Shown here in pieces: positions 1-59,804 of a stretch of DNA of 59,804 bases. Numbering within the stretch: the first letter of the stretch is position 1; the number at the start of each line of letters is the position of its first letter. Both the position numbers and the translations under genes were made by a program. Below the pieces are notes generated by a model, which was not told the DNA's origin, searched no databases, and was given only the letters and a program-made list of their open reading frames with translations. The stretch is from a virus (Duplodnaviria > Caudoviricetes): IMG/VR virus record IMGVR_UViG_3300046707_000232, positions 1 through 59,804 of that record; one strand, written 5' to 3'.

Positions 1-449
1 GTCGCCGCGGCCGCGGCGCACGGCAGCTGCGTCGGCGCTGTCGGTGCGAGCGCCCCGGTCGCAACGATTGCCGCTGCCGTCAGCGAGATCGCGGTCGACG
101 CCGCCAGGGCGAGCGTGCCCGCACCGCTCGAGGTGGCCGCAGCGAGCGGGAGCTGCGTGGCGGCCGTGAGCGCGAGGGTCCCGCCGGCCACCGCGGCCGC
201 TGGCGCGAGCGGAGGGCGCGTCGGTGCCGCGACGCTGAAGCTGCCGCTAGCAATCGCCGCAGCAGTCGCCAGGGGCAGGCTGGCCGGTGCGGTCAGCTGC
301 AGCGTGGCGGCCGCCGAGGCGGCCGTGGCGCTGAGCGGCAAGACAGCGACGGTGATCGTCGGCCCGTACGTCTTCGTACGGCGCCGTGGTGCCAGCCACG
401 CCGGCCCTCGGAGCGGGTAGCGGCCGCGCTCTCGCCCGATTACCGCCAC
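1..449 (-). CDS. Ala/Thr-rich 21-aa tandem-repeat virion/fibre protein (partial)
   Basis: Own translation from GTG 449, open to the window edge; repeats LPLATAAAIASGSFSVAAPTR / PPLAPAAAVAGGTLALTAATQ / LPLAAATSSGAGTLALAASTA / ISLTAAAIVATGALAPTAPTQ. Confidence 0.75.
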   Translation of the reverse strand, partial: MAVIGRERGRYPLRGPAWLAPRRRTKTYGPTITVAVLPLSATAASAAATLQLTAPASLPLATAAAIASGSFSVAAPTRPPLAPAAAVAGGTLALTAATQLPLAAATSSGAGTLALAASTAISLTAAAIVATGALAPTAPTQLPCAAAAA

Positions 450-460
450 CGCGGCCTACT

Positions 461-940
461 TCACGGGTACTCGATGAACGTGGCGGTCCCGTTGAGCGAC
501 AGGTCGTCCGCGACAGCGGCCTGCAGCCGGATGTTGAGGTACGCGCTGCCGTTGACCCAGTACCCGGCGCCTTGCGGACGAGGGCCCCACGGGTAACCGG
601 CGCGGACGTTCATGGTGTCATTGAGGAGGTCGATCGCTGTGCCCGCTGATGCGATCGTCGGGTCAACGGTGCGGACGGTGCCGCTGAACGCACTGTCCAA
701 CGGTGAGACCGGCCTCGCAGTCGCGGAGTTCCCACCCGACGGTGCCGTGGTGTGCCCGCGCACGACCCGCAGCCGCAGCTGCTCCTCGGCGGCGTCGCCG
801 AGCTCGGTGTACTGGCCGAGGGTGAACTCGATCAGCTCGAGCGTGGTGTTCGCGGCGGCCAGAAATGAGAAAAGGTCGTAGTCGCCTGATGCCGCCGCGA
901 TCGCTGCGCCTTCGAACGCGAGTGTGTAGGTCCTGGGCAT
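461..940 (-). CDS. Putative beta-rich virion protein
   Basis: 159-aa ORF of normal composition in the structural cluster. Confidence 0.6.
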   Translation of the reverse strand: MPRTYTLAFEGAAIAAASGDYDLFSFLAAANTTLELIEFTLGQYTELGDAAEEQLRLRVVRGHTTAPSGGNSATARPVSPLDSAFSGTVRTVDPTIASAGTAIDLLNDTMNVRAGYPWGPRPQGAGYWVNGSAYLNIRLQAAVADDLSLNGTATFIEYP

Positions 941-983
941 CGTGTTGTGATGATGCGCCGCGCGCCGCGCCGTCGTCTACTTC

Positions 984-1676
984 TCAGCGGATGTAGAAGC
1001 CGTCGAGGCGCTGTCGCCGGCGGCCACGTCGGGCCGCGGGAGCAGAGGCCGCAGGCGCGCCGCCGGCGGGATCGTCGGTGAAACTCCCTCCCGTGAACGA
1101 CATCGTATTGCCGTTGACTCCGGCGCCGTCGGCCACGAGCGGCCAATAATCAAAGAGATCGGCAGTGCGGATGGAAGCCGGCGACACGCCCGCGAAGAAG
1201 TCCCCGCGTTCACCAGAGCTGAGGGGCGCGTCCCAGAGCGCGACCCGCGCAAGATCGACCTGCGCGAACCCGGTGCCGGTGGCACCGCGCGCGAGGACCA
1301 GCTCGGGGCTCGCATAGCCGGTGTAGGAACTCGCTGCAGCGACTGGCGTGCTGGCCGTTCCGTCGCGATAGTGCGTGAGGTTCGTGCCGTCCATGACGAG
1401 CAGCCATTGCTCGTAGGTGCCGACGGTGCTGACCAGCGAGCCGGTCTCGACCACGGATCCCGTGTAGACCGTGGCCGTCACCGTCCCCGTCGTGTAGAGG
1501 CGTGCCGACTTGTCCTGTGTGGTGTCCCCGGGCGCCTCGGCAAACGTGACCACTTCGCGGAACACGCCGCCGGACGGGAGGGCTACCACCCGCAACCAGA
1601 ACCCGACCGCGAACAGCGACATGTTCGCGACCGGGACGGTGCTGAAGTCCGAAGTGCCGTTGTGCCGGCGCGCCAA
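984..1676 (-). CDS. LamG/concanavalin-A-like lectin domain virion protein
   Basis: FAVGFW...LLVMDGTNLTHYRDG...LARVALWDAPLS pattern typical of LamG_3 folds; Arg-rich C-terminal tail. Confidence 0.75.
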   Translation of the reverse strand: MARRHNGTSDFSTVPVANMSLFAVGFWLRVVALPSGGVFREVVTFAEAPGDTTQDKSARLYTTGTVTATVYTGSVVETGSLVSTVGTYEQWLLVMDGTNLTHYRDGTASTPVAAASSYTGYASPELVLARGATGTGFAQVDLARVALWDAPLSSGERGDFFAGVSPASIRTADLFDYWPLVADGAGVNGNTMSFTGGSFTDDPAGGAPAASAPAARRGRRRQRLDGFYIR

Positions 1677-2465
1677 CTATATGCCCCGATCCTGTACGAG
1701 AGTGACCGTCTCGACGCCATAGGCGGGGTCACGTTCGGTATGCAGAACACGGAACCGGCCGCCGTTACGGACCAGGTCTGCGAGCAAGTTGACTGCGGCA
1801 TAGGGAGCGTGGCATTCGACGCACAGGGCCTGTACCCGGCCGAGCCATCCGGCGCAGTCCTCGAGCAGCTCGGCCTCGCTGCCCTCAATGTCGCACTTCA
1901 CGACGTCGAGCCGCCCGGTCATCCCGGCGCGCTCAAGGACCTGCGGCATCGTCAAGACAGGGATGTCGCCGTTGTCGCCTGCGATGCGGTAGCCGAACTC
2001 GCCCGTCGTGGTCGCGAGGCTCACGGTGCGCTCGCTACCGCCGACGCACGCCTCGATGACGGTGGCGCTGACGCTGCGGACGTTCTCGCGCAGGATCGCC
2101 GCGTTGCCGGGATCCGGCTCCACACAGACGAGGCGAGCATCGGGGTAGCGCTCGTGCAGCCATCGAGCCGCGATCCCGGTGTTCGCGCCGAGGTCGACGA
2201 CCGTGAGCGCGTCCATGGCTGGAAGGTGCCGGTAGGCGCCGTTGGCCATCTCGCAGAGGACCGCGATGTCGCTCGTGTGGGAGCGAATCAGGACGTCGGC
2301 CCCGAGGCTTCGGGCGCTGATCTTCAGCGAGCGCGGCGACGGGCACGCAACTTTCCCCACTCGGCTCAGGCTCAGCCTGGCCTGCATGAGGTGCATGAAA
2401 TCGCCCGGGCTGCAGCTCTCACGCAAGAGCCAGCCGGTCTCATCGGTCCATCCACGGAGTCTCAT
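1677..2465 (-). CDS. FkbM-family SAM-dependent methyltransferase
   Basis: VVDLGANTG, VCVEPDP, VVKCDIEGSE and VECH motifs. Confidence 0.9.
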   Translation of the reverse strand: MRLRGWTDETGWLLRESCSPGDFMHLMQARLSLSRVGKVACPSPRSLKISARSLGADVLIRSHTSDIAVLCEMANGAYRHLPAMDALTVVDLGANTGIAARWLHERYPDARLVCVEPDPGNAAILRENVRSVSATVIEACVGGSERTVSLATTTGEFGYRIAGDNGDIPVLTMPQVLERAGMTGRLDVVKCDIEGSEAELLEDCAGWLGRVQALCVECHAPYAAVNLLADLVRNGGRFRVLHTERDPAYGVETVTLVQDRGI

Positions 2466-2480
2466 GCCCGCGACCGTACG
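2466..2480 (-). promoter_or_regulatory. Putative leaderless promoter (-10 TACGGT, 7 nt before the ATG) of the FkbM gene
   Basis: Minus strand reads TACGGT-cgcgggc-ATG. Confidence 0.45.
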
Positions 2481-2532
2481 ACAATCGCTGCACGGTCGGT
2501 ACCAGTCAATCGGTTAGGAAGCGCACGGATAG

Positions 2533-4251
2533 TCATGGCACGTACTCGTAGGCGCCCGGGTCAGGGAAGCCGTCTGCGCCGCGTATGTGCCCGTCGCGGT
2601 CGGGCGGGGCGATCCGTGACGGGTCGCCGGCGTTGATCGCGGCGCATCCCGACACGAGCCGGAAGTTGAAGTTGAACGCGTCGACGTAGCACGAGGCCAT
2701 CGCGTTCGGGCTGGACGAGCTGTTCGCGAACGGCGACAACGGCACGCTGCTGGCGCCGCTGCATGTCTGGCCGACGTTGAACGAGTACGTCCAGAGCGTC
2801 GGGTTGCAGTCCGACGCGCCGAGGTTCGCGTACCAAAGGCCTTTCGTCGCGCCGGCGGTCAGCAGTTCGCTCGCGTCAGCATCAGGCCCGGTCTCGAACG
2901 TGTTGTAGCGGACGACGTCGGCGTCGATCGAGCACAGGCTTGAGCCGAGGAACAGGGACCTCCCGCCCCCGGATGGGTGCCAGTCGTTCCGATAGTCCGC
3001 GCCCGACCCCTCGTTGGTCCGCGCGAAGACGTTTCCCTCGATCGTGATGTCGCCGTACCCCGACCCGCAGTTGCCCAACAGGGCCAGCCCCTGGCCTGAC
3101 GGGCAACCCGCAAGCAGGTTGTTCCTGAACACAAGATGTTTCATGTACGTGCTGTAGATGCACTCGTTGTGGACGTCCGGGTCGCAGTCGGTGAAGCGGC
3201 CGAAGTTGTAGAAGTCGACGCCCGAGATGACGACGTAGTCCCCGCCTCCGTTGATCCCCTTGGCGTTCACGATGCCGTGGATCGACCCGCCGATCATCTG
3301 GAACCCGGTGGTGCTCGTGATCGTCTCGTCCGTGAACCCGGCCTGGTCTGCTGAGACGTCCATGCCGTTCTTCGGGCACGTCCCGCTGACGCCGTGGTCG
3401 CGAAGGCCGTCGATCTCGTCGTTCAGCAGGACCGGGGTCGCGCAGACGCTGACGATGCCGCCGACGAAGAAGTCGCTCTTCCCCCGGCCCGCCGGGATTG
3501 GCCCCTGACAGACCCAGTCATCGTCGGCGGTAGAGCCCGGCGCGCGGGCCTCGAACTTGAACCCTTCGACGATGCAAGCTGAGCAGGCGATCACCGCGCG
3601 CGAGAACTCAACGGCGCCGGTCGTCTCGGCCTTGATCGTGACCGCCTTAGACGCCGGCCCCAGGATCATCTTGCCGTAGTCGTCACCGCCGGTCACGTCT
3701 TTGACCATGATCATGTCGCCGGGGCTCGCATTCGTGATCGCCGCCTGATCAGTGCTCGAGCGCGTGGTGAACGGCGGGCAAGCGGCGGCGTTTGAGTATG
3801 CGACCGGGGTGGCAGAGCGTGTGCAGGTGCCGCCGTCAGTGTCGACCCAAAGATTCGCGGTGCCAGCGGCGAATACCGAGACCGGCGAGGACTCCGCTGG
3901 CGTCGACGACCCAGACCCATTCGTGGCAGTCACCAGGCACGTGACCGCCGTTCCGACGTCAGTGCCCGTCAACGCCAACGACGACGCTGTCTGGCCACTG
4001 ATCGTCGACCCGTCCCGCTCCCACGTGTACGCAAACGAGCCAGGTGAATTCGTCCACGACCCCGTCGAACAGGACACCGTCTGCCCACTCTGCGCCGTGC
4101 CCGAGATCGCCGGAAGCAGCGTATTCACGGGCACCCCGCCGCCTATGATGATCGGGATCCCGATCGCCACCGTCGTCAACGCAGCCGCAAGCGCCACCAC
4201 CACACCATTCATCGGCCGGCGAAGCCAACCGCTCACTGATCCACCCGGCAA
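2533..4251 (-). CDS. Membrane-anchored/secreted Ig-like plus parallel beta-helix protein with a choice-of-anchor-Q-like C-terminus
   Basis: N-terminal hydrophobic helix, PVNTLLPAISG..CSTGSW module, beta-helix-type N/G repeats, terminal DRDGHIR..DPGAYEY. Confidence 0.75.
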   Translation of the reverse strand: MPGGSVSGWLRRPMNGVVVALAAALTTVAIGIPIIIGGGVPVNTLLPAISGTAQSGQTVSCSTGSWTNSPGSFAYTWERDGSTISGQTASSLALTGTDVGTAVTCLVTATNGSGSSTPAESSPVSVFAAGTANLWVDTDGGTCTRSATPVAYSNAAACPPFTTRSSTDQAAITNASPGDMIMVKDVTGGDDYGKMILGPASKAVTIKAETTGAVEFSRAVIACSACIVEGFKFEARAPGSTADDDWVCQGPIPAGRGKSDFFVGGIVSVCATPVLLNDEIDGLRDHGVSGTCPKNGMDVSADQAGFTDETITSTTGFQMIGGSIHGIVNAKGINGGGDYVVISGVDFYNFGRFTDCDPDVHNECIYSTYMKHLVFRNNLLAGCPSGQGLALLGNCGSGYGDITIEGNVFARTNEGSGADYRNDWHPSGGGRSLFLGSSLCSIDADVVRYNTFETGPDADASELLTAGATKGLWYANLGASDCNPTLWTYSFNVGQTCSGASSVPLSPFANSSSSPNAMASCYVDAFNFNFRLVSGCAAINAGDPSRIAPPDRDGHIRGADGFPDPGAYEYVP

Positions 4252-4652
4252 TACTCCACGTTGATCACGACACTCGCGTCCGTCTCGATCAGGCGCACCT
4301 GCCCAAGATCAGCGAGCGCGAGCACAAACGCCGTGCCCACCGGCACAAACGGGCCGGCGTCCGAGTGCGCGCTCGGCGTCGCAGCGGGGTTAGACCCGTC
4401 CTGGCGGTACCTGACCCCGCCCGACGTCCCCTCCACCGACACGATCGCGTGCGTGCAATCCGCCGACACCGCCGTCGAAACGTTCGGCAACTGCTGCGCC
4501 GCCGACAGGTCGTTGTCCCACCCGTAGATGAACGCCGACCGCAGATGCTCCACGATCGACACCGCCGGCATGTCGACCGACGCTCCGCCGTTGTCACCGA
4601 AGTTGAAGCTCCGGTAGCTCTTGCTCCCGGCGCCCGGGTAGTTGTGGGCCAT
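4233..4652 (-). CDS. Hypothetical virion protein
   Basis: 139-aa ORF in the structural operon. Confidence 0.6.
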   Translation of the reverse strand: MAHNYPGAGSKSYRSFNFGDNGGASVDMPAVSIVEHLRSAFIYGWDNDLSAAQQLPNVSTAVSADCTHAIVSVEGTSGGVRYRQDGSNPAATPSAHSDAGPFVPVGTAFVLALADLGQVRLIETDASVVINVEYCRVDQ

Positions 4653-4676
4653 GGCAGAGCCCTCCCGGGGTGGGTC

Positions 4677-5261
4677 CTAGTCGAGGGTGACGGACAGCGC
4701 GCCGGCGTTGACCGTCGGAGGCGTCTGCGTGGTGCTGATGACCGTGCTCGTGCACGTGCCGAAGACGATGACGGTGCCGGCGCCGGAGGAGGTGGTGACG
4801 ACGGCCCAGCCGATGATGGTGCTGGTGCCGGCGGTGCAGTTGGCGAAGGTGAGGGTGTTGCCGTTGGTCTTGGCGCCGGCGGAGGCGGCGCTCATGTCGG
4901 CGGCTGCGATGCTCTTGCGGGCGAAGCCGGTGTAGTTCGCTTCGGTGAGGGTGCCTGCGGTGTCGGTCTCGGCGACGGCGACCGTGGTGAGTGAGAGGTA
5001 GGTCGGCGCGGTGTAGAGCTGGATGGAGCCGTGGTCGCCGAAGACGGTGTCGAGGACGTCGAGCTCGGCGGCGTTGGAGAACCCCGCCATGTGCAGGATC
5101 GTGGCGTCGCGGGCGCGGTCGAGCTCGGGGGTGCCGCCGCGGCGGAGCTTGTCGAGGATGCGTCCGAAGATCTCGCCCGGGGTGGCGTGGCCGGGGATTT
5201 CGATGTTCGGGATGCCGTCTCGGCCGGGTGTCCAGAGGCCGGGTGTCGCGATGGCGGTCAT
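4677..5261 (-). CDS. Minor virion/tail-fibre-associated protein (mycobacteriophage Gp80-like)
   Basis: YLSLTT...TEANYTGFARKSI...NGNTLTF...GALSVTLD pattern. Confidence 0.65.
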   Translation of the reverse strand: MTAIATPGLWTPGRDGIPNIEIPGHATPGEIFGRILDKLRRGGTPELDRARDATILHMAGFSNAAELDVLDTVFGDHGSIQLYTAPTYLSLTTVAVAETDTAGTLTEANYTGFARKSIAAADMSAASAGAKTNGNTLTFANCTAGTSTIIGWAVVTTSSGAGTVIVFGTCTSTVISTTQTPPTVNAGALSVTLD

Positions 5262-5893
5262 CCGTCGGTCTCCTCGTCGTCGTCGGCCTCGAGCTGGTCG
5301 GCGCGGTCGCGCAGCTGTTTGATCTGAAGGGCTCGCGCTTGGGCGGTGATCTCGGCGTCGCGTTCGGCGAGGCGGGCGTCGTGCTCGAGCGCGGCGTCGA
5401 GGCGGGTGCCCTGCATCGGCGGCGGCTGGTTCGGGATCGGCGCCATGAGCTTCGCGCGGCCGATCTCGGTCCAGTACCAGAGCTCTTCGGTGCCTGCGCG
5501 GTCCGGGAACGGGTGGATGCCGGAGCGCTGGGCACGTTCGATGTAGTTGTCGGCCTTGTCGGCTGGGAGCGTGGGGACGTCGTCGCGATCGGCTGTCGCC
5601 GTGACTGCCGCGGTCGCTGCGGCGCCGGCGCGGTGCTTGGGGAGCTTGTGGTCGGTGTCGGCGGTGAATGCGCCGAGGCTCGTGACGAGGCCGTGCGCCT
5701 CGAGGTCTGTCAGGATCGACTCGGCGCCCTTGAGTGTCCGCGCGATGCTGGTGTGCGGCTCGTCGTGGCGTGCGAGGAATGCGACGAGGTCCTCCAGTGA
5801 CCGGGGCTGGGAGAGGTTGCCCAGGACGCGGCGGTGCTCGTCGGTGAGGAAGTCGCCGGTTGGCGGGAAGTCGTTGAAGAGCTCGCCGGTCAT
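5258..5893 (-). CDS. Hypothetical protein
   Basis: 211-aa ORF preceded by the conserved 22-bp motif; ATGA overlap with the next gene. Confidence 0.65.
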   Translation of the reverse strand: MTGELFNDFPPTGDFLTDEHRRVLGNLSQPRSLEDLVAFLARHDEPHTSIARTLKGAESILTDLEAHGLVTSLGAFTADTDHKLPKHRAGAAATAAVTATADRDDVPTLPADKADNYIERAQRSGIHPFPDRAGTEELWYWTEIGRAKLMAPIPNQPPPMQGTRLDAALEHDARLAERDAEITAQARALQIKQLRDRADQLEADDDEETDG

Positions 5894-5894
5894 T

Positions 5895-5916
5895 GAGCCT
5901 GACGGTAAGCGCGGCC
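5895..5916 (-). promoter_or_regulatory. 22-bp repeat copy 1 (putative late leaderless promoter, GGCCGCGCTTACCGTCAGGCTC)
   Basis: Exact match to 10932-10953; both copies end 1 nt before an ATG and contain TACCGT (TAnnnT). Confidence 0.75.
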
Positions 5917-5953
5917 GACCGTGCGTGTCTACTTCCCTATTGGCCCTACATGC

Positions 5954-6316
5954 CTACGGGCGCACGGGGTCGATCCCGGCATCCCGCAAGGCGCGTTCGA
6001 GCGTGAGCACCCGGTCGTGTAGCTCGTCGGCGCGGGTCTCGCAGTCGCGTTCAGCTTCCTCGAGCTCGTCGATCCGCTTGTGGCACGCCTGGAGCTGCCT
6101 GTCCTGCTCCTCGACGACCCGCTCGTAGCGCTCCATCAGCCGGTTCCAGCGCTGGGAATCGAGGTCCCCTGCTGCCGCGACGATTTGCTTCTGCCGAGGC
6201 CGGACGAGCCGGATGCTGACGTACGCCGCGACGATCGTCCCGATGAACGTGCCGATCGCGGCGATCGCCGGGTCGATCGCGCCGAGCAGCACCAAGCTAA
6301 CGAGTATCTCGAGCAC
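5954..6316 (-). CDS. Membrane protein with C-terminal coiled coil (holin/lysis-associated candidate)
   Basis: GTG 6316; two hydrophobic segments followed by a heptad-rich helix. Confidence 0.55.
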   Translation of the reverse strand: MLEILVSLVLLGAIDPAIAAIGTFIGTIVAAYVSIRLVRPRQKQIVAAAGDLDSQRWNRLMERYERVVEEQDRQLQACHKRIDELEEAERDCETRADELHDRVLTLERALRDAGIDPVRP

Positions 6317-6797
6317 TGGCCCTCTCAAGCGAGTCCAGGCGAGTGGACGCGCGATCGGCGAGCCGGTCCGACGCGCGCCGGTCGAACCCGTGCGGCCGCG
6401 TGAGGAGGTCATAGATCCGGCCGCTGATCACGACGATGCACACGAGGTAACTGAACGCCGCCAACCCGGCGCCCACAGGCCCGCGGACGATAAGGACCGC
6501 GCCCAGGTTCACGACGAGAGCCCAGAGCGCGAGCCAGTCTCCAGCGAGCTCAACCGTCGGCTTCGGCCACAGCAGCCCCACGGTGAGGAGCACCGCCGCC
6601 AGCGCGTAGCTGCCCTGCCAAAGGACCTCCACCCAGCGGGCATCAAGGACCTCCGTGACCGTGTTCGAGCCCGCCTGCCGCGGGTCAAGAAGCGCGCCGA
6701 TCCCAGCGACGAGCAAGAGCCACGTCGGCAGCAGGTACGGCAGGGCGCGGCGCCGGTAAGCCCAGCGGTTAGCCGGGTCGAGGCTGTTCGGGCTCAT
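6297..6797 (-). CDS. Multi-pass membrane protein (holin candidate)
   Basis: About 4 hydrophobic helices. Confidence 0.55.
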   Translation of the reverse strand: MSPNSLDPANRWAYRRRALPYLLPTWLLLVAGIGALLDPRQAGSNTVTEVLDARWVEVLWQGSYALAAVLLTVGLLWPKPTVELAGDWLALWALVVNLGAVLIVRGPVGAGLAAFSYLVCIVVISGRIYDLLTRPHGFDRRASDRLADRASTRLDSLERASARDTR

Positions 6798-6807
6798 CGA
6801 TGGCTCC

Positions 6808-7209
6808 TCACTGGATCACCAGCTCGAGCAGCCCAGCCGGGAACCTGGGGGTCGTCTCGAGCGTCGAGAGCAGGAAAGGCGGAACGTCCACCAGGTGCAA
6901 CAGGGCGCCGTCGACCAGGTCAGTCAACAACGCCGCTTGAAGGACAAGGACGTCCGGGCCGGAGATCGGCGCCGGCAACGCGACGTCGACGTTGTTTCTG
7001 ACGACGCCGAAGTCGTCGGCGTCGCGCCACGAAGCGCCCGGGACCGCGACGCGGCCGTACCCGGGATAGGTCGCCTCGGGGAGGTAGGACCCATCGGGGG
7101 CGCCTTCCCCGACGAGGAGTGCGAGGTACCGCGGAGAGCTCCCGAGACCCGGCCGTTTCGCGACCGAGATCTCGAGGAGCTGCCCGGAGTGAGCCCTAGC
7201 GAGACCCAT
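6808..7209 (-). CDS. Second Gp80-like minor virion protein
   Basis: YLALLV...EATYPGYGRVAV...NNVDVALP...FPAGLLEL; paralogous pattern to 4677-5261. Confidence 0.6.
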   Translation of the reverse strand: MGLARAHSGQLLEISVAKRPGLGSSPRYLALLVGEGAPDGSYLPEATYPGYGRVAVPGASWRDADDFGVVRNNVDVALPAPISGPDVLVLQAALLTDLVDGALLHLVDVPPFLLSTLETTPRFPAGLLELVIQ

Positions 7210-7218
7210 CGGGCCTCG

Positions 7219-7836
7219 CTAGAGCGCGACGGCGTGCTTGCCGGAGTTGTCGTAGACGATGAGGTACTTCGGGCCGAGGTACCGCCCGTTGGTCTCGAGC
7301 TGCCGGACGACGTGGCTCGTGTACTCGCTCTCCGGGATCCCGGAGAGCGCCGCGGCCTCGGCGGGGGAGATCTCCTCGGTCGCGCCCTGGTTGATCGTCT
7401 GGATCGACGACGCGTCCTCCAGGAGCGTCTGCGCCGGCGTCGGGCCGCCCGGCTTGGGACCGTTCCGCTTCGCTTCGGTGATCGCCTCCTCGAGCCGGAC
7501 GAGCAGCTCGTAGGGGGCGCCCTCGAGCGTGGAGATGATCGCCTCCGCCGTCAGCGCGAACCCCTGAGACGGGCCGACCTGCCCCGCCGCGGCGACGAGC
7601 TTCTCGCCCGCGTTCGCGTCCGCTGGGAGGTCGAGGTTCCCGCCGGCCTCGGACTGCACCGGCGGGTTCTCCGCAGCCGACTGAGACGGCGACGTGTTCG
7701 CCGCCGCCGCGACCTCCGCGGGCGTGGGCTGGTCGTCGATCGCCTGCCGAATCCGCTCGGGGGACCAGCGCTTGTCGATGGTGACGCCCTTGGCCTCGGC
7801 CTCGGCGATGAGGGCGTTCTTGTCCTTGTCAGACAA
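7219..7836 (-). CDS. Hypothetical head-associated protein
   Basis: Directly downstream of the capsid gene; N-terminal AEAKGVTIDKRWS..IRQAI motif. Confidence 0.6.
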   Translation of the reverse strand: MSDKDKNALIAEAEAKGVTIDKRWSPERIRQAIDDQPTPAEVAAAANTSPSQSAAENPPVQSEAGGNLDLPADANAGEKLVAAAGQVGPSQGFALTAEAIISTLEGAPYELLVRLEEAITEAKRNGPKPGGPTPAQTLLEDASSIQTINQGATEEISPAEAAALSGIPESEYTSHVVRQLETNGRYLGPKYLIVYDNSGKHAVAL

Positions 7837-8911
7837 CGGCCTTCACCACTCCCCGCCAATCGAGAAGTGCCGTGCCCCATTCGTGGCGGACCTTCCAGAC
7901 GATCTCGTCGAACTCCATGCTGTAGGGGTCCGACCCTCCGAGGACCAGGCGCATGCCGGGGTCCTTGAGCATGAGGTCCGGTGTGTCCTTGCCGTTGAGG
8001 AAGCCGACGCCGAGGACCGGGGCTTCGCTCGGGCGGGCGAAGAGGTACCAGTCGTTGACGTCGGTGAGGTACTCCTCGACGACGGGGTCGACGATGCCCT
8101 CGAGGACGTTCGCTCCGCCGAAGCCGTGGTTGACCGGGGTGGTCGCCGTGGTGTTGCCCGACTGGTAGAACCCGGCCATCGGGACGAGCGTCGAGTTGAT
8201 GATGCGGCGCGCGGTGAGCGCGAGGTCGGCGGGGATGAGCAGCATCGCGGGCTTGAGGCCGATGCGGTTGCCGTTCGGGTCCGTCTGCTTGCGCAACAGC
8301 GTGGTGGCCTGCGCGAGCGAGTCCTCGCTCAGTGCGTACTGGGCACCGGAGAGGATGTTGTTGTGCGAGGCGTGCGCGAGCGCGACCCCGTCGTAGGTGT
8401 TGCCGTTGCCGGTGAGCTTGGCGACGATCGAGCGGCCGAGGGTGCGCGCCGCGGCGCGGCCGAACGCGGCCGGTGTCTCCTTGAGCTGGCCGAGGTCGTC
8501 GTTGATGATCGCCTCGCGCGTGAGCGAGAAGAGCCGGCCGAACTTGCTGACGGTGATGCTCGGGCCGGCGATCTCGTCTCGCTGGGAGTCGAGGTACTCG
8601 CCGCCTTCGGCGACCGGCAGGAGGTCCTGCATCTCGGTGAGCCGCGTGAAGCTGATCGGCTTGAAGTCCGGGACCGAGTAGTTCCGGCTGTACTGCCGCC
8701 ACGACGGGGAGACGTCGTTGTAGCCCCACATCATGCGCTTGGTGGCCTTGTCGGCCATGTACGTCGCGAAGTCCGACGAGGAGCCGGACTCCTGGAGTGC
8801 CTCGCCGCCCTCGGCCTCGGTGAGGTCGATGCCTTCGAGCTCGAGCTTCTGCAGGTACGCCTCGAACAGCTTCTTCGGGCCGCCCCAATTTCCGTAGTCA
8901 CGGAATTCCAT
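7829..8911 (-). CDS. Major capsid protein (Mu gpT-like, HK97 fold)
   Basis: VPDFKP, SKFGRLFSLTREAIINDDLG, P..LLIP, WYLFA, KVRHEWG motifs. Confidence 0.92.
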   Translation of the reverse strand: MEFRDYGNWGGPKKLFEAYLQKLELEGIDLTEAEGGEALQESGSSSDFATYMADKATKRMMWGYNDVSPSWRQYSRNYSVPDFKPISFTRLTEMQDLLPVAEGGEYLDSQRDEIAGPSITVSKFGRLFSLTREAIINDDLGQLKETPAAFGRAAARTLGRSIVAKLTGNGNTYDGVALAHASHNNILSGAQYALSEDSLAQATTLLRKQTDPNGNRIGLKPAMLLIPADLALTARRIINSTLVPMAGFYQSGNTTATTPVNHGFGGANVLEGIVDPVVEEYLTDVNDWYLFARPSEAPVLGVGFLNGKDTPDLMLKDPGMRLVLGGSDPYSMEFDEIVWKVRHEWGTALLDWRGVVKAVV

Positions 8912-8923
8912 GGCGCAGACCCC

Positions 8924-9319
8924 CTACGCGGTCGACGAGGCGCCGAGGGCGCCCGCCTGGTCGAGGAGCTTGATCCACATCTTCCCGGTGACGGGGACCG
9001 GGACGTTGATCGGAGGCGTGGCGTTCGGGACGCCGACGACCTTCGCGAACGCGCGCGTGCCGGCCGACACCGCGGCGTCGTACGCGACGCGCGTGAGCGC
9101 GTTGGTCGTGTCGTTGATCAGGACCACGTCGCCGACGACCGACGACGCGATGAAGTCGATCTCGAACACCCCCGTCAGCCGCAACGAGTAGCCAGCGTTG
9201 ATTGCGGCGCTGGTCTCGGCGAAGCCGTGCAGGTTGGTCTCGACGACCGCTTGCCCGGAGGTGCGCGCGGCGCCAGCGATGACGTGCACGCGATCCCCCG
9301 TACCGCGGTAATTCTTCAC
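8924..9319 (-). CDS. Capsid decoration/cement protein (DUF2190-like)
   Basis: MKNY..TGD..V.AGAA..SG..V motif; lies between protease and capsid genes. Confidence 0.75.
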   Translation of the reverse strand: MKNYRGTGDRVHVIAGAARTSGQAVVETNLHGFAETSAAINAGYSLRLTGVFEIDFIASSVVGDVVLINDTTNALTRVAYDAAVSAGTRAFAKVVGVPNATPPINVPVPVTGKMWIKLLDQAGALGASSTA

Positions 9320-9352
9320 AGGGACTCCCTTTGGAGAGGCTGCGGGTAACCG

Positions 9353-10930
9353 CTACTCGATGCCGAGTTCGCGGTCGAGCGATTCGTCGAGCGGGGCCCG
9401 TGCGGGCCGCTCCGGAGCGGACGCCGACTCACGCACTCGCGTGTCGCCTTCGTCCTCGTTCTCGGTCTTGGTCGCGTTACCGGAAATTCCGGCTTCGACG
9501 ACGGGTGCGCTGGCCTCGCGCATCTCTGCGCGTTTGCTGTCGATCGCGCGGGCGACCGCGTCGCGGAGGACGTCGAGCGCCTCCATGACGATGGTGTCGC
9601 CTTCTCGGCGCGGCTCGGCGCGGAAGTCGTGGAACTGCTCGATCAGCGCTTCGCGGGTCGCCTGCGGGAGAGCTTCGGCGCCGTGGATCTGCTCGCGTGC
9701 CGCGTACCGCTGGTGCAACTGCTCCACGGTCTGCGCGTGGTCGGCGTCGATACGGTCGAGCGCTTCCTGGAATGCGGCTTCGGCCTCGGCGAGGTCCTCT
9801 TCGCGTTGGACGGCGACGCGCCGGCTGATCTCCGCTTCCATCTGCGCGGCCAGGCGACGCGCTGCCTGCGAGCCCTTGCCGCCCGGGAGCCGCTCGTGCG
9901 GGTTCGTGTCGCGGTCCTCGCTGCTGTCGCCGAGGTCGCCGGCGAGCGTGTCGTCCTCGAACTGGGAGAGGCCGAACATCGCATCGACGGGAGTGACATC
10001 GCGACCTTCCCGGCCGCCTTCGCGTTCGGTCCCCTCGACGGGCTCCCACACGCCCTCCTCGACGGCGGCGTCTGACGGCGCCTCAGCCGCTGCAGCTGCG
10101 GCATCCGGCGCGGTGGCGGCCGCGTCGGCGGCCTCGGCGAGCTCATGCCCGCATTCGCCGCACTTCGCGCCGCTCATCTTCCCGGACTTGCACTCGGGGC
10201 AGCTCGCCTTGGCAGCCTCTTGCGCGTCGGCGCCATCAGCCTGGCCCGCAGCGGCCGCTGCGTCGGTTGCCTCGTCGGTGGCCTGCGTGGCCTCCTCCGC
10301 CTCCTGCGCCGCGCCGTCGGCTGCGGCGGCCTCGGTGAACGCCTGCCAGGCCTCGGCCATCGCGTTGAGCTTCATGTTCCCGCCGCCGGCGCCGGCGCGG
10401 CTGACGACGTCGACGGACTTCACGACGTGGAAGGTGAGGACGGGCTTGCCGCGACGCCCTTCGCCCTCGATCATCTGCTCGGGCCCGGAATGCCCGCGCG
10501 CGTCGATCGAGACCTGCAGGATCTTGGGATCCGCCTCGATGTACGCCCACGCCAGCGGGTTGGAGATCAGCGCGGTGCCACGCACAACGGTCTTGCCATC
10601 ACCCTCGCGAGTCGCGACACGCGCGGTCCCCGGCAGGATGCGGCCGACGATCTGCTGCCATGGGCGCGGCTGCCCGTCGAGATCCTCCTCCTGCTGACGA
10701 GTGAGGTGGTTGCCGAACATCAGCACGCCGTCGGCGCCCTCACTGAACTTGCCGACGTTCGACTCGAGGAGATCCTTCGAGTAGAAGTGGTTGTCGCGCT
10801 GGTTGCCGAAGCCCTCGGCGATCAGGTCGACATCGACCGTCTGGCGAGCATCGTTGCGGCTGCCCTCGACGATGGCGGCCGACTCGTAGAGACGCTCGTC
10901 TGTTGGGGGTGCTGCCGCGATTACGCTCAT
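9353..10930 (-). CDS. Prohead maturation protease fused to scaffold
   Basis: N-terminal domain with G.NQRDNHFYS, MFGNH, VSIDARG, SVDVVSRAGAGG; acidic Ala/Glu-rich coiled-coil C-terminus. Confidence 0.85.
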   Translation of the reverse strand: MSVIAAAPPTDERLYESAAIVEGSRNDARQTVDVDLIAEGFGNQRDNHFYSKDLLESNVGKFSEGADGVLMFGNHLTRQQEEDLDGQPRPWQQIVGRILPGTARVATREGDGKTVVRGTALISNPLAWAYIEADPKILQVSIDARGHSGPEQMIEGEGRRGKPVLTFHVVKSVDVVSRAGAGGGNMKLNAMAEAWQAFTEAAAADGAAQEAEEATQATDEATDAAAAAGQADGADAQEAAKASCPECKSGKMSGAKCGECGHELAEAADAAATAPDAAAAAAEAPSDAAVEEGVWEPVEGTEREGGREGRDVTPVDAMFGLSQFEDDTLAGDLGDSSEDRDTNPHERLPGGKGSQAARRLAAQMEAEISRRVAVQREEDLAEAEAAFQEALDRIDADHAQTVEQLHQRYAAREQIHGAEALPQATREALIEQFHDFRAEPRREGDTIVMEALDVLRDAVARAIDSKRAEMREASAPVVEAGISGNATKTENEDEGDTRVRESASAPERPARAPLDESLDRELGIE

Positions 10931-10931
10931 C

Positions 10932-10953
10932 GAGCCTGACGGTAAGCGCGGCC
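10932..10953 (-). promoter_or_regulatory. 22-bp repeat copy 2 (putative late promoter of the protease-capsid operon)
   Basis: Exact match to 5895-5916. Confidence 0.75.
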
Positions 10954-11000
10954 CGCGAGATTCCGCAACAACCCCGCAGGGTTATAGGAGCGTGGCAGCG

Positions 11001-13895
11001 CTAGCGGGTACCAGCGGACTTACGGCGATAACGCATGTGCCGGAGCGTTTGGGCCCCTACGACGCCATCGACGCGCAGCCCGTGTTTCTGCTGGAAGGCG
11101 CGCACGGCGCCCTCAGTACGGTTGCCGAACTTGCCGTCTCGCGCGCCGACGCTGTACCCGAGCTTGCTGAGGTACGTCTGCACGCGGCGGACGCGCTGCG
11201 AGCCGCCGCGGCGCGCGTACCCCGTGCCGCGCTGAACGCCGCCGGCGGAGAACCCCTTGACGTGCCTGACGTAGCCGGGTGTGCCAGCGTTATACGGGCG
11301 TGGAGCGTGAGGGCGCTGGATCGCGCGGCCGTGCCACCCGACGCGCTGGGCGCTGAGGGCCTCGTCGACGATCGCGAGCGCCTCACCGAGGATCGCATCG
11401 GCGGAGCCCTCGAGGACACGGTGTTGACGGCGCTCGCTCTGCGATCGGCCCGCACGGATGTTCCTCGCGAGCGAGTCGGCGTGGGCCGGGCTGATCCCGA
11501 AAGCGGCATCGGCGGCATCGACGGCGGTGTCGGCGTATACGCGCTGCGCAGGGACCATCTTGTTGGGGGACTGTCGGGTGACGCGGTACTTCCGCGACCC
11601 TGTGTCGGCGACCTTCTCGATGTCGTAGCTCAAACCGCGCTTGACGCGGACCGGCTTGTCGCCGACCTTCAAGCTCATCGCCTTGCCGACGACGTCTCGC
11701 CACCGGCCTTGCCCGTCGCGCGGCTGCCGCGGGTCGAATCCCGCCTCGGTGACATGGACCCGCCGGCGGCCGCCCGGGCCCGGGGTGACCTCGACGAGCA
11801 GGGGCGGTTGGTCGCTCTCGCGAGCGGGGCGCTTCTTGAGCCGCGCGAACTTCTCGCGGTCAGAGCCCTTGAGCGCACCGACCTGAGCTGTCTTGCCTTC
11901 GCCGCCCGCCAGCTGGACCGCGGTCTGGTGGCCGACCACGCCATCGACCTGGAGACCGTGGCGCTTCTGGAAGGCCTTGACCTTCGCCGTGGTGTCGTCG
12001 CCGAACTTCCCGTCCCTCTTGGCGCCGACCCTGTCCTGCACGGTCTTGACGTCACCACCCGAGGACCCTGCCTTGATGAACTGCCCGCCGGTCGCGTTGC
12101 CGTCGTGTGCACGGGGATGCTTGGACTCGAAGTCGCTCGAGCTGTCGGTGCCCGTTCCATGCTCGGGCTTCTCGCGCTCATTCTTCGCGGCCTCCCGAAC
12201 GGCGGCCCCTGGGTGCTCGACCGCGACGTCCAGCGGTTCCACGGCGCCCTCGCCGAAACGGATCACGATCGCGGGCTCGCCGTCCTTCTCGAGCCGGACG
12301 GTCTCCCCGCCCTTGAGGTTGAGCACGTCACCGTCCCGGTCGGGCGCCCCGGCGAGCGAGTAGCCGTGCTCGCGCTGAAGAGCGGCCAACGGCGCCTGCC
12401 ACTCGCCGGTATCAGCGCCCCGCAGCCGTTCCACGTGCTCGGCGACAGGCTCACGAGACGCCTCGGTGACGCCCCAGCTCAGGTTCCGCAGATCGAACTG
12501 GCGCACATCCTTTGAGCCCGTGCCGTCCTCCCAGAGCACGTCATAGATCCAGGCGCCGTCGTCGTCGACCGATTCGCCGATCACCTTCCCTCGACGCCCG
12601 AGCGAGAGATCATCGGCGGCTTCGGCGACCAGGTCCCCGAGCCGGAACGGTGCGGGCGCGTCCTCTCGAACCGAGACGCTCGCTTCCAGCATCTTGATAC
12701 TGCGCGCCAGCTCCGCCCGCGAGGACCGCTCGAGCGCATCATGGCGACGCCTCGTCCAGAGGCCATGCGCCTCCAGGAGCTGGTCGGCCCGATCGATCAA
12801 GACCTCAGACGGCAGCGTCGTCAGCGACGCCTCATCGATGTCCGTGTCATCGCCCGCAGCGTGCGCGGTCTCGAGCAGCACACCGCCGGACGCAGGCACA
12901 GGCGGAGCCTCCTCGACGCGCTCCTCGGGAAGCGCCGGCAGCGTGCCGCGGGGCTGATCGACCTCTCGCGCGATGCTCTCACGGGCAGCCGCAACGCGTT
13001 GCTCAAGACGCGACGCGGGCCGGCCACCGCCGAGCACGAATCGCGCGCACTCCTGCAGCGACGCCGGGTCCTCGTCCGCGTCGGCCGGCGCTCCGTGAAG
13101 TGCCAGCCACGCTTCCAGGAGCGGTTCGAGGCTGCCGATCGCAAGTTGCGGCGCGGCAAGGTAGCGGCGGAGATCGGACTCGATCGACGCGATCGCCGAC
13201 GACGAGCGCTGGACCTCGGCCTCCCACAGGGCCTCGAAGACATCCCGGTCGTCCGCCCCGGCGCCGAGCTCGGTGAGGACCTGCTCGGGAGAGATCCCGG
13301 TGAGGGATTGGACGTCCTCGACCAGCGCGTCGAGGCCGGGAGCGTCGATAGCGACCGGCATCGAGTGGGTGAATCGCGCGTACGCGGTGCTGCGCGCCTT
13401 GGTCTGGATGGCCTTGTCCTCGGCCTTCTGCGCGGGGTCGGAGCCCTTCCCGCGCCACTTCGTCGTTCCTGCCCACTGGTCCTTGATCCAGGCGCATAGC
13501 GCGTCGACGTTGCGGCCCTTCGCAAGTTCGGGGTGTTCGGTCTTGATCCGGCTGACGCAGACGCTGTGCTTGCCGTCAGCCCACTTCCCGAAGGCGCGGA
13601 TGATGTACCGCATCTGCCCGTGAGCGCGGGGGTCGTGACCGCCCATCGACCCGCCGGCGGAGGACTCCGCGAGGGCGTCGTTGCGGCTGAGGTACTGCTT
13701 CTCGCCGCGCCGGTTCTCGACGACGAGCATGTCGAGCGATGGGGCGAGTTCGACGGTCACGATCTTCTGCGGCCACCATCCCACGGTGAACGTGCCGAGC
13801 GGGCTCTCGATCCTTGACCCGACGGCACGGCCGTTTTCGTGGTGCGTGGAGACGCGCGCGTCCCGGAACACCTTGCGATGGGTGCGGCGACTCAC
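11001..13895 (-). CDS. Modular head-associated protein with two peptidoglycan-binding (PG_binding_1) domains
   Basis: Two DGKFG..T...V.AFQ..HGL.VDGVVG.QT motifs; FESKHPR..GGQF and FDPRQPRDGQGRW motifs. Confidence 0.8.
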   Translation of the reverse strand: MSRRTHRKVFRDARVSTHHENGRAVGSRIESPLGTFTVGWWPQKIVTVELAPSLDMLVVENRRGEKQYLSRNDALAESSAGGSMGGHDPRAHGQMRYIIRAFGKWADGKHSVCVSRIKTEHPELAKGRNVDALCAWIKDQWAGTTKWRGKGSDPAQKAEDKAIQTKARSTAYARFTHSMPVAIDAPGLDALVEDVQSLTGISPEQVLTELGAGADDRDVFEALWEAEVQRSSSAIASIESDLRRYLAAPQLAIGSLEPLLEAWLALHGAPADADEDPASLQECARFVLGGGRPASRLEQRVAAARESIAREVDQPRGTLPALPEERVEEAPPVPASGGVLLETAHAAGDDTDIDEASLTTLPSEVLIDRADQLLEAHGLWTRRRHDALERSSRAELARSIKMLEASVSVREDAPAPFRLGDLVAEAADDLSLGRRGKVIGESVDDDGAWIYDVLWEDGTGSKDVRQFDLRNLSWGVTEASREPVAEHVERLRGADTGEWQAPLAALQREHGYSLAGAPDRDGDVLNLKGGETVRLEKDGEPAIVIRFGEGAVEPLDVAVEHPGAAVREAAKNEREKPEHGTGTDSSSDFESKHPRAHDGNATGGQFIKAGSSGGDVKTVQDRVGAKRDGKFGDDTTAKVKAFQKRHGLQVDGVVGHQTAVQLAGGEGKTAQVGALKGSDREKFARLKKRPARESDQPPLLVEVTPGPGGRRRVHVTEAGFDPRQPRDGQGRWRDVVGKAMSLKVGDKPVRVKRGLSYDIEKVADTGSRKYRVTRQSPNKMVPAQRVYADTAVDAADAAFGISPAHADSLARNIRAGRSQSERRQHRVLEGSADAILGEALAIVDEALSAQRVGWHGRAIQRPHAPRPYNAGTPGYVRHVKGFSAGGVQRGTGYARRGGSQRVRRVQTYLSKLGYSVGARDGKFGNRTEGAVRAFQQKHGLRVDGVVGAQTLRHMRYRRKSAGTR

Positions 13896-13971
13896 GCGCG
13901 GGTGTGGTTGAGGCAGCGCGTCGGGTGCATCGCTCTGCCAGTGTGTCCGCGCACTCCAGGTTCCCGCAACA

Positions 13972-14283
13972 TCAGGCCGCTGCGCGGCGGCGCCTGTCCC
14001 AAATCATGCGATGGACCTGGGCGCCGCTCGGCTGCTGCTGTTGGCGTTGCGCGAGCGCGTCCTCATCCGGGGCGTGGCCGTCTCTCTCTACGAACAGCGT
14101 CCAGCGCTGGCAGGTCGTTGGACGTGCCTCGTCGCTGTGACGATGGCAGTGGCCTGTCTTGCCTTCCCGAGCTTCGTGGATGGTGTAGACGGTGAAGCCG
14201 CCGCGGACGAGTGCCGACGCAAGAAGGTCGCCGGCGCCGATGTCGTCCGTCCCGCCGCAGACGTGGTAGCTGATGCGCCTCAC
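13972..14283 (-). CDS. Hypothetical protein
   Basis: GTG overlapping the upstream TGA. Confidence 0.5.
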   Translation of the reverse strand: MRRISYHVCGGTDDIGAGDLLASALVRGGFTVYTIHEAREGKTGHCHRHSDEARPTTCQRWTLFVERDGHAPDEDALAQRQQQQPSGAQVHRMIWDRRRRAAA

Positions 14284-15992
14284 GCCCGTCGCCGGCGCCG
14301 AGCGAGGGTGATCTGATCGCCGTCGTGCGACTCGTTCCACTTCGCGACGATCTGTGACACGCGCGCCTGGGTGACTCCGTTCGCGGCGCCGACGTCGCTG
14401 AGTGTCTGCTCACTGCGCCCATCGGCGATCGCGCGCGCCGCTTCGAGGATGGACCGGTCGCGCTCGGAAACGTCAATTGCGCGTGGGTCGAGATCTCCGA
14501 GGTAGGAGGTCTTGGTGCCGGCTTCGGTGAACGTGTCGGCGGGCTTGGCGAGACCGTCGGCGAGCCCACTGATGAGCGCCGCCGGGAGTCGCAGCTGGGC
14601 GGCTGTCGTGGCGACGGCGCCGTCTTCGCAAACCACCACGGAGATCTGGTGTGCGGCTGGCCGGGCCCGGCGAAGGAGTCGAAGGTCGCGGCGAGCGCGG
14701 ACCTCGTCACCCCACGAACGTGCGCCTTCCACATGCGCGACGGTGCCGCGCCGGTAGGAGACCGTGATCGCGCGAGTGGCATCGCCGTCGGCCGTGAGCC
14801 AGCCGAGCCCTGGTAGATCGCGGCCGCATTCGGTCAGCTTGTCGCCGGGATCGATCAGGCGAGCGGCGGCGAGAAGCTCGGTGAGCGCGGCTCGTGTCGA
14901 GCTGCTCGATGTCCGGGGCGCGCCGACGCGTGCGGGCTGCGCTGACACGCTGAGGTGTTCTCGGATGCTGCCGACGCCCGGGACGTTCACATGCCGGGCG
15001 TGCTCCCCGGGTCCGGGGACCGCATCGAGTAGCTGTTCGGCGATCGCCGTCTCGCCGAATCCGAGCTGGCGGAGGTCGGCGACGCGCGGGCTACGAAGCT
15101 GCGTGTGCCCGATGGTCGCGCACTCGTGGGCGTGCGCGAGAACGGCGCTCCACATCGTGGGAGTCATCACACCCCGCTCAAACGGGATGCCGCGGCGGCG
15201 CGCCTCCGCGGGCGCGAGCAGCTCACATTTGCAGCCGCCGTGACGGTTCGCTGGATTGACCTGATGCAGGACGTCCCAGCCCCAGAGCAGCCCGCGATCT
15301 TCGCGGCCGCCGGCCATGATCTCACAATCTTTTGTGTGCTTCGCGGCCTTGCCGAGCACCCAGACAGCGCCTTCCGGGCTCTCGGCCTCGATGCGCCGCG
15401 CTGCCGCCTCGAGCTCCATGCGGCGCTTCGCGGCGTCGATGTGATCCTGCAAGTAGCGTCGCTCACGCGCCAGCAGCCGCTTCATTCGTTCGCGTGTGCT
15501 CGCGCGGTCATCGGCAAGCAGGCCGCGGGCCTGGCGCTCGCTCACATCGAGCTGCCGCGCGATCTCGGCGACGTCGGCGCCGCCAGCCGCGAGTTCGCGG
15601 GCGCGGGCGGCGAGCGTGTCGTCGGCAAAGATCGCGTCGACGTCGCGACGCAGTCGGGTCCGGGTGTTCGCGCTGAACGCCGCGTCAAATTCGAGCTCGC
15701 GCGCGGCGACGGCATCGAGGTCGGTGCCGCGCAGCTCCGGGTAGAGCGCGGCGAGAGCGCCAGCCTTGAACTTCCGCTGCGCGCGCATGATAAGCGCGAG
15801 CAGAGCCGCATAAGCGGCTGTGGCTGCGGCGGTGTGCAGGACACCGCTGAACAGCCCAGTTGTCGTCTGCGCGGCGGCAGTTCCGGCTGCGATCGGGGCC
15901 GCGGCTGTCGACGTCGCCACGGCAAGGCCGCCGGCCGTCGCCTGTGGAGCGGATGGTTGGCGGCTCAGGTCCTTATCGCGCGGTGGCGGCAT
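14280..15992 (-). CDS. MuF-like minor head protein with C-terminal sigma-70 region-4-like HTH
   Basis: VW..G...HTKDC...HGGCKC MuF-type Cys/His signature; C-terminal TLSDVGAANGVTQARVSQI HTH. Confidence 0.65.
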   Translation of the reverse strand: MPPPRDKDLSRQPSAPQATAGGLAVATSTAAAPIAAGTAAAQTTTGLFSGVLHTAAATAAYAALLALIMRAQRKFKAGALAALYPELRGTDLDAVAARELEFDAAFSANTRTRLRRDVDAIFADDTLAARARELAAGGADVAEIARQLDVSERQARGLLADDRASTRERMKRLLARERRYLQDHIDAAKRRMELEAAARRIEAESPEGAVWVLGKAAKHTKDCEIMAGGREDRGLLWGWDVLHQVNPANRHGGCKCELLAPAEARRRGIPFERGVMTPTMWSAVLAHAHECATIGHTQLRSPRVADLRQLGFGETAIAEQLLDAVPGPGEHARHVNVPGVGSIREHLSVSAQPARVGAPRTSSSSTRAALTELLAAARLIDPGDKLTECGRDLPGLGWLTADGDATRAITVSYRRGTVAHVEGARSWGDEVRARRDLRLLRRARPAAHQISVVVCEDGAVATTAAQLRLPAALISGLADGLAKPADTFTEAGTKTSYLGDLDPRAIDVSERDRSILEAARAIADGRSEQTLSDVGAANGVTQARVSQIVAKWNESHDGDQITLARRRRRA

Positions 15993-16032
15993 CCGTGCCC
16001 ATCATCCGGGCGTCAGCGGCTGGTGCGCTACT

Positions 16033-16281
16033 TCAGCGCTTCGCGGGCCGTTTGGCGGGCAGAGGCCCGCAGCCTTTGGTTCGGCCGTGCGCTTCGCCCC
16101 AAGCGATGACCTGGCCTGGGAGCCAGACAGAGCCCTGCGCGAGGGTCTCGAACGGCGACGGGAACGCGCTGTGCCGCGACCACGCCTTCGCCCGCTGCCG
16201 GTTGACCGCGTAGTACTCGCCGATCTCCGTCAGCCCCCAGAGCCGCATCTCCTCGACGACACGCTCAGGGTCGGGTGGCAC
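16033..16281 (-). CDS. AlpA/excisionase-like HTH DNA-binding protein
   Basis: GTG 16281; GLTEIG..Y.VNRQR...W.....FP.P...LAQGSVW. Confidence 0.7.
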   Translation of the reverse strand: MPPDPERVVEEMRLWGLTEIGEYYAVNRQRAKAWSRHSAFPSPFETLAQGSVWLPGQVIAWGEAHGRTKGCGPLPAKRPAKR

Positions 16282-17218
16282 GGAGGTCCTCGCGCTTGAG
16301 GGCGATCTGCTCGAGCGGGACCCGGAACCGCTCAGCGAGCGCTTCGTTGGTCTCCTGCGCGAGCGCGTCGAACTCATCGTCCGGGATGAGGAGGGTGCGC
16401 GCGTAGAGCGTCGCGCCGCCTTCCGCATACGGGCCGGCCAGCTCGCCCGTGGCGATATCGCGGGCGTAGCTGGCCATCGCGTACACGAACCGTGCACGCG
16501 GGTCTTCGATGCTGACGTCTGCCAGGGGGCCCGTGAGGAACACGCTGCGCCGTGACACGGTGGCGACGATCTCGCCGTTGTAGCTGATGATGGCCATGGG
16601 AGGTGTAGGCGATTCGTCGCCGACCTTACCCCCCAAGTGCGGTTTGGACCGCTCCCACGCAGCGAGGGTCTCGCGCAGCGCGATGCGCTCGGGGTAGTCG
16701 CGATCGCTGCGGGAGCCGATCAGCGCGTCGAACTCGCGGAAGTAGACCTTCGCCGCCTCGACGACGTCGCCGGCTCTCGTGATGGTGGTGGAGTGCTCGA
16801 CAGCGGAATCCCAACCGTTGCAGTAGCCCCGGCGTTCGGCCTGCGTGACTTCGTCCCCGGCCGCAGCGAACCCGAGAGCTTTCGCCTCAGCGTCGCGCGC
16901 GGCCTGTGTGCGCTCGATGGCGGTCATTTGGATTTCCGCTCCGAGCGAGTCGCGGGCCGTGGTGATCTGGCGCATCACGTCGGCGATGGCGCGCTGCGCG
17001 ACCTTGGCCGATGCTTCGAGCTGGTCGACGCGCCTGCCGAGCCGCTCGCGTTTCTCCATGGCCTCTCGAAGCTCGCTGGCCAGGACGTACTCGACAAGAG
17101 TCATGTCACGTCGGCAGTAGCTACAGATGTAGTCGTCTCCGCCGACGGTCTTGAGCGTTGCGACGGGCATCCCGCCGCCGTCGGTGTTGCCGTGCTCGGG
17201 GCACTCCCAGCGCTCCAC
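16265..17218 (-). CDS. Hypothetical protein with zinc-ribbon, coiled coil and IrrE/ImmA-like C-terminal domain
   Basis: CPEH...CSYC N-terminus; C-terminal ATLYARTLLIP...LAERFRVP; no HExxH. Confidence 0.55.
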   Translation of the reverse strand: MERWECPEHGNTDGGGMPVATLKTVGGDDYICSYCRRDMTLVEYVLASELREAMEKRERLGRRVDQLEASAKVAQRAIADVMRQITTARDSLGAEIQMTAIERTQAARDAEAKALGFAAAGDEVTQAERRGYCNGWDSAVEHSTTITRAGDVVEAAKVYFREFDALIGSRSDRDYPERIALRETLAAWERSKPHLGGKVGDESPTPPMAIISYNGEIVATVSRRSVFLTGPLADVSIEDPRARFVYAMASYARDIATGELAGPYAEGGATLYARTLLIPDDEFDALAQETNEALAERFRVPLEQIALKREDLRATRP

Positions 17219-17219
17219 G

Positions 17220-17495
17220 CTACTGCCCCCACTCAGCGAGCGCGAGGAGCGCCTTGATGGCGTCGGGGTTGCCGCGCTTGTCCGTCATGAACCGCACGGC
17301 CTCGTCGAGCGCCCAGCGGTGCCGCTCCAACGTCTCTGCGTCGACGGCCCCCCGGTGCTGGTATTCGGGCATGACAACCTGCACACTCAGCCCGAACTTG
17401 AGCGCGTAGGCGTCGGCCTGCTCGCGGTCGGTGTAGACCTGACGCGGCTCGCCATCCGGGCCGATGGTCACGAACATGCACCCGAGAACGCTCAT
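17220..17495 (-). CDS. Hypothetical protein
   Basis: ATGA overlap with the upstream gene. Confidence 0.5.
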   Translation of the reverse strand: MSVLGCMFVTIGPDGEPRQVYTDREQADAYALKFGLSVQVVMPEYQHRGAVDAETLERHRWALDEAVRFMTDKRGNPDAIKALLALAEWGQ

Positions 17496-17902
17496 TCGGT
17501 CACCCGGCTCTCCTGCGCGGCGTTGTAGGCGGTGCATCGTTCCTCGTCGGACATGCGCAGCCAGTCGGACGTGAAGATCAGCGGGCACGCCTCGCGCAGC
17601 TTGTACGAGTGCGGGTCCGCCTCGACGTCGATCATCATTCCGTCGGGGAGCGGGCCGACCGAACCGCCGGACTCGGTGAGCGCGTGGCACTGGGCCTGGA
17701 GCGCCTCGTCGTCCGCGGCGGGGGTCATCAGCGAGTACGGCAACGTGATCACGAGGGCCTTGTCGATCGCCTCTTCCAGCGTGGCGGCAGCGCGACGGGA
17801 GACGTCAACGGTCCCACGCGTGGCCGTGACGCCGAACCCTTCGCGCTCGCGGTCGATGATCGGACGCTTGGTGGTGATGATCAGCGGCATCAGAGCCTCC
17901 AC
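17492..17902 (-). CDS. Hypothetical protein
   Basis: ORF track; coupled to neighbours. Confidence 0.5.
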   Translation of the reverse strand: MEALMPLIITTKRPIIDREREGFGVTATRGTVDVSRRAAATLEEAIDKALVITLPYSLMTPAADDEALQAQCHALTESGGSVGPLPDGMMIDVEADPHSYKLREACPLIFTSDWLRMSDEERCTAYNAAQESRVTE

Positions 17903-18051
17903 CCGCCACCATCACGGACCTCGCGCTCGTGACGCTCAATCGCCCGATCAGCCCGCCCCGCGCTCACGCACAACCCGAGCACGAACAGCACCGCGCCGGC
18001 GACCATGACGAGGCTCACCAGGGCGAGCAGGACCGCAGTCGTGTCGTGCAT
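17890..18051 (-). CDS. Small single-pass membrane protein
   Basis: MHDTTAVLLALVSLVMVAGAVLFVLGLCV. Confidence 0.55.
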   Translation of the reverse strand: MHDTTAVLLALVSLVMVAGAVLFVLGLCVSAGRADRAIERHEREVRDGGGWRL

Positions 18052-18350
18052 CACGCCACCGCCGCGTAGCCGTCGTTGGACTGGATCTTCATCGGTCCTC
18101 CCTCGCGCTCGAGCTTGAGCACCTCGCCGACGGCGAGGATGTGAGTGCAGCCGGTGTTCGCGGCCGGGCACGTGCAACCCGCGAACGGCACCCCGGCCGC
18201 GCGGGCGACAGCGACGTCGACGATCGCGACGAGGTAGGCGCCGTGATCACCACGAACGGCGTAGCGGCCCTCCTGGAGCTTCGCGACCGCGCCGGAGCGC
18301 ACCAGGCGCTCGACCTTGTCGGTGATCCCTGAAGCCATCGCTGCTGCCAT
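18051..18350 (-). CDS. SWIM zinc-finger protein
   Basis: Y.VRG...Y.V...CTCPAANTGCTH (CxC..CxH). Confidence 0.75.
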   Translation of the reverse strand: MAAAMASGITDKVERLVRSGAVAKLQEGRYAVRGDHGAYLVAIVDVAVARAAGVPFAGCTCPAANTGCTHILAVGEVLKLEREGGPMKIQSNDGYAAVA

Positions 18351-18437
18351 GGGCCACACAGTAGCCCCCATATTCCTATAAGTCAATAGTCCTATAGGCC
18401 TTGACCCTGCGAACCCTATGGGGGTACTATGTATCCC
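18351..18437. promoter_or_regulatory. AT-rich divergent promoter region with CCTATA boxes
   Basis: Locally AT-rich; CCTATAGG palindrome at 18391-18398; TTGACC and TACTAT before the plus-strand sigma gene. Confidence 0.65.
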
Positions 18438-18919
18438 ATGGAGAGCAACCGCAGCCAGAGGATCACCGCCCTCTACGAACGCGAGTCCGCTCGCCTGCAG
18501 CGCCACGTCGCACGCCGAGTGCACGGCGTTGACGCTGACATCGCCGACGACGCCTGCAGCTTCGCGTGGGCCAAGCTCGTCAGCAGGACCGACATCGATC
18601 CCGACGACGTCGCCACGTTTGGCTGGCTCGCCGTCGTGGCCGTTCATGCCAGCTGGGACCTCGCCGGGCGTGAGACCGCGTCCTTCGAGGCAGTCGAGCG
18701 CTCGAGATCACCAACGACGTGAACGTCGAGAACCTGGCAGAGATGCACGCCGACGCGGCGCTCATCGAGCAGCTTCCCGAGCATCAGCGCCAGGTCATGA
18801 CGGCTGCCGCTCTCGGCCTTAGCCGTGAGCAGATGGCCGAAGCGCTCGGTTGGACGGTTCGCGCCGTCGATCGGCATCTCGCTCGCGCTCGCGCCCGCCT
18901 CCGGGATCTCCGGGGGTAG
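18438..18919 (+). pseudogene. ECF-type sigma-70 factor split by a frameshift (region 2: 18438-18722; region 4: 18719-18919)
   Basis: LYERE..RL...V.RR....ADDACSFAW...FGWL region 2; LPEHQRQVM....LSREQMAEALG.....VDRHLARAR region 4; one added base near 18699 joins the frames (AVEALEITNDVNVE). Confidence 0.75.
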
Positions 18920-18954
18920 GGCGCGACCCGCCAGAACCCAAGAGGAGGAGACAA

Positions 18955-19665
18955 ATGCCCAAACCCAGACGCGTGCGGTGGGAATGCCCGAATGGGCTTC
19001 ACCCCGCGGTGCTGGGGTCTACGCGCCCGTCGAAGGACGCGACGGTGCGCTTCTGCCTGCCGTGCTCGGCGACCGCGACGCGACTGGTGGCGCGGACGGC
19101 TCCGGCGTTGGAGCGCGAGCGGGCGCAGGCGGCCGCGGCCAGCACGGCGCGGCGCGCGCGGAAGGTCGCGGCGCAGCGCGCGGCCGGCGCGGCGCAGTGG
19201 ACGGTGCGGTCGGCCGACGGCGAGTCGATCGAGCTGTTCAGCGAGATGTGCGCGATGCTGCTCACGCCAGAGCTGCGTGGCCGGCGCGAGGAGTCCGGCC
19301 GCGAACGCGCGTGGCGGCCGGACCTGACCGTCAGGCGCGGGTCGAAGGAGCACGTCACCGGCCATTGCGACGTCTGGGGCGACATCACGCTGACGGTCGG
19401 CTCTGGCGCGGCCGCGAACGAGATTCGCGAAGTGCTGCTGCACGAGTTGGTGCATGCGGTCACGGTCAACCTGCTGCCGCGGACCGGCGGGCGGCGCGCA
19501 AACGCGCACGGCCGCGAGTGGCACGGAGCGCTATTCCGGCGGGTGCTGTGCAGGGCCGCGGGCGAGAACTTCGGGGTGAGGGTCCACCCGGACGATCACC
19601 GCGAGGCGTACGGGCTCGACCGGCTGATCATCGAGCAGATGAGCGGCTCTAGCCTGCCGCGCTGA
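18955..19665 (+). CDS. SprT-like zinc metalloprotease
   Basis: LLHELVH...HGREWHGALF; AGGAGG RBS before ATG 18955. Confidence 0.75.
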   Translation: MPKPRRVRWECPNGLHPAVLGSTRPSKDATVRFCLPCSATATRLVARTAPALERERAQAAAASTARRARKVAAQRAAGAAQWTVRSADGESIELFSEMCAMLLTPELRGRREESGRERAWRPDLTVRRGSKEHVTGHCDVWGDITLTVGSGAAANEIREVLLHELVHAVTVNLLPRTGGRRANAHGREWHGALFRRVLCRAAGENFGVRVHPDDHREAYGLDRLIIEQMSGSSLPR

Positions 19666-21718
19666 GGATGCCGGGGCACGCCTCGTCGAACTCGGCGAGC
19701 GCGGCGTCGGCGGCTTCCTGCAGGTCACGCGGGAAGTCTCCCTCGAGCGCGCGGGCGAGGACCTCGACGGAGTCGACATCAGCGGCGACCGCTTCTCGCA
19801 GGTCGGAGGGGACCTCGTCGAGCGTGATCTCGCCGGCCTCGACGGCGAGCGCCCAGCGGCGGTGCGAGCGATCGCGCGCGGTCCGGCTGGCCGCGGTCGG
19901 GCCTCCGGGCGCATTCGGGCCGCGGTGACGGCCCTGGTTCGCGCGCTGCTCCGCCGCCGCGGCGGCCTGCTTGGCGTCGGTCGCGCCGCGCTGGGACTTG
20001 GTCTGCTTGTCGTTGGCGCCGGCGAGCGCCGGCCCGCGCGTGTCCTGGCCTACTCCCTGCCCGGGCGGCGCGGCCTGCGCGAGCTGCACCGCCTGCTCGA
20101 ATGGCGTGACCATGTCGCGCGGGAAGAGCTCGTCGACGATCTCGTCGGCGTTCGGCTTGCCCATCGCGTCGAGGATCTCGTGGACGACGAACCGCATCCA
20201 ACCCGTGTTCGCGGCTTGCGGGTCGACGACGGTGGAAGCGGCAGAGAGGTACTCGGTGATGTTCGCGACGTCGCGCTCGAGGATCGGCGGCATGTCCACG
20301 GTCAGCCGCGACGGGTCGAGCCCGACACCTTCGAGCATGTACCCCGTGATGTCGAGGATCGTCGTCTTCCAGCGCTCTTGGTTCCACTGCTGGCCCTTGA
20401 GCATCGGGCCGTCGACGCTGGTGGCGGTCGCGAGGTTCGACCCGTTCGGGTCGCCGAGCAGGTGAAGGCCGATGCCGGTGCCGGTCGCGATCTGGCCCTT
20501 GAAGATCGACGCGTCCGCCTGGGCGTTCGCGCCGTTGGTGTCCTGGACCATCGGCTGCAGGTCGACGCCCTGGCTCTCCACCGTCGCCTTCGTCCGGCCG
20601 GACTGCGCGACGGCTCGGGACAGGTTCTCTGTCGTCCCATCCATCGCGCCGGCGAGGCGCTGCAGGTCCATCAGCTGCGCGCCGACCTGGCTGACGCTCT
20701 TCGGGCCGCCCTTCGCCTTCAAGCGCATCGCGAGCTGCGTGATCGCCTGGACCATCGCAAGCCGAGACGTCATGAACTCGTTGAGGCCCTTCGCCCACTT
20801 CAGGACCGGCTGCAGGTCGGTGATCCCGAAACGCATCTTGCCGATCTTGTTCTCGTAGACGTGATAGACGCGGCCCGCGGCGATCTGATCGGCCGGCGGC
20901 CCCCACGGCTCGGTCTTCACGCACCGCGGCGACGTCGGCGGGCATGGCCGGTTCCGCTTGTCGCGGCCCCACAGGGCTGGTGCTTCGTGGCGCCAGTCGC
21001 GGTAGTAGAGGGTCACGATGTCACCCTCGATCCATTGTCCTTCGCCCTGTAGCGCGCTGAAGACGTACTCGCGCTCTCGGAACTGGCGCTTGTAGAAGAC
21101 CGGGATGTCGGCGTTGCCCGGGTGCGGGATGACGTCGACCATCTGCACGTCCGGGAGCGTGCTCATCTTCAGCGTCGCCGGCGGCAGCTGCCCGCGCGAG
21201 CCGACCGGGATCATGTCGTCCGTGGTCGGCGCTTTCTCGTCGCCGCGGAACAGCAGGAAGAACACGTTGCCCTGCAGGTTACTCTCGATGTCGCGCTGCA
21301 GCATCTTCTTCGTGCTCGTCAGCGCCTCCTGATTCTCGGGGTCCTTCCAGAACCTCGCGATGTACCAGGCGCCTGCCTTCGCCTCGCTCGTGGGGGCGTC
21401 CGGGTCGGGCTTGTACTTCGGCGGCGCCATCCCCCGGCCCCACGTGTACAGCGCGCGGAGCATCACGCTCCGCTTGATCATCGGGTCCCCGAAGAAGTAC
21501 TTGTACGACCGAAGGGTCTGCTGGACCTGGACGCCGCGCTCCGGATCGAAGTACGACCCGGCCTGCCCGCCGCTGCCGTAGAGGTTCCCGAAGTCCATGT
21601 CCTCAACCTTGCGGGCGAGGAGCTGGCCTGCGGCCGAGGACTCGCGGAGCGCGTCGACTTCCTCGCTGATGCCGAGGAGATCCATCGCGCCCTCGCGCAG
21701 AAGATCGCTCAGCCCCAC
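19649..21718 (-). CDS. Portal protein
   Basis: 689 aa; Y..DP.IKR, GNVF, RFGITDL, G.G.HLLGD...SNLATA features; position between terminase and head genes. Confidence 0.85.
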   Translation of the reverse strand: MGLSDLLREGAMDLLGISEEVDALRESSAAGQLLARKVEDMDFGNLYGSGGQAGSYFDPERGVQVQQTLRSYKYFFGDPMIKRSVMLRALYTWGRGMAPPKYKPDPDAPTSEAKAGAWYIARFWKDPENQEALTSTKKMLQRDIESNLQGNVFFLLFRGDEKAPTTDDMIPVGSRGQLPPATLKMSTLPDVQMVDVIPHPGNADIPVFYKRQFREREYVFSALQGEGQWIEGDIVTLYYRDWRHEAPALWGRDKRNRPCPPTSPRCVKTEPWGPPADQIAAGRVYHVYENKIGKMRFGITDLQPVLKWAKGLNEFMTSRLAMVQAITQLAMRLKAKGGPKSVSQVGAQLMDLQRLAGAMDGTTENLSRAVAQSGRTKATVESQGVDLQPMVQDTNGANAQADASIFKGQIATGTGIGLHLLGDPNGSNLATATSVDGPMLKGQQWNQERWKTTILDITGYMLEGVGLDPSRLTVDMPPILERDVANITEYLSAASTVVDPQAANTGWMRFVVHEILDAMGKPNADEIVDELFPRDMVTPFEQAVQLAQAAPPGQGVGQDTRGPALAGANDKQTKSQRGATDAKQAAAAAEQRANQGRHRGPNAPGGPTAASRTARDRSHRRWALAVEAGEITLDEVPSDLREAVAADVDSVEVLARALEGDFPRDLQEAADAALAEFDEACPGILSAAG

Positions 21719-22146
21719 TAGGCCTCCCGCCCGACAGTGATCAGCCCGCAGACGTTGAGTACGTCCTGGTAGATGCCGAGGCCGTGTGGCGGCCCGTCGC
21801 GCAACGGGTCAAGCACGGTGCCGTCATTGGTCATCACGACGAAGTGCGAGTTGCCTGACGGCTGCTCGACCTGGCACAGGTGAACATCGGCCCACGGCTC
21901 AGGCGGCCAGCTCGCGCCGCTTGCCCCCGCCCAGGCACGGTATGTCCGCTGGCGCCAGAAGCCGTGCTGTTGAAGAACGTGGTCCAGCGCCAGGTGATTC
22001 GTCCCGCCGCTCTCCCAATCACGAGACTTTCCATGCGCCGGGCTGGCCTCGATAAGCGCGCACCCCGCGGCGTAGTCGAGGCCAAGGATCATCGCAAGAC
22101 ATGCAGGTCCACAGCCGCTCGCGTGCTCCTGCTTGACCCTGCGCAC
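21718..22146 (-). CDS. C39-like cysteine peptidase
   Basis: VKQ....CGPACLAM, HFVVM, VLDP catalytic-triad pattern. Confidence 0.8.
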   Translation of the reverse strand: MRRVKQEHASGCGPACLAMILGLDYAAGCALIEASPAHGKSRDWESGGTNHLALDHVLQQHGFWRQRTYRAWAGASGASWPPEPWADVHLCQVEQPSGNSHFVVMTNDGTVLDPLRDGPPHGLGIYQDVLNVCGLITVGREA

Positions 22147-22147
22147 G

Positions 22148-22435
22148 TCAGACCTCCCGCCAGACGCCGCGCTCGAGGTACCCGTGCCAGAGAGTCCCGG
22201 AACCGTCAGAGACCCGGATCGACGGGGAAACCGTGATCGTGCCGTCCTCGTGCTCGGTGACGTCATGGCCCGCGAGGTTGCCGTAGTGCCCATTCGGGGT
22301 GCAGCCGCGCCATTCCCATCGCTCGTCAACGAGGACGCGTCCGTAGTCGCCGGCACGTGCGGAGTCCGCGTCATCTCCGTACCACTTAGCGCCGTCTAGG
22401 AGACGACGCCCTCCGGTGGTCTCGCCGACGGCCAT
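22148..22435 (-). CDS. DUF6527-like small protein
   Basis: TVSPSI...WHGYLERGVW. Confidence 0.6.
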   Translation of the reverse strand: MAVGETTGGRRLLDGAKWYGDDADSARAGDYGRVLVDERWEWRGCTPNGHYGNLAGHDVTEHEDGTITVSPSIRVSDGSGTLWHGYLERGVWREV

Positions 22436-22935
22436 CAGCCGCGGAAGTCCCGGAAGATCGCCGAGATCGCAGCGGCATCCCGCTCCGGGTCGCGGCCGCG
22501 TTCCCGCTCGATCGCGCGCTCGAGGTCACTGCGGCCGACGCCAGCATCATCGAACCGCATGCCCGACCGGATCTGCGCCTCCGTGACCTGGCGGCGCTTG
22601 CTCACGGCACGCGCGACGCGCTGGCGAGCGACCGCCGGATCGGAGTCCTTCTCGGCCACCCACACCGGGCACGACTCATACCCGCCGCAGCACCAGCCCA
22701 GGACGCCGACCGGGTTGTCATCCACGGCCATCGCGTCATCGGCGATCCCGCACTTCACCGCCGGGCGGCCCGTGTTCCCGAACCGCGTGATCGAAGCGGC
22801 CGGGCACGTCGCCTCAAGCTCGTCGGGTATCACGCCGCGCGGGACCAAGATCCCGTCGCGCTCGACGAGCTGCATCCTACGCAGGACCTCTCTGCCGTCG
22901 ATCACGCTCACCCGGCCAATCATCGGCGCGGGCAT
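22435..22935 (-). CDS. Hypothetical Cys-containing protein
   Basis: WCCGGYESCPVW motif; coupled genes. Confidence 0.55.
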   Translation of the reverse strand: MPAPMIGRVSVIDGREVLRRMQLVERDGILVPRGVIPDELEATCPAASITRFGNTGRPAVKCGIADDAMAVDDNPVGVLGWCCGGYESCPVWVAEKDSDPAVARQRVARAVSKRRQVTEAQIRSGMRFDDAGVGRSDLERAIERERGRDPERDAAAISAIFRDFRG

Positions 22936-22950
22936 GCGCGCGGCGCTACT

Positions 22951-24015
22951 TCACTCCACCCCAAACGCCAGCTGAGCCGCGCCGGCCTCCGGGTCAAGCC
23001 CCCACTCCATGTCGTCGTCGACGCCGAACACCGTGTCGGCTTCGATCTGCTCGCCCGCGGCGACGTCGTCGCGGTCGATCACCTCCGACTCGCCCCAGTC
23101 CAGCTCGGCGTGACCGTGAACTGAGAGGTACCCCATCACGCCGGCGACCGGGTCCGCGCAGTCCTTCGACCCCGACTGCGGATGATCCGGCGCCAAGCCC
23201 GGGCCGAGCGTCTCCAACTGCCGCATCTCCTGACGCAGCAACGCATACCGCGGCAACCGCACCCGCTCCTCATTCAACGCCTCGAGAACCTCCCGGTACG
23301 GCTGCGTGTTCTTCCCGTCCACCGAGAACTTCTTCGGGAGCCCGACGACCTCACCCGAGTACTTGTCGAATGTCATCCCAGCCGTCACGAGGCCGGCGAG
23401 CACGAGCTGCTGGGTCACGTCGGAGGACTGAAACCCGTCGAAGGAGAAGCTTGTGATGTTGAACCCGCGGAGCTGCTTGAGCTGCAGGATGAACCGGCCG
23501 ATGCTGCCGATGAATACCTGGCTGCCGACGGGCGCGATGATCTGCGCGACCAAGGGGATCTCGAACTCGCGAACGATCCGGGAGTACCCGTTCATCATCG
23601 GGTCCTTGCTCGTCTCCTCCGCGTACCGCGCGACGCGCCCCATCGCGATCCCCGCCGCGTCCGTGCGTCGCTCGACGTTCAGGGCGAGGTCGACTGCGAC
23701 ATGCCAGTAGCCGGCGTCCCACGCGCGGAAACTCTCGGCGAGACCGCCGATGAGCGACAGAGGGTCCGAGCTCGCGACAAGCGCGCGGTACTCGAGGTCC
23801 GGGTCCATGTGCTCGCTGAGCGCGCCGACGACCTGATCGGGCAGGACCATCGCGGCGTCGATCGCAGCGACGTCGGTGAAGTACGGCATCCGCGCGCGCT
23901 GCGGCAGCGACCCGTAGTCGAGGAGCGCGCCGCGCGGGTCCTTGCGGAACTCGGCCCAGTAGACGTCTTGCGGGATCGCGACGACGTCCTTGCCGTCGAC
24001 GTAGCGGACGGTCAT
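22951..24015 (-). CDS. Terminase large subunit, nuclease (RNase H-like) domain as a separate gene
   Basis: ATG 24015 overlaps the upstream TGA (ATGA); F..DP.GAL.DYG..P linker, HVAVDLAL, SFDGFQS, DHP..GSKD..D. Confidence 0.85.
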   Translation of the reverse strand: MTVRYVDGKDVVAIPQDVYWAEFRKDPRGALLDYGSLPQRARMPYFTDVAAIDAAMVLPDQVVGALSEHMDPDLEYRALVASSDPLSLIGGLAESFRAWDAGYWHVAVDLALNVERRTDAAGIAMGRVARYAEETSKDPMMNGYSRIVREFEIPLVAQIIAPVGSQVFIGSIGRFILQLKQLRGFNITSFSFDGFQSSDVTQQLVLAGLVTAGMTFDKYSGEVVGLPKKFSVDGKNTQPYREVLEALNEERVRLPRYALLRQEMRQLETLGPGLAPDHPQSGSKDCADPVAGVMGYLSVHGHAELDWGESEVIDRDDVAAGEQIEADTVFGVDDDMEWGLDPEAGAAQLAFGVE

Positions 24016-25520
24016 CTCAGCGTGCGGGCAGCTGCGTGGATCGCGTCGACGTACGGCTGGTCCTTCGCCTGGTCGTCGCGGGTGAGCTCGTCGAATCGCC
24101 TGAGGTCTTCGTGGCCGGGATCGAGATGCTGTTTCCAGGCCGCCCACGCGTCGTGGACGTCCTCACGCGTGGTGAGGGCGCCCTTCGTGAGGGCGAGGTA
24201 GGCGTACAGCCACTGCAGCGACGTCGGCAGGGCTTCGTCGAGCTGAGCGCCGACGGCGAGCAGCGCGCCGGCGAGCTGGGCGTCCGGGACGGTGTCGAGC
24301 GGGAAGAGTTCGCCGACACCGCCCGCGTAGTGCGGATTGGCTCGCGCCATCGAGGCCCGAGAGGCGGCCCGTGCCTCGCCGGCAGTCAGGAACCCCTCGC
24401 GTACAGGTCTCGGCTTGGCCGTGTAGATCTTCCACTGGTCGCGAGGCTTCGCGACCTCTTTGGGGATCTCGTCGGGGAAGTCCGGGTCGATGTCAGCCTT
24501 GGTGCCCGGCCGGTAGTTGGCCGGGTCGTCGAGGATGTAGTAGGTCTTGCCGCCGTCGTCGCTGAAGGCGCCCGGGTGCCGGCGGCTCTGGAACATGACC
24601 TTGCCCGCCGTGAGCTCGGCCTTGGTGAAGCTCTCGTGCGAGACGTTCATCCACTCGTCGAGGTCGTCGGTGAGCGGTGTGAGCGGCTCGTACATCGCGA
24701 GCTTCTTGAACAGCTCGAGCGCCATCATCGCCGACGTGCCGCTGTGCCCCTCGCCGCTGAACGTCTTCATGAGCTTCAGGACCGCGTTGCCGAGCATGCC
24801 GCCGTAGTCGCTGTCCTTGTCCATCAGGCCGGCGCGCTTGAGCTCGCTCTTGGCGTGGTCGGTGAGGTTGCTCTCGATGAACACCTCGAGCCACGCCGCT
24901 TCGACGTGGCGATCGGCGTCCGTCGGCGGGTTGCTCCCGGTCAGCGGGAACGAGTAGCGGGTGTCACCGACGACGAGGGTGACCTGGTCGAACTCGATCG
25001 CGACGCCTCTCGGGCTCCGGTAGTCGCTCAGGTCGTCGTAGGCGACGGTCAGGTGCGGGGAGTATCCGTGGTCTGTGCGTGCTGGGTAGCCGGCCGCCGC
25101 GAGCATGCCGACGAGTCGTTCGCGGGCGTCTGGCAGCGCCGGCACGTCGGGGACGAGGTAGGTGACGGGCTTCGGGCCTTCGGTGAACAGGCCGCGGCCG
25201 GCGATGACACCGCGCATCGGGCCTGTGCGCGAGGCCCATCGCATGACGGCGCCCTGGAGCATCCTGAGCCCGCCGGCGCGCGCGTCGCCTTCGGGGAGGA
25301 AGTCCTTGCCGAGGAACGCGAGCGTGACGTGGAGGTCCTCGGCCTTCTCGCCGCCGTCGACGGCGAGCTTTCGCGCCAGCTCAGGCGCGGGGTAGAACGC
25401 GACCATGCCGTGCTCCCCGCCGGACAGGTTGGCCTCAGCGAGCAACGCCTCGGCGAGCGATCCGGGCGCGTGCTCGGCTGCGAGCAGAGCCTCGGCCAGG
25501 GCGAGCAGGTCGAGCGTCAT
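24012..25520 (-). CDS. Multidomain protein: LAEA propeptide, 2H phosphoesterase, Tad3-like domain, RyR-repeat-like domain
   Basis: Two HxT motifs (LHVTLAF, PHLTVAY); SNL.DHA..EL..AG...GHSG.SA...EPLTPLTD...EW; DVHDAWAAW....H.DL..FDEL....Q.KD..Y. Confidence 0.8.
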   Translation of the reverse strand: MTLDLLALAEALLAAEHAPGSLAEALLAEANLSGGEHGMVAFYPAPELARKLAVDGGEKAEDLHVTLAFLGKDFLPEGDARAGGLRMLQGAVMRWASRTGPMRGVIAGRGLFTEGPKPVTYLVPDVPALPDARERLVGMLAAAGYPARTDHGYSPHLTVAYDDLSDYRSPRGVAIEFDQVTLVVGDTRYSFPLTGSNPPTDADRHVEAAWLEVFIESNLTDHAKSELKRAGLMDKDSDYGGMLGNAVLKLMKTFSGEGHSGTSAMMALELFKKLAMYEPLTPLTDDLDEWMNVSHESFTKAELTAGKVMFQSRRHPGAFSDDGGKTYYILDDPANYRPGTKADIDPDFPDEIPKEVAKPRDQWKIYTAKPRPVREGFLTAGEARAASRASMARANPHYAGGVGELFPLDTVPDAQLAGALLAVGAQLDEALPTSLQWLYAYLALTKGALTTREDVHDAWAAWKQHLDPGHEDLRRFDELTRDDQAKDQPYVDAIHAAARTLR

Positions 25521-25524
25521 CGTG

Positions 25525-25539
25525 CCCTGATCATCAGGG
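25525..25539. repeat. Palindrome CCCTGAT-C-ATCAGGG over the TerL-ATPase stop codon
   Basis: Perfect 7-bp inverted repeat read directly. Confidence 0.7.
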
Positions 25540-26598
25540 ACTCAGCACGGGCACGGCAACGTCTCGCGGCGCGTTGCGGATCCGGACCTCGTTGCCGTCG
25601 TCGTCCCTGCATATCGCGAGGCCGTGCTCATCGACCCCCAGGTAGGTGAGGTCCTTCTCCAACACGCGGATGCTGTCGGGGTCCCTGTCGAGCAGGAACA
25701 CGCGGACGCCCGGGACGAGCTGCTGCTTGGCTTCCCATGTCGAGATGCGCCGCACGAACGTCGTGACGTCCCAGTCTTCGCCGTCGCCGGCGACGATCTC
25801 CACGTAGCCACCCTCACTGCCGGGGGACGTGAAGAGGCCGCCCCACCCGAGGTTCGCGAAGCGGGACTTGCGGCGTCGGTTGAGTTGGCGGACGAGCTCC
25901 TTGACGTAGTCCGTAGTGGTCTGCCCCTGCGATTGCTTGGTGACGATGCCGAACGCCGCTTCGTCGACGGCCCAGCAGAACATGTTCCAGCCGAGCGCCT
26001 TACGAGCCATGCTGTTACCTGGCGCGAAGCGAATCCGGTTGGGGAACTCCAGCTCCGACTCTTTGTTGTCGAACGGCTGGAAGTTCAGCTGAAAGAACGG
26101 GGAGTTCTGGATGCGGCTGAGGACGTCGCTGTAGATGATCGCCTTCGCCTGGTCCGCGCCGGCGGCCGAGGCGTTCATGAGCGCGATCTCGGTCCGCGGG
26201 TCCATGTCGACGCCGGGGAACCCGCTGAGGTACTTCATCGGCCGTTTGAGGCTGCCAAGGACGTAGAGCGTGTATTGGAAGAGATACGCGGCTGAATAGC
26301 TCTTGCCGCTGCCTAGGCCTCCGACGAAAACGAACATCTCGTGTCCCGCGGAGGGGTCCATGAAGTCGCTCGTGAACTCGTCGATCGCGGGTCGCAGGTT
26401 CCCGCCAGTGCCGACGTAGTAGGGGTCACGGCCGAAGTGCTGGATCGGGACCGGCCACCACTTCCAGTCGTCGTCGCCTGTGTGCTCCGCCCATGCGATG
26501 TGCCGGTCTGCTGGCGTGAGCTGAAGGGCGCGGGCGGCGTCGTCGAACGCCTGCCACCGCGCCCAATACTCGTGAACGGGCTGATGAAGGAGGTACAA
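25534..26598 (-). CDS. Terminase large subunit, ATPase domain as a separate gene
   Basis: Walker A GGLGSGKS, Walker B WAVDE, R.KSRF and FTSP coupling motif. Confidence 0.88.
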   Translation of the reverse strand: MYLLHQPVHEYWARWQAFDDAARALQLTPADRHIAWAEHTGDDDWKWWPVPIQHFGRDPYYVGTGGNLRPAIDEFTSDFMDPSAGHEMFVFVGGLGSGKSYSAAYLFQYTLYVLGSLKRPMKYLSGFPGVDMDPRTEIALMNASAAGADQAKAIIYSDVLSRIQNSPFFQLNFQPFDNKESELEFPNRIRFAPGNSMARKALGWNMFCWAVDEAAFGIVTKQSQGQTTTDYVKELVRQLNRRRKSRFANLGWGGLFTSPGSEGGYVEIVAGDGEDWDVTTFVRRISTWEAKQQLVPGVRVFLLDRDPDSIRVLEKDLTYLGVDEHGLAICRDDDGNEVRIRNAPRDVAVPVLSP

Positions 26599-26601
26599 CG
26601 G

Positions 26602-27020
26602 CTACGGGCGGCGGGAGAGCCGCTCGACGCGGTAGTAGGCCTTCAGCGCGGCGTCGAACGCCCATCGGCGTTGCTGCGGCGTGCCGCCCATCCTCACGGT
26701 CGACGCGTATCGCATCCACGCAGCGTCGGATTCCTTGCCGAGCCGGAGGTCGCCGATCGTTGTCGGCGCGGCCGAGGCGAGTGTCATCTCGAGCACGGCC
26801 GAGAGCGCATGGGTTGCCGTCGCGAGCGTCGCGGCGTGTTCGAGGACGACGTCCGTGAGGGCGCCGACGCCGGCGTTGTGGAGGCGTGCTTGAGCTTCGC
26901 GACGCGCCAGAGCTGGTCGCCGCTGCCGTTCGTGAGGTAGGCGTCGACCTGGATCTCGTTGAGCGCGACCTTCCGCTTGGGGGCGGCGATGAGCACTGGA
27001 GTGACCGTAGGCGCGGTCAT
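26602..27020 (-). pseudogene. Frameshifted hypothetical gene, distal part in frame with TerL-ATPase across a TAG
   Basis: MTAPTV...VAKLKH frame degenerates near 26885 while the adjacent frame reads LHNAGVGALTDVVLEHAA...LEM...RRP-TAG-P-LYLL. Confidence 0.5.
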
Positions 27021-27030
27021 GGCCGCAGCG

Positions 27031-27648
27031 CTACTTCGTCGCCGGCCGAACACTGAACACCGCTGTCTTTCGGGGCTTGCCTTCACGCTCGAGCGCTTCC
27101 CATACGGTCCGCATCGCTTCTCCTGACGTCGTCGCGGTCACGACCTCTTCATGCACGAACACCACGGCCCACTTCCGAGGCCGCCCGTCCCAGCCGAGCG
27201 CGGCCGCTATCTGCCTGTACGTGTCGCTGGCGGGGACGCGGCGGCCCTCCTCCCACGCCTTGATCGTGTGCGGGCTGACCTTCAGCGTGCGGGCGAACTC
27301 GGGGCGGTTCATCCTGCGTGCGTCGCGCTCGTCACGGATCCGGGCCGGGAACGCGTCGCGTAGCTCCCACGTGATGCCGGGGTCAGGTGGGAAGGTGACG
27401 CGCGCGCCGCGGGGCTCGACGTCGAGGTGCGATGGGCGGACGCACCCGAGTAGAGCGCCCGGGCACCGGTGTACGACGTCGAACCCGTCCGGGGGGGCGC
27501 CGGCGACTGCTTCGTAGAATGCGAGGTACGGCCCCATCCCGGAAGCGGCCCTCAACTCGGGCGCGATGAGCCAACAGCCGGTGCGGGGGTCTTCGGTCAG
27601 GCCCTCGCGGCTTTGGATGATCGCGCGCGCTTCGGCTGCGGTCAGCAT
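27031..27648 (-). CDS. His-Me/HNH-like domain fused to XRE HTH
   Basis: TGCWL...YE...G.PP.G..V.HRC.....CVRPSHL followed by MNRPEFARTLKVS..TI..WE.G.R.P. Confidence 0.7.
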   Translation of the reverse strand: MLTAAEARAIIQSREGLTEDPRTGCWLIAPELRAASGMGPYLAFYEAVAGAPPDGFDVVHRCPGALLGCVRPSHLDVEPRGARVTFPPDPGITWELRDAFPARIRDERDARRMNRPEFARTLKVSPHTIKAWEEGRRVPASDTYRQIAAALGWDGRPRKWAVVFVHEEVVTATTSGEAMRTVWEALEREGKPRKTAVFSVRPATK

Positions 27649-27968
27649 CCAGGGGCGCTCGCGATGCCAGGGATCTCGCCCTGGCCCGGTAGGGTCGGTA
27701 GCCGCCGGGCGCAGCCGCGCCACGGCTCGTCCTCGGTGACGGTGGAGTCCCCCAACCGCGACGGCACGTGAACCGCGAGGACCCGGTCGAGTGGGACCTG
27801 CAGGCCGGCGATCGCGACGTACGCATTCGTGGCGGCGACACGAGAGACGTGCCCCTCGAGCCGATCGAGGTCCGCCCTCTCGAGTGTCAGCGACACTCGG
27901 CGACCCGTCGCCCACGCCGTGCGAAGCTCCCACGCGATCGAGCTGGTGGGGCGGATCAGGTCCATCAC
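27642..27968 (-). CDS. Hypothetical protein
   Basis: Coupled ORF. Confidence 0.5.
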   Translation of the reverse strand: MMDLIRPTSSIAWELRTAWATGRRVSLTLERADLDRLEGHVSRVAATNAYVAIAGLQVPLDRVLAVHVPSRLGDSTVTEDEPWRGCARRLPTLPGQGEIPGIASAPGC

Positions 27969-28504
27969 TGTGCATCGCGCGCCTCGGTCCGGCGGTGAGC
28001 GCGCCCGCGGCGCCGGACTCGCTGCCGGTCGCGATGCGCGGTCGTCAGCAGCGAGAGCCGGGCGTCACCCGTGGTGCCGTCCTGCGGCATCCCGTGCTCA
28101 GTCCAGTAGCCGAGCCCGGAGATCGCGATGATCTTCAGCAGCGCGAGATAGGGCGGCGCGTTGACGCCCTCTTCCCATTGCTTCCACGCGGACGACCGCG
28201 GCGAGTAGCCGATCCGGGTCAGTGCTTCTGCGCGGGTGAGGCCGTGCACCGTGCGGAAGTGGCGTAGCGCCCCGGGGACGTGCTGCCGGTCGCTGACCTC
28301 TGAGACCGGCCGTTTCCGGCGAGGGACAGCGCCGCTGCTGACAGCGCGGTGCCGGCCGCGGGCCGGTAGTTGCGGGAGCGCTTCGCGGCGCTCCCGGGCC
28401 TCCGCTTTCTGCGCTTGGGCGGCGAGTCGGCGCTGTTCGAGTTCGCGTTGGACCGCGGCGGCGAGCACGTCGGGCGGGATGCTCTCGTCGTCAGGTCTGG
28501 TCAT
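27965..28504 (-). CDS. XRE-family HTH protein
   Basis: LRHFRTVHGLTRAEA...IG.......WE.G...P. Confidence 0.65.
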   Translation of the reverse strand: MTRPDDESIPPDVLAAAVQRELEQRRLAAQAQKAEARERREALPQLPARGRHRAVSSGAVPRRKRPVSEVSDRQHVPGALRHFRTVHGLTRAEALTRIGYSPRSSAWKQWEEGVNAPPYLALLKIIAISGLGYWTEHGMPQDGTTGDARLSLLTTAHRDRQRVRRRGRAHRRTEARDAQ

Positions 28505-29285
28505 CGTCGGGTGCTGTCAGGGCGCGGTGGGTCTCGACAACCTGCTCGCGCTCGCCGGGCGGCAGGTTCAGGATCCGGCTCATCAACGCGACGGCGTCGG
28601 GGTTGCCCGGGGTGACGGTACCGTCGCGGTTGATCTTGCCGGTCAGGTCGACGTCGAAGTTGGCGTTGAGGTTCCGGTTGACGTTCTCGGTGCGTTCGGG
28701 GACGACCTCGTACCCCTCGATGCCGAGCTTGCCCTTCACGGCGATCAGTCGCTCGGCGGCGGTGATCATGTCCTTGCCGGCGTCGAGCGTCGTCGGCTGC
28801 GGCCCGAGGTTGAGGCCGATGTCGGCGCGCAGCCCGGCCTCGAGCATGTGCTGAAAGGCGTGGACGCCAGCCTCCATGACTTCGAGCTCCCATCGCGCGC
28901 CGGCGGGGAACTTCCTGCCGATCAGCGCGAGCAGCTCGTCGCTGACGGCGTCGACTCCGGGCACGCATTCCGGCAGCCAGTCGGCGCGGTACTTCTCGAT
29001 CGCGTCCTCTGAGAGCTGCAGGCGTCGGTGCCGCGCCATCTCCGGATGAGGCACTTTCCGGGGCTCGTCATCGTCGTCGCCGTCCTCGCCGCTCTCGAGC
29101 GTCGTGTAGAGCGGGTACTCGTGTTCGAGCCACGCGGCGATCCAGTGCGCGGACCGGCCGGTCCGGAGCAGGTGCTCGATCGCTTCGCGGCGCTCGTGAC
29201 GCCAGACCGCCGTGCGGGTCCGGTCCGGCGGGGTGTCTGCCTGCGCGTCGATCTCGGTTGCGGTGCTCTCGATGTCGATCGACAT
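28491..29285 (-). CDS. Putative terminase small subunit
   Basis: N-terminal HTH-like segment, helical core, beta-type tail NVNRNLNANFDVDLTG; first gene of the packaging operon. Confidence 0.45.
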   Translation of the reverse strand: MSIDIESTATEIDAQADTPPDRTRTAVWRHERREAIEHLLRTGRSAHWIAAWLEHEYPLYTTLESGEDGDDDDEPRKVPHPEMARHRRLQLSEDAIEKYRADWLPECVPGVDAVSDELLALIGRKFPAGARWELEVMEAGVHAFQHMLEAGLRADIGLNLGPQPTTLDAGKDMITAAERLIAVKGKLGIEGYEVVPERTENVNRNLNANFDVDLTGKINRDGTVTPGNPDAVALMSRILNLPPGEREQVVETHRALTAPDDDQT

Positions 29286-29299
29286 TCCTATAACCCTAT
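29286..29299 (-). promoter_or_regulatory. TAGGGTTATAGGA promoter/operator motif directly before the ATG
   Basis: Recurs before the genes starting at 38052, 50130 and 57752 and at 41694-41720. Confidence 0.7.
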
Positions 29300-30159
29300 C
29301 GGCGTTGGGTGACTGGTTGCGGTGGGCGTCGTGGTGGCGGGAGGTTGATGACGTAGTCGACGGCGCCGGCCATGAGGATCGTGTTGTGGGCGTAGACGGC
29401 GGCTTTGGTCATGCCGGTGGGGGCGGGCCGTTTGCCTGGGAGCATCTGGAAGAAGTTCGCGCGCGCCGCGGGGATCGTGTTCGAGTACAGGACCGGGCGG
29501 CCGCGGAGGAGCTGGTTGAGCACGGCGACGCGGCGTTGGCTGCCGACGCCGAAGACGAGGACTGCGACGTCGGGCGGCATCGTCGCGTTGCCGGTCTTGG
29601 CGAGGTTGAGGATCGTGGCGTCGAGCACGCCGCGGCGGTGCTGTTGCGCGCCGATCGCGACGTGCTTCACGCCGGCTTCAGAGATGAATTCCCAGCATCG
29701 TTTCAGCGCGCTTGGCGGCTGGGGGCCGCCCGGGAGCGTGAACGCGACGCGCGGCAGTACCGCGGCCGCGTCGGTGTAGAACTCGAACGCGCGCTCCAGG
29801 TCCGCGGCGGCTTTCGCCGGCGAGTCCGTGCGGGCGCGGACCGGCCCGGGCGAGCAGAGGATGTCGACGCGTGAGCTGGCGAAGTACTCGAAGAGGTGAT
29901 GTCGTCGGGCGTGAGCGGCCTCGAGGGTCTTGGGCCTCGCGAGGCCGCTGATGACGAGCTGGCCGGTGAAGCCGCCGAGCCGGGCGCGGAGCGGGACGGG
30001 GACCTTGGTCCTTGCGAGCGCGGTCTTGAGGGTCGTGGCGAGGACGGGGTACGGGGCGTCCCGGGCGCGGGTGAGGGCGTCGTTCCATTCGCGGCTATGC
30101 CACTCGACGGTGGGCGCGTACGCCGCGGCGAACGGGGAGGCCGCCGGCACCGCGGGCAT
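29296..30159 (-). CDS. Hypothetical alpha/beta enzyme (possible TIM-barrel, TGT/DUF4417-like)
   Basis: Alternating beta/alpha pattern, HVAIG and LVFGVG strands; weak assignment. Confidence 0.4.
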   Translation of the reverse strand: MPAVPAASPFAAAYAPTVEWHSREWNDALTRARDAPYPVLATTLKTALARTKVPVPLRARLGGFTGQLVISGLARPKTLEAAHARRHHLFEYFASSRVDILCSPGPVRARTDSPAKAAADLERAFEFYTDAAAVLPRVAFTLPGGPQPPSALKRCWEFISEAGVKHVAIGAQQHRRGVLDATILNLAKTGNATMPPDVAVLVFGVGSQRRVAVLNQLLRGRPVLYSNTIPAARANFFQMLPGKRPAPTGMTKAAVYAHNTILMAGAVDYVINLPPPRRPPQPVTQRR

Positions 30160-30161
30160 GG

Positions 30162-30611
30162 TCAGCGCAGGAAGTAGGCGACGGTCGCGGGGAGCGTGCC
30201 GGCGTTGCCGTTGGTGACCCGCACTTGGACCTTGGTCAGGCCGCGGAGGAGGTAGGTCTGCTGCAGCCGCGCCACGCCGGCGGTGAGCGCGGCCGCGACC
30301 GTGGTGTCGGTGGCGAGCGCCTGGTCGAAGAGGGTGATGCCGTCGTCCTCGTAGGGCCGCACGGTGACGGTGAGGTCTCCGGCGGATGCCGCGGTCGGAC
30401 CGAGGCGCGCGAGGAGCAGGATCCGTTCGTAGCCGGTGACGTCGAGGTCCTGGTTCGAGCTTGCGGTGGTGAGGATCGAGACGGCGTTGTGGGTCTTGCC
30501 GACGGCGGAGTTGTCGGCGAGGGTGTCGTCGGGGTTGCGGTTGGTGATCAGCCGCGCGAGGAGGCGTTGGAGGGACTCGCCGGCGATCGCGGAGTTCAGG
30601 GGGCGCGGCAT
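30162..30611 (-). CDS. Hypothetical beta-rich protein
   Basis: ATG 30611; Thr/Val-rich strands. Confidence 0.55.
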   Translation of the reverse strand: MPRPLNSAIAGESLQRLLARLITNRNPDDTLADNSAVGKTHNAVSILTTASSNQDLDVTGYERILLLARLGPTAASAGDLTVTVRPYEDDGITLFDQALATDTTVAAALTAGVARLQQTYLLRGLTKVQVRVTNGNAGTLPATVAYFLR

Positions 30612-30691
30612 GAGCGTGAGGATGACCGCGAGCAGCGATGCAGCACAACAACGCTGGCGAGGAGGTGCGGCCGCTTCCCTTTGCGTTGAGG

Positions 30692-30856
30692 TCATCGGCC
30701 AACTGCCTTGCAGTCCTCACAGCCGGACTCGACCCAATGCACGGCGCGGCAGACCATGCAGATCGACACGAGCACCCAATCGTGGCCGGAGCCACGGAAC
30801 ATGTTGCAAGTCGCCATCAGGACATTGCCACCGCAGTTGCCGCAGGCGACCCCCAT
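30692..30856 (-). CDS. Small Cys-rich zinc-binding protein (54 aa, not in the ORF track)
   Basis: Own translation MGVACGNCGG...ICMVC...GCEDC; TGATG overlap. Confidence 0.6.
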   Translation of the reverse strand: MGVACGNCGGNVLMATCNMFRGSGHDWVLVSICMVCRAVHWVESGCEDCKAVGR

Positions 30857-31170
30857 CACCCAGAACACCCCAGGCAGAACAGCACCTTGCCACTCGGATG
30901 CACCAGCTCGTGGCGGTGCCCTTCGTGCCAGTAGCCGCCTGCGCCGCAGCGCAGACAGTGGTCGTCAAGGGAGCCGTCTCGACGGGTGGAGTCATGTAGC
31001 GGACACTGGGTCCACCGCTCGACCCCGTCTGGACGCATCAGGAGGAGGCTCCTCTCGCGCGCCTCGCGGGCCTCTACGATGGCGCGTTCGGTGTCCTTCC
31101 CCGACGCCCATATCGCGAGCACGACCGCGGTCACTGCGAGCAGAATCACAGCGATACCGACGAAGATCAC
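30856..31170 (-). CDS. Membrane-anchored zinc-finger protein
   Basis: N-terminal TM helix; CLRC...CLGC. Confidence 0.55.
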   Translation of the reverse strand: MIFVGIAVILLAVTAVVLAIWASGKDTERAIVEAREARERSLLLMRPDGVERWTQCPLHDSTRRDGSLDDHCLRCGAGGYWHEGHRHELVHPSGKVLFCLGCSG

Positions 31171-31733
31171 GACGATTCCTCCTTGTACTTGCTGCGTGGA
31201 CCGCCAGGGCGCGCCACGGCTGCCGCGATCCGGACGCTGGTCTCGCCTTCTGGCCGGGGGCGCGGCTTGTACGTCTCGATGCGGTGAGCGGCGGCCGATG
31301 CGAGCGGCGTCCCGTTGCGCAAGGCGCGGATCTCCGCGATCTCGCGATCCCATCGGTACTTCTCGATCGAGCCGGACGCCAGATGTTCGGCGAGCGATAT
31401 CGCGGAGTCGCATGCGGCCAAGACCCGCTCGTGCTCGACCATCGCGACTTGCTCGACCGGCATCTCGCAGACGAAGCACTCAGTGCGCTCACCGTGGATG
31501 CCGTGCTCCGGGCAGCGCGCGATGTTGACGACTTGCCCGCTGCTGCGAGCTGGCAGCGGGTCACGCGGCACGCGAGACCACCTCCTCGCACTGGCCGGCG
31601 AGCATGTCGCCAGCGCGGACCTGCGACTCCAGCGCCGAGATGTAGCGCTCGAGTACCTCGAAGTCGGCTGGCTCGCCGTCGAACGGGTCCCAGCCCACCT
31701 CGTCACGGATCCGCTGCAGGGTCGGGTACTCAC
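31167..31733 (-). CDS. Hypothetical protein
   Basis: Coupled ORF; CPEH..C..C. Confidence 0.45.
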   Translation of the reverse strand: MSTRPCSGSVTRWAGTRSTASQPTSRYSSATSRRWSRRSALATCSPASARRWSRVPRDPLPARSSGQVVNIARCPEHGIHGERTECFVCEMPVEQVAMVEHERVLAACDSAISLAEHLASGSIEKYRWDREIAEIRALRNGTPLASAAAHRIETYKPRPRPEGETSVRIAAAVARPGGPRSKYKEESS

Positions 31734-32203
31734 GCGGCATCGCAGGCCTCCGGCGGATAGATGCGGCCGAGCCCTGCAGTGCCGTAATCCAGGGACTCCG
31801 CAGCCGAGACCGACGAAGCCGCGAGGTGCATCAACTCCTCGCGGTAGCCGGCGGCGTCGAAGGCGCCCTCCGGCGGCACCCAGCCCTTGACCACCTTCTC
31901 GGCCACCTCGCCGAACTCCTCAGCGATTATCCCGAGCCACTCCAGCGGCGGTCGCGCGCACGGCCCCCACTTCTCGTCCTGACGCTGCCGCTCGCGAGCG
32001 ACGTCGAGCAGGACCATCGAGGTCTGCCCAGTCACCTCAACCCCGGACACGTTGTCGGCATGATGCGCCAGCAGCTCGCGCATGACGGCTTCACGGGCGT
32101 CGTCGACGTCGGGGCCGTCCATCACGGTCAACTGGGGCTCGAGCGCAACCAGGATCTCGGTCACGAGCTGCTCGAAGCCCTCGCGGCTGCTCTGGCTAGG
32201 CAT
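31730..32203 (-). CDS. MazG-like nucleotide pyrophosphohydrolase
   Basis: ER.RQD.KWG...EEFGEV...EELMHLAA all-alpha NTP-PPase signature. Confidence 0.75.
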   Translation of the reverse strand: MPSQSSREGFEQLVTEILVALEPQLTVMDGPDVDDAREAVMRELLAHHADNVSGVEVTGQTSMVLLDVARERQRQDEKWGPCARPPLEWLGIIAEEFGEVAEKVVKGWVPPEGAFDAAGYREELMHLAASSVSAAESLDYGTAGLGRIYPPEACDAA

Positions 32204-32384
32204 CGTCTGACACCTCCAACCGCTTCAAGGCGGCGTCGATGCAATCGCGCGCGTCCTGGAGCTTCTCGCGGGCGTAGTAGTCGATCGAGGCCGGGCGGGT
32301 GGCGACATCGCAGAGCCGCGCGGCCTTCTTCGCAAGGCGCTGGAACTCGTCGTCGCGCAGGTGCGAGTAGCGGTTAGCCGGCAT
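32196..32384 (-). CDS. Hypothetical protein
   Basis: GGAGA RBS; coupled. Confidence 0.45.
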   Translation of the reverse strand: MPANRYSHLRDDEFQRLAKKAARLCDVATRPASIDYYAREKLQDARDCIDAALKRLEVSDDA

Positions 32385-32631
32385 CGGTCTCTCCTGTCTG
32401 CTGAGAACTCGCGCCCAACCAATCGAGCGCCTCCTGGTAGTCGACAGCGAAGTCCGCAGCGGCGGCCTGCTGCAGTGCCATCTCCACCGTGACACCGTTC
32501 TTCCGGAGCCGGAGCAGGACCTTGCGGACGTGGTTGTCGTCGAAGTGGATCGCCTCGATCGTGCCGCCCGTGGTGTCGACTATCGCGACCTCGTCGCGGT
32601 GGCGACCGCGGAACCTGACCGGGCTCCTCAT
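32374..32631 (-). CDS. Hypothetical protein
   Basis: ATGA overlap. Confidence 0.45.
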   Translation of the reverse strand: MRSPVRFRGRHRDEVAIVDTTGGTIEAIHFDDNHVRKVLLRLRKNGVTVEMALQQAAAADFAVDYQEALDWLGASSQQTGETDAG

Positions 32632-33155
32632 TTCGTCTCCTCGTCTCGTATGTTCGGCGCTCCCACGATCTCCGGATACGCCAACGTCATCGCGCGCTGG
32701 ATCGCATACCGCGCACAACGCTCGTCCTCCCACGGCACCCCAGGCGGAAGATGAATGTCTTGCACGTTCCGACTCAACGCGTCCTTACGCCCGGCCGCTT
32801 CGAGAGCCCAGAACTGCGCCAACGACAGCTCAAACACAAGCCGGACTCGATCAGCCTGCTTGTCCACCTCGATCGTCGGCGCCCGACCCGCCTGCGGAAT
32901 CGTCGACGGCCCGAACTCGAGCTGTTCCTGCCGAGCCCGAGCACGGATCTCTGCGACCGGGCGCCGCTCGGGAACCGGCTCACGGCCGACCATCCGCACG
33001 ATCCGCTCCGCCCACGCCACCATGGCATCGGCCGTCGCCTCGTTGATCTCGTGCCCATGCTCGGATAGCCACCTGGTCGCCGCGTCCATTCCCTCGTGCC
33101 CCCGCCGCGCAGCCGCGAAGATCTCATCCGGCGGCTCGATCCCGTCGCTCACCAC
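32628..33155 (-). CDS. Hypothetical protein
   Basis: GAGGAGG RBS. Confidence 0.5.
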   Translation of the reverse strand: MVSDGIEPPDEIFAAARRGHEGMDAATRWLSEHGHEINEATADAMVAWAERIVRMVGREPVPERRPVAEIRARARQEQLEFGPSTIPQAGRAPTIEVDKQADRVRLVFELSLAQFWALEAAGRKDALSRNVQDIHLPPGVPWEDERCARYAIQRAMTLAYPEIVGAPNIRDEETK

Positions 33156-33352
33156 GAATCGCCTCCTCGCCGACGCTTGGCGAGGTCCTCACAGACCACG
33201 CACGTCGGCGCGTCGTCGGGTGCGTCCTCCCCGATCAACCGCTTACCGCACAACCCTTTGAACCGGCCCGTCCGTCGAGTCGTGATATGCGCCAGCAACG
33301 GCGCCTTATCTCGCTGCGGCGCTCCCGCCGAGCGCTTGAGCAGATCGGTCAT
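33149..33352 (-). CDS. Small zinc-finger protein
   Basis: AH...LCG...CVVC. Confidence 0.5.
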   Translation of the reverse strand: MTDLLKRSAGAPQRDKAPLLAHITTRRTGRFKGLCGKRLIGEDAPDDAPTCVVCEDLAKRRRGGDSW

Positions 33353-35334
33353 GCCGCCCATCCCAGTGCGAGCTCGAGCTGCGGGTCTCGGCGCGGCGCG
33401 CGTGTCCGCGGCCCGGCGGCGGCCTGCGCGATCGCGTGGCAAAACACGGCAGCGACTGGGCTGCTGACGGCGTTGCCGACGAGCTTCACTCGCTGCTCGT
33501 CGCTGATGTCCTTGTACTTGCCGCGCTTGGTGCGCACGCGCGCTTCAAGGAGGTAGGGGCGGCCGTCCGGGTGCTCGTGCATGCCTTGGCCGCGCTGCAG
33601 TTCGTGCCAGCGAAGCATCCGGAAGTAGAACTCGTCGATCTCACCGTCGGTCGGCTCCCTCTCCGCCCAGCGTTCCGCCCACGGATCGGCCTCGACATGT
33701 GCCCATCCGGCCTTCGTAGTAACGGTCGCCAGCGGCGTGTCATGCGGCTTCCATTCGACGCCGGTGCGGGCCTGGACGAGCAGACTCTGGCTGTCGCGAC
33801 CCTTGATGGTGCCAGCCGGCTCACCGAGCGCGCGGACGTGCCCCGGCGTGCCGTTGTAGACCAACAGGCCGTGATGATTGCCGCCCGCGGTGACGCCGCG
33901 GGCGGGCTGTGAGACAGCACAGTCGACCGTGCCGTGGTTGCGCAGCCCGACCAACGCCACGTCGGAGCGGGTGGCTTGCGCGGGCGCGGGCTCGTCGACG
34001 GCGCGGCCGTCCATTCCGCTGCGCATCGCGACGACCATCTGGTCGGACTGCGCGGTGGTGATCGTCTTGGCCGGCTCGTCGGGCGCGGCGCCCGTATTGT
34101 TCGTTCGATTCGGCAGGACCAACCCGAGCCGGTCGTAGGTGAGGACGGTTGGGGCGGGCGCGGACGTCGACCGGGCAGCGACTTTCGCGCCGCCTGCGGA
34201 CGTGAGCAAGCCGACCTGGCGGTCGTGCGCGGTCAGGGTCATCAGGCCCTCGTCGAGCGCGCGCGGAGAGATGCCCTGGCCGCCGGCGCGCAGCACGATG
34301 CCCATGTAGGCGGTGGTCGTGATCGTGCGCATCGGGTCGTCGAGGCTCCACACGCGGGCGTACCCCGGCCGCTCGAAGAGGTGACCGCCGACCGGCACCG
34401 GCCGCCGACGGGCCTGGCCGACGCGGACCACTCCGGTCTTGATCCGCTGGCGCGTCGAGCTGACCAGGCGCCCTGCGATCGGGTCGATCGGCACGGTGTC
34501 GTCGACGATGCTCCACGAACCAAGCACGGCGGGGGCCACGACCTGCTGGCAGTGCGGGCAGGTGTAGACGTACTGGTTCCGATGCCCGTAGCGGCCCCAC
34601 TCCGCGAGCCGCGGGGTCGTGCGCCGCCGGCCGCTCTTCGCGGCTTTCCAGGTCTGGATGCCCGCGACGACGTCCTCACAGTCGGTGCAGTAACACGGTG
34701 GGCGCAGGTCGAGGTCGGGCTGCTGGCAGCCGCTGCGCGTCCAGACGACGTACAGGCGATCGCGGGACTGCGGGACGAGCGCGGCCTGGCTGTTGAGGTA
34801 GACCTCGCGGCCGGTGTAGCCGAGCAGCTCCATGCGCCGCCACCAGCTGTCGTAGCTGGACCCGCAGCTGCACATAACCCTCTTGCCGTTGACCACCTTC
34901 GGCGGGTGCTCGTCACACCAGAGCTTGACCTCTACGACGTTCTCGACGACGACGTAGTCGTAGCGGTGGTACTCGGTCCAGCGCGGGACGTCCCACATCG
35001 TCGCCCTGGAGCGGACGCTGTCCGGGTCGGCGCCCCGTGATCCGCTGTACGAGTGCGCCGGGCAGCTCGGTGAGAACCACGCGCAGTCGGTCCGCCCGAA
35101 GCGTGAAGGGTGTACGTTCTCGATCGACTGGCACTCGTGGTCGGTGTCGGGGTGGTTGGCGGCGTGCGCCTGAACGGCGATGTCGTCGTGGTTGATCGCG
35201 TACTTGACGCGCATTCCCGGGACGTGGTCGATCCCCAAGGCGGAGCCGCCGGCGCCGCAGAAGTGGTCGGCCCATGTGAGCTCGCCGCCCGGATCGTCGG
35301 CAGCGAGCAACTGGGGGATCGTCGCGATGCTCAA
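33349..35334 (-). CDS. DNA (cytosine-5)-methyltransferase
   Basis: DHFCGAGG (I), SPSC (IV), VVENV (VI), PQSRDR (VIII), GNAV (X). Confidence 0.92.
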   Translation of the reverse strand: MSIATIPQLLAADDPGGELTWADHFCGAGGSALGIDHVPGMRVKYAINHDDIAVQAHAANHPDTDHECQSIENVHPSRFGRTDCAWFSPSCPAHSYSGSRGADPDSVRSRATMWDVPRWTEYHRYDYVVVENVVEVKLWCDEHPPKVVNGKRVMCSCGSSYDSWWRRMELLGYTGREVYLNSQAALVPQSRDRLYVVWTRSGCQQPDLDLRPPCYCTDCEDVVAGIQTWKAAKSGRRRTTPRLAEWGRYGHRNQYVYTCPHCQQVVAPAVLGSWSIVDDTVPIDPIAGRLVSSTRQRIKTGVVRVGQARRRPVPVGGHLFERPGYARVWSLDDPMRTITTTAYMGIVLRAGGQGISPRALDEGLMTLTAHDRQVGLLTSAGGAKVAARSTSAPAPTVLTYDRLGLVLPNRTNNTGAAPDEPAKTITTAQSDQMVVAMRSGMDGRAVDEPAPAQATRSDVALVGLRNHGTVDCAVSQPARGVTAGGNHHGLLVYNGTPGHVRALGEPAGTIKGRDSQSLLVQARTGVEWKPHDTPLATVTTKAGWAHVEADPWAERWAEREPTDGEIDEFYFRMLRWHELQRGQGMHEHPDGRPYLLEARVRTKRGKYKDISDEQRVKLVGNAVSSPVAAVFCHAIAQAAAGPRTRAPRRDPQLELALGWAA

Positions 35335-35741
35335 GCCGCCACCGCTCGGACGACATCGCGACGATCCCCGTTGATCTGCGGCTCGAGGCGCAAGAGCACC
35401 TGATGCCAGTCGATCGCGCACAACGGCACGCCGACGTCGCCAAGGATCTTCAGCACGCGAGAGCCGACCGCGACCTCCCCGACGCGATGCTCGTTCGCGT
35501 TGCGTGAAGGCTTGCTGACCTCCGACCCGTCGAACCCGTGCGCGAGCGCCGCCGCGCAGCACCTCAGGACATAGCCGCGGAGGAACCCGGCCAACTGCAC
35601 GTCGCGATCCGGGACGTCGAACGCTCGGCCACGAAAGTAGAACTCCAGCCACACGTTGGTCGCGAGATCGTCGGCGGCCGCTACGGCGATCTGGCCCTCG
35701 AGCGTCAGCATGGGCAACGCTCGCGCTTTGTCACCTTCCAC
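35331..35741 (-). CDS. Hypothetical protein
   Basis: GAAAGGGGACA RBS. Confidence 0.5.
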   Translation of the reverse strand: MEGDKARALPMLTLEGQIAVAAADDLATNVWLEFYFRGRAFDVPDRDVQLAGFLRGYVLRCCAAALAHGFDGSEVSKPSRNANEHRVGEVAVGSRVLKILGDVGVPLCAIDWHQVLLRLEPQINGDRRDVVRAVAA

Positions 35742-35787
35742 CTCTGTCCCCTTTCATCGCCCGCCACCGCGGCGGGCTCCATCTCCT

Positions 35788-36012
35788 CTAGGCGCCAGGC
35801 GCCGGAGTTCTCCCCCTCGCGAGCAACGTCGCCGCGATCGCCACGTCCCAACGCGTCAAATCCTTGGCCCATTCAGCGCGGACCGCGTCGGAGGTGACCT
35901 GGTCGAGCTCGGCGACATCGCACCCGCACTCGGCCGCGTGCGCGCGGGCTTGCTCCTCGCTGCCGATCCGCTCGTGCTCCCTGCAGATCCACAGCCGCGG
36001 CTCAGGCGTCAT
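35788..36012 (-). CDS. Hypothetical protein
   Basis: ATGA overlap. Confidence 0.4.
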   Translation of the reverse strand: MTPEPRLWICREHERIGSEEQARAHAAECGCDVAELDQVTSDAVRAEWAKDLTRWDVAIAATLLARGRTPAPGA

Positions 36013-36293
36013 CGGCCCAGAGCCTCCGCCGCTTGCCGCCAGGCTCTCGCGATGCGGGCGCACTCCTCGGCGGTCTGGCCGAAGCCCTCGGGCTCGAGCA
36101 GGCGCGGCATGGCGTCTTCGATCTCCTTGACGATCGCGGCGCGCACGCCGGCGTCCTCACGGATAAGGCCCGCGTGCGCCGCGATCTGAGACGCGACCGT
36201 CTCGGACGCGCTGGTGAGCGTGCGAAGAATCGCGTACCGGGTCGCCGCGACGAACACGAAAGGATCGACGCGTGGGTCGCCCATCAGATCCAT
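36009..36293 (-). CDS. Hypothetical protein
   Basis: Coupled ORF. Confidence 0.45.
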   Translation of the reverse strand: MDLMGDPRVDPFVFVAATRYAILRTLTSASETVASQIAAHAGLIREDAGVRAAIVKEIEDAMPRLLEPEGFGQTAEECARIARAWRQAAEALGR

Positions 36294-36817
36294 CCGAAGT
36301 AGGCCGCGGTGTGCAGAAGGAGGCGCTTGATCTCGTCGCCGAAGCCGAACCGTTCGGCGTTGTGCTCGATCGAGCGCCGCAGATCGCCGTCCGCGTGACG
36401 CAGCGTGGCGGCTTTCCAGTCGGCGAGCATCTCCAACATCTGGACGAGGTTCATCCCGTGGATGCCCTCCGCCTGGATCAGCATCTTGCCCTGCTGCCAC
36501 GCGCTGTCCGGGTAGCCGGCCGAATAGATCGCGACCGGGTCACCGGGGATGAAGTGCTCCGGGTGGTGATCGCTGACGCGGTAATGGTGCTTGAGGCCCT
36601 CGCCCATGGCCGCGAGGCACGCGTTGTACTCGTCGCTGCCGTACGTCAGGTCCTTGAGCAAGGGCGTGAACTCGTCGAATACCGAGACTTCCGGCTCGAC
36701 GAGCTTGGACGCGTCGTGCATCAGCGCGCGGCGCTGCAGGTCATCGAGGACCTGCAGCAGCTGGTGGCGGACCTCGCCGATGTGCTCGAGCGTCGCGGCC
36801 CGCGAGTCGTAGGTCAT
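36284..36817 (-). CDS. DUF5662-like (HD-related) protein
   Basis: H...V...HDASK...E...HHY....HHPEH...EMLADW. Confidence 0.75.
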   Translation of the reverse strand: MTYDSRAATLEHIGEVRHQLLQVLDDLQRRALMHDASKLVEPEVSVFDEFTPLLKDLTYGSDEYNACLAAMGEGLKHHYRVSDHHPEHFIPGDPVAIYSAGYPDSAWQQGKMLIQAEGIHGMNLVQMLEMLADWKAATLRHADGDLRRSIEHNAERFGFGDEIKRLLLHTAAYFGWI

Positions 36818-37515
36818 CGCGGTGCCGCCCATCCGCGGTGCGTCACGAACGGCTGGATCTCCGTGGAGGCGGCGTTGGCGCACGTGAGCTCGGCGCGGAT
36901 CGCTGCGAAGGCGTCCGCGTCGGTGAAGCGGTCGATGAACGTCGCGATCACACGTAGGCCGGCGCGCGCGGCACGGAACACCGCCTGCAGCTGCCGGGTG
37001 TGCGTGATCGTCGCTTGGCCCGCGGGCATGCCGGTGAGGTGGGCGAGCCGCTCGGGAGACGTGGCTTTGACGCCGACGACCAGCAGAAACCGGTCGATCC
37101 GGTCGGCCAGGATGTCCTTGAGCGCGGCGATCCTGTCGGCCGTGAGGTCCGCGCCGTGCGTCTCGAGAACGAACGACGTGGCGGTGACGGTCCGCCGGCT
37201 GAGGATGGCGTCGATGACGGCGAGAACGTGGTCCCAGTGAGTTGTGGGCTCGCCGCCCGTGATCCTGCAGGCCGTCAGGCCGAGGCTGCGCATCCCGAGC
37301 TCAAGCCGTTCGGCGACGGCGAGAGGATTGAGAAGGCGGCGCGGCTCGATCCCGTCCCATCCTCCGCGCGCCCAGCAGTGCTCGCAGCCGTGCCGGTCCG
37401 CGACCCACCCGCAGCCCATGATCAGCGCCGTGTAGGTGCCGCCTGGGAAGAGGTCGCTCATCTGCGGGGTCCGCGAGAATCGCCAGTAGGGCGCGGTGAT
37501 GTCAGGTGCGGCCAC
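36814..37515 (-). CDS. Radical SAM-like protein
   Basis: GC-x8-CEHCW, ITGGEP, LETHG. Confidence 0.7.
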   Translation of the reverse strand: MAAPDITAPYWRFSRTPQMSDLFPGGTYTALIMGCGWVADRHGCEHCWARGGWDGIEPRRLLNPLAVAERLELGMRSLGLTACRITGGEPTTHWDHVLAVIDAILSRRTVTATSFVLETHGADLTADRIAALKDILADRIDRFLLVVGVKATSPERLAHLTGMPAGQATITHTRQLQAVFRAARAGLRVIATFIDRFTDADAFAAIRAELTCANAASTEIQPFVTHRGWAAPR

Positions 37516-37768
37516 CGGCGTCCTCGGCCGGCCGTCTGAGCTGCTCGAGTAGCTCACGGACCCTGTCGGGGTCGGCGCGCAGTCCCTCGGCGAGCTCGCG
37601 CATGACCGAGGAGATCGACACGCGCTTCTCGCCGGGAGCGCGTGTCTCGTGGCGCTCGAGCGCGTGCCGGGTGAGCCACTTGCGCAGCTCCTGCGGCATC
37701 TGCACGTTCATCTGCACCATCTCTTCGTCCGCGCCGCGTTCGACGCGCCGTCGGTCCGTTACCGCCAT
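37502..37768 (-). CDS. Ribbon-helix-helix DNA-binding protein
   Basis: QMNVQMPQELRKWL...SISSVMREL. Confidence 0.6.
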   Translation of the reverse strand: MAVTDRRRVERGADEEMVQMNVQMPQELRKWLTRHALERHETRAPGEKRVSISSVMRELAEGLRADPDRVRELLEQLRRPAEDAGGRT

Positions 37769-37776
37769 TGGTCCCC

Positions 37777-38052
37777 CTAGCTCGGTTCGTGGCCCGGATC
37801 CGGGCGTTCGTCGCTGTCCCCCGCCTCGGCGCGCTCGGCCTGTCCGTAGACCGCCTCGATCTCTTCCTCTGAAGCGCCAGCCAGCAGCGCGGCCTGCGCG
37901 GAGGCGTCCTCGAGCGCCCACAGCAGCTGCAACGTCTCGTAGTAGTTCCGAAGCGCCACGATCTTGCGATCGGTCTGCGTCATCGCTTCGATTGGGACGG
38001 CGAGGCCAGCGCCGGCGGCGTCGACCTCACCATCTGCGTCCCGAGGACTCAT
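37777..38052 (-). CDS. Hypothetical protein
   Basis: Preceded by the TAGGGTTGTAGG motif. Confidence 0.5.
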   Translation of the reverse strand: MSPRDADGEVDAAGAGLAVPIEAMTQTDRKIVALRNYYETLQLLWALEDASAQAALLAGASEEEIEAVYGQAERAEAGDSDERPDPGHEPS

Positions 38053-38072
38053 ACTCCTACAACCCTACAAGC
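38053..38072 (-). promoter_or_regulatory. CCTA-repeat promoter/operator copy
   Basis: ctcctacaaccctacaagc on the plus strand. Confidence 0.7.
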
Positions 38073-38085
38073 TGCAGGTGACCAT

Positions 38086-38292
38086 CTACCCCGTTCGAGG
38101 CCGCGCGTGGGCACGAGCCTCGGGGATTCCGAGAGCGAACCGGGCGGCTTCGTTCTGAGAGCCGAAATGCCGTGTGCGGGCACAGGTGCCGGATCGGACC
38201 CGGATCGCCCATCGCTGATCCGGGTCCGAGCGATCGATGAAGGGAAGGCTCACGGCACGCTCTTCGCGTGCCGCTCGCTCGGCGCTGGTCAT
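38086..38292 (-). CDS. Hypothetical protein
   Basis: ATGA overlap with the mIHF-like gene. Confidence 0.35.
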   Translation of the reverse strand: MTSAERAAREERAVSLPFIDRSDPDQRWAIRVRSGTCARTRHFGSQNEAARFALGIPEARAHARPRTG

Positions 38293-38627
38293 GCGATGAG
38301 CCCGAATCCTGGCTCGTGATCCCCGCTCAGCCGCCGCGCAATCTCGTTGCGCTGGCGATCGGTCATCGAGCCGATGGTCTTGGTCTCCACCATCGGGATC
38401 GAAGCGAGGAACCGGCGGCAGCGTGTACGCCCCCAGCGGTGCTGGCTCATCAGCAGGTCCGCGATCGACATGCTCTCCGCCTCCCAAGGCCGCTCGAGCA
38501 CGACCTCGGCCACGCTCGCCTCACCCTCTGACACCTGACGCTTGAGCTCCGCACGCGCAAGCCGCACGCGGTTGGCCTGCGCGAGCGCCCGCATATGCTG
38601 CGGCCCCGGCACCGGGACCTCGATCAT
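38289..38627 (-). CDS. Actinobacterial integration host factor (mIHF/sIHF)-like nucleoid protein
   Basis: AL..AN.VR..RAELK..V..G....V......M.I..LL.....G......L..I.....K.IG....RQR pattern. Confidence 0.75.
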   Translation of the reverse strand: MIEVPVPGPQHMRALAQANRVRLARAELKRQVSEGEASVAEVVLERPWEAESMSIADLLMSQHRWGRTRCRRFLASIPMVETKTIGSMTDRQRNEIARRLSGDHEPGFGLIA

Positions 38628-39253
38628 GCCGATCCCGCCATCGCGAACGCCCGTTGCACGCGTGCCGCCTCCGTGATCTCCCCGCACCAGAGGCACGCGC
38701 CCTTTTCGTCGGTGGGCACGTCCTCGACGCACAGAGAGCAGTGGCTGCGCCGCGCGTCGGGCTCGTCCTCGACATACTCGGCGCGTTGGACGAGCAGCAG
38801 CCGCTGACGCAACTCGCAGTGCACGTGCCCCTGCGGTGTGTAAGTAGCCGCGAGAGTGGCGTCGATGTAGGCCAGCACGTCTCCCGGCCGCCCGTGGCGA
38901 CGAGGGACGGGGGCGGCGCGTTGCGTGCAGACCGCGTCGTCGGTACGGGACGCGACGAGCTCCCACATCCGCACTCCGGCGCATGCGAGGGCGTCCTCGA
39001 CATCGGTTCGCGCGACGAAGTCGCCGCGGACGCGGAGCTTGCCCTTCTCTCGCACCCACCATGACTGCCACCGGATGAGGCGCCGCTGGCCGGCGTCGTC
39101 ATCCCAGCCGATCCCCGTGAGCGCTCGGGCCCGGGCGTCTTCGTCGCCGCGGCGCTCGTAGGCGAGAACGCGGTCGGCAAACCACGTGAGGAACGGCTTG
39201 GTCGGCACCGGGTCGGCGATCCGCTGCCGTCGCCGCCTGTCACGGAGGCTCAT
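38624..39253 (-). CDS. Hypothetical protein with C-terminal zinc ribbon
   Basis: CSLC...CLWC. Confidence 0.5.
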   Translation of the reverse strand: MSLRDRRRRQRIADPVPTKPFLTWFADRVLAYERRGDEDARARALTGIGWDDDAGQRRLIRWQSWWVREKGKLRVRGDFVARTDVEDALACAGVRMWELVASRTDDAVCTQRAAPVPRRHGRPGDVLAYIDATLAATYTPQGHVHCELRQRLLLVQRAEYVEDEPDARRSHCSLCVEDVPTDEKGACLWCGEITEAARVQRAFAMAGSA

Positions 39254-39621
39254 GACCTGCTGACCTGCAACTCGCGTGGCGAGATCGTCTCGCACCCGAG
39301 CCATGCGGCGACGATGCTCGAGCAATCCGGCCGCAGTGAAAGCAGGCGCTGGCCGTAGTCCCAGGACCCGACTGCGGCGAATCCGCCGCGGTCGACAAGC
39401 GAGCGCCTGATCGGCTCGTGGAGGTGCTGCTCGGCGGCGATCGCGACGCGATCCGCGAACGTGGACGCCGGCCCGTCGACGAGATCGCTGCTCGCGACCT
39501 CGTCGATCACGAGCCGCAGGTCCTCGGAGGGATCGGTGGCCGGGCCGACGATCCCGGCTCCCTGCTCGATTTCGTGTTGCATCCGCGAGCCGCTCATCGG
39601 CACGTAGACCGTGATGTTCAT
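39250..39621 (-). CDS. Hypothetical protein
   Basis: GAAAGGGGACA RBS. Confidence 0.55.
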   Translation of the reverse strand: MNITVYVPMSGSRMQHEIEQGAGIVGPATDPSEDLRLVIDEVASSDLVDGPASTFADRVAIAAEQHLHEPIRRSLVDRGGFAAVGSWDYGQRLLSLRPDCSSIVAAWLGCETISPRELQVSRS

Positions 39622-39777
39622 TTGGTTTGTCCCCTTTCCCGACCGGGCCGGTGGACTCCGTCCCGGGCTACTGCTGACCCACCTGACCGCGTCGCTCCAA
39701 GTTGCCCGGAGCTATGGCTAGTAGCTCCAGCACAAGAGATCTCGCCCCCGGCGGAGGTCTGATCACAGACCCCTTCC

Positions 39778-40401
39778 TCATCCGCGTTTCAGCTCCCACC
39801 TGGCGTTCTCCGCAGCCGTCTTGAACAGCAACGCGACGCTCTCGTCCGGCACGGTCGTCGTCGCCTCATGCGACTCCACGAGCGTGATCAGTTCGAGCGT
39901 GTGCGTCAGCGGCTCATCCAGGATCAGCATGCATCGCGCGCCGCGGCCCTCCGGGGTCTGCTCGGAGAACTCGATGCTGTCGTGCTTGAACCGGATCGCG
40001 CACGAGCGCACGGCGTCCGGCTGCTCGCGCTCCTCCTGCGTCTGCGGCTGGCGCTCCAGCAGCGACGTGAAGTCGAAGCTACGGTCGCCCGCGCTGAACC
40101 CGACCATGGCACAGTGGTGGCCTTCGCCGCGGAACTCGTCGTCGCGGACGCTCCAGCTGATCCCGTGCTCGGTGCGCGGCCGGTCACGAGCGTCCACGCG
40201 GCACCCGGCGCGCATGTCCGGGCGCTGCCAGCCGTTGTACTCCCACATCAGGACCATCGCGAACGTCCGGCCGGGGAGCATCCGCTCCAGCCGCCGCGCG
40301 ACATGCGGCGCGTTCTCCGCCGTCAGCCAGCCCGTCCAGTCGCGCTCGCCCGTGCTGGGCGCCGCCGCCGGGTGCAGACTGGGGAGCGTGTCCATGCTCA
40401 C
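39778..40401 (-). CDS. Hypothetical protein
   Basis: Coupled ORF. Confidence 0.5.
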   Translation of the reverse strand: MSMDTLPSLHPAAAPSTGERDWTGWLTAENAPHVARRLERMLPGRTFAMVLMWEYNGWQRPDMRAGCRVDARDRPRTEHGISWSVRDDEFRGEGHHCAMVGFSAGDRSFDFTSLLERQPQTQEEREQPDAVRSCAIRFKHDSIEFSEQTPEGRGARCMLILDEPLTHTLELITLVESHEATTTVPDESVALLFKTAAENARWELKRG

Positions 40402-40814
40402 GCGTGCATCGCCTTCTCTGCCCGGTCAAGCAGGCGTTCGATCTCGGGATCAACGATCGGGAGGAGCCCGTCCTCGGGATGCGGGAGCCCTGTCGGCAAC
40501 GCCATCGGCTCCATCTGGGAACCGGTGCCCACCAGCACGGCCGCGGATGCCCGGCAGGTGCGCAACTGCCCGAGCGCTGCGGTCAGGGTCGCGCCGGCCT
40601 GCCGGTGGTAGCGCCGCGCGATCCCGGCGCCCGAGTCCAGCTCGACGCCGGCGACCTCGAACCGGCCGACGACCCGCTCGAGCGTGCTGGCGTAGAGGTA
40701 GATCTCGTCGCCCACTCGAAGCGCGGCGGGCCGGCGGCGGCGGATCACTGCGGTGACGGCGCCGCCGAGGATCGCGACCGTCGCGGCTTCGTCGACCGCC
40801 ATCAGCCAGCGCAT
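40398..40814 (-). CDS. ASCH/PUA-like domain protein
   Basis: AIL.G.....RRR......GD.IYLYAS....VVG.F.V. Confidence 0.6.
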   Translation of the reverse strand: MRWLMAVDEAATVAILGGAVTAVIRRRRPAALRVGDEIYLYASTLERVVGRFEVAGVELDSGAGIARRYHRQAGATLTAALGQLRTCRASAAVLVGTGSQMEPMALPTGLPHPEDGLLPIVDPEIERLLDRAEKAMHA

Positions 40815-41218
40815 GATGCGCCTTCGATCTGCTCGATGATGGCGTCGAGCTGGGTGATCGCTGATGCCGGGTTGTCCTCGATCGCAGAGCGCACGTCGCG
40901 GAGCCGCCCGAGGATCGAAGCGTCGACGCTTCCGCCGCCCAACACCTCCATGTCGCTGCCGATGGCAGTCGCTTTGTAGAAATGCTGCAGCGCGCCGCGG
41001 CGCGGCTCGGTGCGCACGAGCTCGACACAGTCGTAGTCGCGCAGCATCCGCACGTGGTAGCTGGCCACGCCCAGCGGCACCTCGAGCTCAGCGGCGAGAT
41101 CGCCGGGGCTTCGCACGTCGTCCTTGAGCGCGCTCAGGATCCGGACCCTGAGCGGGTGAGCGAGCGCCTTCAGCGCCCGTTGACGATTCTCGGCTGCCGA
41201 GGCGTTCACGCCAGCCAC
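40802..41218 (-). CDS. ArsR-type winged-helix regulator (candidate repressor)
   Basis: ALAHPLRVRIL...SP..LA.EL......SYHVR.L......L......RGA.QHFY. Confidence 0.85.
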   Translation of the reverse strand: MAGVNASAAENRQRALKALAHPLRVRILSALKDDVRSPGDLAAELEVPLGVASYHVRMLRDYDCVELVRTEPRRGALQHFYKATAIGSDMEVLGGGSVDASILGRLRDVRSAIEDNPASAITQLDAIIEQIEGASCAG

Positions 41219-41291
41219 CCATCTCTCGATCGATCGAGCACGTCTTGTCCCCTTTCAACTCACCGCCCACGTCAGGACGGCGAGAATTGAC

Positions 41292-41312
41292 CCTACATTC
41301 CTACGGACCTAC
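41292..41312. promoter_or_regulatory. Three CCTAC boxes at 8-bp spacing upstream of the ArsR-type gene
   Basis: CCTA at 41292, 41300, 41308. Confidence 0.6.
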
Positions 41313-41371
41313 CGACCAGTGACGCGAACCTAAGCGCCACCGCCCACTAGAGCAGCACGTTCCCTGATCGC

Positions 41372-41653
41372 TCAGCAACTCGGCCTCAGCACAGGTTCGC
41401 GTGCAGACCTCACACGACGATCTTCACGCAGACGCGGTTCGGAGCGACAGGCGGCGACCGATCCGTTCAGGAGCCGGTCGCAACCGGCGACGACGGACAC
41501 GATCGCGCACAGCAGCACGCCAAAATCCAGCCAGCCAGGGACTCGAGGCACATCAGCGACCACCACACAGGCGATCGCCGCTGCGCCACCGAGCACGACC
41601 ATGGCCGGCCGGAGCGCGGCGAGCAGCCGCTGGCTATTCGGAGTAGGCGCCAT
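41372..41653 (-). CDS. Small two-TM membrane protein
   Basis: Two hydrophobic helices; AAGGA RBS. Confidence 0.5.
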   Translation of the reverse strand: MAPTPNSQRLLAALRPAMVVLGGAAAIACVVVADVPRVPGWLDFGVLLCAIVSVVAGCDRLLNGSVAACRSEPRLREDRRVRSAREPVLRPSC

Positions 41654-41693
41654 GCTGTTCCTTCGTCCGGTGAAACCCTCACCGCGCACTATA

Positions 41694-41720
41694 CCTATTT
41701 CCTATAACCCTACAACCCTA
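41694..41720. promoter_or_regulatory. Four CCTA boxes (spacing 7, 8, 8)
   Basis: cctattt cctataac cctacaac ccta. Confidence 0.7.
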
Positions 41721-41752
41721 GCTGCATGACTGGCGCGTCCGCGTCCGGACAG

Positions 41753-42241
41753 TCAGGTACTAGTTACGGGGTCGATCCACCAGCGGAGGATCACCCGCGT
41801 CTGCTGCACCGGGCCTTTGAGGAAACGGACGCCGGCGAAACGGAAGTGCGCAGGGTCGTCGTCCGGGATGAAACGCCCGTCCGGCCAGTAAGGCACGAAC
41901 TTAGGCTTCCGGGTCTTCTCGTGGAGGACGAGCTTCCCGTTCTGCACGAGCGGCGTCTTGTGCCGGCTGCCGGTGAGCGCGTCACCGAAGGCCTTGGAGA
42001 CCGGGGTCTCGAAGTTCACGCCGTCACGGCGCGCGTTGCGGAGGAACGTAAGCTCGGCGCGCGCCTTGACCCGCGTCGCGCGGGGCATCCCTGCCGCGAC
42101 GAGCTGTTCCTCGAACGCCTCGATCCACCGCCTGGTGATCGGGCCGGACTTGTACCACGGCATGTACCGCGTCTTGTTGAACGACGGCGGCGTGTCGGCG
42201 ACGACGAGCTCGATGCGGCCCGTCGCCGCCTGCAGAGTCAT
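41753..42241 (-). CDS. RusA-like Holliday junction resolvase
   Basis: PPS.N, RRD..N...K...DAL, IPDDD. Confidence 0.7.
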   Translation of the reverse strand: MTLQAATGRIELVVADTPPSFNKTRYMPWYKSGPITRRWIEAFEEQLVAAGMPRATRVKARAELTFLRNARRDGVNFETPVSKAFGDALTGSRHKTPLVQNGKLVLHEKTRKPKFVPYWPDGRFIPDDDPAHFRFAGVRFLKGPVQQTRVILRWWIDPVTST

Positions 42242-42474
42242 GTTCGGAGAGGGATCCCGAGGACCTCCAACGCGGCGCGCGCCTGGGCGGCGAGTTGCCG
42301 AGCGGCCTTGGCATCTATGGCGATCCCTCCGGCAGTATGGACGATGTGCGCCTCAGGGACCGCCCCGCCCCGGATCCCGGCCCAGGCGCTCGCCGGGCCG
42401 GACTGATAGATCGGGACTCGCACCTTCGTCCCCAGCACGATCACTTCCGCGGAGAGGTTGGAGAGATCGTTCAT
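42238..42474 (-). CDS. Hypothetical protein
   Basis: ATGA overlaps. Confidence 0.4.
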   Translation of the reverse strand: MNDLSNLSAEVIVLGTKVRVPIYQSGPASAWAGIRGGAVPEAHIVHTAGGIAIDAKAARQLAAQARAALEVLGIPLRT

Positions 42475-42647
42475 CCCCGAAGCACCTCGCCCTCGCTGCC
42501 TGACGTAGCGCCCTCTTCGTTGCTCGCCGGCGTCGAGCAGTTGTGGTCGCGGCGCCACTCCTCGAGCGCTCGGCGGACTTCGCCTGGCGACGTCGCTGAT
42601 GACGCGGTGAACGTTGCTCCGCACCGGCATGACTCGGAGACGTTCAC
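42471..42647 (-). CDS. Small CxC...HxC protein (58 aa, not in the ORF track)
   Basis: Own translation; GTGA and ATGA overlaps on both sides. Confidence 0.5.
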   Translation of the reverse strand: MNVSESCRCGATFTASSATSPGEVRRALEEWRRDHNCSTPASNEEGATSGSEGEVLRG

Positions 42648-44335
42648 CAGGTGTCCACTTCGTCCGCCACGTACTCGGGCACCGGAGGCGGCTCGTCGAC
42701 GACTACGGCGTCGACGATGACGTCCTCGTCGACCGTACCGCGAGCCGCCTGGGTCGCCGCCCTGGATTCGCGTTGTTCATACGCTTCCGCGCTCTCCGGG
42801 TCGAGCCCGCCGGCGGCGATGATCTGCTGCCGCACCATCTCGGCCTCTTCGGAGTACGCCAGCAGCGCCTCGCTGCCCGGGTCGGCGTCGTCGATGCGCT
42901 GCTGGAGGCCTTCCCAGCGGCGAGTTAGCGACTCCGCGTCCTGCCGCGGTTCGACGCGCTTCGGGGGACCGTCGTCGGTGAAGCTGCTCGTCTCGACGGC
43001 TGTTCCGAGCGCGTCAGCGGTTTGCTGGTCGACGTCTACTCGCTTGCCTGCGGGTCCCATGGTCACGGTCACGTCGTGGCCCGCATCGCGGAGGTCAGCC
43101 TGCACGCGCTCTGCGGCCACGTCGTAGAAGCCGTCCGCGTCCTCCGGGTCGCGTCCATCGAACGACACGTCGACGACGCCGTCGGTCGCTGTCGTGGCCG
43201 GCCGCGGCGGGTCCTCGGAGAGGTGATAGTGCGCGTACAGCCGGTCACGGAGGTCGGTGAGGAAGTCGACGTCGCTCTCGTAGGCGTTGGTGTCGCGGAG
43301 CTTCTCGATGATGTGGACCGCGTGGTCGATGATCCGGCGGGTGAGGGCCTCGCGGGTGTCAAGCGAGCGGAGCTCTTCGAGTGCCTTGCCGGGCGCGATG
43401 TGCGGGTTCTCCCACATGAGCGTCTCGAGCGGAGTGGTGTCGTGCTCGCGGGTCTCGCCACCGGTCTTGACGGGACCGATGGCGCACCAGAGGAGCAGGA
43501 GGATCTGCTCCCCTGGCTGGAAGTCCTGCTTGACCGGGAGCGGCTTGGGCTTGGCGATGACCAGCGAGGCCTTGCTCGGGCGGGGGCCGAGGACCGTGTT
43601 GCTGATCGTCGGTTCGTCGCCGGTGTCGAAGGCGAGGCGGCCGCGTCCCTCGTCGACGGGGTCCTTGCCGTGCTCGGGCTTCTCCGGCTCGTCGAGCGCG
43701 TCCGTGACGATCTTCTCGACGACGTCGCCGAGCATCTCGGCCGCCTGGGCGACGGTGATCTCGTCGTCGGCGCCCTCGCGAGCATCCGACGGCGGCGCGA
43801 CGAGGGGGTCGGCGCCGTCGAAGGGTGGGATGACGTCGTCGCCGCCCGGCTCCCACGGCTGGACGGGCACGATCCAGGAATCGATGAATCCGTACTTGTC
43901 CTGCAGCTCGGTCATCGCCGTGTCTCGCGCGCCTGGAGCCGCCTTGATGAGCACGGCGTCGGCGTGCCTCACGAAATCGACGAGCTCGCGGACGTGCGCG
44001 AGCTGCTCCGGCCGCCAGGCCTCCAGCGCCGCGGTCGGAACGTTGGCGATCACGACACCGGCGGTGGTGCCGGGCAACGGCGTGATCTTGCCGCGGTCCT
44101 TCTGGAGGACCGCCACCTCTTCCTCAGGCTGTGGAAACACGATTCCCCGCGGGCCTGGTCCTTCGATCTCGGCCTGCACCTGGTCGTCCCCACGCTCAGC
44201 GAAGCGGACGATGCGCGAGACTTCACCGTCGTCGCTGTAGAGCTGGTCCCCCGGCTGGAGGTCTTTCGCGGCGACGCGCAGCGTCCGCGGCCGTCGGGTT
44301 CGTTCAGCGGTCGCCACGGTCGGCGCCCTCCTCAT
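42644..44335 (-). CDS. Acidic multidomain hypothetical protein
   Basis: 563-aa ORF with GC3-type codon usage. Confidence 0.65.
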   Translation of the reverse strand: MRRAPTVATAERTRRPRTLRVAAKDLQPGDQLYSDDGEVSRIVRFAERGDDQVQAEIEGPGPRGIVFPQPEEEVAVLQKDRGKITPLPGTTAGVVIANVPTAALEAWRPEQLAHVRELVDFVRHADAVLIKAAPGARDTAMTELQDKYGFIDSWIVPVQPWEPGGDDVIPPFDGADPLVAPPSDAREGADDEITVAQAAEMLGDVVEKIVTDALDEPEKPEHGKDPVDEGRGRLAFDTGDEPTISNTVLGPRPSKASLVIAKPKPLPVKQDFQPGEQILLLLWCAIGPVKTGGETREHDTTPLETLMWENPHIAPGKALEELRSLDTREALTRRIIDHAVHIIEKLRDTNAYESDVDFLTDLRDRLYAHYHLSEDPPRPATTATDGVVDVSFDGRDPEDADGFYDVAAERVQADLRDAGHDVTVTMGPAGKRVDVDQQTADALGTAVETSSFTDDGPPKRVEPRQDAESLTRRWEGLQQRIDDADPGSEALLAYSEEAEMVRQQIIAAGGLDPESAEAYEQRESRAATQAARGTVDEDVIVDAVVVDEPPPVPEYVADEVDTW

Positions 44336-44750
44336 CGTTCGAGTCCTTGGCCGTCACCCGAACGATCGGGAACCGGCCCTTGATCTTGCTGTGCAGCGTC
44401 TTGCCGACGGACGCGCCTTCGCGCAGGTCGGCGTCGACGAGCGCTTTGAAGTCGTCTTCCGGGACCGCCGCGTAGCGGTAGAGCCCGCCGTTGGCGAACT
44501 CCACGAAGAGGTCGTTCGGCTCGACGACCGGGACATCAACGCCTCGCTCGGAGGGATGGGCAACGACCGTGCAGACCGTGGTGTCACCGGCCCGCATGTT
44601 CGAGTCGCCCTCGCCCACCTGCGCGCCGCATCCGCTGCAGATGAACACGCCGCTGGCGACGTGCGCGATCCTCGAGACATTGCTCGACGAGACCGACCTC
44701 CACGGCAACCCGGCGATCTCGGCCGCCGGCATCTTCACGACCTCGGTCAT
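44304..44750 (-). CDS. KTSC domain protein with inserted CxxC segment
   Basis: VSSSNV..I.H...L.VEF.NG..Y.Y..VP......L.....SVG......IK. Confidence 0.75.
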   Translation of the reverse strand: MTEVVKMPAAEIAGLPWRSVSSSNVSRIAHVASGVFICSGCGAQVGEGDSNMRAGDTTVCTVVAHPSERGVDVPVVEPNDLFVEFANGGLYRYAAVPEDDFKALVDADLREGASVGKTLHSKIKGRFPIVRVTAKDSNDEEGADRGDR

Positions 44751-46606
44751 GTGACCTCCATCAGCTCAGGGTTGGCCCGTAGGCGATCGCCCTCGTCGAC
44801 GACGAGCCCCGATGTCCGCAGCGTCTTGACCGCGGTGTTCCACGACCCACCCCGCGGCGCTCTGCCGGTCATGTCGCCGAGCAGGTCACGAGTCAGCGCG
44901 TCCGGGTACGCCTCAACGAGCGTGTCGTAGAGGTCTTGCGCGGCGGCCGGCAGCTTGGAGCGCCACAACGCGACGAGCGCCGCCGGCGAGGGGGCTTGAG
45001 CGCCGGGGAAGAGCTCGAGCGCGGCCGCGGTCGGAGCGACGCGCTCGCCGCTTTGCTCAACCCACCCGGCAGACAACGCCTTCAGTGCCGTGTTCCACGA
45101 CCCGCCGCGGGGCTTGCGTCCCGTGTAGAGCGCGAGCTGCTCGCGAGTCAGGCCCGCGGGGAATGCCGCGAGTGCTTCCAGCAGGTCGCGCGCGGCGACG
45201 GAAAGACGGCTGCCCTGGCCGTTCGCGGGCGCAGCCAGGGCAGTTGACGGGTCCGATCCCGCACCGCGGGAGCGCCGACGGCCGTCAAGTCCGCCGTTCG
45301 GATCACGATCCCCGCCACCTGGCGCCTTCAACGGAGTGCTCTCCGGGGCCGCGGAACTCTGGACCCCCTCCGTGCTGGCCGGGGCGCTGCGCGCCGCGCC
45401 GTCGTCCTGCGTGAAGTCTTCAGGCCGGAATAGCTTCTGGAGCACCCGCGCGTAGTCGGCGATCTTCTGCGCGTCGCCGCCGATGCTCAACAGCGCGCCG
45501 AACACGTCCGGGCGCCGCTCCAGCGTCTTCTCCAGCTCAGCGAGGCGGCGAAGCGCGACGTCGAGCCGCGCCTGCAGGTCTCGCTCAGCCTGTGTCTCTA
45601 CCTCATCCGCGGCGTCCGGGCCGCGGTCGATCGCGACCTTGAGCTGCCCCTCCAGTTGGCGGACGCGTTCGCGCAGCGCACCGGGATCGTCAGCTTCGAC
45701 ACGCTCGACGGTCTCGGCCAGCAGCGCGCGCAGGGCGTCGAGGTCGACGTCTGCGCGCGGCTTGGGCTCGAGCGCGCGCGCATTGTCAGCGGAGCTGTCA
45801 AACGTCGACTTCGGGCGGATCAGGAACGTGCCCTCAACGCCGAGTCGCGGGGCGCTGACGCGAGCGTATCCCTGGTCGAGGCGGCTGATCTCGTTGATCA
45901 GGGCCTTGGCGTCTTCGCCGGCCTCCTCAAGCCAACCGCGCAGCTGCGCCTTGTCGTTGTTGCCACGGACCGCGTGAGCGATGACGACCTCGCACAGCTC
46001 GAGGACGTCCTTGTGAAGCTTCGCGAGCCGCGGGGTGATCACCACGAACCCCAAGCCGCGCCGGCGCCCGAGGCCAACCACGTCGTTGACAGCGCCGAGG
46101 CAACGCGCCGCGTGCCCGCTCTCGTCACGGATCCCTTGCGGTGCGAAGCGGTGACCCTCGTCGATGACAACCAGGATCTGGCTGTGGCATCGCTCGTAGA
46201 GCTCGGACAGGAAGTCTGCGACGAACCGCTGCCGCGGCGCCCATCCGTTGAAGTAGGGCCGGTCGAGGTCCAGGATCGGGCTGTGACCCTCGTCAGCGAC
46301 CAGGCGAGCGACGGCTCGGCCGGCGTGCTCGTCCAACGGGACGTCCCCGTGCTCGCCGCCGAGGACGATCATGTCGACGCCGGGCCCGTTGCCGTCTGGG
46401 GAGCGGGTGATGCCGTACCAGGCGCCCGACGGGTCGATGACCACGACCTGCGCGCCGGCGCGGCGCGCCTCCTCGACGATGCAGACCGCGGTCGATGTCT
46501 TACCCGTCCCGGTCTGACCTGTGAGAGCGGTGCGGCGGTGAACGATCTCGAATGGGAGCTCGAGATCCTCGCCGAGGCGGAGCGCAGCCGCAGTGATAGC
46601 GGTCAA
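44747..46606 (-). CDS. HerA/FtsK-superfamily (DUF87-like) ATPase with coiled coil and two C-terminal wHTH-like repeats
   Basis: GQTGTGKT, VIDP.G, VIDEGH.FAPQ, GR.RG; duplicated LTR..L...TGR.PRGGSWNTA.K.L. Confidence 0.85.
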   Translation of the reverse strand: MTAITAAALRLGEDLELPFEIVHRRTALTGQTGTGKTSTAVCIVEEARRAGAQVVVIDPSGAWYGITRSPDGNGPGVDMIVLGGEHGDVPLDEHAGRAVARLVADEGHSPILDLDRPYFNGWAPRQRFVADFLSELYERCHSQILVVIDEGHRFAPQGIRDESGHAARCLGAVNDVVGLGRRRGLGFVVITPRLAKLHKDVLELCEVVIAHAVRGNNDKAQLRGWLEEAGEDAKALINEISRLDQGYARVSAPRLGVEGTFLIRPKSTFDSSADNARALEPKPRADVDLDALRALLAETVERVEADDPGALRERVRQLEGQLKVAIDRGPDAADEVETQAERDLQARLDVALRRLAELEKTLERRPDVFGALLSIGGDAQKIADYARVLQKLFRPEDFTQDDGAARSAPASTEGVQSSAAPESTPLKAPGGGDRDPNGGLDGRRRSRGAGSDPSTALAAPANGQGSRLSVAARDLLEALAAFPAGLTREQLALYTGRKPRGGSWNTALKALSAGWVEQSGERVAPTAAALELFPGAQAPSPAALVALWRSKLPAAAQDLYDTLVEAYPDALTRDLLGDMTGRAPRGGSWNTAVKTLRTSGLVVDEGDRLRANPELMEVT

Positions 46607-46941
46607 GGCGCCAGCTCCTCGGACGCAGCGATGGCCTTGTGCTCGTCGGCCGCGGCGAGGTCGATCGCCTCGAGATCCGCCGGCTCCCACTGCCCCGACA
46701 ACCGGGCGTAGCCACGGACGAACGCTTGCGTCGCATCCTCCAGCGCGCTGATCGCCCTCGAGAAGTCCCGTGCCGCCGCGCGCTGATTGGCGTAGTCCTG
46801 ATCGCACATGCGCCGGTAGATCGCAGCGCGATCCGTCGCCGTGGCAACAATTGCGGCGAACGTCCCCCACGCGAGCTCAGACGGATCGACGGCAGTGACC
46901 GGGCGTGGCCGGCCCTCGCTCGGAGGAGGCAACTGGCTCAC
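46603..46941 (-). CDS. Hypothetical protein
   Basis: GTGA overlap. Confidence 0.5.
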   Translation of the reverse strand: MSQLPPPSEGRPRPVTAVDPSELAWGTFAAIVATATDRAAIYRRMCDQDYANQRAAARDFSRAISALEDATQAFVRGYARLSGQWEPADLEAIDLAAADEHKAIAASEELAP

Positions 46942-47888
46942 GACGCGACCTCGAGCTGCGGGAACTCGTCCCACGTGACGCCGTCGATCTCGCGCGGTCC
47001 ACCCGGGCGCGCACCGCCGTGCTGCTTGTGGAAGTAGGAGACGCCCTCGCGCTGGCAGGCGTCGCGGATGTCGCGGCACCAGCCGAGGTCCATCGGCCGG
47101 TGGTCGGCCCCGCTCTCTCCGCCGGTGATGATCCACGAGATGCCGTCGAGGCTGAGTTGTGGGCGCTGCTTGCCGTCCTCCCACATCGGGAACCGGGCGT
47201 CAGGCGTCGGGTCGGGTCGCCAGTCGCGCGCGTCGAACATCAGCGGCCCGAGGAGCGGCTCGGCCGAGATGAAGCGCGCGGCCGCGGGTGTCTCGCGGAG
47301 CACGTCAGCGCGGCTGACGAACTCGCGCTTGCCGAGGCTGACGCCGAGCCAGACGTTGTCGAGCTTGTCGAAGCCCTCCTCGATCATCTCGGCGACGATG
47401 AACGCGTTCGCGATGCGGCGCGCCCGGGCGATGTCGAAGATCGCCTGCATGGTGAGCTTGCAGAACTGCCAGCTCTTGAGCAGGTCGCGCATCCGCTCTG
47501 GGCGCTTGGTCAGGACCTGGAACGTGTGTCGGTGGGCGAGCGCCATCACCGCGAACACGCGGGCGATGAACTCGTCCGGGACCTGCTCGTGGAACAGGTC
47601 GCTCATCGAGTTGACGAAGACGAGCTTGCCGTCGGCCTTCCCGGCGCGGCGCGCGGCGTCGCCGAGCCCGCGCCAGTGCTTCGCGTTGCTGAACGGCTCG
47701 CCCAGCTTGTGCGGCTTGAGGATCACGTTCTCGGTCGCGTTGGCAGGCAGCCACGGGAGTTTCGAGAGGCCGAACTTCAGCGCGATCGTCTCGGCGTAGC
47801 AGTTGGCGCACTCCGTCGACTTGATGCTGCAGCCGAAGGTGGGGTTCCAGGTGACGTCGGTCCAGCCGATCGCGGTCGCCTGGCTCAT
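46938..47888 (-). CDS. Phage Gp37/Gp68 (DUF5131) radical-SAM-like protein
   Basis: I.WTD.TWNP..GC...S.EC.NCYA, FVNSMSDLFH, LTKRP, GGESG. Confidence 0.93.
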   Translation of the reverse strand: MSQATAIGWTDVTWNPTFGCSIKSTECANCYAETIALKFGLSKLPWLPANATENVILKPHKLGEPFSNAKHWRGLGDAARRAGKADGKLVFVNSMSDLFHEQVPDEFIARVFAVMALAHRHTFQVLTKRPERMRDLLKSWQFCKLTMQAIFDIARARRIANAFIVAEMIEEGFDKLDNVWLGVSLGKREFVSRADVLRETPAAARFISAEPLLGPLMFDARDWRPDPTPDARFPMWEDGKQRPQLSLDGISWIITGGESGADHRPMDLGWCRDIRDACQREGVSYFHKQHGGARPGGPREIDGVTWDEFPQLEVAS

Positions 47889-48193
47889 TCGTCGCCGCCT
47901 TCCGATGACTCAGCAAGCTGGGCGACATCGCGACCTACATCGGTGAGCCCGAAGGTCCTCGGGCGGCCGCCGAACACGATCTGCAGGAGGCCCCGGCTCT
48001 TCAGGCGCACGATCGCGCTGGCGACCGCGCTCTCGCTGAGGACCCAGCGGCGCGTGGAGAACGACTTCGTGACCGTGAACCCCGCGAAGTCATGGACCGT
48101 CTGCGCTCCCCGGCCCGCCCGTTCGCGAGCGTAGAACTCTGCGAGAAGCCCGCGCTGCTGAAGCGTGAGTCCCTTCGACGCGTCAGCGGGCAC
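47885..48193 (-). CDS. Winged-helix-like protein
   Basis: AIVRLKSRGLL...LTDVG. Confidence 0.5.
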   Translation of the reverse strand: MPADASKGLTLQQRGLLAEFYARERAGRGAQTVHDFAGFTVTKSFSTRRWVLSESAVASAIVRLKSRGLLQIVFGGRPRTFGLTDVGRDVAQLAESSEGGDE

Positions 48194-48374
48194 GTCGCCA
48201 CCACGTCAGCCGAAGGCCCTCGTCCCACTTGGACTCGACGAACCCTTGCTTCTCGAGCGCCGCGAGCTTCTGGCCCGCGCTGCGCCGGTCGGCGCCGGCG
48301 CGGTCAGCGATGTTCCGGGCGAGGTCCCAGTCGTCGTGGACCGCGGCGTGCAGCGGTCCCAGGTCAGCGGCCAT
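48183..48374 (-). CDS. Small winged-helix-like protein
   Basis: IADRAG...L..LE.QGFVE. Confidence 0.45.
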   Translation of the reverse strand: MAADLGPLHAAVHDDWDLARNIADRAGADRRSAGQKLAALEKQGFVESKWDEGLRLTWWRRAR

Positions 48375-48519
48375 CCGCGGCCTCCTTGGGCGTCGGGTAG
48401 TCGGGGTACTGGCGCCATGCGCCGTCCTCGAGGTGGAAGAGGCGATCGCCGACGAGCTGCATCTCGCGGGTGCGCGGGACCTGCTCGCCGATCAACTGCT
48501 CAAGCTGCCCGGTCGTCAT
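48364..48519 (-). CDS. Small hypothetical protein (51 aa, not in the ORF track)
   Basis: Own translation MTTGQLEQ...; GAGG RBS; fills the operon gap. Confidence 0.45.
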   Translation of the reverse strand: MTTGQLEQLIGEQVPRTREMQLVGDRLFHLEDGAWRQYPDYPTPKEAADGR

Positions 48520-48727
48520 CGATGACCTCCACGAGCGCGAAGCGATTCGGTGTCATCCAGCCCTGAAGCCATGCGACGAGCCGAACCGCAAGGGCTGCCG
48601 CCCAGCCGGTCGCCACGTCGAACTGCACCGGAACAGCGGCCGCCAGTTGGACATCGCTTGGGTACCACTCGCCGCAGAGCGCTGTCCATGTGAGCGGCTC
48701 GCCTCGGAAGAGGACCGACTTCGTCAT
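48500..48727 (-). CDS. Hypothetical protein
   Basis: ATGA overlap. Confidence 0.4.
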   Translation of the reverse strand: MTKSVLFRGEPLTWTALCGEWYPSDVQLAAAVPVQFDVATGWAAALAVRLVAWLQGWMTPNRFALVEVIDDDRAA

Positions 48728-48915
48728 GTCGCGATCCGGAAGCCGTCAACGAAAAATCCGACGATCACGCCCAGGTAGAAGCAAAACGCGGCGAGGATGA
48801 GCAGCGCCGCGGCGATCGCGACGGCGATCGTGATCTGCACAGCACGCTTCTTGCGCTCCTGCTCCTTCGCTGGCTCGAGCCACTCGCGAGCGCGGACTCG
48901 CCACTCAGAGATCAC
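48724..48915 (-). CDS. Small membrane protein
   Basis: Long hydrophobic helix. Confidence 0.5.
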   Translation of the reverse strand: MISEWRVRAREWLEPAKEQERKKRAVQITIAVAIAAALLILAAFCFYLGVIVGFFVDGFRIAT

Positions 48916-49199
48916 CGCACGCTCCGTTCCACCGGGCGCTGGACGTGCCCCATCTCCGGATCGAGAAGACGCTCGACGTCGCGCTTGGAGATGCCGAGCT
49001 GCTCAGCGATCTCGGTGACGCTCATCGCCTGGGCGAACATGACGCGGGCGCGTTCAGCGCGCTCGCGCCGGCACTCGCCGGCCGCCATGTGAGAGCACTT
49101 GCCGCACTGGAGCGCGCCGCGGCGCACGATGACGCGCCCACAGCCGCAGAAATCGCCGTCGCCGCGCGGCGCGCCGAGCCTGACCGGGCTACCAGGCAT
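48912..49199 (-). CDS. Zinc-ribbon plus HTH protein
   Basis: CGCG...CGKC; SVTEIAEQLGISKRDV. Confidence 0.6.
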   Translation of the reverse strand: MPGSPVRLGAPRGDGDFCGCGRVIVRRGALQCGKCSHMAAGECRRERAERARVMFAQAMSVTEIAEQLGISKRDVERLLDPEMGHVQRPVERSVR

Positions 49200-50130
49200 C
49201 GTCAGCAGGGATTGCGGTCTCCGGCGCGGGAGTCTCGGGCTGGTGAGCGGCCGGGACGTAAACGGCGTCGCTGTCGGCGCCTGCGATCGCGTTCCGCGTC
49301 TCGGTGAGAAGCGATTCCTGCTCACCCTGCGCCGGCGTGGTGGCCGCGGCGGCCGCCGCTCGCGCTTGCGAGAGGTGCTCGCGCACTTCGCGCATCCGCA
49401 GCTCCTCGGCCGCGCGCTCAGCGCGCCGCAGCCTCTCACGCTCAGCGAGGATCTCTTGCGCTCGGGCCACGCCTTCCGAGAACCCCTCGGGGTCGCTCCA
49501 TGACCAGAACCGGCACGCGAAATCCCACTGCGTCTCACCAGGCCCTTTCACGAGGCCGACGTCTGCCGGACGGCGGCGCCGCGCATAGCCGCCGACGAGA
49601 AGGCCGTAGCGCTCCATGCCGAGCTCGTCCGGGTACGTCCAAGGGTCGATCCAGAAGAACGGGTTCGCCGGGTGCGGCGGCGTGCTGATCCACGCCTGCC
49701 CCATCACGGTGTCGATCAGGGCCGTGACCGGCGTCGCGAGCCTGCGCGCGAGGTCGGAGAGTCGATCGCTGGCCGCTTCACGATCGAACGGGCCACACAG
49801 CAGCTGGCCGCGGATGTACCCGATGCGCTCGGCCGAGAGGCCCGAGACCCCCCCGAAGGTCTCGGTCGACGTCCGCTGATGTGGGCGTTTGTACGCCGAC
49901 ATGCCGCCGTCGAGGATCTTTTTCACCAACAATCCCGGCGTTGGTCTATATGTTTGTCGCCCTTGCTGGTCGTCCCAGAACGCTATTGCTCCTAGAACCC
50001 CATCGAGCCCGCCCTCAGGGACCCGCGCGATCAGGCGCTCCGGATCGTCGACTCCGCGCTCCGCAAGCATCGCGACCAGGCCATCGCGAGTTATCGCGCG
50101 CGAGTCCGCATGCAAGCCCTGAGACGACAC
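49189..50130 (-). CDS. Hypothetical protein (possibly replication-related)
   Basis: 313 aa; GTG 7 nt after TAGGGT. Confidence 0.55.
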   Translation of the reverse strand: MSSQGLHADSRAITRDGLVAMLAERGVDDPERLIARVPEGGLDGVLGAIAFWDDQQGRQTYRPTPGLLVKKILDGGMSAYKRPHQRTSTETFGGVSGLSAERIGYIRGQLLCGPFDREAASDRLSDLARRLATPVTALIDTVMGQAWISTPPHPANPFFWIDPWTYPDELGMERYGLLVGGYARRRRPADVGLVKGPGETQWDFACRFWSWSDPEGFSEGVARAQEILAERERLRRAERAAEELRMREVREHLSQARAAAAAATTPAQGEQESLLTETRNAIAGADSDAVYVPAAHQPETPAPETAIPADDAW

Positions 50131-50155
50131 TCCTACAACCCTACAACCAGCCTAC
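50131..50155. promoter_or_regulatory. CCTAC-repeat divergent promoter/operator
   Basis: CCTA at 50132, 50140, 50151 between divergent genes. Confidence 0.7.
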
Positions 50156-50172
50156 GACAAGGAGCTCCGCGC

Positions 50173-50550
50173 ATGCCCCGCCTGCCCTCCAAGCCGCCAG
50201 CACCCCAGAAAACTCACCCATGGGAGGAATGGATGAACGGGGAGGAGCACGAGCTCGAGCAAGGCGTCGACTTCCCAGGCCAGTTCGAAGCGTTCCGCAA
50301 CCGCTTCTTCAATAAGGCCACCGAAGCTGGGATTGAAGTCCGCACCGCGAAGGTGACCCAAGCCCGGACCAAAGCCATCGCCGCCGCGCTCGAGAGCGGC
50401 CGGCGGACAGTCGAAGCGTTGCCGGATGTCATCGAAGCGGCGACCGACCCAGATGAACGCAAGAGGCTCAAGGATCGTTTAGCGCGCATGCGGCGCGAGC
50501 GCCGAGACACCACGGATCTCCTGATCTTCCGGTTCTACCCGAACTCTTAA
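50173..50550 (+). CDS. Hypothetical protein (divergent; candidate regulator)
   Basis: AAGGAG RBS, ATG 50173. Confidence 0.6.
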   Translation: MPRLPSKPPAPQKTHPWEEWMNGEEHELEQGVDFPGQFEAFRNRFFNKATEAGIEVRTAKVTQARTKAIAAALESGRRTVEALPDVIEAATDPDERKRLKDRLARMRRERRDTTDLLIFRFYPNS

Positions 50551-50556
50551 AGGCGA

Positions 50557-50586
50557 CAGCCCCGGCGGGGTATGTGGCCGGGGCTG
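50557..50586. terminator. GC-rich hairpin between convergent genes
   Basis: CAGCCCCGGC / GCCGGGGCTG 10-bp inverted repeat. Confidence 0.55.
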
Positions 50587-50626
50587 CGCGCGCTGTGAGA
50601 GGTAGAACGAGGTACTGCAGGGTGTC

Positions 50627-50652
50627 TCCTACAGGGTAATGGCCCTGTAGGA
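50627..50652. repeat. Inverted repeat TCCTACAGGG-N6-CCCTGTAGGA
   Basis: Perfect 10-bp arms containing the CCTAC box. Confidence 0.65.
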
Positions 50653-50659
50653 CATCTCG

Positions 50660-51346
50660 TCAAGAACGCAGTGACTGGGGCGGCACGTCGCCGTCCCATC
50701 CCGCGAGGTCGTTGAGCCACGCGAGCAGCCGGCGGTTATCAGTCCGCACACCCCAGTCATCGACGGCCCAACGCGTCTGAGCGCGGTAGAACGCGCTCAC
50801 ATCGACCCCGGTCGCTTCCAAGATGCTGCCCGGAGCGAGCCACATAGCGAAAGCCTCCGCGAATTGCTCACCGATGTCGCGAGGCTGGTAGCTCGTGAAC
50901 GGCAACATCGACGGGACAAGGCCGCTGGAGTGAATGTGACGCACCTCGCGGTCCCCGGGCGACCAGAACACCCGCCACCGCACGTGCGGCTTGATGAGCG
51001 CGTTCCAGAGCGCGTGCCCAAGCTCGTGCAACACGACACCGACCAGGTACTCGCCGACGTATCCACGCCCCGCCCACGGGATGTGCACGGCCGACGAATA
51101 GCGGCCGCTGCGCTCACGTCGGTAGAAGCAGCTCGCCGAGTCGCGGTGCCTCATGACGTGCCGGCGCCCGTCGCGCTCGTACTCGAACTCACCGTAGTCC
51201 GCAGATAGCCCTGCGAAGACCGCGTCCCCCTCGAAGAACGGGCAAGGGCCGATCCGCTCCAGGATCGCCGGCGGGACCAGGTCGATCGCCGTCCCGATGC
51301 GCCCTGCGACCGTGCGCGTGCAGCTGCGCTCCGGCAGGGGCGTCAC
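50660..51346 (-). CDS. Zincin-like metallopeptidase
   Basis: VLHELGH...SY......EQFAEAF. Confidence 0.75.
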   Translation of the reverse strand: MTPLPERSCTRTVAGRIGTAIDLVPPAILERIGPCPFFEGDAVFAGLSADYGEFEYERDGRRHVMRHRDSASCFYRRERSGRYSSAVHIPWAGRGYVGEYLVGVVLHELGHALWNALIKPHVRWRVFWSPGDREVRHIHSSGLVPSMLPFTSYQPRDIGEQFAEAFAMWLAPGSILEATGVDVSAFYRAQTRWAVDDWGVRTDNRRLLAWLNDLAGWDGDVPPQSLRS

Positions 51347-51633
51347 AGCGGCGTGAAGTCCCAGCCGAGCGACCACGGCCGGTACGACTCGCTGTCCTCG
51401 TCGGCCACGTGACGCTCGGCCGTGTACAAGCCCGGTTGTACGGGCGGCCCTCCGGCGTTGGCGAGCGCCCGGTGAAACGCGCAGTCCTCGAGCGGCTTCG
51501 CCGGGTCTTGACCGGCGATGGCACGCTCGGCGTCCGTGTGCGCGATCGTGAACCCAGTCGCCCGCAGCTCGACGACGTGAACGTCCGTGAGACCGCGGTC
51601 AGCCTGGACACGCTTGAGGTCGTCGACCGTCAC
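51343..51633 (-). CDS. Hypothetical protein
   Basis: GTGA overlaps. Confidence 0.5.
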   Translation of the reverse strand: MTVDDLKRVQADRGLTDVHVVELRATGFTIAHTDAERAIAGQDPAKPLEDCAFHRALANAGGPPVQPGLYTAERHVADEDSESYRPWSLGWDFTPL

Positions 51634-51788
51634 GCGATCACCCCAATGTTGACCAGGGTCCCGAAGGTGATCAGCACGACCGCGCCAACAAGAGCGACGA
51701 TCCGCAGAGGCATCGGCGACGCGAACGTCCGCGGCATTGCGGCCAGCAGCAGCAAGACGATGACCACGAGCGCGAACAGCGGCGTCAC
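51630..51788 (-). CDS. Small two-TM membrane protein
   Basis: Hydrophobic. Confidence 0.5.
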   Translation of the reverse strand: MTPLFALVVIVLLLLAAMPRTFASPMPLRIVALVGAVVLITFGTLVNIGVIA

Positions 51789-52411
51789 AGCGCACCCACG
51801 ATCAGAGCCGCGACAGCGATCGACACGACGTGAAAGACCTGATCGACAGCCATCCGGACCAGCATCCCGACCGTGAAGACCGGCACCGTCCACTCCCGCA
51901 GGTCGCGCCGTAGGTCATCGAGATCTGCTCGCAGCGTCTCTCGCTCGAGCGGGCCGCGTCGGCGCGGGCGGACTCGCATGTGTATCTCGTCGAAGTCCAT
52001 CTTGTACGGGCGGTGCTCGGGATTGGCCGCGTCTGCGCTGATCGCGGTGGCCATGTACGCCGGCGTCTGACGCATCAGCCGCGCCCACCACGCGACCGGC
52101 GTGCGCGTGTCGATCACGAGGTGCACGAGTGCAAGGGGAAACGCAAACCAGCCGAAAACCAGGGCCAGCAGCGCGCAGTGGATGCCGGCGTGCACGTACG
52201 CGGCGGGATGTCGATTCCACAACGACGGACTCCGCTGCTGACGAGTGCGCGTGTCCATCCCGCTCTCGCCATCATCGATATAGACCGTGCCCGGCCGCCG
52301 CTCGGATTTGTGCTCTGCGATCCAAGCGTTCTGCAGCATCCAATCGGCGATCAGATGCGCGACGAGACCCCAGACGAGCAGGCCGGTCGCGTCGAGATCG
52401 AACGGGTTCAC
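51785..52411 (-). CDS. DUF3307-like membrane protein
   Basis: AH..AD..LQ, H..IH, H..ID, DQ.FH. Confidence 0.75.
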   Translation of the reverse strand: MNPFDLDATGLLVWGLVAHLIADWMLQNAWIAEHKSERRPGTVYIDDGESGMDTRTRQQRSPSLWNRHPAAYVHAGIHCALLALVFGWFAFPLALVHLVIDTRTPVAWWARLMRQTPAYMATAISADAANPEHRPYKMDFDEIHMRVRPRRRGPLERETLRADLDDLRRDLREWTVPVFTVGMLVRMAVDQVFHVVSIAVAALIVGAL

Positions 52412-52875
52412 CTCAGCTCCTCGCAGTCGTCGGCGCCGCGGACCTCGAGGGACGTGATCTCCCCGCCGGAGAGCAGCCAGAAGCGGTTGCGGTCGTCGAG
52501 GAATCCGACGCGGCCTTCGAACGGGCCCGGAACCTTCAGGCGGACGCGGCCCTGGATGCTCTCCAACAAGCTCGCGAGGAGCGAGTAGTGGTGGTTGTCA
52601 CTCATGACGCCGGCGCTCTCGAGCTTCTCGACCGCTCGCGCGCGGACCGCGTCCCATTGCTCGAACTTGATCCCCTCCGGGTCCTGGGTCTGGTGGAGCG
52701 TGAGGCCGGAGACGGTGCCGGTCATCGTCTCCTCGAGCAGGCCCTCGACGCTTACGCCGAGCGCGAGTCCGAGCGGGTGAAGGATGAGCGTGTTGATCGT
52801 CGCGATCAGGCCCTCATCCGAGAGCCGCTGCGCGAGCGCGGCGCCTCCCGTCGGCTTGTAGTCCTCGACCTTCAC
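52408..52875 (-). CDS. Hypothetical phage protein
   Basis: GL...IN...LHPLGLAL motif. Confidence 0.55.
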   Translation of the reverse strand: MKVEDYKPTGGAALAQRLSDEGLIATINTLILHPLGLALGVSVEGLLEETMTGTVSGLTLHQTQDPEGIKFEQWDAVRARAVEKLESAGVMSDNHHYSLLASLLESIQGRVRLKVPGPFEGRVGFLDDRNRFWLLSGGEITSLEVRGADDCEELR

Positions 52876-53231
52876 GGCGCGGCGGGTGGGTCGATCTTGC
52901 CTACGGTGACCGACTTGAGGTATCGGGACGGCTTGTCGCCCCAGTGGGCCGTGAGCGTGTGGCCGGTGGTCTCGAAACCTTCGGAGGGCGGGCGCCCGGA
53001 TTCGCGTCGCGCAACGAACGCAGCGGCTCGCGTCGGGAACTCCTTGACCGCTATGACGAGGTCGAAATCGCCGAGGAGCGTCCCGATCGAGTAGTTGGTG
53101 AGCGGGACCCCATCGAAGGCCGCCTCGAGCGCGCGGCGCGCGGTCTCGTGCGGGTCTGCGTCTGGGTCGGCCTCGTCGACGACCACCGCTGCGCGCTGGA
53201 TCATCGAGTCGTGCAGGTTTAGGCTGCTCAT
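52872..53231 (-). CDS. Hypothetical protein
   Basis: ATGA overlap. Confidence 0.45.
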   Translation of the reverse strand: MSSLNLHDSMIQRAAVVVDEADPDADPHETARRALEAAFDGVPLTNYSIGTLLGDFDLVIAVKEFPTRAAAFVARRESGRPPSEGFETTGHTLTAHWGDKPSRYLKSVTVGKIDPPAAP

Positions 53232-53719
53232 GCGAAGAACTCCTCTGCGTCGTAGTAGGCGACCCCGGCGTTTCGGGCAGCCGCGAGATCGGTGTCCATG
53301 TCGCCGATGAACGCCGTCCACTCCGGGCGCGCGCCGTAGAGCTCCATCGCGTCCTCGAGCATCCGGCCGCTCGGTTTCCTCCGCCCGGGATCCCAAGCGC
53401 GATCGAACTCGCGACCGCACTCCGCGGGCTTGGTGGGGTGCGCGAAGCACACGAACACCGGCGTCTCCTGCGGCAGCCCGAGACAGCTCTTGACGACCCG
53501 CATCTTCATGTGGACCTGCGTCTCGGTCTGGTAGCCGTGCGACACGCCCGCCTGGTTGGTCACCAGCGCGACGACGCCGCCGGCCGCGCGCAGCTCGGCG
53601 AGCTTCGCGCGGCGCCCAGGAAGCGGTTGGACACGGTCGTAGTCGCTGCGCGGCGCGCCGGCGCGCAGGAAGGACTCGACGAGCGTGCCGTCGACGTCGA
53701 AGAGCCAGAGCCACGTCAC
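53228..53719 (-). CDS. HAD-IIIA phosphatase (GmhB/PNKP-like)
   Basis: FDVDGTL, VTNQAG, RKP, IGDMDTD. Confidence 0.88.
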   Translation of the reverse strand: MTWLWLFDVDGTLVESFLRAGAPRSDYDRVQPLPGRRAKLAELRAAGGVVALVTNQAGVSHGYQTETQVHMKMRVVKSCLGLPQETPVFVCFAHPTKPAECGREFDRAWDPGRRKPSGRMLEDAMELYGARPEWTAFIGDMDTDLAAARNAGVAYYDAEEFFA

Positions 53720-53976
53720 CGGAAGCAGCACTTCTTGGCCTTCCTGCCGGATTGGCATGTGCAGGGGTCGTTGCGGCCGGGCGCGCTGGCGGCGCGGCGC
53801 TGCAGGACGCGCGGTCGGACTTCGACGTTCCGGGGTTCTCGGGCGAGCTCGTGGTAGAGCCGGTCTGTCTCCGGCGCCGTCCGGCACGCGGGGCATTCGC
53901 CGTTCCCGGTCCACCCCGTCCACGCGCACGCGCTGCAGGTGCTGACGCGCGTGGCGTCGTCGGTGGTGACGGTCAT
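53716..53976 (-). CDS. SEC-C motif zinc-binding protein
   Basis: GRNDPCTCQSGRKAKKCC plus CxxC..CxxC. Confidence 0.8.
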   Translation of the reverse strand: MTVTTDDATRVSTCSACAWTGWTGNGECPACRTAPETDRLYHELAREPRNVEVRPRVLQRRAASAPGRNDPCTCQSGRKAKKCCFR

Positions 53977-55154
53977 TCGCGTTCGCGGCCGACCGCGCGT
54001 AGCCAGTCGGTGAGGGCGTCGCGGAAGTCGGCGACCTCGCCGGCGTCGAGCTCGCTCTTGACGGTGCTCGTGTCGATCAGGCGCCCGGCGTGGTCGCTGA
54101 GCGACTGCCCGGGCGGGAGGCGCACGCCGATGAGCAGCCCGATCCGTTCGAGGCCGGTGCTCGTCCGCGCGGTGCGGACCTCGAGGCCGTCCGCTTCGAA
54201 GACGGGCTTCATCGACGGTAGGCGGGGCAGTCGGTGGAGTGGTGCCGGCTCCCGATCTGCGTGGCGCCGCACGTGCAGCCGTCCGGGGTGCGAGGTGGTC
54301 CCTGCGGACGGGTGTGGCGGGCGGGCGGCACGACGGGCTTCTGCCAGCCGGCATCGTCGTCACGGCGCTTGTGTGGCTTGGCGCGCTCGCTGACCGTCTC
54401 GCTCGGCGCCGCGTCGGCTTGGTCGTGGGTGACGTAGCGGCCGGTCACGGCGGACCGGAACCGCGTGATCCACCGGCGGATGCGCCTGGGCTTGGTCATC
54501 GTGCCTCCCAGGTGCCGGGTTGGAGGGCGTAGTCGTAGACGATGCCCTCGTGTGTGCCGAAGATCCGGGCGGCGATGAGGCCGCCGCGGTCGTCGCCGAC
54601 CGCGATGGTCTTGCCGTCGGCGAGGGTGTAGGCGACCGGCGCCTCTTCGGTCTGCTGCGTCTCCGGGTTCCAGCGCGGTTGCTTGCGGCCGTCGCCCTGG
54701 ACGAGGATGCCTTCGCTGACGAGAACGTCCTCGCGGAGCTCTTCGAGCGGTCTGCTCACCGTGTCCCCTTTCGTGCCTGCCGCTGCGCGCGGCGCTTCTT
54801 CTTGCGGGTCTTGGACGCGACGCGCGCGGCATCACGCCGCGCGGCGCGGTCCTGGCGGATCTCGTCCGCGGTCGGGAGCCGGCTGACCGGGCGCGACGCC
54901 GGCGCGGGGTCTTCGCGCCGCGGAGGCGCCGCGGCCGCGGCGGTCAGCACGCCGCGCATCTCACGGTCGGTCTTGTCGTCGACGCGATCGCCGTCGCGGT
55001 AGACGTGCCCGTCAACGCCGATCGTCCACACGCTGCCCCACCGCTCGACCTGCACCTCGCCGGCGTCGCCGTCTTCGCTCGCGGCGGTGTTGACCGGCTC
55101 GCGTCGCAGGTAGGACAGGTCGACGGCGCGCGGGTCGTTGAGCCCGCCGGTCAT
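53973..55154 (-). CDS. Four small coupled hypothetical genes (53973-54212, 54209-54499, 54496-54759, 54756-55154)
   Basis: Consecutive ATGA/GTGA overlaps. Confidence 0.5.
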
Positions 55155-55519
55155 CCCGCCGCGACCGCCTGGCGCGAGACGTACTCGACCGCTGCGGCGA
55201 GCAGCTCTTCGCTCGGCGGCGCGGCCGCGTCGGGGTCGACGACGTCGAAGAGGTGCTGCACGAACCCCGCGAGCGCGGCGGGCATCTCCTGCTCACGGAT
55301 CCACTTCGCGATCAGCCCATGCCGGTTGGTGACGCCCACCTTCGCGAGCGAGTGCGCGACGTGGTACTTGATCGTCTGCTCCGTCAGCCAGAGCTTCCGG
55401 CCGATCTCCTTGTTCGTGAAGCCGCGCACCACAAACAGCGTCACCTCGAGCTCGCGGGCGGTGAGGCCGTAGGGGCGATGCGCGTCGCTGACGTCTTCGA
55501 TCGACGGGATCTGAGTCAT
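55151..55519 (-). CDS. LuxR-type HTH regulator without receiver domain
   Basis: LTARELEV...G.TNKEIG..L.LTEQTIK.HV.....K.GV.NR. Confidence 0.85.
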   Translation of the reverse strand: MTQIPSIEDVSDAHRPYGLTARELEVTLFVVRGFTNKEIGRKLWLTEQTIKYHVAHSLAKVGVTNRHGLIAKWIREQEMPAALAGFVQHLFDVVDPDAAAPPSEELLAAAVEYVSRQAVAAG

Positions 55520-55860
55520 GCCCGAGGCTCGGGGTCGTAGGCGAACCGGACGGAGCTGTAGTCGGCGGCCATCCCTCGGAACGTCGTCGTCGCCTTCCCT
55601 GTGTTCGCGGGCCATTCCCGCTCGCGGTCGAGCCGCGCGGCGAGCGCAACGTCGCCGGCTGCGACGGCCTTCCGGACATCGCAGCCGCCTTCGGCTGTCC
55701 ATTGCTCACAGACCGGGCACCGGTTGAAACAGCCGCCGGCGTCGAGGGTGTAGGCGATGGGGTGGCGGCGGAGGAGCGCCTTGGTGTCTTCGGGCAGCGC
55801 GAGATCGCTGGCTGGGAGGTGGTAGGTGCCAGCCGGGACGCGATTCGGCGCGCGCAGCAT
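55516..55860 (-). CDS. Hypothetical protein
   Basis: TGATG overlap. Confidence 0.45.
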   Translation of the reverse strand: MLRAPNRVPAGTYHLPASDLALPEDTKALLRRHPIAYTLDAGGCFNRCPVCEQWTAEGGCDVRKAVAAGDVALAARLDREREWPANTGKATTTFRGMAADYSSVRFAYDPEPRA

Positions 55861-57752
55861 CACGATCTCGCCGGGCAATCGAATGGGCACGGCTCGCCGG
55901 AGGGCGCGCCGCACAGCCCGCACTCCTCACCCTGGTCCGGCTGGCGTGGGAGCTGCAGGCCGAGAGCGCGTTCGTAGCGGTCGAAGATGTGCGGCGGCGC
56001 GAGGCCCTTGCCGGCGAGGCGTTCCGCGACCGACGCGAGCAGCTCGAGGTACGCGGACACGTCAAGCGGCGCGCCCGGCTCAGCCGCGGTCGCGGCGCGC
56101 GGCTCGTTGGCCGCGGCGAGAACCTCGTCCGGGACGGGTGTGCCGATGACCGGCCCCTCGAGGACTGTCGGAGCCGCGGCACTTGCTTCCCGGGCGGCCC
56201 AGGCGCGGTCGATCTCGTCGACCGGGGCTTCGGCGTGCAGGCCGAGGATCCACCGTTGCCGCTGGATCGAGTCGGGGGCGCCGACGATCGTGGCGCGGCC
56301 TTCCTCGGTCTCAAGCCACCGGGTGTCGTAGCCGAGCGCTCGCAGGTCCGCGCACTCGGGGCACGCGCAGAGGCCGCCGCCGTCGTAGGACCGGCCGTCA
56401 GAGCAATCCGCGCCGCAATACCGGCACGCCGGGGGCTCCGCATCGCCGCCGGCGATGAACCGCGCAGCGCGCGCCCCCTCAGGCCCGTCCGCGTACGCGC
56501 GCCACGGGTCATCGCGCTCGACGGTGAACGTCTCGACCTTCTCACCCTGCTCAAGTGCGCCGGCCAGCGCGGCGAGCTGCTCAGCGTCGTCGGCGCGGAC
56601 CGCGGCGAGCGTCTGCTCGTATACCTCGCCGAACTCGATGATCGCCTTCGACAGCTCGGCGGCTTCCGCGCTTCCCGCGTCCCGCTCCTCCTCCTGCACT
56701 GCGGCCGCGGCGGCGCGGCCGACTTCAGCGCCGCGCTCGAGCAACTCGTCCGCCACGCCACCGGGGACGCTTGCCGCGGCCACCTCGCCACGCAGCCCAC
56801 CCTCGCCCGCCCGCCCGGCATCGACGACATCGCCGCCGAGCGCGGGCCGGGCCGCCGCCTCCTCCCCGGGCGCCGCAGGCGACGCCGCCCCCAACTCCAG
56901 GTACTGGGCGGGCTCGCTCTCGCCTTGGGCCACGCGCCAGAGCACCTCCGACCGGCCACGCGCCACCGGCCGCTCCCCACACCGCTCGACCCGCACCCGC
57001 CCCGCACGCTCCCGCTCGTGCGCCACCAAAACCTTAAACGCGCCCCGCCGCGTCGTCCCCACCACCCGCGCGACCTCACCAGCCGAAACACCCGACCCCG
57101 CCGCGACCTCCGCCAACACCCGACCCGTCAACCCACCAACCCCAACACCCACCGCCCCCACGGTCCGCCACTCCGCCACAGCCCGCGACCCGCCGTGATC
57201 CCGCACCAACCGACCCGACAACTCCACCCACCCCGCGCGACCCAACGCCACCAAATCCGCCTTCACCCGCGCCGCCGGCACCCCCAACTCCGCCGCCAAC
57301 AACGCCCACGACGCCGCCCCCAACCCCAACCGCGCCACGATCGCGCCACGCCGAGCCTCCACCCGACCCGCAACCGCCACCTCGCTCCCACCAGCCACCT
57401 CGACCCGGCGCGAAGCGCCAACCCCCTCAACAACATCCAACGCGCCCTCCGACACCGCATCCACCGTCCCCTCCACCTCCGGCAAACCAGCCCGACGCCG
57501 AGCCCGCGCACACCCCGCCCCAGTCGAATGCACAACCGACCCAGAATCAGCCGCATCACGCCGCCGCCACGCCTCCCCCGCAACCACCCCAACCCCACAC
57601 ACCCCACACACCAACACCGCCACGACAGCCACCTCCACATCAACAAGCCGCCGCACCCGCACCTCACCCGAAAACCCAGCACGACGAACAAACCGCCCAG
57701 ACGCAACCGCCTCCGCAGCAGCCGCATCCACACGATCCAAAGCCACACCCAT
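55860..57752 (-). CDS. Large hypothetical protein with wHTH-like repeats and zinc fingers
   Basis: 630 aa; LAAELGV....V...L..L...G.V; CRYC...CPEC; ATG preceded by the TAGGGTTGTAGG motif. Confidence 0.55.
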   Translation of the reverse strand: MGVALDRVDAAAAEAVASGRFVRRAGFSGEVRVRRLVDVEVAVVAVLVCGVCGVGVVAGEAWRRRDAADSGSVVHSTGAGCARARRRAGLPEVEGTVDAVSEGALDVVEGVGASRRVEVAGGSEVAVAGRVEARRGAIVARLGLGAASWALLAAELGVPAARVKADLVALGRAGWVELSGRLVRDHGGSRAVAEWRTVGAVGVGVGGLTGRVLAEVAAGSGVSAGEVARVVGTTRRGAFKVLVAHERERAGRVRVERCGERPVARGRSEVLWRVAQGESEPAQYLELGAASPAAPGEEAAARPALGGDVVDAGRAGEGGLRGEVAAASVPGGVADELLERGAEVGRAAAAAVQEEERDAGSAEAAELSKAIIEFGEVYEQTLAAVRADDAEQLAALAGALEQGEKVETFTVERDDPWRAYADGPEGARAARFIAGGDAEPPACRYCGADCSDGRSYDGGGLCACPECADLRALGYDTRWLETEEGRATIVGAPDSIQRQRWILGLHAEAPVDEIDRAWAAREASAAAPTVLEGPVIGTPVPDEVLAAANEPRAATAAEPGAPLDVSAYLELLASVAERLAGKGLAPPHIFDRYERALGLQLPRQPDQGEECGLCGAPSGEPCPFDCPARS

Positions 57753-57772
57753 ACACCTACAACCCTACAAGC
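57753..57772 (-). promoter_or_regulatory. CCTA-repeat promoter/operator copy
   Basis: cctacaaccctacaagc, identical core to the 38056 copy. Confidence 0.7.
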
Positions 57773-58020
57773 CACAAACGACAACCGCCCGACCACCCCC
57801 ACCCCACCGCGCGCGCCCCAGCCACCCGACACAACTCCCCAGCCGCAACCACCCAGCTACAAGCAAGCGCGCTCTGGGGTCGTTGCGATCTCAACGACCG
57901 TTCGGGCGATTCATCTGCGGCGGCCGCGTGCATGCACGTATGGCATGTCTGCATGCTCCGTTGTTCATGGTTCGTGATGCACGATCGACGATCCATGGTT
58001 CATAGAGCGTGGACTGAGAA

Positions 58021-58048
58021 GTACTACGTAATGCCTCTTATGTTGTAG
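58021..58048. other. dif/loxP-like recombination site GTACTACGTAA-TGCCTC-TTATGTTGTAG
   Basis: 11-bp arms matching 8/11 as an inverted repeat, 6-bp spacer, TAA-N6-TTATGT core, 15 bp upstream of the recombinase ATG. Confidence 0.7.
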
Positions 58049-58063
58049 ACTTATTAGGATCGT

Positions 58064-58990
58064 ATGGGTGTAGCGAACGAGGAGCGCATCGTGGGCATGG
58101 AGCTAGAGCAGGCACAGCACGCAGAGGTGCCCGCGGTGGAGAGCGCCGAAGGCCTCGTGGGTGCGTACCTGCTGCGCTACAAGGGCGCCACGAGGGACGC
58201 CTACGCGTGCGACCTGCGCCACTGGGATGCGTTCCTGCATGCCTGCGACGTAGAGCTGCTCCATGCGCACCGTGCCCACGTGGACGCCTACGCACGTGCA
58301 TGCGAGGAAAGCGGCCTGGCACCGAGCACCGTGGCGAGGCGCCTGTCCAGCATGGCCGGCCTCTACGCCTACGCCCTGGACGAGGGCCTCCTGGAGAGGA
58401 GCCCTGTGCGGGTGCGGCGCCCCAAGGTCAGTGACGAGTCGCCGCGCCTGGGCCTCGACAAGGGCGAGCTCGGCGCGCTACTCGAGCAGGCCGCGAAGTC
58501 CGGGCTCCGCGATCACGCCCTGGTGGAGCTGCTCGCCCTCAATGGCCTCCGGATCAGCGAGGCGCTCGGCGCGGATATCGAGGACCTCGGCACCGAGCGT
58601 GGGCACCGGACGCTGCAGCTGCGCCGCAAGGGCGGCAAGCGCGCGCTAGCGGCGCTGTCACCCCGCGCCGCGGCCGCCGTCGACGCGCTCGTCGGCGACC
58701 GCCAGGAAGGCCCCATCTTCACGACCCGCACCGGGAAGCGGCTCGACAGGCAAGCCGCGTGGAAGACCGTCCGGCGCCTCGCCGCCGCGGCCGGCATCAC
58801 GAAGGCGGTCAGCCCCCACTCGTTCCGGCACGGCTTCGTCACCGCGGCGCTCGACGCCGGCGTGCCGCTACGCGACGTCCAAGACGCCGCTGGCCACGCC
58901 GACCCGCGCACCACGCGCCGCTACGACCGCGCACGCCACAACCTCGACAGGCACGCCACGTACGCCGTCGCGAGCTACCTCGCGCAGTAA
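58064..58990 (+). CDS. Tyrosine recombinase (Xer/Cre-like, no obvious arm-binding domain)
   Basis: GLRISE, KG.K, HSFRH, GHADPRTT.RY; SAM-like N-terminal domain. Confidence 0.95.
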   Translation: MGVANEERIVGMELEQAQHAEVPAVESAEGLVGAYLLRYKGATRDAYACDLRHWDAFLHACDVELLHAHRAHVDAYARACEESGLAPSTVARRLSSMAGLYAYALDEGLLERSPVRVRRPKVSDESPRLGLDKGELGALLEQAAKSGLRDHALVELLALNGLRISEALGADIEDLGTERGHRTLQLRRKGGKRALAALSPRAAAAVDALVGDRQEGPIFTTRTGKRLDRQAAWKTVRRLAAAAGITKAVSPHSFRHGFVTAALDAGVPLRDVQDAAGHADPRTTRRYDRARHNLDRHATYAVASYLAQ

Positions 58991-59121
58991 ATACCGCGCC
59001 CAGCGGCGGCGAAACGTAATGCTACGTGGGCTAGATCCCCCGGCCGGTCGCAGCGTCGGCATAGCCCTGAGTCGAGCGGCGCCACCGTTCCCAGCGAGGC
59101 CGACCGGGGCCACCAAGTAGA

Positions 59122-59478
59122 TCACGCGGCCACGACAGGCTCACGGCCCACCGCGTCGATCGCCGCGCGCAACGCCGGCGTCGCCCGCGGCCGCCGCGAC
59201 CCCACGTACTCCGGCAACGCCCGCTGCAACAACCCCAACGCATCATCGACCGAGCGCGCCGGCGCGTCCGCGTCCTGAGCGTCCAGGCAGTCGTAGAGCA
59301 GCTCGACCGCGCGCACCGCACGCCGCCACGACTGATACGTCGCGTCCTCCGTCAACGGCCCCATCACCACCGAGGGGTCCGAGATCGCCGGCACCGGCCC
59401 GCGCGGCCCCCTCACCGCGGCGGCCGGAATTTCCGCTGCGGGCCTCCTCGGAGTTATTTGGTTTGGGGTTGTCGGCAT
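59122..59478 (-). CDS. Hypothetical protein
   Basis: 118-aa ORF convergent on the recombinase. Confidence 0.4.
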   Translation of the reverse strand: MPTTPNQITPRRPAAEIPAAAVRGPRGPVPAISDPSVVMGPLTEDATYQSWRRAVRAVELLYDCLDAQDADAPARSVDDALGLLQRALPEYVGSRRPRATPALRAAIDAVGREPVVAA

Positions 59479-59804
59479 TCGTGGGTGGCGGTTCTGGTGG
59501 TTGTTGGAGGGTGGCGTTTTTGTTGTGGGTGTGTCTACTTGTTGGGTGCGAGGGGTTATTGCGGTGGTTGGCGGTTATTTGTTGGGCGGTATTTTGTTGT
59601 TGCGGTGGTTGGTGGGCATGGGTGATGCTGGTGTTGTTGGCGGTCGCGTGCTTCAGGCGCGATGTCGAATCCGTTTCGGTAGTAGGCGAGGCCTCCCGTT
59701 GGTAGCCCGGTGGGGGTGGGTACGTGAAGCCGAGGGCCGAGTGCTCCTGTTGGGGGTTAGAGGGTTGTTCTTGGGCTGCTTGTTTTGGGGGTTTGGGGGT
59801 CGCG

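Follow-up and report, generated by a model that had tools for sequence, protein, structure and literature searches.

Phage T4 has internal proteins that are cut by gp21, and one T4 product, IPI*, is an injected anti-restriction protein. Proteases of the gp21 type from T4, phiKZ and SPN3US are all described as cutting after Glu, in an account that also gives the T4 capsid targeting peptides a length of 10–20 residues (PMC5694885). Polyvalent proteins were treated by Iyer, Burroughs, Anand, de Souza and Aravind in 2017, whose passages on 2H phosphoesterases report fusions in which these domains are joined with MuF or portal ones and propose that such 2H domains degrade nucleotide (immune) signals (PMC5512222). 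Tad3 is described as an inhibitor of type I Thoeris (PMC13728456, PMC13402655) and, in a passage of a review, contacts to ThsB are ascribed to the N-terminal helices of its solved structure. Two further proteins, both of 2026, RyDEP (mycobacteriophage DyoEdafos gp78; PMC13232231) and RyR Tad (Pectobacterium phage CB1 gp68; bioRxiv 10.64898/2026.06.04.730250), counter type I, cADPR-signalling Thoeris; they cleave or sponge its cADPR signals by means of a set of His, Trp, His and Asp residues.

The window considered here is the whole stretch of 59,804 nucleotides that was analysed, from a Caudoviricetes record (IMG/VR IMGVR_UViG_3300046707_000232) that is about 75% complete. An earlier note had interpreted its reading frame at 24012..25520 (minus strand, as are all features given below) as a virion-packaged, protease-processed anti-defence polyprotein with 2H/Acb1-like, Tad3-like and RyR-like parts, and that interpretation as a whole is partly supported. 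The product is quite probably a counter-defence fusion of three modules. The best explanation of the locus, held with a little more confidence than doubt, is a small polyvalent counter-defence protein directed mainly against Thoeris (TIR/cyclic ADP-ribose) immunity.

The gene and its setting

The frame runs over 502 amino acids from an ATG start to a TGA stop. It was rightly taken to be a genuine gene, being intact and having a GC3 of 0.90, as is usual for coding frames in this record (GC 69%). The ORF list, Pfam, GC3 and motif positions together give its layout. An Ala/Leu/Glu-rich leader (aa 1–37; 25410..25520) has LAE-A at residues 8, 22 and 27 and is followed by module 1, a LigT-type 2H phosphoesterase (aa 38–200; 24921..25409) recognized by Pfam, its HxT motifs and profile matches in the PDB. 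From motif positions, a linker (aa 201–216; 24873..24920) ends in F214-I215-E216, and S217 opens module 2, a Tad3-family domain (Pfam core 217–336) with a C-terminal extension ending in V373-R374-E375 (aa 217–375; 24396..24872). A second linker (aa 376–395; 24336..24395), placed with the help of stand-alone DUF7701 proteins that begin at about Y398, leads to module 3 (aa 396–502; 24015..24335), an all-helical, RyR-R12-like DUF7701 domain in which H456, W459, H470, K486 and D487 are present. Other motifs start at residues 205 (HVEAAW), 217 (SNLTDH), 372 (PVREG), 426 (QLDEA) and 454 (DVHDAW).

The large terminase is split into an ATPase and a nuclease half, and the target gene lies between the two, upstream of the portal gene. 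The N-terminal (ATPase) half (25534..26598; 354 aa; Walker A GGLGSGKS) stops 13 nt before the target ATG, and the C-terminal (nuclease) half (22951..24015; 354 aa) starts with an ATG at 24015–24013 that overlaps the target TGA at 24014–24012 in an ATGA. No terminator-like site was found on the minus strand between 19000 and 29500. Judged from this arrangement, the target appears to be translationally coupled to the nuclease half and, because transcription and translational coupling tie it to the split large terminase, the protein would be made late, co-expressed with the terminase halves. The split terminase is itself an unusual ‘gene in pieces’, in that the insert is not a homing endonuclease.

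Such a setting might also be produced by decay, the gene being a remnant of a giant polyvalent protein that was left in the terminase gene by rearrangement and is no longer selected. Its leader does resemble an orphaned inter-domain linker, the terminase is split at the very same place, and none of the best 150 relatives repeats the three-module architecture. A remnant is nevertheless extremely improbable, given that the 502-codon frame is intact with its high GC3, that both HxT motifs and the invariant Tad3 and DUF7701 residues are kept, and that the tidy start/stop junctions imply translational coupling.

Identities of the three modules

The counter-defence reading begins with module 2. The middle domain, tentatively named as Tad3 in the earlier note, does belong to the Pfam Tad3 family PF25185 (aa 217–336; E 2.1e-31; 108.6 bits against a cut-off of 27), and a six-frame Pfam Tad3 search of the record gave 112.2 bits. 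A Tad3 family profile built from 29 sequences finds 9b7d_B, a chain of the solved Tad3, with E 1.9e-9, a match that is confined to profile positions 37–115 and leaves the N-terminal helices of that structure unaligned; the single target sequence gives E 0.011 against the same chain. Stand-alone Tad3 members start with M-S-N-L exactly at the residue following FIE, as had been anticipated, and the C-terminal extension of the module is similar to those of relatives P0002 and P0073. A homodimer of the Tad3 module is predicted with an ipSAE of 0.63, against 0.01 for the best of three controls; 20 of 30 solved one-chain pairs attain the mark for this score, as does 1 of 23 single chains. Between runs, at least 96% of contacts agree, and the partner pLDDT is at least 85. 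This predicted dimer may reflect mere likeness to the already solved Tad3 dimer. By analogy with the solved Tad3, module 2 would dimerize and bind the TIR signal synthase ThsB.

Module 3 matches DUF7701 (PF24792; aa 433–499; E 1.6e-22; 80 bits with the whole protein and 83.5 bits with the module alone, cut-off 27). A literature search returned no paper mentioning this family, which in the cultured-phage collection is confined to Streptomyces phages (44 of 44 records) and which Atlas finds also in Actinomycetota. The linker and LDE junction formerly placed at QLDEA have to be given up: residues 426–430 lie inside the module, and stand-alone DUF7701 proteins already align from about Y398. The proposed likeness of this last domain to RyR repeats was recovered by Foldseek, by Atlas and by the position of its His/Trp/His/Asp residues, with weak statistics (E > 0.05; hhalign probabilities of 10–14%). 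For the predicted model (pLDDT 86.7, pTM 0.82), the first non-DUF7701 matches in the PDB are RyR domains (4etv_B at E 0.77 and TMq 0.45; RyR3 Repeat12, 9l91, at rank 6); in BFVD, too, the first matches outside DUF7701 are RyR domains, at ranks 4–5, with E 0.07 (probability 0.93) and 0.55, and Atlas gives an RyR-type match with a TM of 0.68. In hhalign the module aligns with RyR Tad gp68 (E 0.002, probability 13.8%) and, in the same register, with RyDEP gp78 (E 0.003, probability 10.1%). At these probabilities of 10–14%, target residues H456, W459, H470 and D487 correspond to H129, W132, H154 and D171 of gp68 and to H75, W78, H100 and D117 of RyDEP, while the gp68 ligand residue K147 falls on a gap, a deleted loop, in the target. 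The 17-residue His-to-Asp spacing is equal in the three proteins, and H456, H470 and D487 are invariant in 6/6 DUF7701 sequences. Pfam RyR PF02026 had no match to module 3 at E ≤ 10, and its best match in a relative was to P0155 (E 0.13). On the predicted fold, DUF7701 looks like a shortened RyR-R12 domain; module 3 would keep the His...Trp...His...Asp set with which RyDEP and RyR Tad cleave or sequester 2'/3' cADPR.

Both HxT motifs expected of a 2H enzyme are found in module 1, as H64-V-T66 and H156-L-T158, and H35, T37, H127 and T129 (module numbering) are invariant across 18 sequences. The Pfam match to 2_5_RNA_ligase2 (PF13563; aa 60–163) is marginal, at 27.2 bits against a cut-off of 27. 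A 2H family profile matches 1iuh (E 2.5e-5) and 5h7e (E 1.2e-4) in the PDB and, among viral chains, MHV ns2a (4z5v, E 0.006) and rotavirus VP3 (5af2, E 0.31). By its sequence, module 1 is classed as a LigT-like member of the 2H superfamily, with LigT/ThpR as nearest solved relatives. Structures of Acb1 have been deposited in the PDB. The label ‘Acb1-like’ can be kept at the superfamily level at most: the 9 PDB matches found at E ≤ 10 include no Acb1 chain, and no Acb1-type Pfam match was seen in the target at E ≤ 0.1.

These affinities bring in a different function, that of an RNA-repair or housekeeping enzyme whose 2H module heals the 2',3'-cyclic phosphate ends of tRNAs after attack by host anticodon nucleases, the other modules being accessory or unrelated. 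The nearest solved relatives are indeed RNA 2',3'-cyclic phosphodiesterases, cultured-phage homologues of the 2H module carry the annotation ‘RNA ligase’, and the Tad3-bearing relative P0073 has a CCA-adding enzyme and an HD domain. RNA repair is still very improbable, since it leaves two Thoeris-linked modules unexplained, no ligase or kinase partner adjoins the target gene, and the passages of Iyer 2017 on these 2H versions state that they never associate with RNA ligases (PMC5512222). Among the best 150 relatives, the pairing of 2H with Tad3 recurs in three other proteins, in both orders, and that of DUF7701 with 2H in one. A counter-defence role of the 2H domain is suggested because Tad3–2H fusions number four, in the target and in three relatives, and because the target also joins Tad3 to the RyR-like module. 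As part of a counter-defence protein, module 1 would break down either a nucleotide signal or a product with a 2',3'-cyclic phosphate.

Proposed packaging, and the junction boxes

Domains were scanned in 149 relatives, in which the 2H and Tad3 modules occur either alone or within giant ‘polyvalent’ proteins with portal, prohead-protease, MuF-like and toxin domains. Among the matches listed, Portal_Mu and Phage_portal together are found 7 times, Peptidase_S78_2 5 times and Phage_Mu_F once (E 1.9e-4), and further domains include ART-PolyVal, ADPrib_exo_Tox, Zeta_toxin, Topoisom_I and NUDIX. Relative P0028 is a portal–2H fusion, and in Gordonia phage Tiamoceli the 2H module lies inside the 950-aa gp18, whose gene is located between head-morphogenesis and capsid genes. 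Two head-module proteins of the window have similar ties. The N-terminal domain (aa ~10–295) of p570 (14280..15992; 570 aa) recurs in 10 polyvalent relatives, ahead of their 2H or Tad3 modules, and a module of p964 (aa 293–475; 11001..13895; 964 aa, with two C-terminal peptidoglycan-binding repeats) is common to two 2H-bearing relatives. In 10 long Tad3-bearing relatives the Tad3 module is joined to CCA-adding/HD, cytidylyltransferase-like, DUF5661, HNH and intein domains, and no portal or protease partner was found in those 10. Across 58 cultured-phage records the Tad3 module is found in small right-arm genes and not in structural genes. The place of the target inside a terminase gene is exceptional, because in cultured phages the stand-alone genes for Tad3 and DUF7701 are located outside structural modules.

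That the protein is packaged, as the earlier note proposed, agrees with the fusion of 2H relatives to portal, prohead-protease and MuF-like domains and with the location of the gene in a packaging operon, but the target itself has neither a MuF or portal anchor nor a processing peptidase or metallopeptidase domain among its Pfam and PHROG matches. Packaging in the head as a ready-made immune-blocking kit is conceivable, with the balance tipped somewhat against it; the fusion would be loaded into the prohead and would enter the next host with the DNA. The missing anchor would suit a late cytoplasmic inhibitor, neither packaged nor cut, acting as one polypeptide in the producing cell. Late co-expression with packaging and capsid proteins would be timely for such an inhibitor, as the host sensor fires then, the Tad3 partners in the 10 long relatives are non-structural enzymes, and fused two-module cytoplasmic anti-signalling proteins are known, e.g. 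the Acb4-Sequestin fusion (preprint). This alternative is rather unlikely in view of the repeated fusion of the 2H module to portal and prohead-protease domains, the homology of the leader to inter-domain linkers of portal- or protease-fused proteins and the family-wide enrichment of junction boxes; it would also require a reason for the terminase location, which the stand-alone genes of cultured phages do not share.

The leader, MTLDLLALAEALLAAEHAPGSLAEALLAEA, contains the three LAE boxes reported earlier, at residues 8–10, 22–24 and 27–29, and the last of these, L27-A28-E29|A30, is 9 residues N-terminal of G38, where the 2H module starts. Residues 3–37 align with the linkers found ahead of the 2H module in longer relatives. 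With six relatives the alignment starts at query residues 3–9, inside the leader, and the phrog_2659 alignment begins at target residue 13. The leader codons are GC3-high (34/38, counted by eye). M39 is an internal ATG with a GGGGAG box 6 nt upstream, and a leaderless product starting there may be formed, on the strength of these signals.

The hydrophobic-x-Glu pattern recurs at junctions throughout the family. On the Tad3 side, [LIVMF]-x-E ends at −1 or 0 relative to where the domain starts in 45/69 relatives (background 2.9% per position). On the N-terminal side of 2H, the box is found in 35/57 (window −14..−7), compared with 10–12 of 51–55 in five control windows, and the box with [AGS] after its Glu in 30/57, compared with 2–7 of 51–55; on the C-terminal side the figures are 24/55 and 5–13 of 52–55. 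The capsid protein of the window, which is HK97/Mu-like (Phage_capsid_4), has LTE|A and LQE|S directly before its capsid domain. The earlier claim of proteolytic processing stands as far as this enrichment goes, but a mundane structural explanation fits as well: the Tad3-side boxes could serve the first Tad3 helix as capping or hydrophobic-staple residues, and those on the 2H side could be where a conserved helix ahead of the module ends. Cleavage at the boxes is accordingly put forward as a doubtful proposal, in which cuts after Glu would fall at three junctions, E29|A30, E216|S217 and E375|G376.

The protease named for this task, p525 (9353..10930; 525 aa), has its gene immediately upstream of those for decoration and capsid proteins and is a candidate prohead protease and scaffold as a lead only. 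It has an Atlas lead, conserved H75 and S141 and many hydrophobic-x-E-A sites, against negative evidence from Pfam, PHROG and modelling. The AF2 model of its aa 1–200 has a pLDDT of 46, and searches of the record with Pfam S77, S78_2, DUF2213 and MuF and with PHROGs 133 and 4523 picked out nothing other than the capsid gene. The supposed kinship with T4 gp21 was not borne out, S77 (PF03420) having no match in the record at E ≤ 10. The fullest reading would have all three modules hit type I Thoeris successively, Tad3 blocking the TIR synthase, DUF7701 cleaving or sequestering cADPR and 2H removing a further nucleotide product, as a capsid cargo that is made late, from within a terminase gene split by it, and is cleaved at hydrophobic-x-Glu(-Ala) boxes by the prohead protease; this combination is improbable. 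If it were true, polyvalent proteins of high-GC phages would have in these boxes a general code for their processing, and the released Tad3 modules would share their N-terminus with stand-alone Tad3 proteins.

Comparison with known systems

If the packaging proposal is true, the locus offers a concrete case of anti-signalling proteins delivered ready-made by the capsid, with precise candidate cleavage sites. DUF7701, if its RyR likeness is true, would stand with RyR-domain proteins in cleaving or sponging cyclic ADP-ribose signals and would widen a family described only in 2026. If the counter-defence reading is right, the natural fusions also point to the function of the LigT-like 2H domain, which is present in many actinophage head modules as ‘RNA ligase’.

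With the T4 internal proteins the target has in common a short N-terminal peptide ending in hydrophobic-x-Glu, as a sequence pattern only; its leader is of 29–37 residues with three repeats, whereas the record has an HK97/Mu-like capsid and no detected S77 protease. T4 Acb1, coronavirus ns2 and rotavirus VP3, which are 2H phosphodiesterases of immune nucleotides, likewise have the 2H fold with two HxT/S motifs, but the target 2H is closest to the cellular LigT/ThpR enzymes instead. RyDEP and RyR Tad would share with module 3 a helical R12-like fold and, in the low-probability hhalign registers, the motif H-x2-W ... H-x16-D; DUF7701 is, however, a distinct Pfam family whose homology to them is not statistically secure, and it lacks some 11 residues, among them the GW-YG loop and a counterpart of gp68 K147. 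Tad3 (type I Thoeris inhibitor; PDB 9b7d, PF25185) is matched by the target in Pfam, in the core profile and in the predicted homodimer, with the difference that here it is a module within a fusion and that only the core aligns.

The polyvalent proteins of Iyer 2017 likewise combine several disparate effector domains, and the target, like them, has its gene beside head and packaging genes; relatives of its modules carry ART-PolyVal, LPD1, portal, MuF-like and zincin-type HExxH regions. A literature search found no paper joining ‘Tad3’ with ‘polyvalent’. The target differs from the described polyvalent proteins in having just 502 amino acids, and Tad3 and DUF7701 were undefined in 2017; it is placed among the already described polyvalent counter-defence proteins.

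A three-module gene within a split terminase

The gene under study (24012..25520, minus strand) is a real ORF of 502 aa that opens with ATG. Its G+C at codon positions 1, 2 and 3 (0.70/0.47/0.90) is what genuine genes show here, in a record whose overall G+C is 69%. All the stretches quoted in the earlier note were found in place, namely LAE at residues 8, 22 and 27, HVT at 64, HLT at 156, HVEAAW at 205, SNLTDH at 217, PVREG at 372, QLDEA at 426 and DVHDAW at 454. There is a weak AGGG box at the start codon, which lies 13 nt beyond the stop of the gene upstream; a second start is possible at an internal ATG (M39) that has a GGGGAG box. We think that the leader is translated, because its codons keep a high third-position G+C (34/38), because the PHROG 2659 alignment begins at residue 13, and because the alignments of six relatives begin at query residues 3-9.

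The flanking genes are the two halves of a large terminase, each of 354 aa and on the minus strand. The first (ATPase) half (25534-26598) matched terminase genes in 264 phage records, and the nuclease half (22951-24015) in 335 records (E <= 0.01); these identities were set by tblastn, phmmer against the PDB being uninformative. Among the 40 nuclease-half matches listed from the 335 records, 34 are named terminase, three 'hypothetical protein' and one 'DarB-like antirestriction', two are unannotated, and every annotated one lies within a single gene. In alignments with the 658-aa MrWormie terminase (Gordonia phage), the first half covers residues 67-262 (E 3e-12) and the second residues 307-620 (E 9e-20); the terminase is therefore split at the ATPase-nuclease linker, with our gene in the gap. 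No homing-endonuclease domain was found in this intervening gene, a scan of viral contigs with the N-terminal terminase half gave no relatives, and megablast of the locus 22000-28000 against phages gave no match. The terminase of Rhodobacter phage RcTiptonus (L004:1865-5005) has 1046 aa as against 658 aa in MrWormie, and an insertion in the terminase of this other lineage is possible.

The gene's TGA (24014-24012) and the nuclease half's ATG (24015-24013) overlap, no terminator-like sites were found on the minus strand between 19000 and 29500, and the genes downstream encode, in order, the portal (19649-21718), four large proteins, a decoration protein and the capsid protein (Phage_capsid_4; 7829-8911, minus strand); the gene thus belongs to the late packaging operon. 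The window is an entire viral record, linear and about 75% complete (CheckV), with nearly all genes on the minus strand and no direct terminal repeat at its ends; it carries a tyrosine integrase (58064-58990, plus strand), and the phage is therefore temperate. Its minus strand also encodes a 767-aa protein with a C5 cytosine methylase domain (33349-35652), a radical SAM protein (36814-37557), a HerA/FtsK-like ATPase (44747-46870) and a DUF5131 protein (46938-47888).

Identity of the three modules

Pfam PF13563 marks module 1 (aa 38-200) as a 2H phosphoesterase, at 27.2 bits barely above the cut-off of 27, and both HxT motifs read in the earlier note are invariant in an 18-sequence alignment. 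Searched against the PDB, the profile of these 18 sequences matched LigT/ThpR chains first (1iuh, E 2.5e-5; 5h7e, 1.2e-4; 1vdx, 1.3e-3), then coronavirus ns2a (4z5v, E 0.006) and rotavirus VP3 (E 0.31), and no Acb1 chain was among its nine matches at E <= 10. The proposed likeness to Acb1 is therefore valid only at the superfamily level; the nearest solved chains are LigT/ThpR, and at the family level the Acb1 likeness is rejected on the same nine matches. Judged by its sequence, the 2H enzyme is intact and is attached to modules 2 and 3.

Module 2 (aa 217 to about 375) was taken for Tad3 in the earlier note, correctly so: it falls in the Pfam Tad3 family (108.6 bits, E 2.1e-31; 112.2 bits in a second search of the record). 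The solved Tad3 chain 9b7d_B was matched at E 0.011 by the single sequence and at E 1.9e-9 by a 29-sequence profile, the match being confined to profile positions 37-115, with the N-terminal helices unaligned. Tad3 is described in a 2026 review as a homodimer which binds two ThsB monomers via its N-terminal helices (PMC13728456), and a second paper describes activity as surviving mutation of the active-site loops (PMC13402655). A homodimer of our module was predicted with a score of 0.63, the best of three controls reaching 0.01; the runs agreed in at least 96% of contacts, and pLDDT was at least 85. Of 30 solved one-chain pairs 20 attained the mark applied, as did one of 23 single chains. As a Tad3 dimer is already solved, this prediction may show likeness only. 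By analogy, module 2 would inhibit the signal synthase, presumably by binding ThsB.

Module 3 belongs to Pfam DUF7701 (E 1.6e-22), and is placed at about aa 396-502 because the alignment of five stand-alone DUF7701 proteins begins at about Y398 of our protein. By these alignments QLDEA, taken in the earlier note for a linker, falls inside the module, and LDE is thereby ruled out as a junction. In a joint alignment of the whole protein and the stand-alone modules, the latter half of 2H fell wrongly on Tad3, and module 3 was therefore folded alone. The AF2 model is all-helical and confident (pLDDT 86.7, pTM 0.82). In a PDB fold search the top match was the RyR2 repeat 4etv_B (E 0.77, probability 0.77, TMq 0.45), with RyR3 Repeat12 at rank 6 and an RyR domain at rank 24, all three non-significant. 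Ranks 1-3 of a BFVD search were Streptomyces phage proteins of the DUF7701 family (E 3e-6 to 7e-4) and ranks 4-5 were RyR-domain phage proteins (E 0.07 and 0.55), while the ESM Atlas returned a viral RyR cluster (feature score 0.85, TM 0.68).

The likeness to RyR gains meaning from two 2026 preprints. In RyDEP (gp78 of mycobacteriophage DyoEdafos), H75 and D117 are described as catalytic, W78 as contacting the adenine and H100 the phosphates, and certain homologues as sponges instead (PMC13232231); RyR Tad (gp68 of Pectobacterium phage CB1) is described as sponging 1''-3' gcADPR via H129, W132, K147, H154, K170 and D171 (10.64898/2026.06.04.730250). Both proteins were taken from public records and each was compared with the DUF7701 alignment by hhalign, with poor scores (gp68, probability 13.8%, E 0.002; gp78, probability 10.1%, E 0.003). 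The two low-probability registers concur in pairing H456/W459/H470/D487 of our protein with H129/W132/H154/D171 of gp68 and H75/W78/H100/D117 of RyDEP, and the gp68 register, of similarly low probability, pairs K486 with K170. All three proteins share a His-to-Asp spacing of 17 residues, and in the DUF7701 alignment H456, H470 and D487 are invariant (6/6) and W459 is present in five of six sequences. The suggestion that the last domain is RyR-like draws on fold matches and concurring registers, both statistically weak; against it is the Pfam RyR model, which gave no match to module 3 at E <= 10 (one relative, E 0.13). Homology with RyR-R12 is probable, and the chance that the module binds or cleaves an ADPR-derived signal seems to us a little under even. 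In cultured phages, DUF7701 occurs in 44 records, all 44 of them Streptomyces phages, in genes about 190-240. An ESM Atlas cluster of 144 proteins, labelled Actinomycetota, has DUF7701 fused to an 8xMP membrane domain (PF24838), and a cellular, membrane-linked form of the domain therefore also exists.

Polyvalent relatives and boxes at the module junctions

An exhaustive HMMER search gave 5106 proteins at E <= 1e-3, of which the best 150 were analysed, with modules mapped by phmmer. The modules occur in several combinations among these 150: 85 have Tad3 only and 60 have 2H only, 2H precedes Tad3 in P0003 (1615 aa) and P0004 (1516 aa), Tad3 precedes 2H in P0002 (801 aa), and P0127 (1184 aa) joins DUF7701 with 2H. 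Our protein alone among the 150 has all three modules, and the lengths of these relatives run from 127 to 2391 aa. Pfam families were tallied in 149 relatives, as two sets of 41 and 109 with P0004 in both, over the first 25 families of each set. The counts, each of them at least the figure given, were Portal_Mu 5+1, Phage_portal 1, P23-45 portal barrel 2, Peptidase_S78_2 1+4, Phage_Mu_F 1, ART-PolyVal 1, ADPrib_exo_Tox 2, Zeta_toxin 2, Topoisom_I 2 and NUDIX 1+2. For example, P0028 is a portal followed by 2H, and Gordonia phage Tiamoceli has a 2H module within its 950-aa gp18, between head-morphogenesis and capsid genes; the head proteins of the window gave no match to those of Tiamoceli.

Two proteins of the head module are also linked to these relatives. 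The N-terminal domain of a 570-aa protein (p570; 14280-15992, minus strand) is homologous to the N-termini of ten polyvalent relatives (E 4e-22 to 1e-10), in nine of which it is succeeded, no more than about 100 residues on, by a 2H or Tad3 module; MuF matched this type of domain weakly, at a sub-cut-off 17.8 bits, in one of the ten. Two HTH motifs were noted in p570, one at about aa 133-159 and one resembling sigma-70 region 4 at aa 509-550. A 964-aa protein encoded between the portal and capsid genes (p964; 11001-13895, minus strand) shares a module at aa 293-475 with two 2H-bearing relatives, and is probably itself a polyvalent or ejection protein; its C-terminus has two PG_binding_1 repeats. 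The links to virion domains belong mainly to the 2H module. No portal or protease partners of Tad3 were found in ten long Tad3-bearing relatives, whose partners are a CCA-adding enzyme with HD, cytidylyltransferase-like domains (2), DUF5661 (3), HNH and an intein, and in 58 cultured-phage records the Tad3 module is found in small right-arm genes. In P0060, P0133 and P0073, Tad3 is fused to cytidylyltransferase-like domains (NMN-adenylyltransferase-type fold) and to the CCA-adding enzyme with HD, and the C-terminal end of P0060 is an intein splicing domain. Such fusions may hint at companion roles in NAD or tRNA repair.

The junctions between modules are enriched in a hydrophobic-x-Glu box ([LIVMF]-x-E), which our protein has at all three (E29, E216 and E375). 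The start of Tad3 was projected in 69 of 88 relatives (start beyond residue 14; the other 19 were left out), and 45 of these 69 have a box whose Glu is at position -1 or 0, against a background of 2.9% per position. Stand-alone Tad3 proteins begin with M-S-N-L or M-(S/G)-L at this same point, so that a cut after the Glu would restore the stand-alone N-terminus within one residue, as the earlier note had predicted for FIE. On the N-terminal side of 2H, where 57 of 64 relatives were usable and five windows further upstream served as controls, 35 of 57 have a box 7-14 residues ahead of the module (controls, 10-12 of 51-55), and in 30 of 57 its Glu is followed by A, G or S (controls, 2-7 of 51-55). 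The typical form, L-R-E-A, a Pro/Gly/Ser/Thr-rich stretch and T-G-A-M-V-A-L-Y-P, is matched by L-A-E-A-N-L-S-G-G-E-H-G-M-V-A-F-Y-P in our protein. At the C-terminal junction of 2H the box is present in 24 of 55 relatives (controls, 5-13 of 52-55), and the E375 box is homologous to the one ahead of the 2H module in P0002. The boxes could also be ordinary structure, the one on the 2H side being the end of a conserved helix. An acidic residue with a hydrophobic 'staple' is common at helix N-termini, and the counts fit cleavage and helix readings alike.

Possible processing and packaging, and comparison with known systems

The prohead proteases of T4, phiKZ and SPN3US are all described as cutting after Glu, and the internal proteins of T4 as having targeting peptides of 10-20 residues (PMC5694885). 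The capsid protein of our phage has L-T-E-A (30-33) and L-Q-E-S (39-42), both possible maturation sites, and its Pfam capsid domain starts at residue 39. The protease itself had been sought in a 525-aa protein (p525; 9353-10930, minus strand), which is a candidate only. It has no PHROG or Pfam match, and a word-index protein search gave two relatives, compared with one for our whole protein and five for its DUF7701 module. H75 and S141 are conserved, and a conserved N-terminal domain is followed by a Cys-rich CPEC...CGEC stretch (about aa 243-260) and by a tail rich in Ala and Glu that holds many hydrophobic-x-E-A sites. Its ESM Atlas neighbours (S77, S80, DUF2213 and YonD_N clusters, and N-terminal parts of protease-capsid fusions; TM 0.25-0.33 by query) are leads only, tblastn with aa 1-200 gave one hypothetical protein (E 4e-3), and the AF2 model of the same region, from three sequences, was poor (pLDDT 46). 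The protein looks like a protease-scaffold, and its assignment as the protease was not borne out by these searches. Across the record, direct searches with S77, S78_2, DUF2213 and MuF models gave no protease: PF03420, PF09979, PF14550, phrog_133 and phrog_4523 matched the capsid gene or nothing, and MuF (PF04233) had no match.

Family memberships, intact motifs, position in the operon and the architectures of the relatives are established, and the protein is most likely a small polyvalent counter-defence protein with modules 2 and 3 both aimed at Thoeris. In such a mechanism module 2 would inhibit the synthase and module 3 would remove the signal, by binding or cleaving cADPR. That the protein is packaged is a tentative proposal, and that it is cleaved is rather doubtful. 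The chief rival, a late inhibitor acting in the cytoplasm, is about as improbable as cleavage; in its favour, the capsid is stated to trigger type I Thoeris.

Polyvalent proteins, Tad3 and RyR-domain anti-Thoeris proteins were already known. In the main texts searched, no published account was found of DUF7701, or of Tad3 joined with polyvalent proteins. What is new is the three-module architecture, the presence of Tad3 modules inside polyvalent proteins, the junction boxes, the terminase split by this gene, and DUF7701 proposed as a trimmed RyDEP-like domain. Compared with RyR Tad and RyDEP, DUF7701 is some 11 residues shorter in the stretch from the Trp to the second His, where gp68 K147 is among those lost. 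The relatives are the polyvalent proteins described by Iyer et al. 2017, who had already reported 2H fused to MuF or portal and suggested that these 2H domains degrade immune nucleotides.
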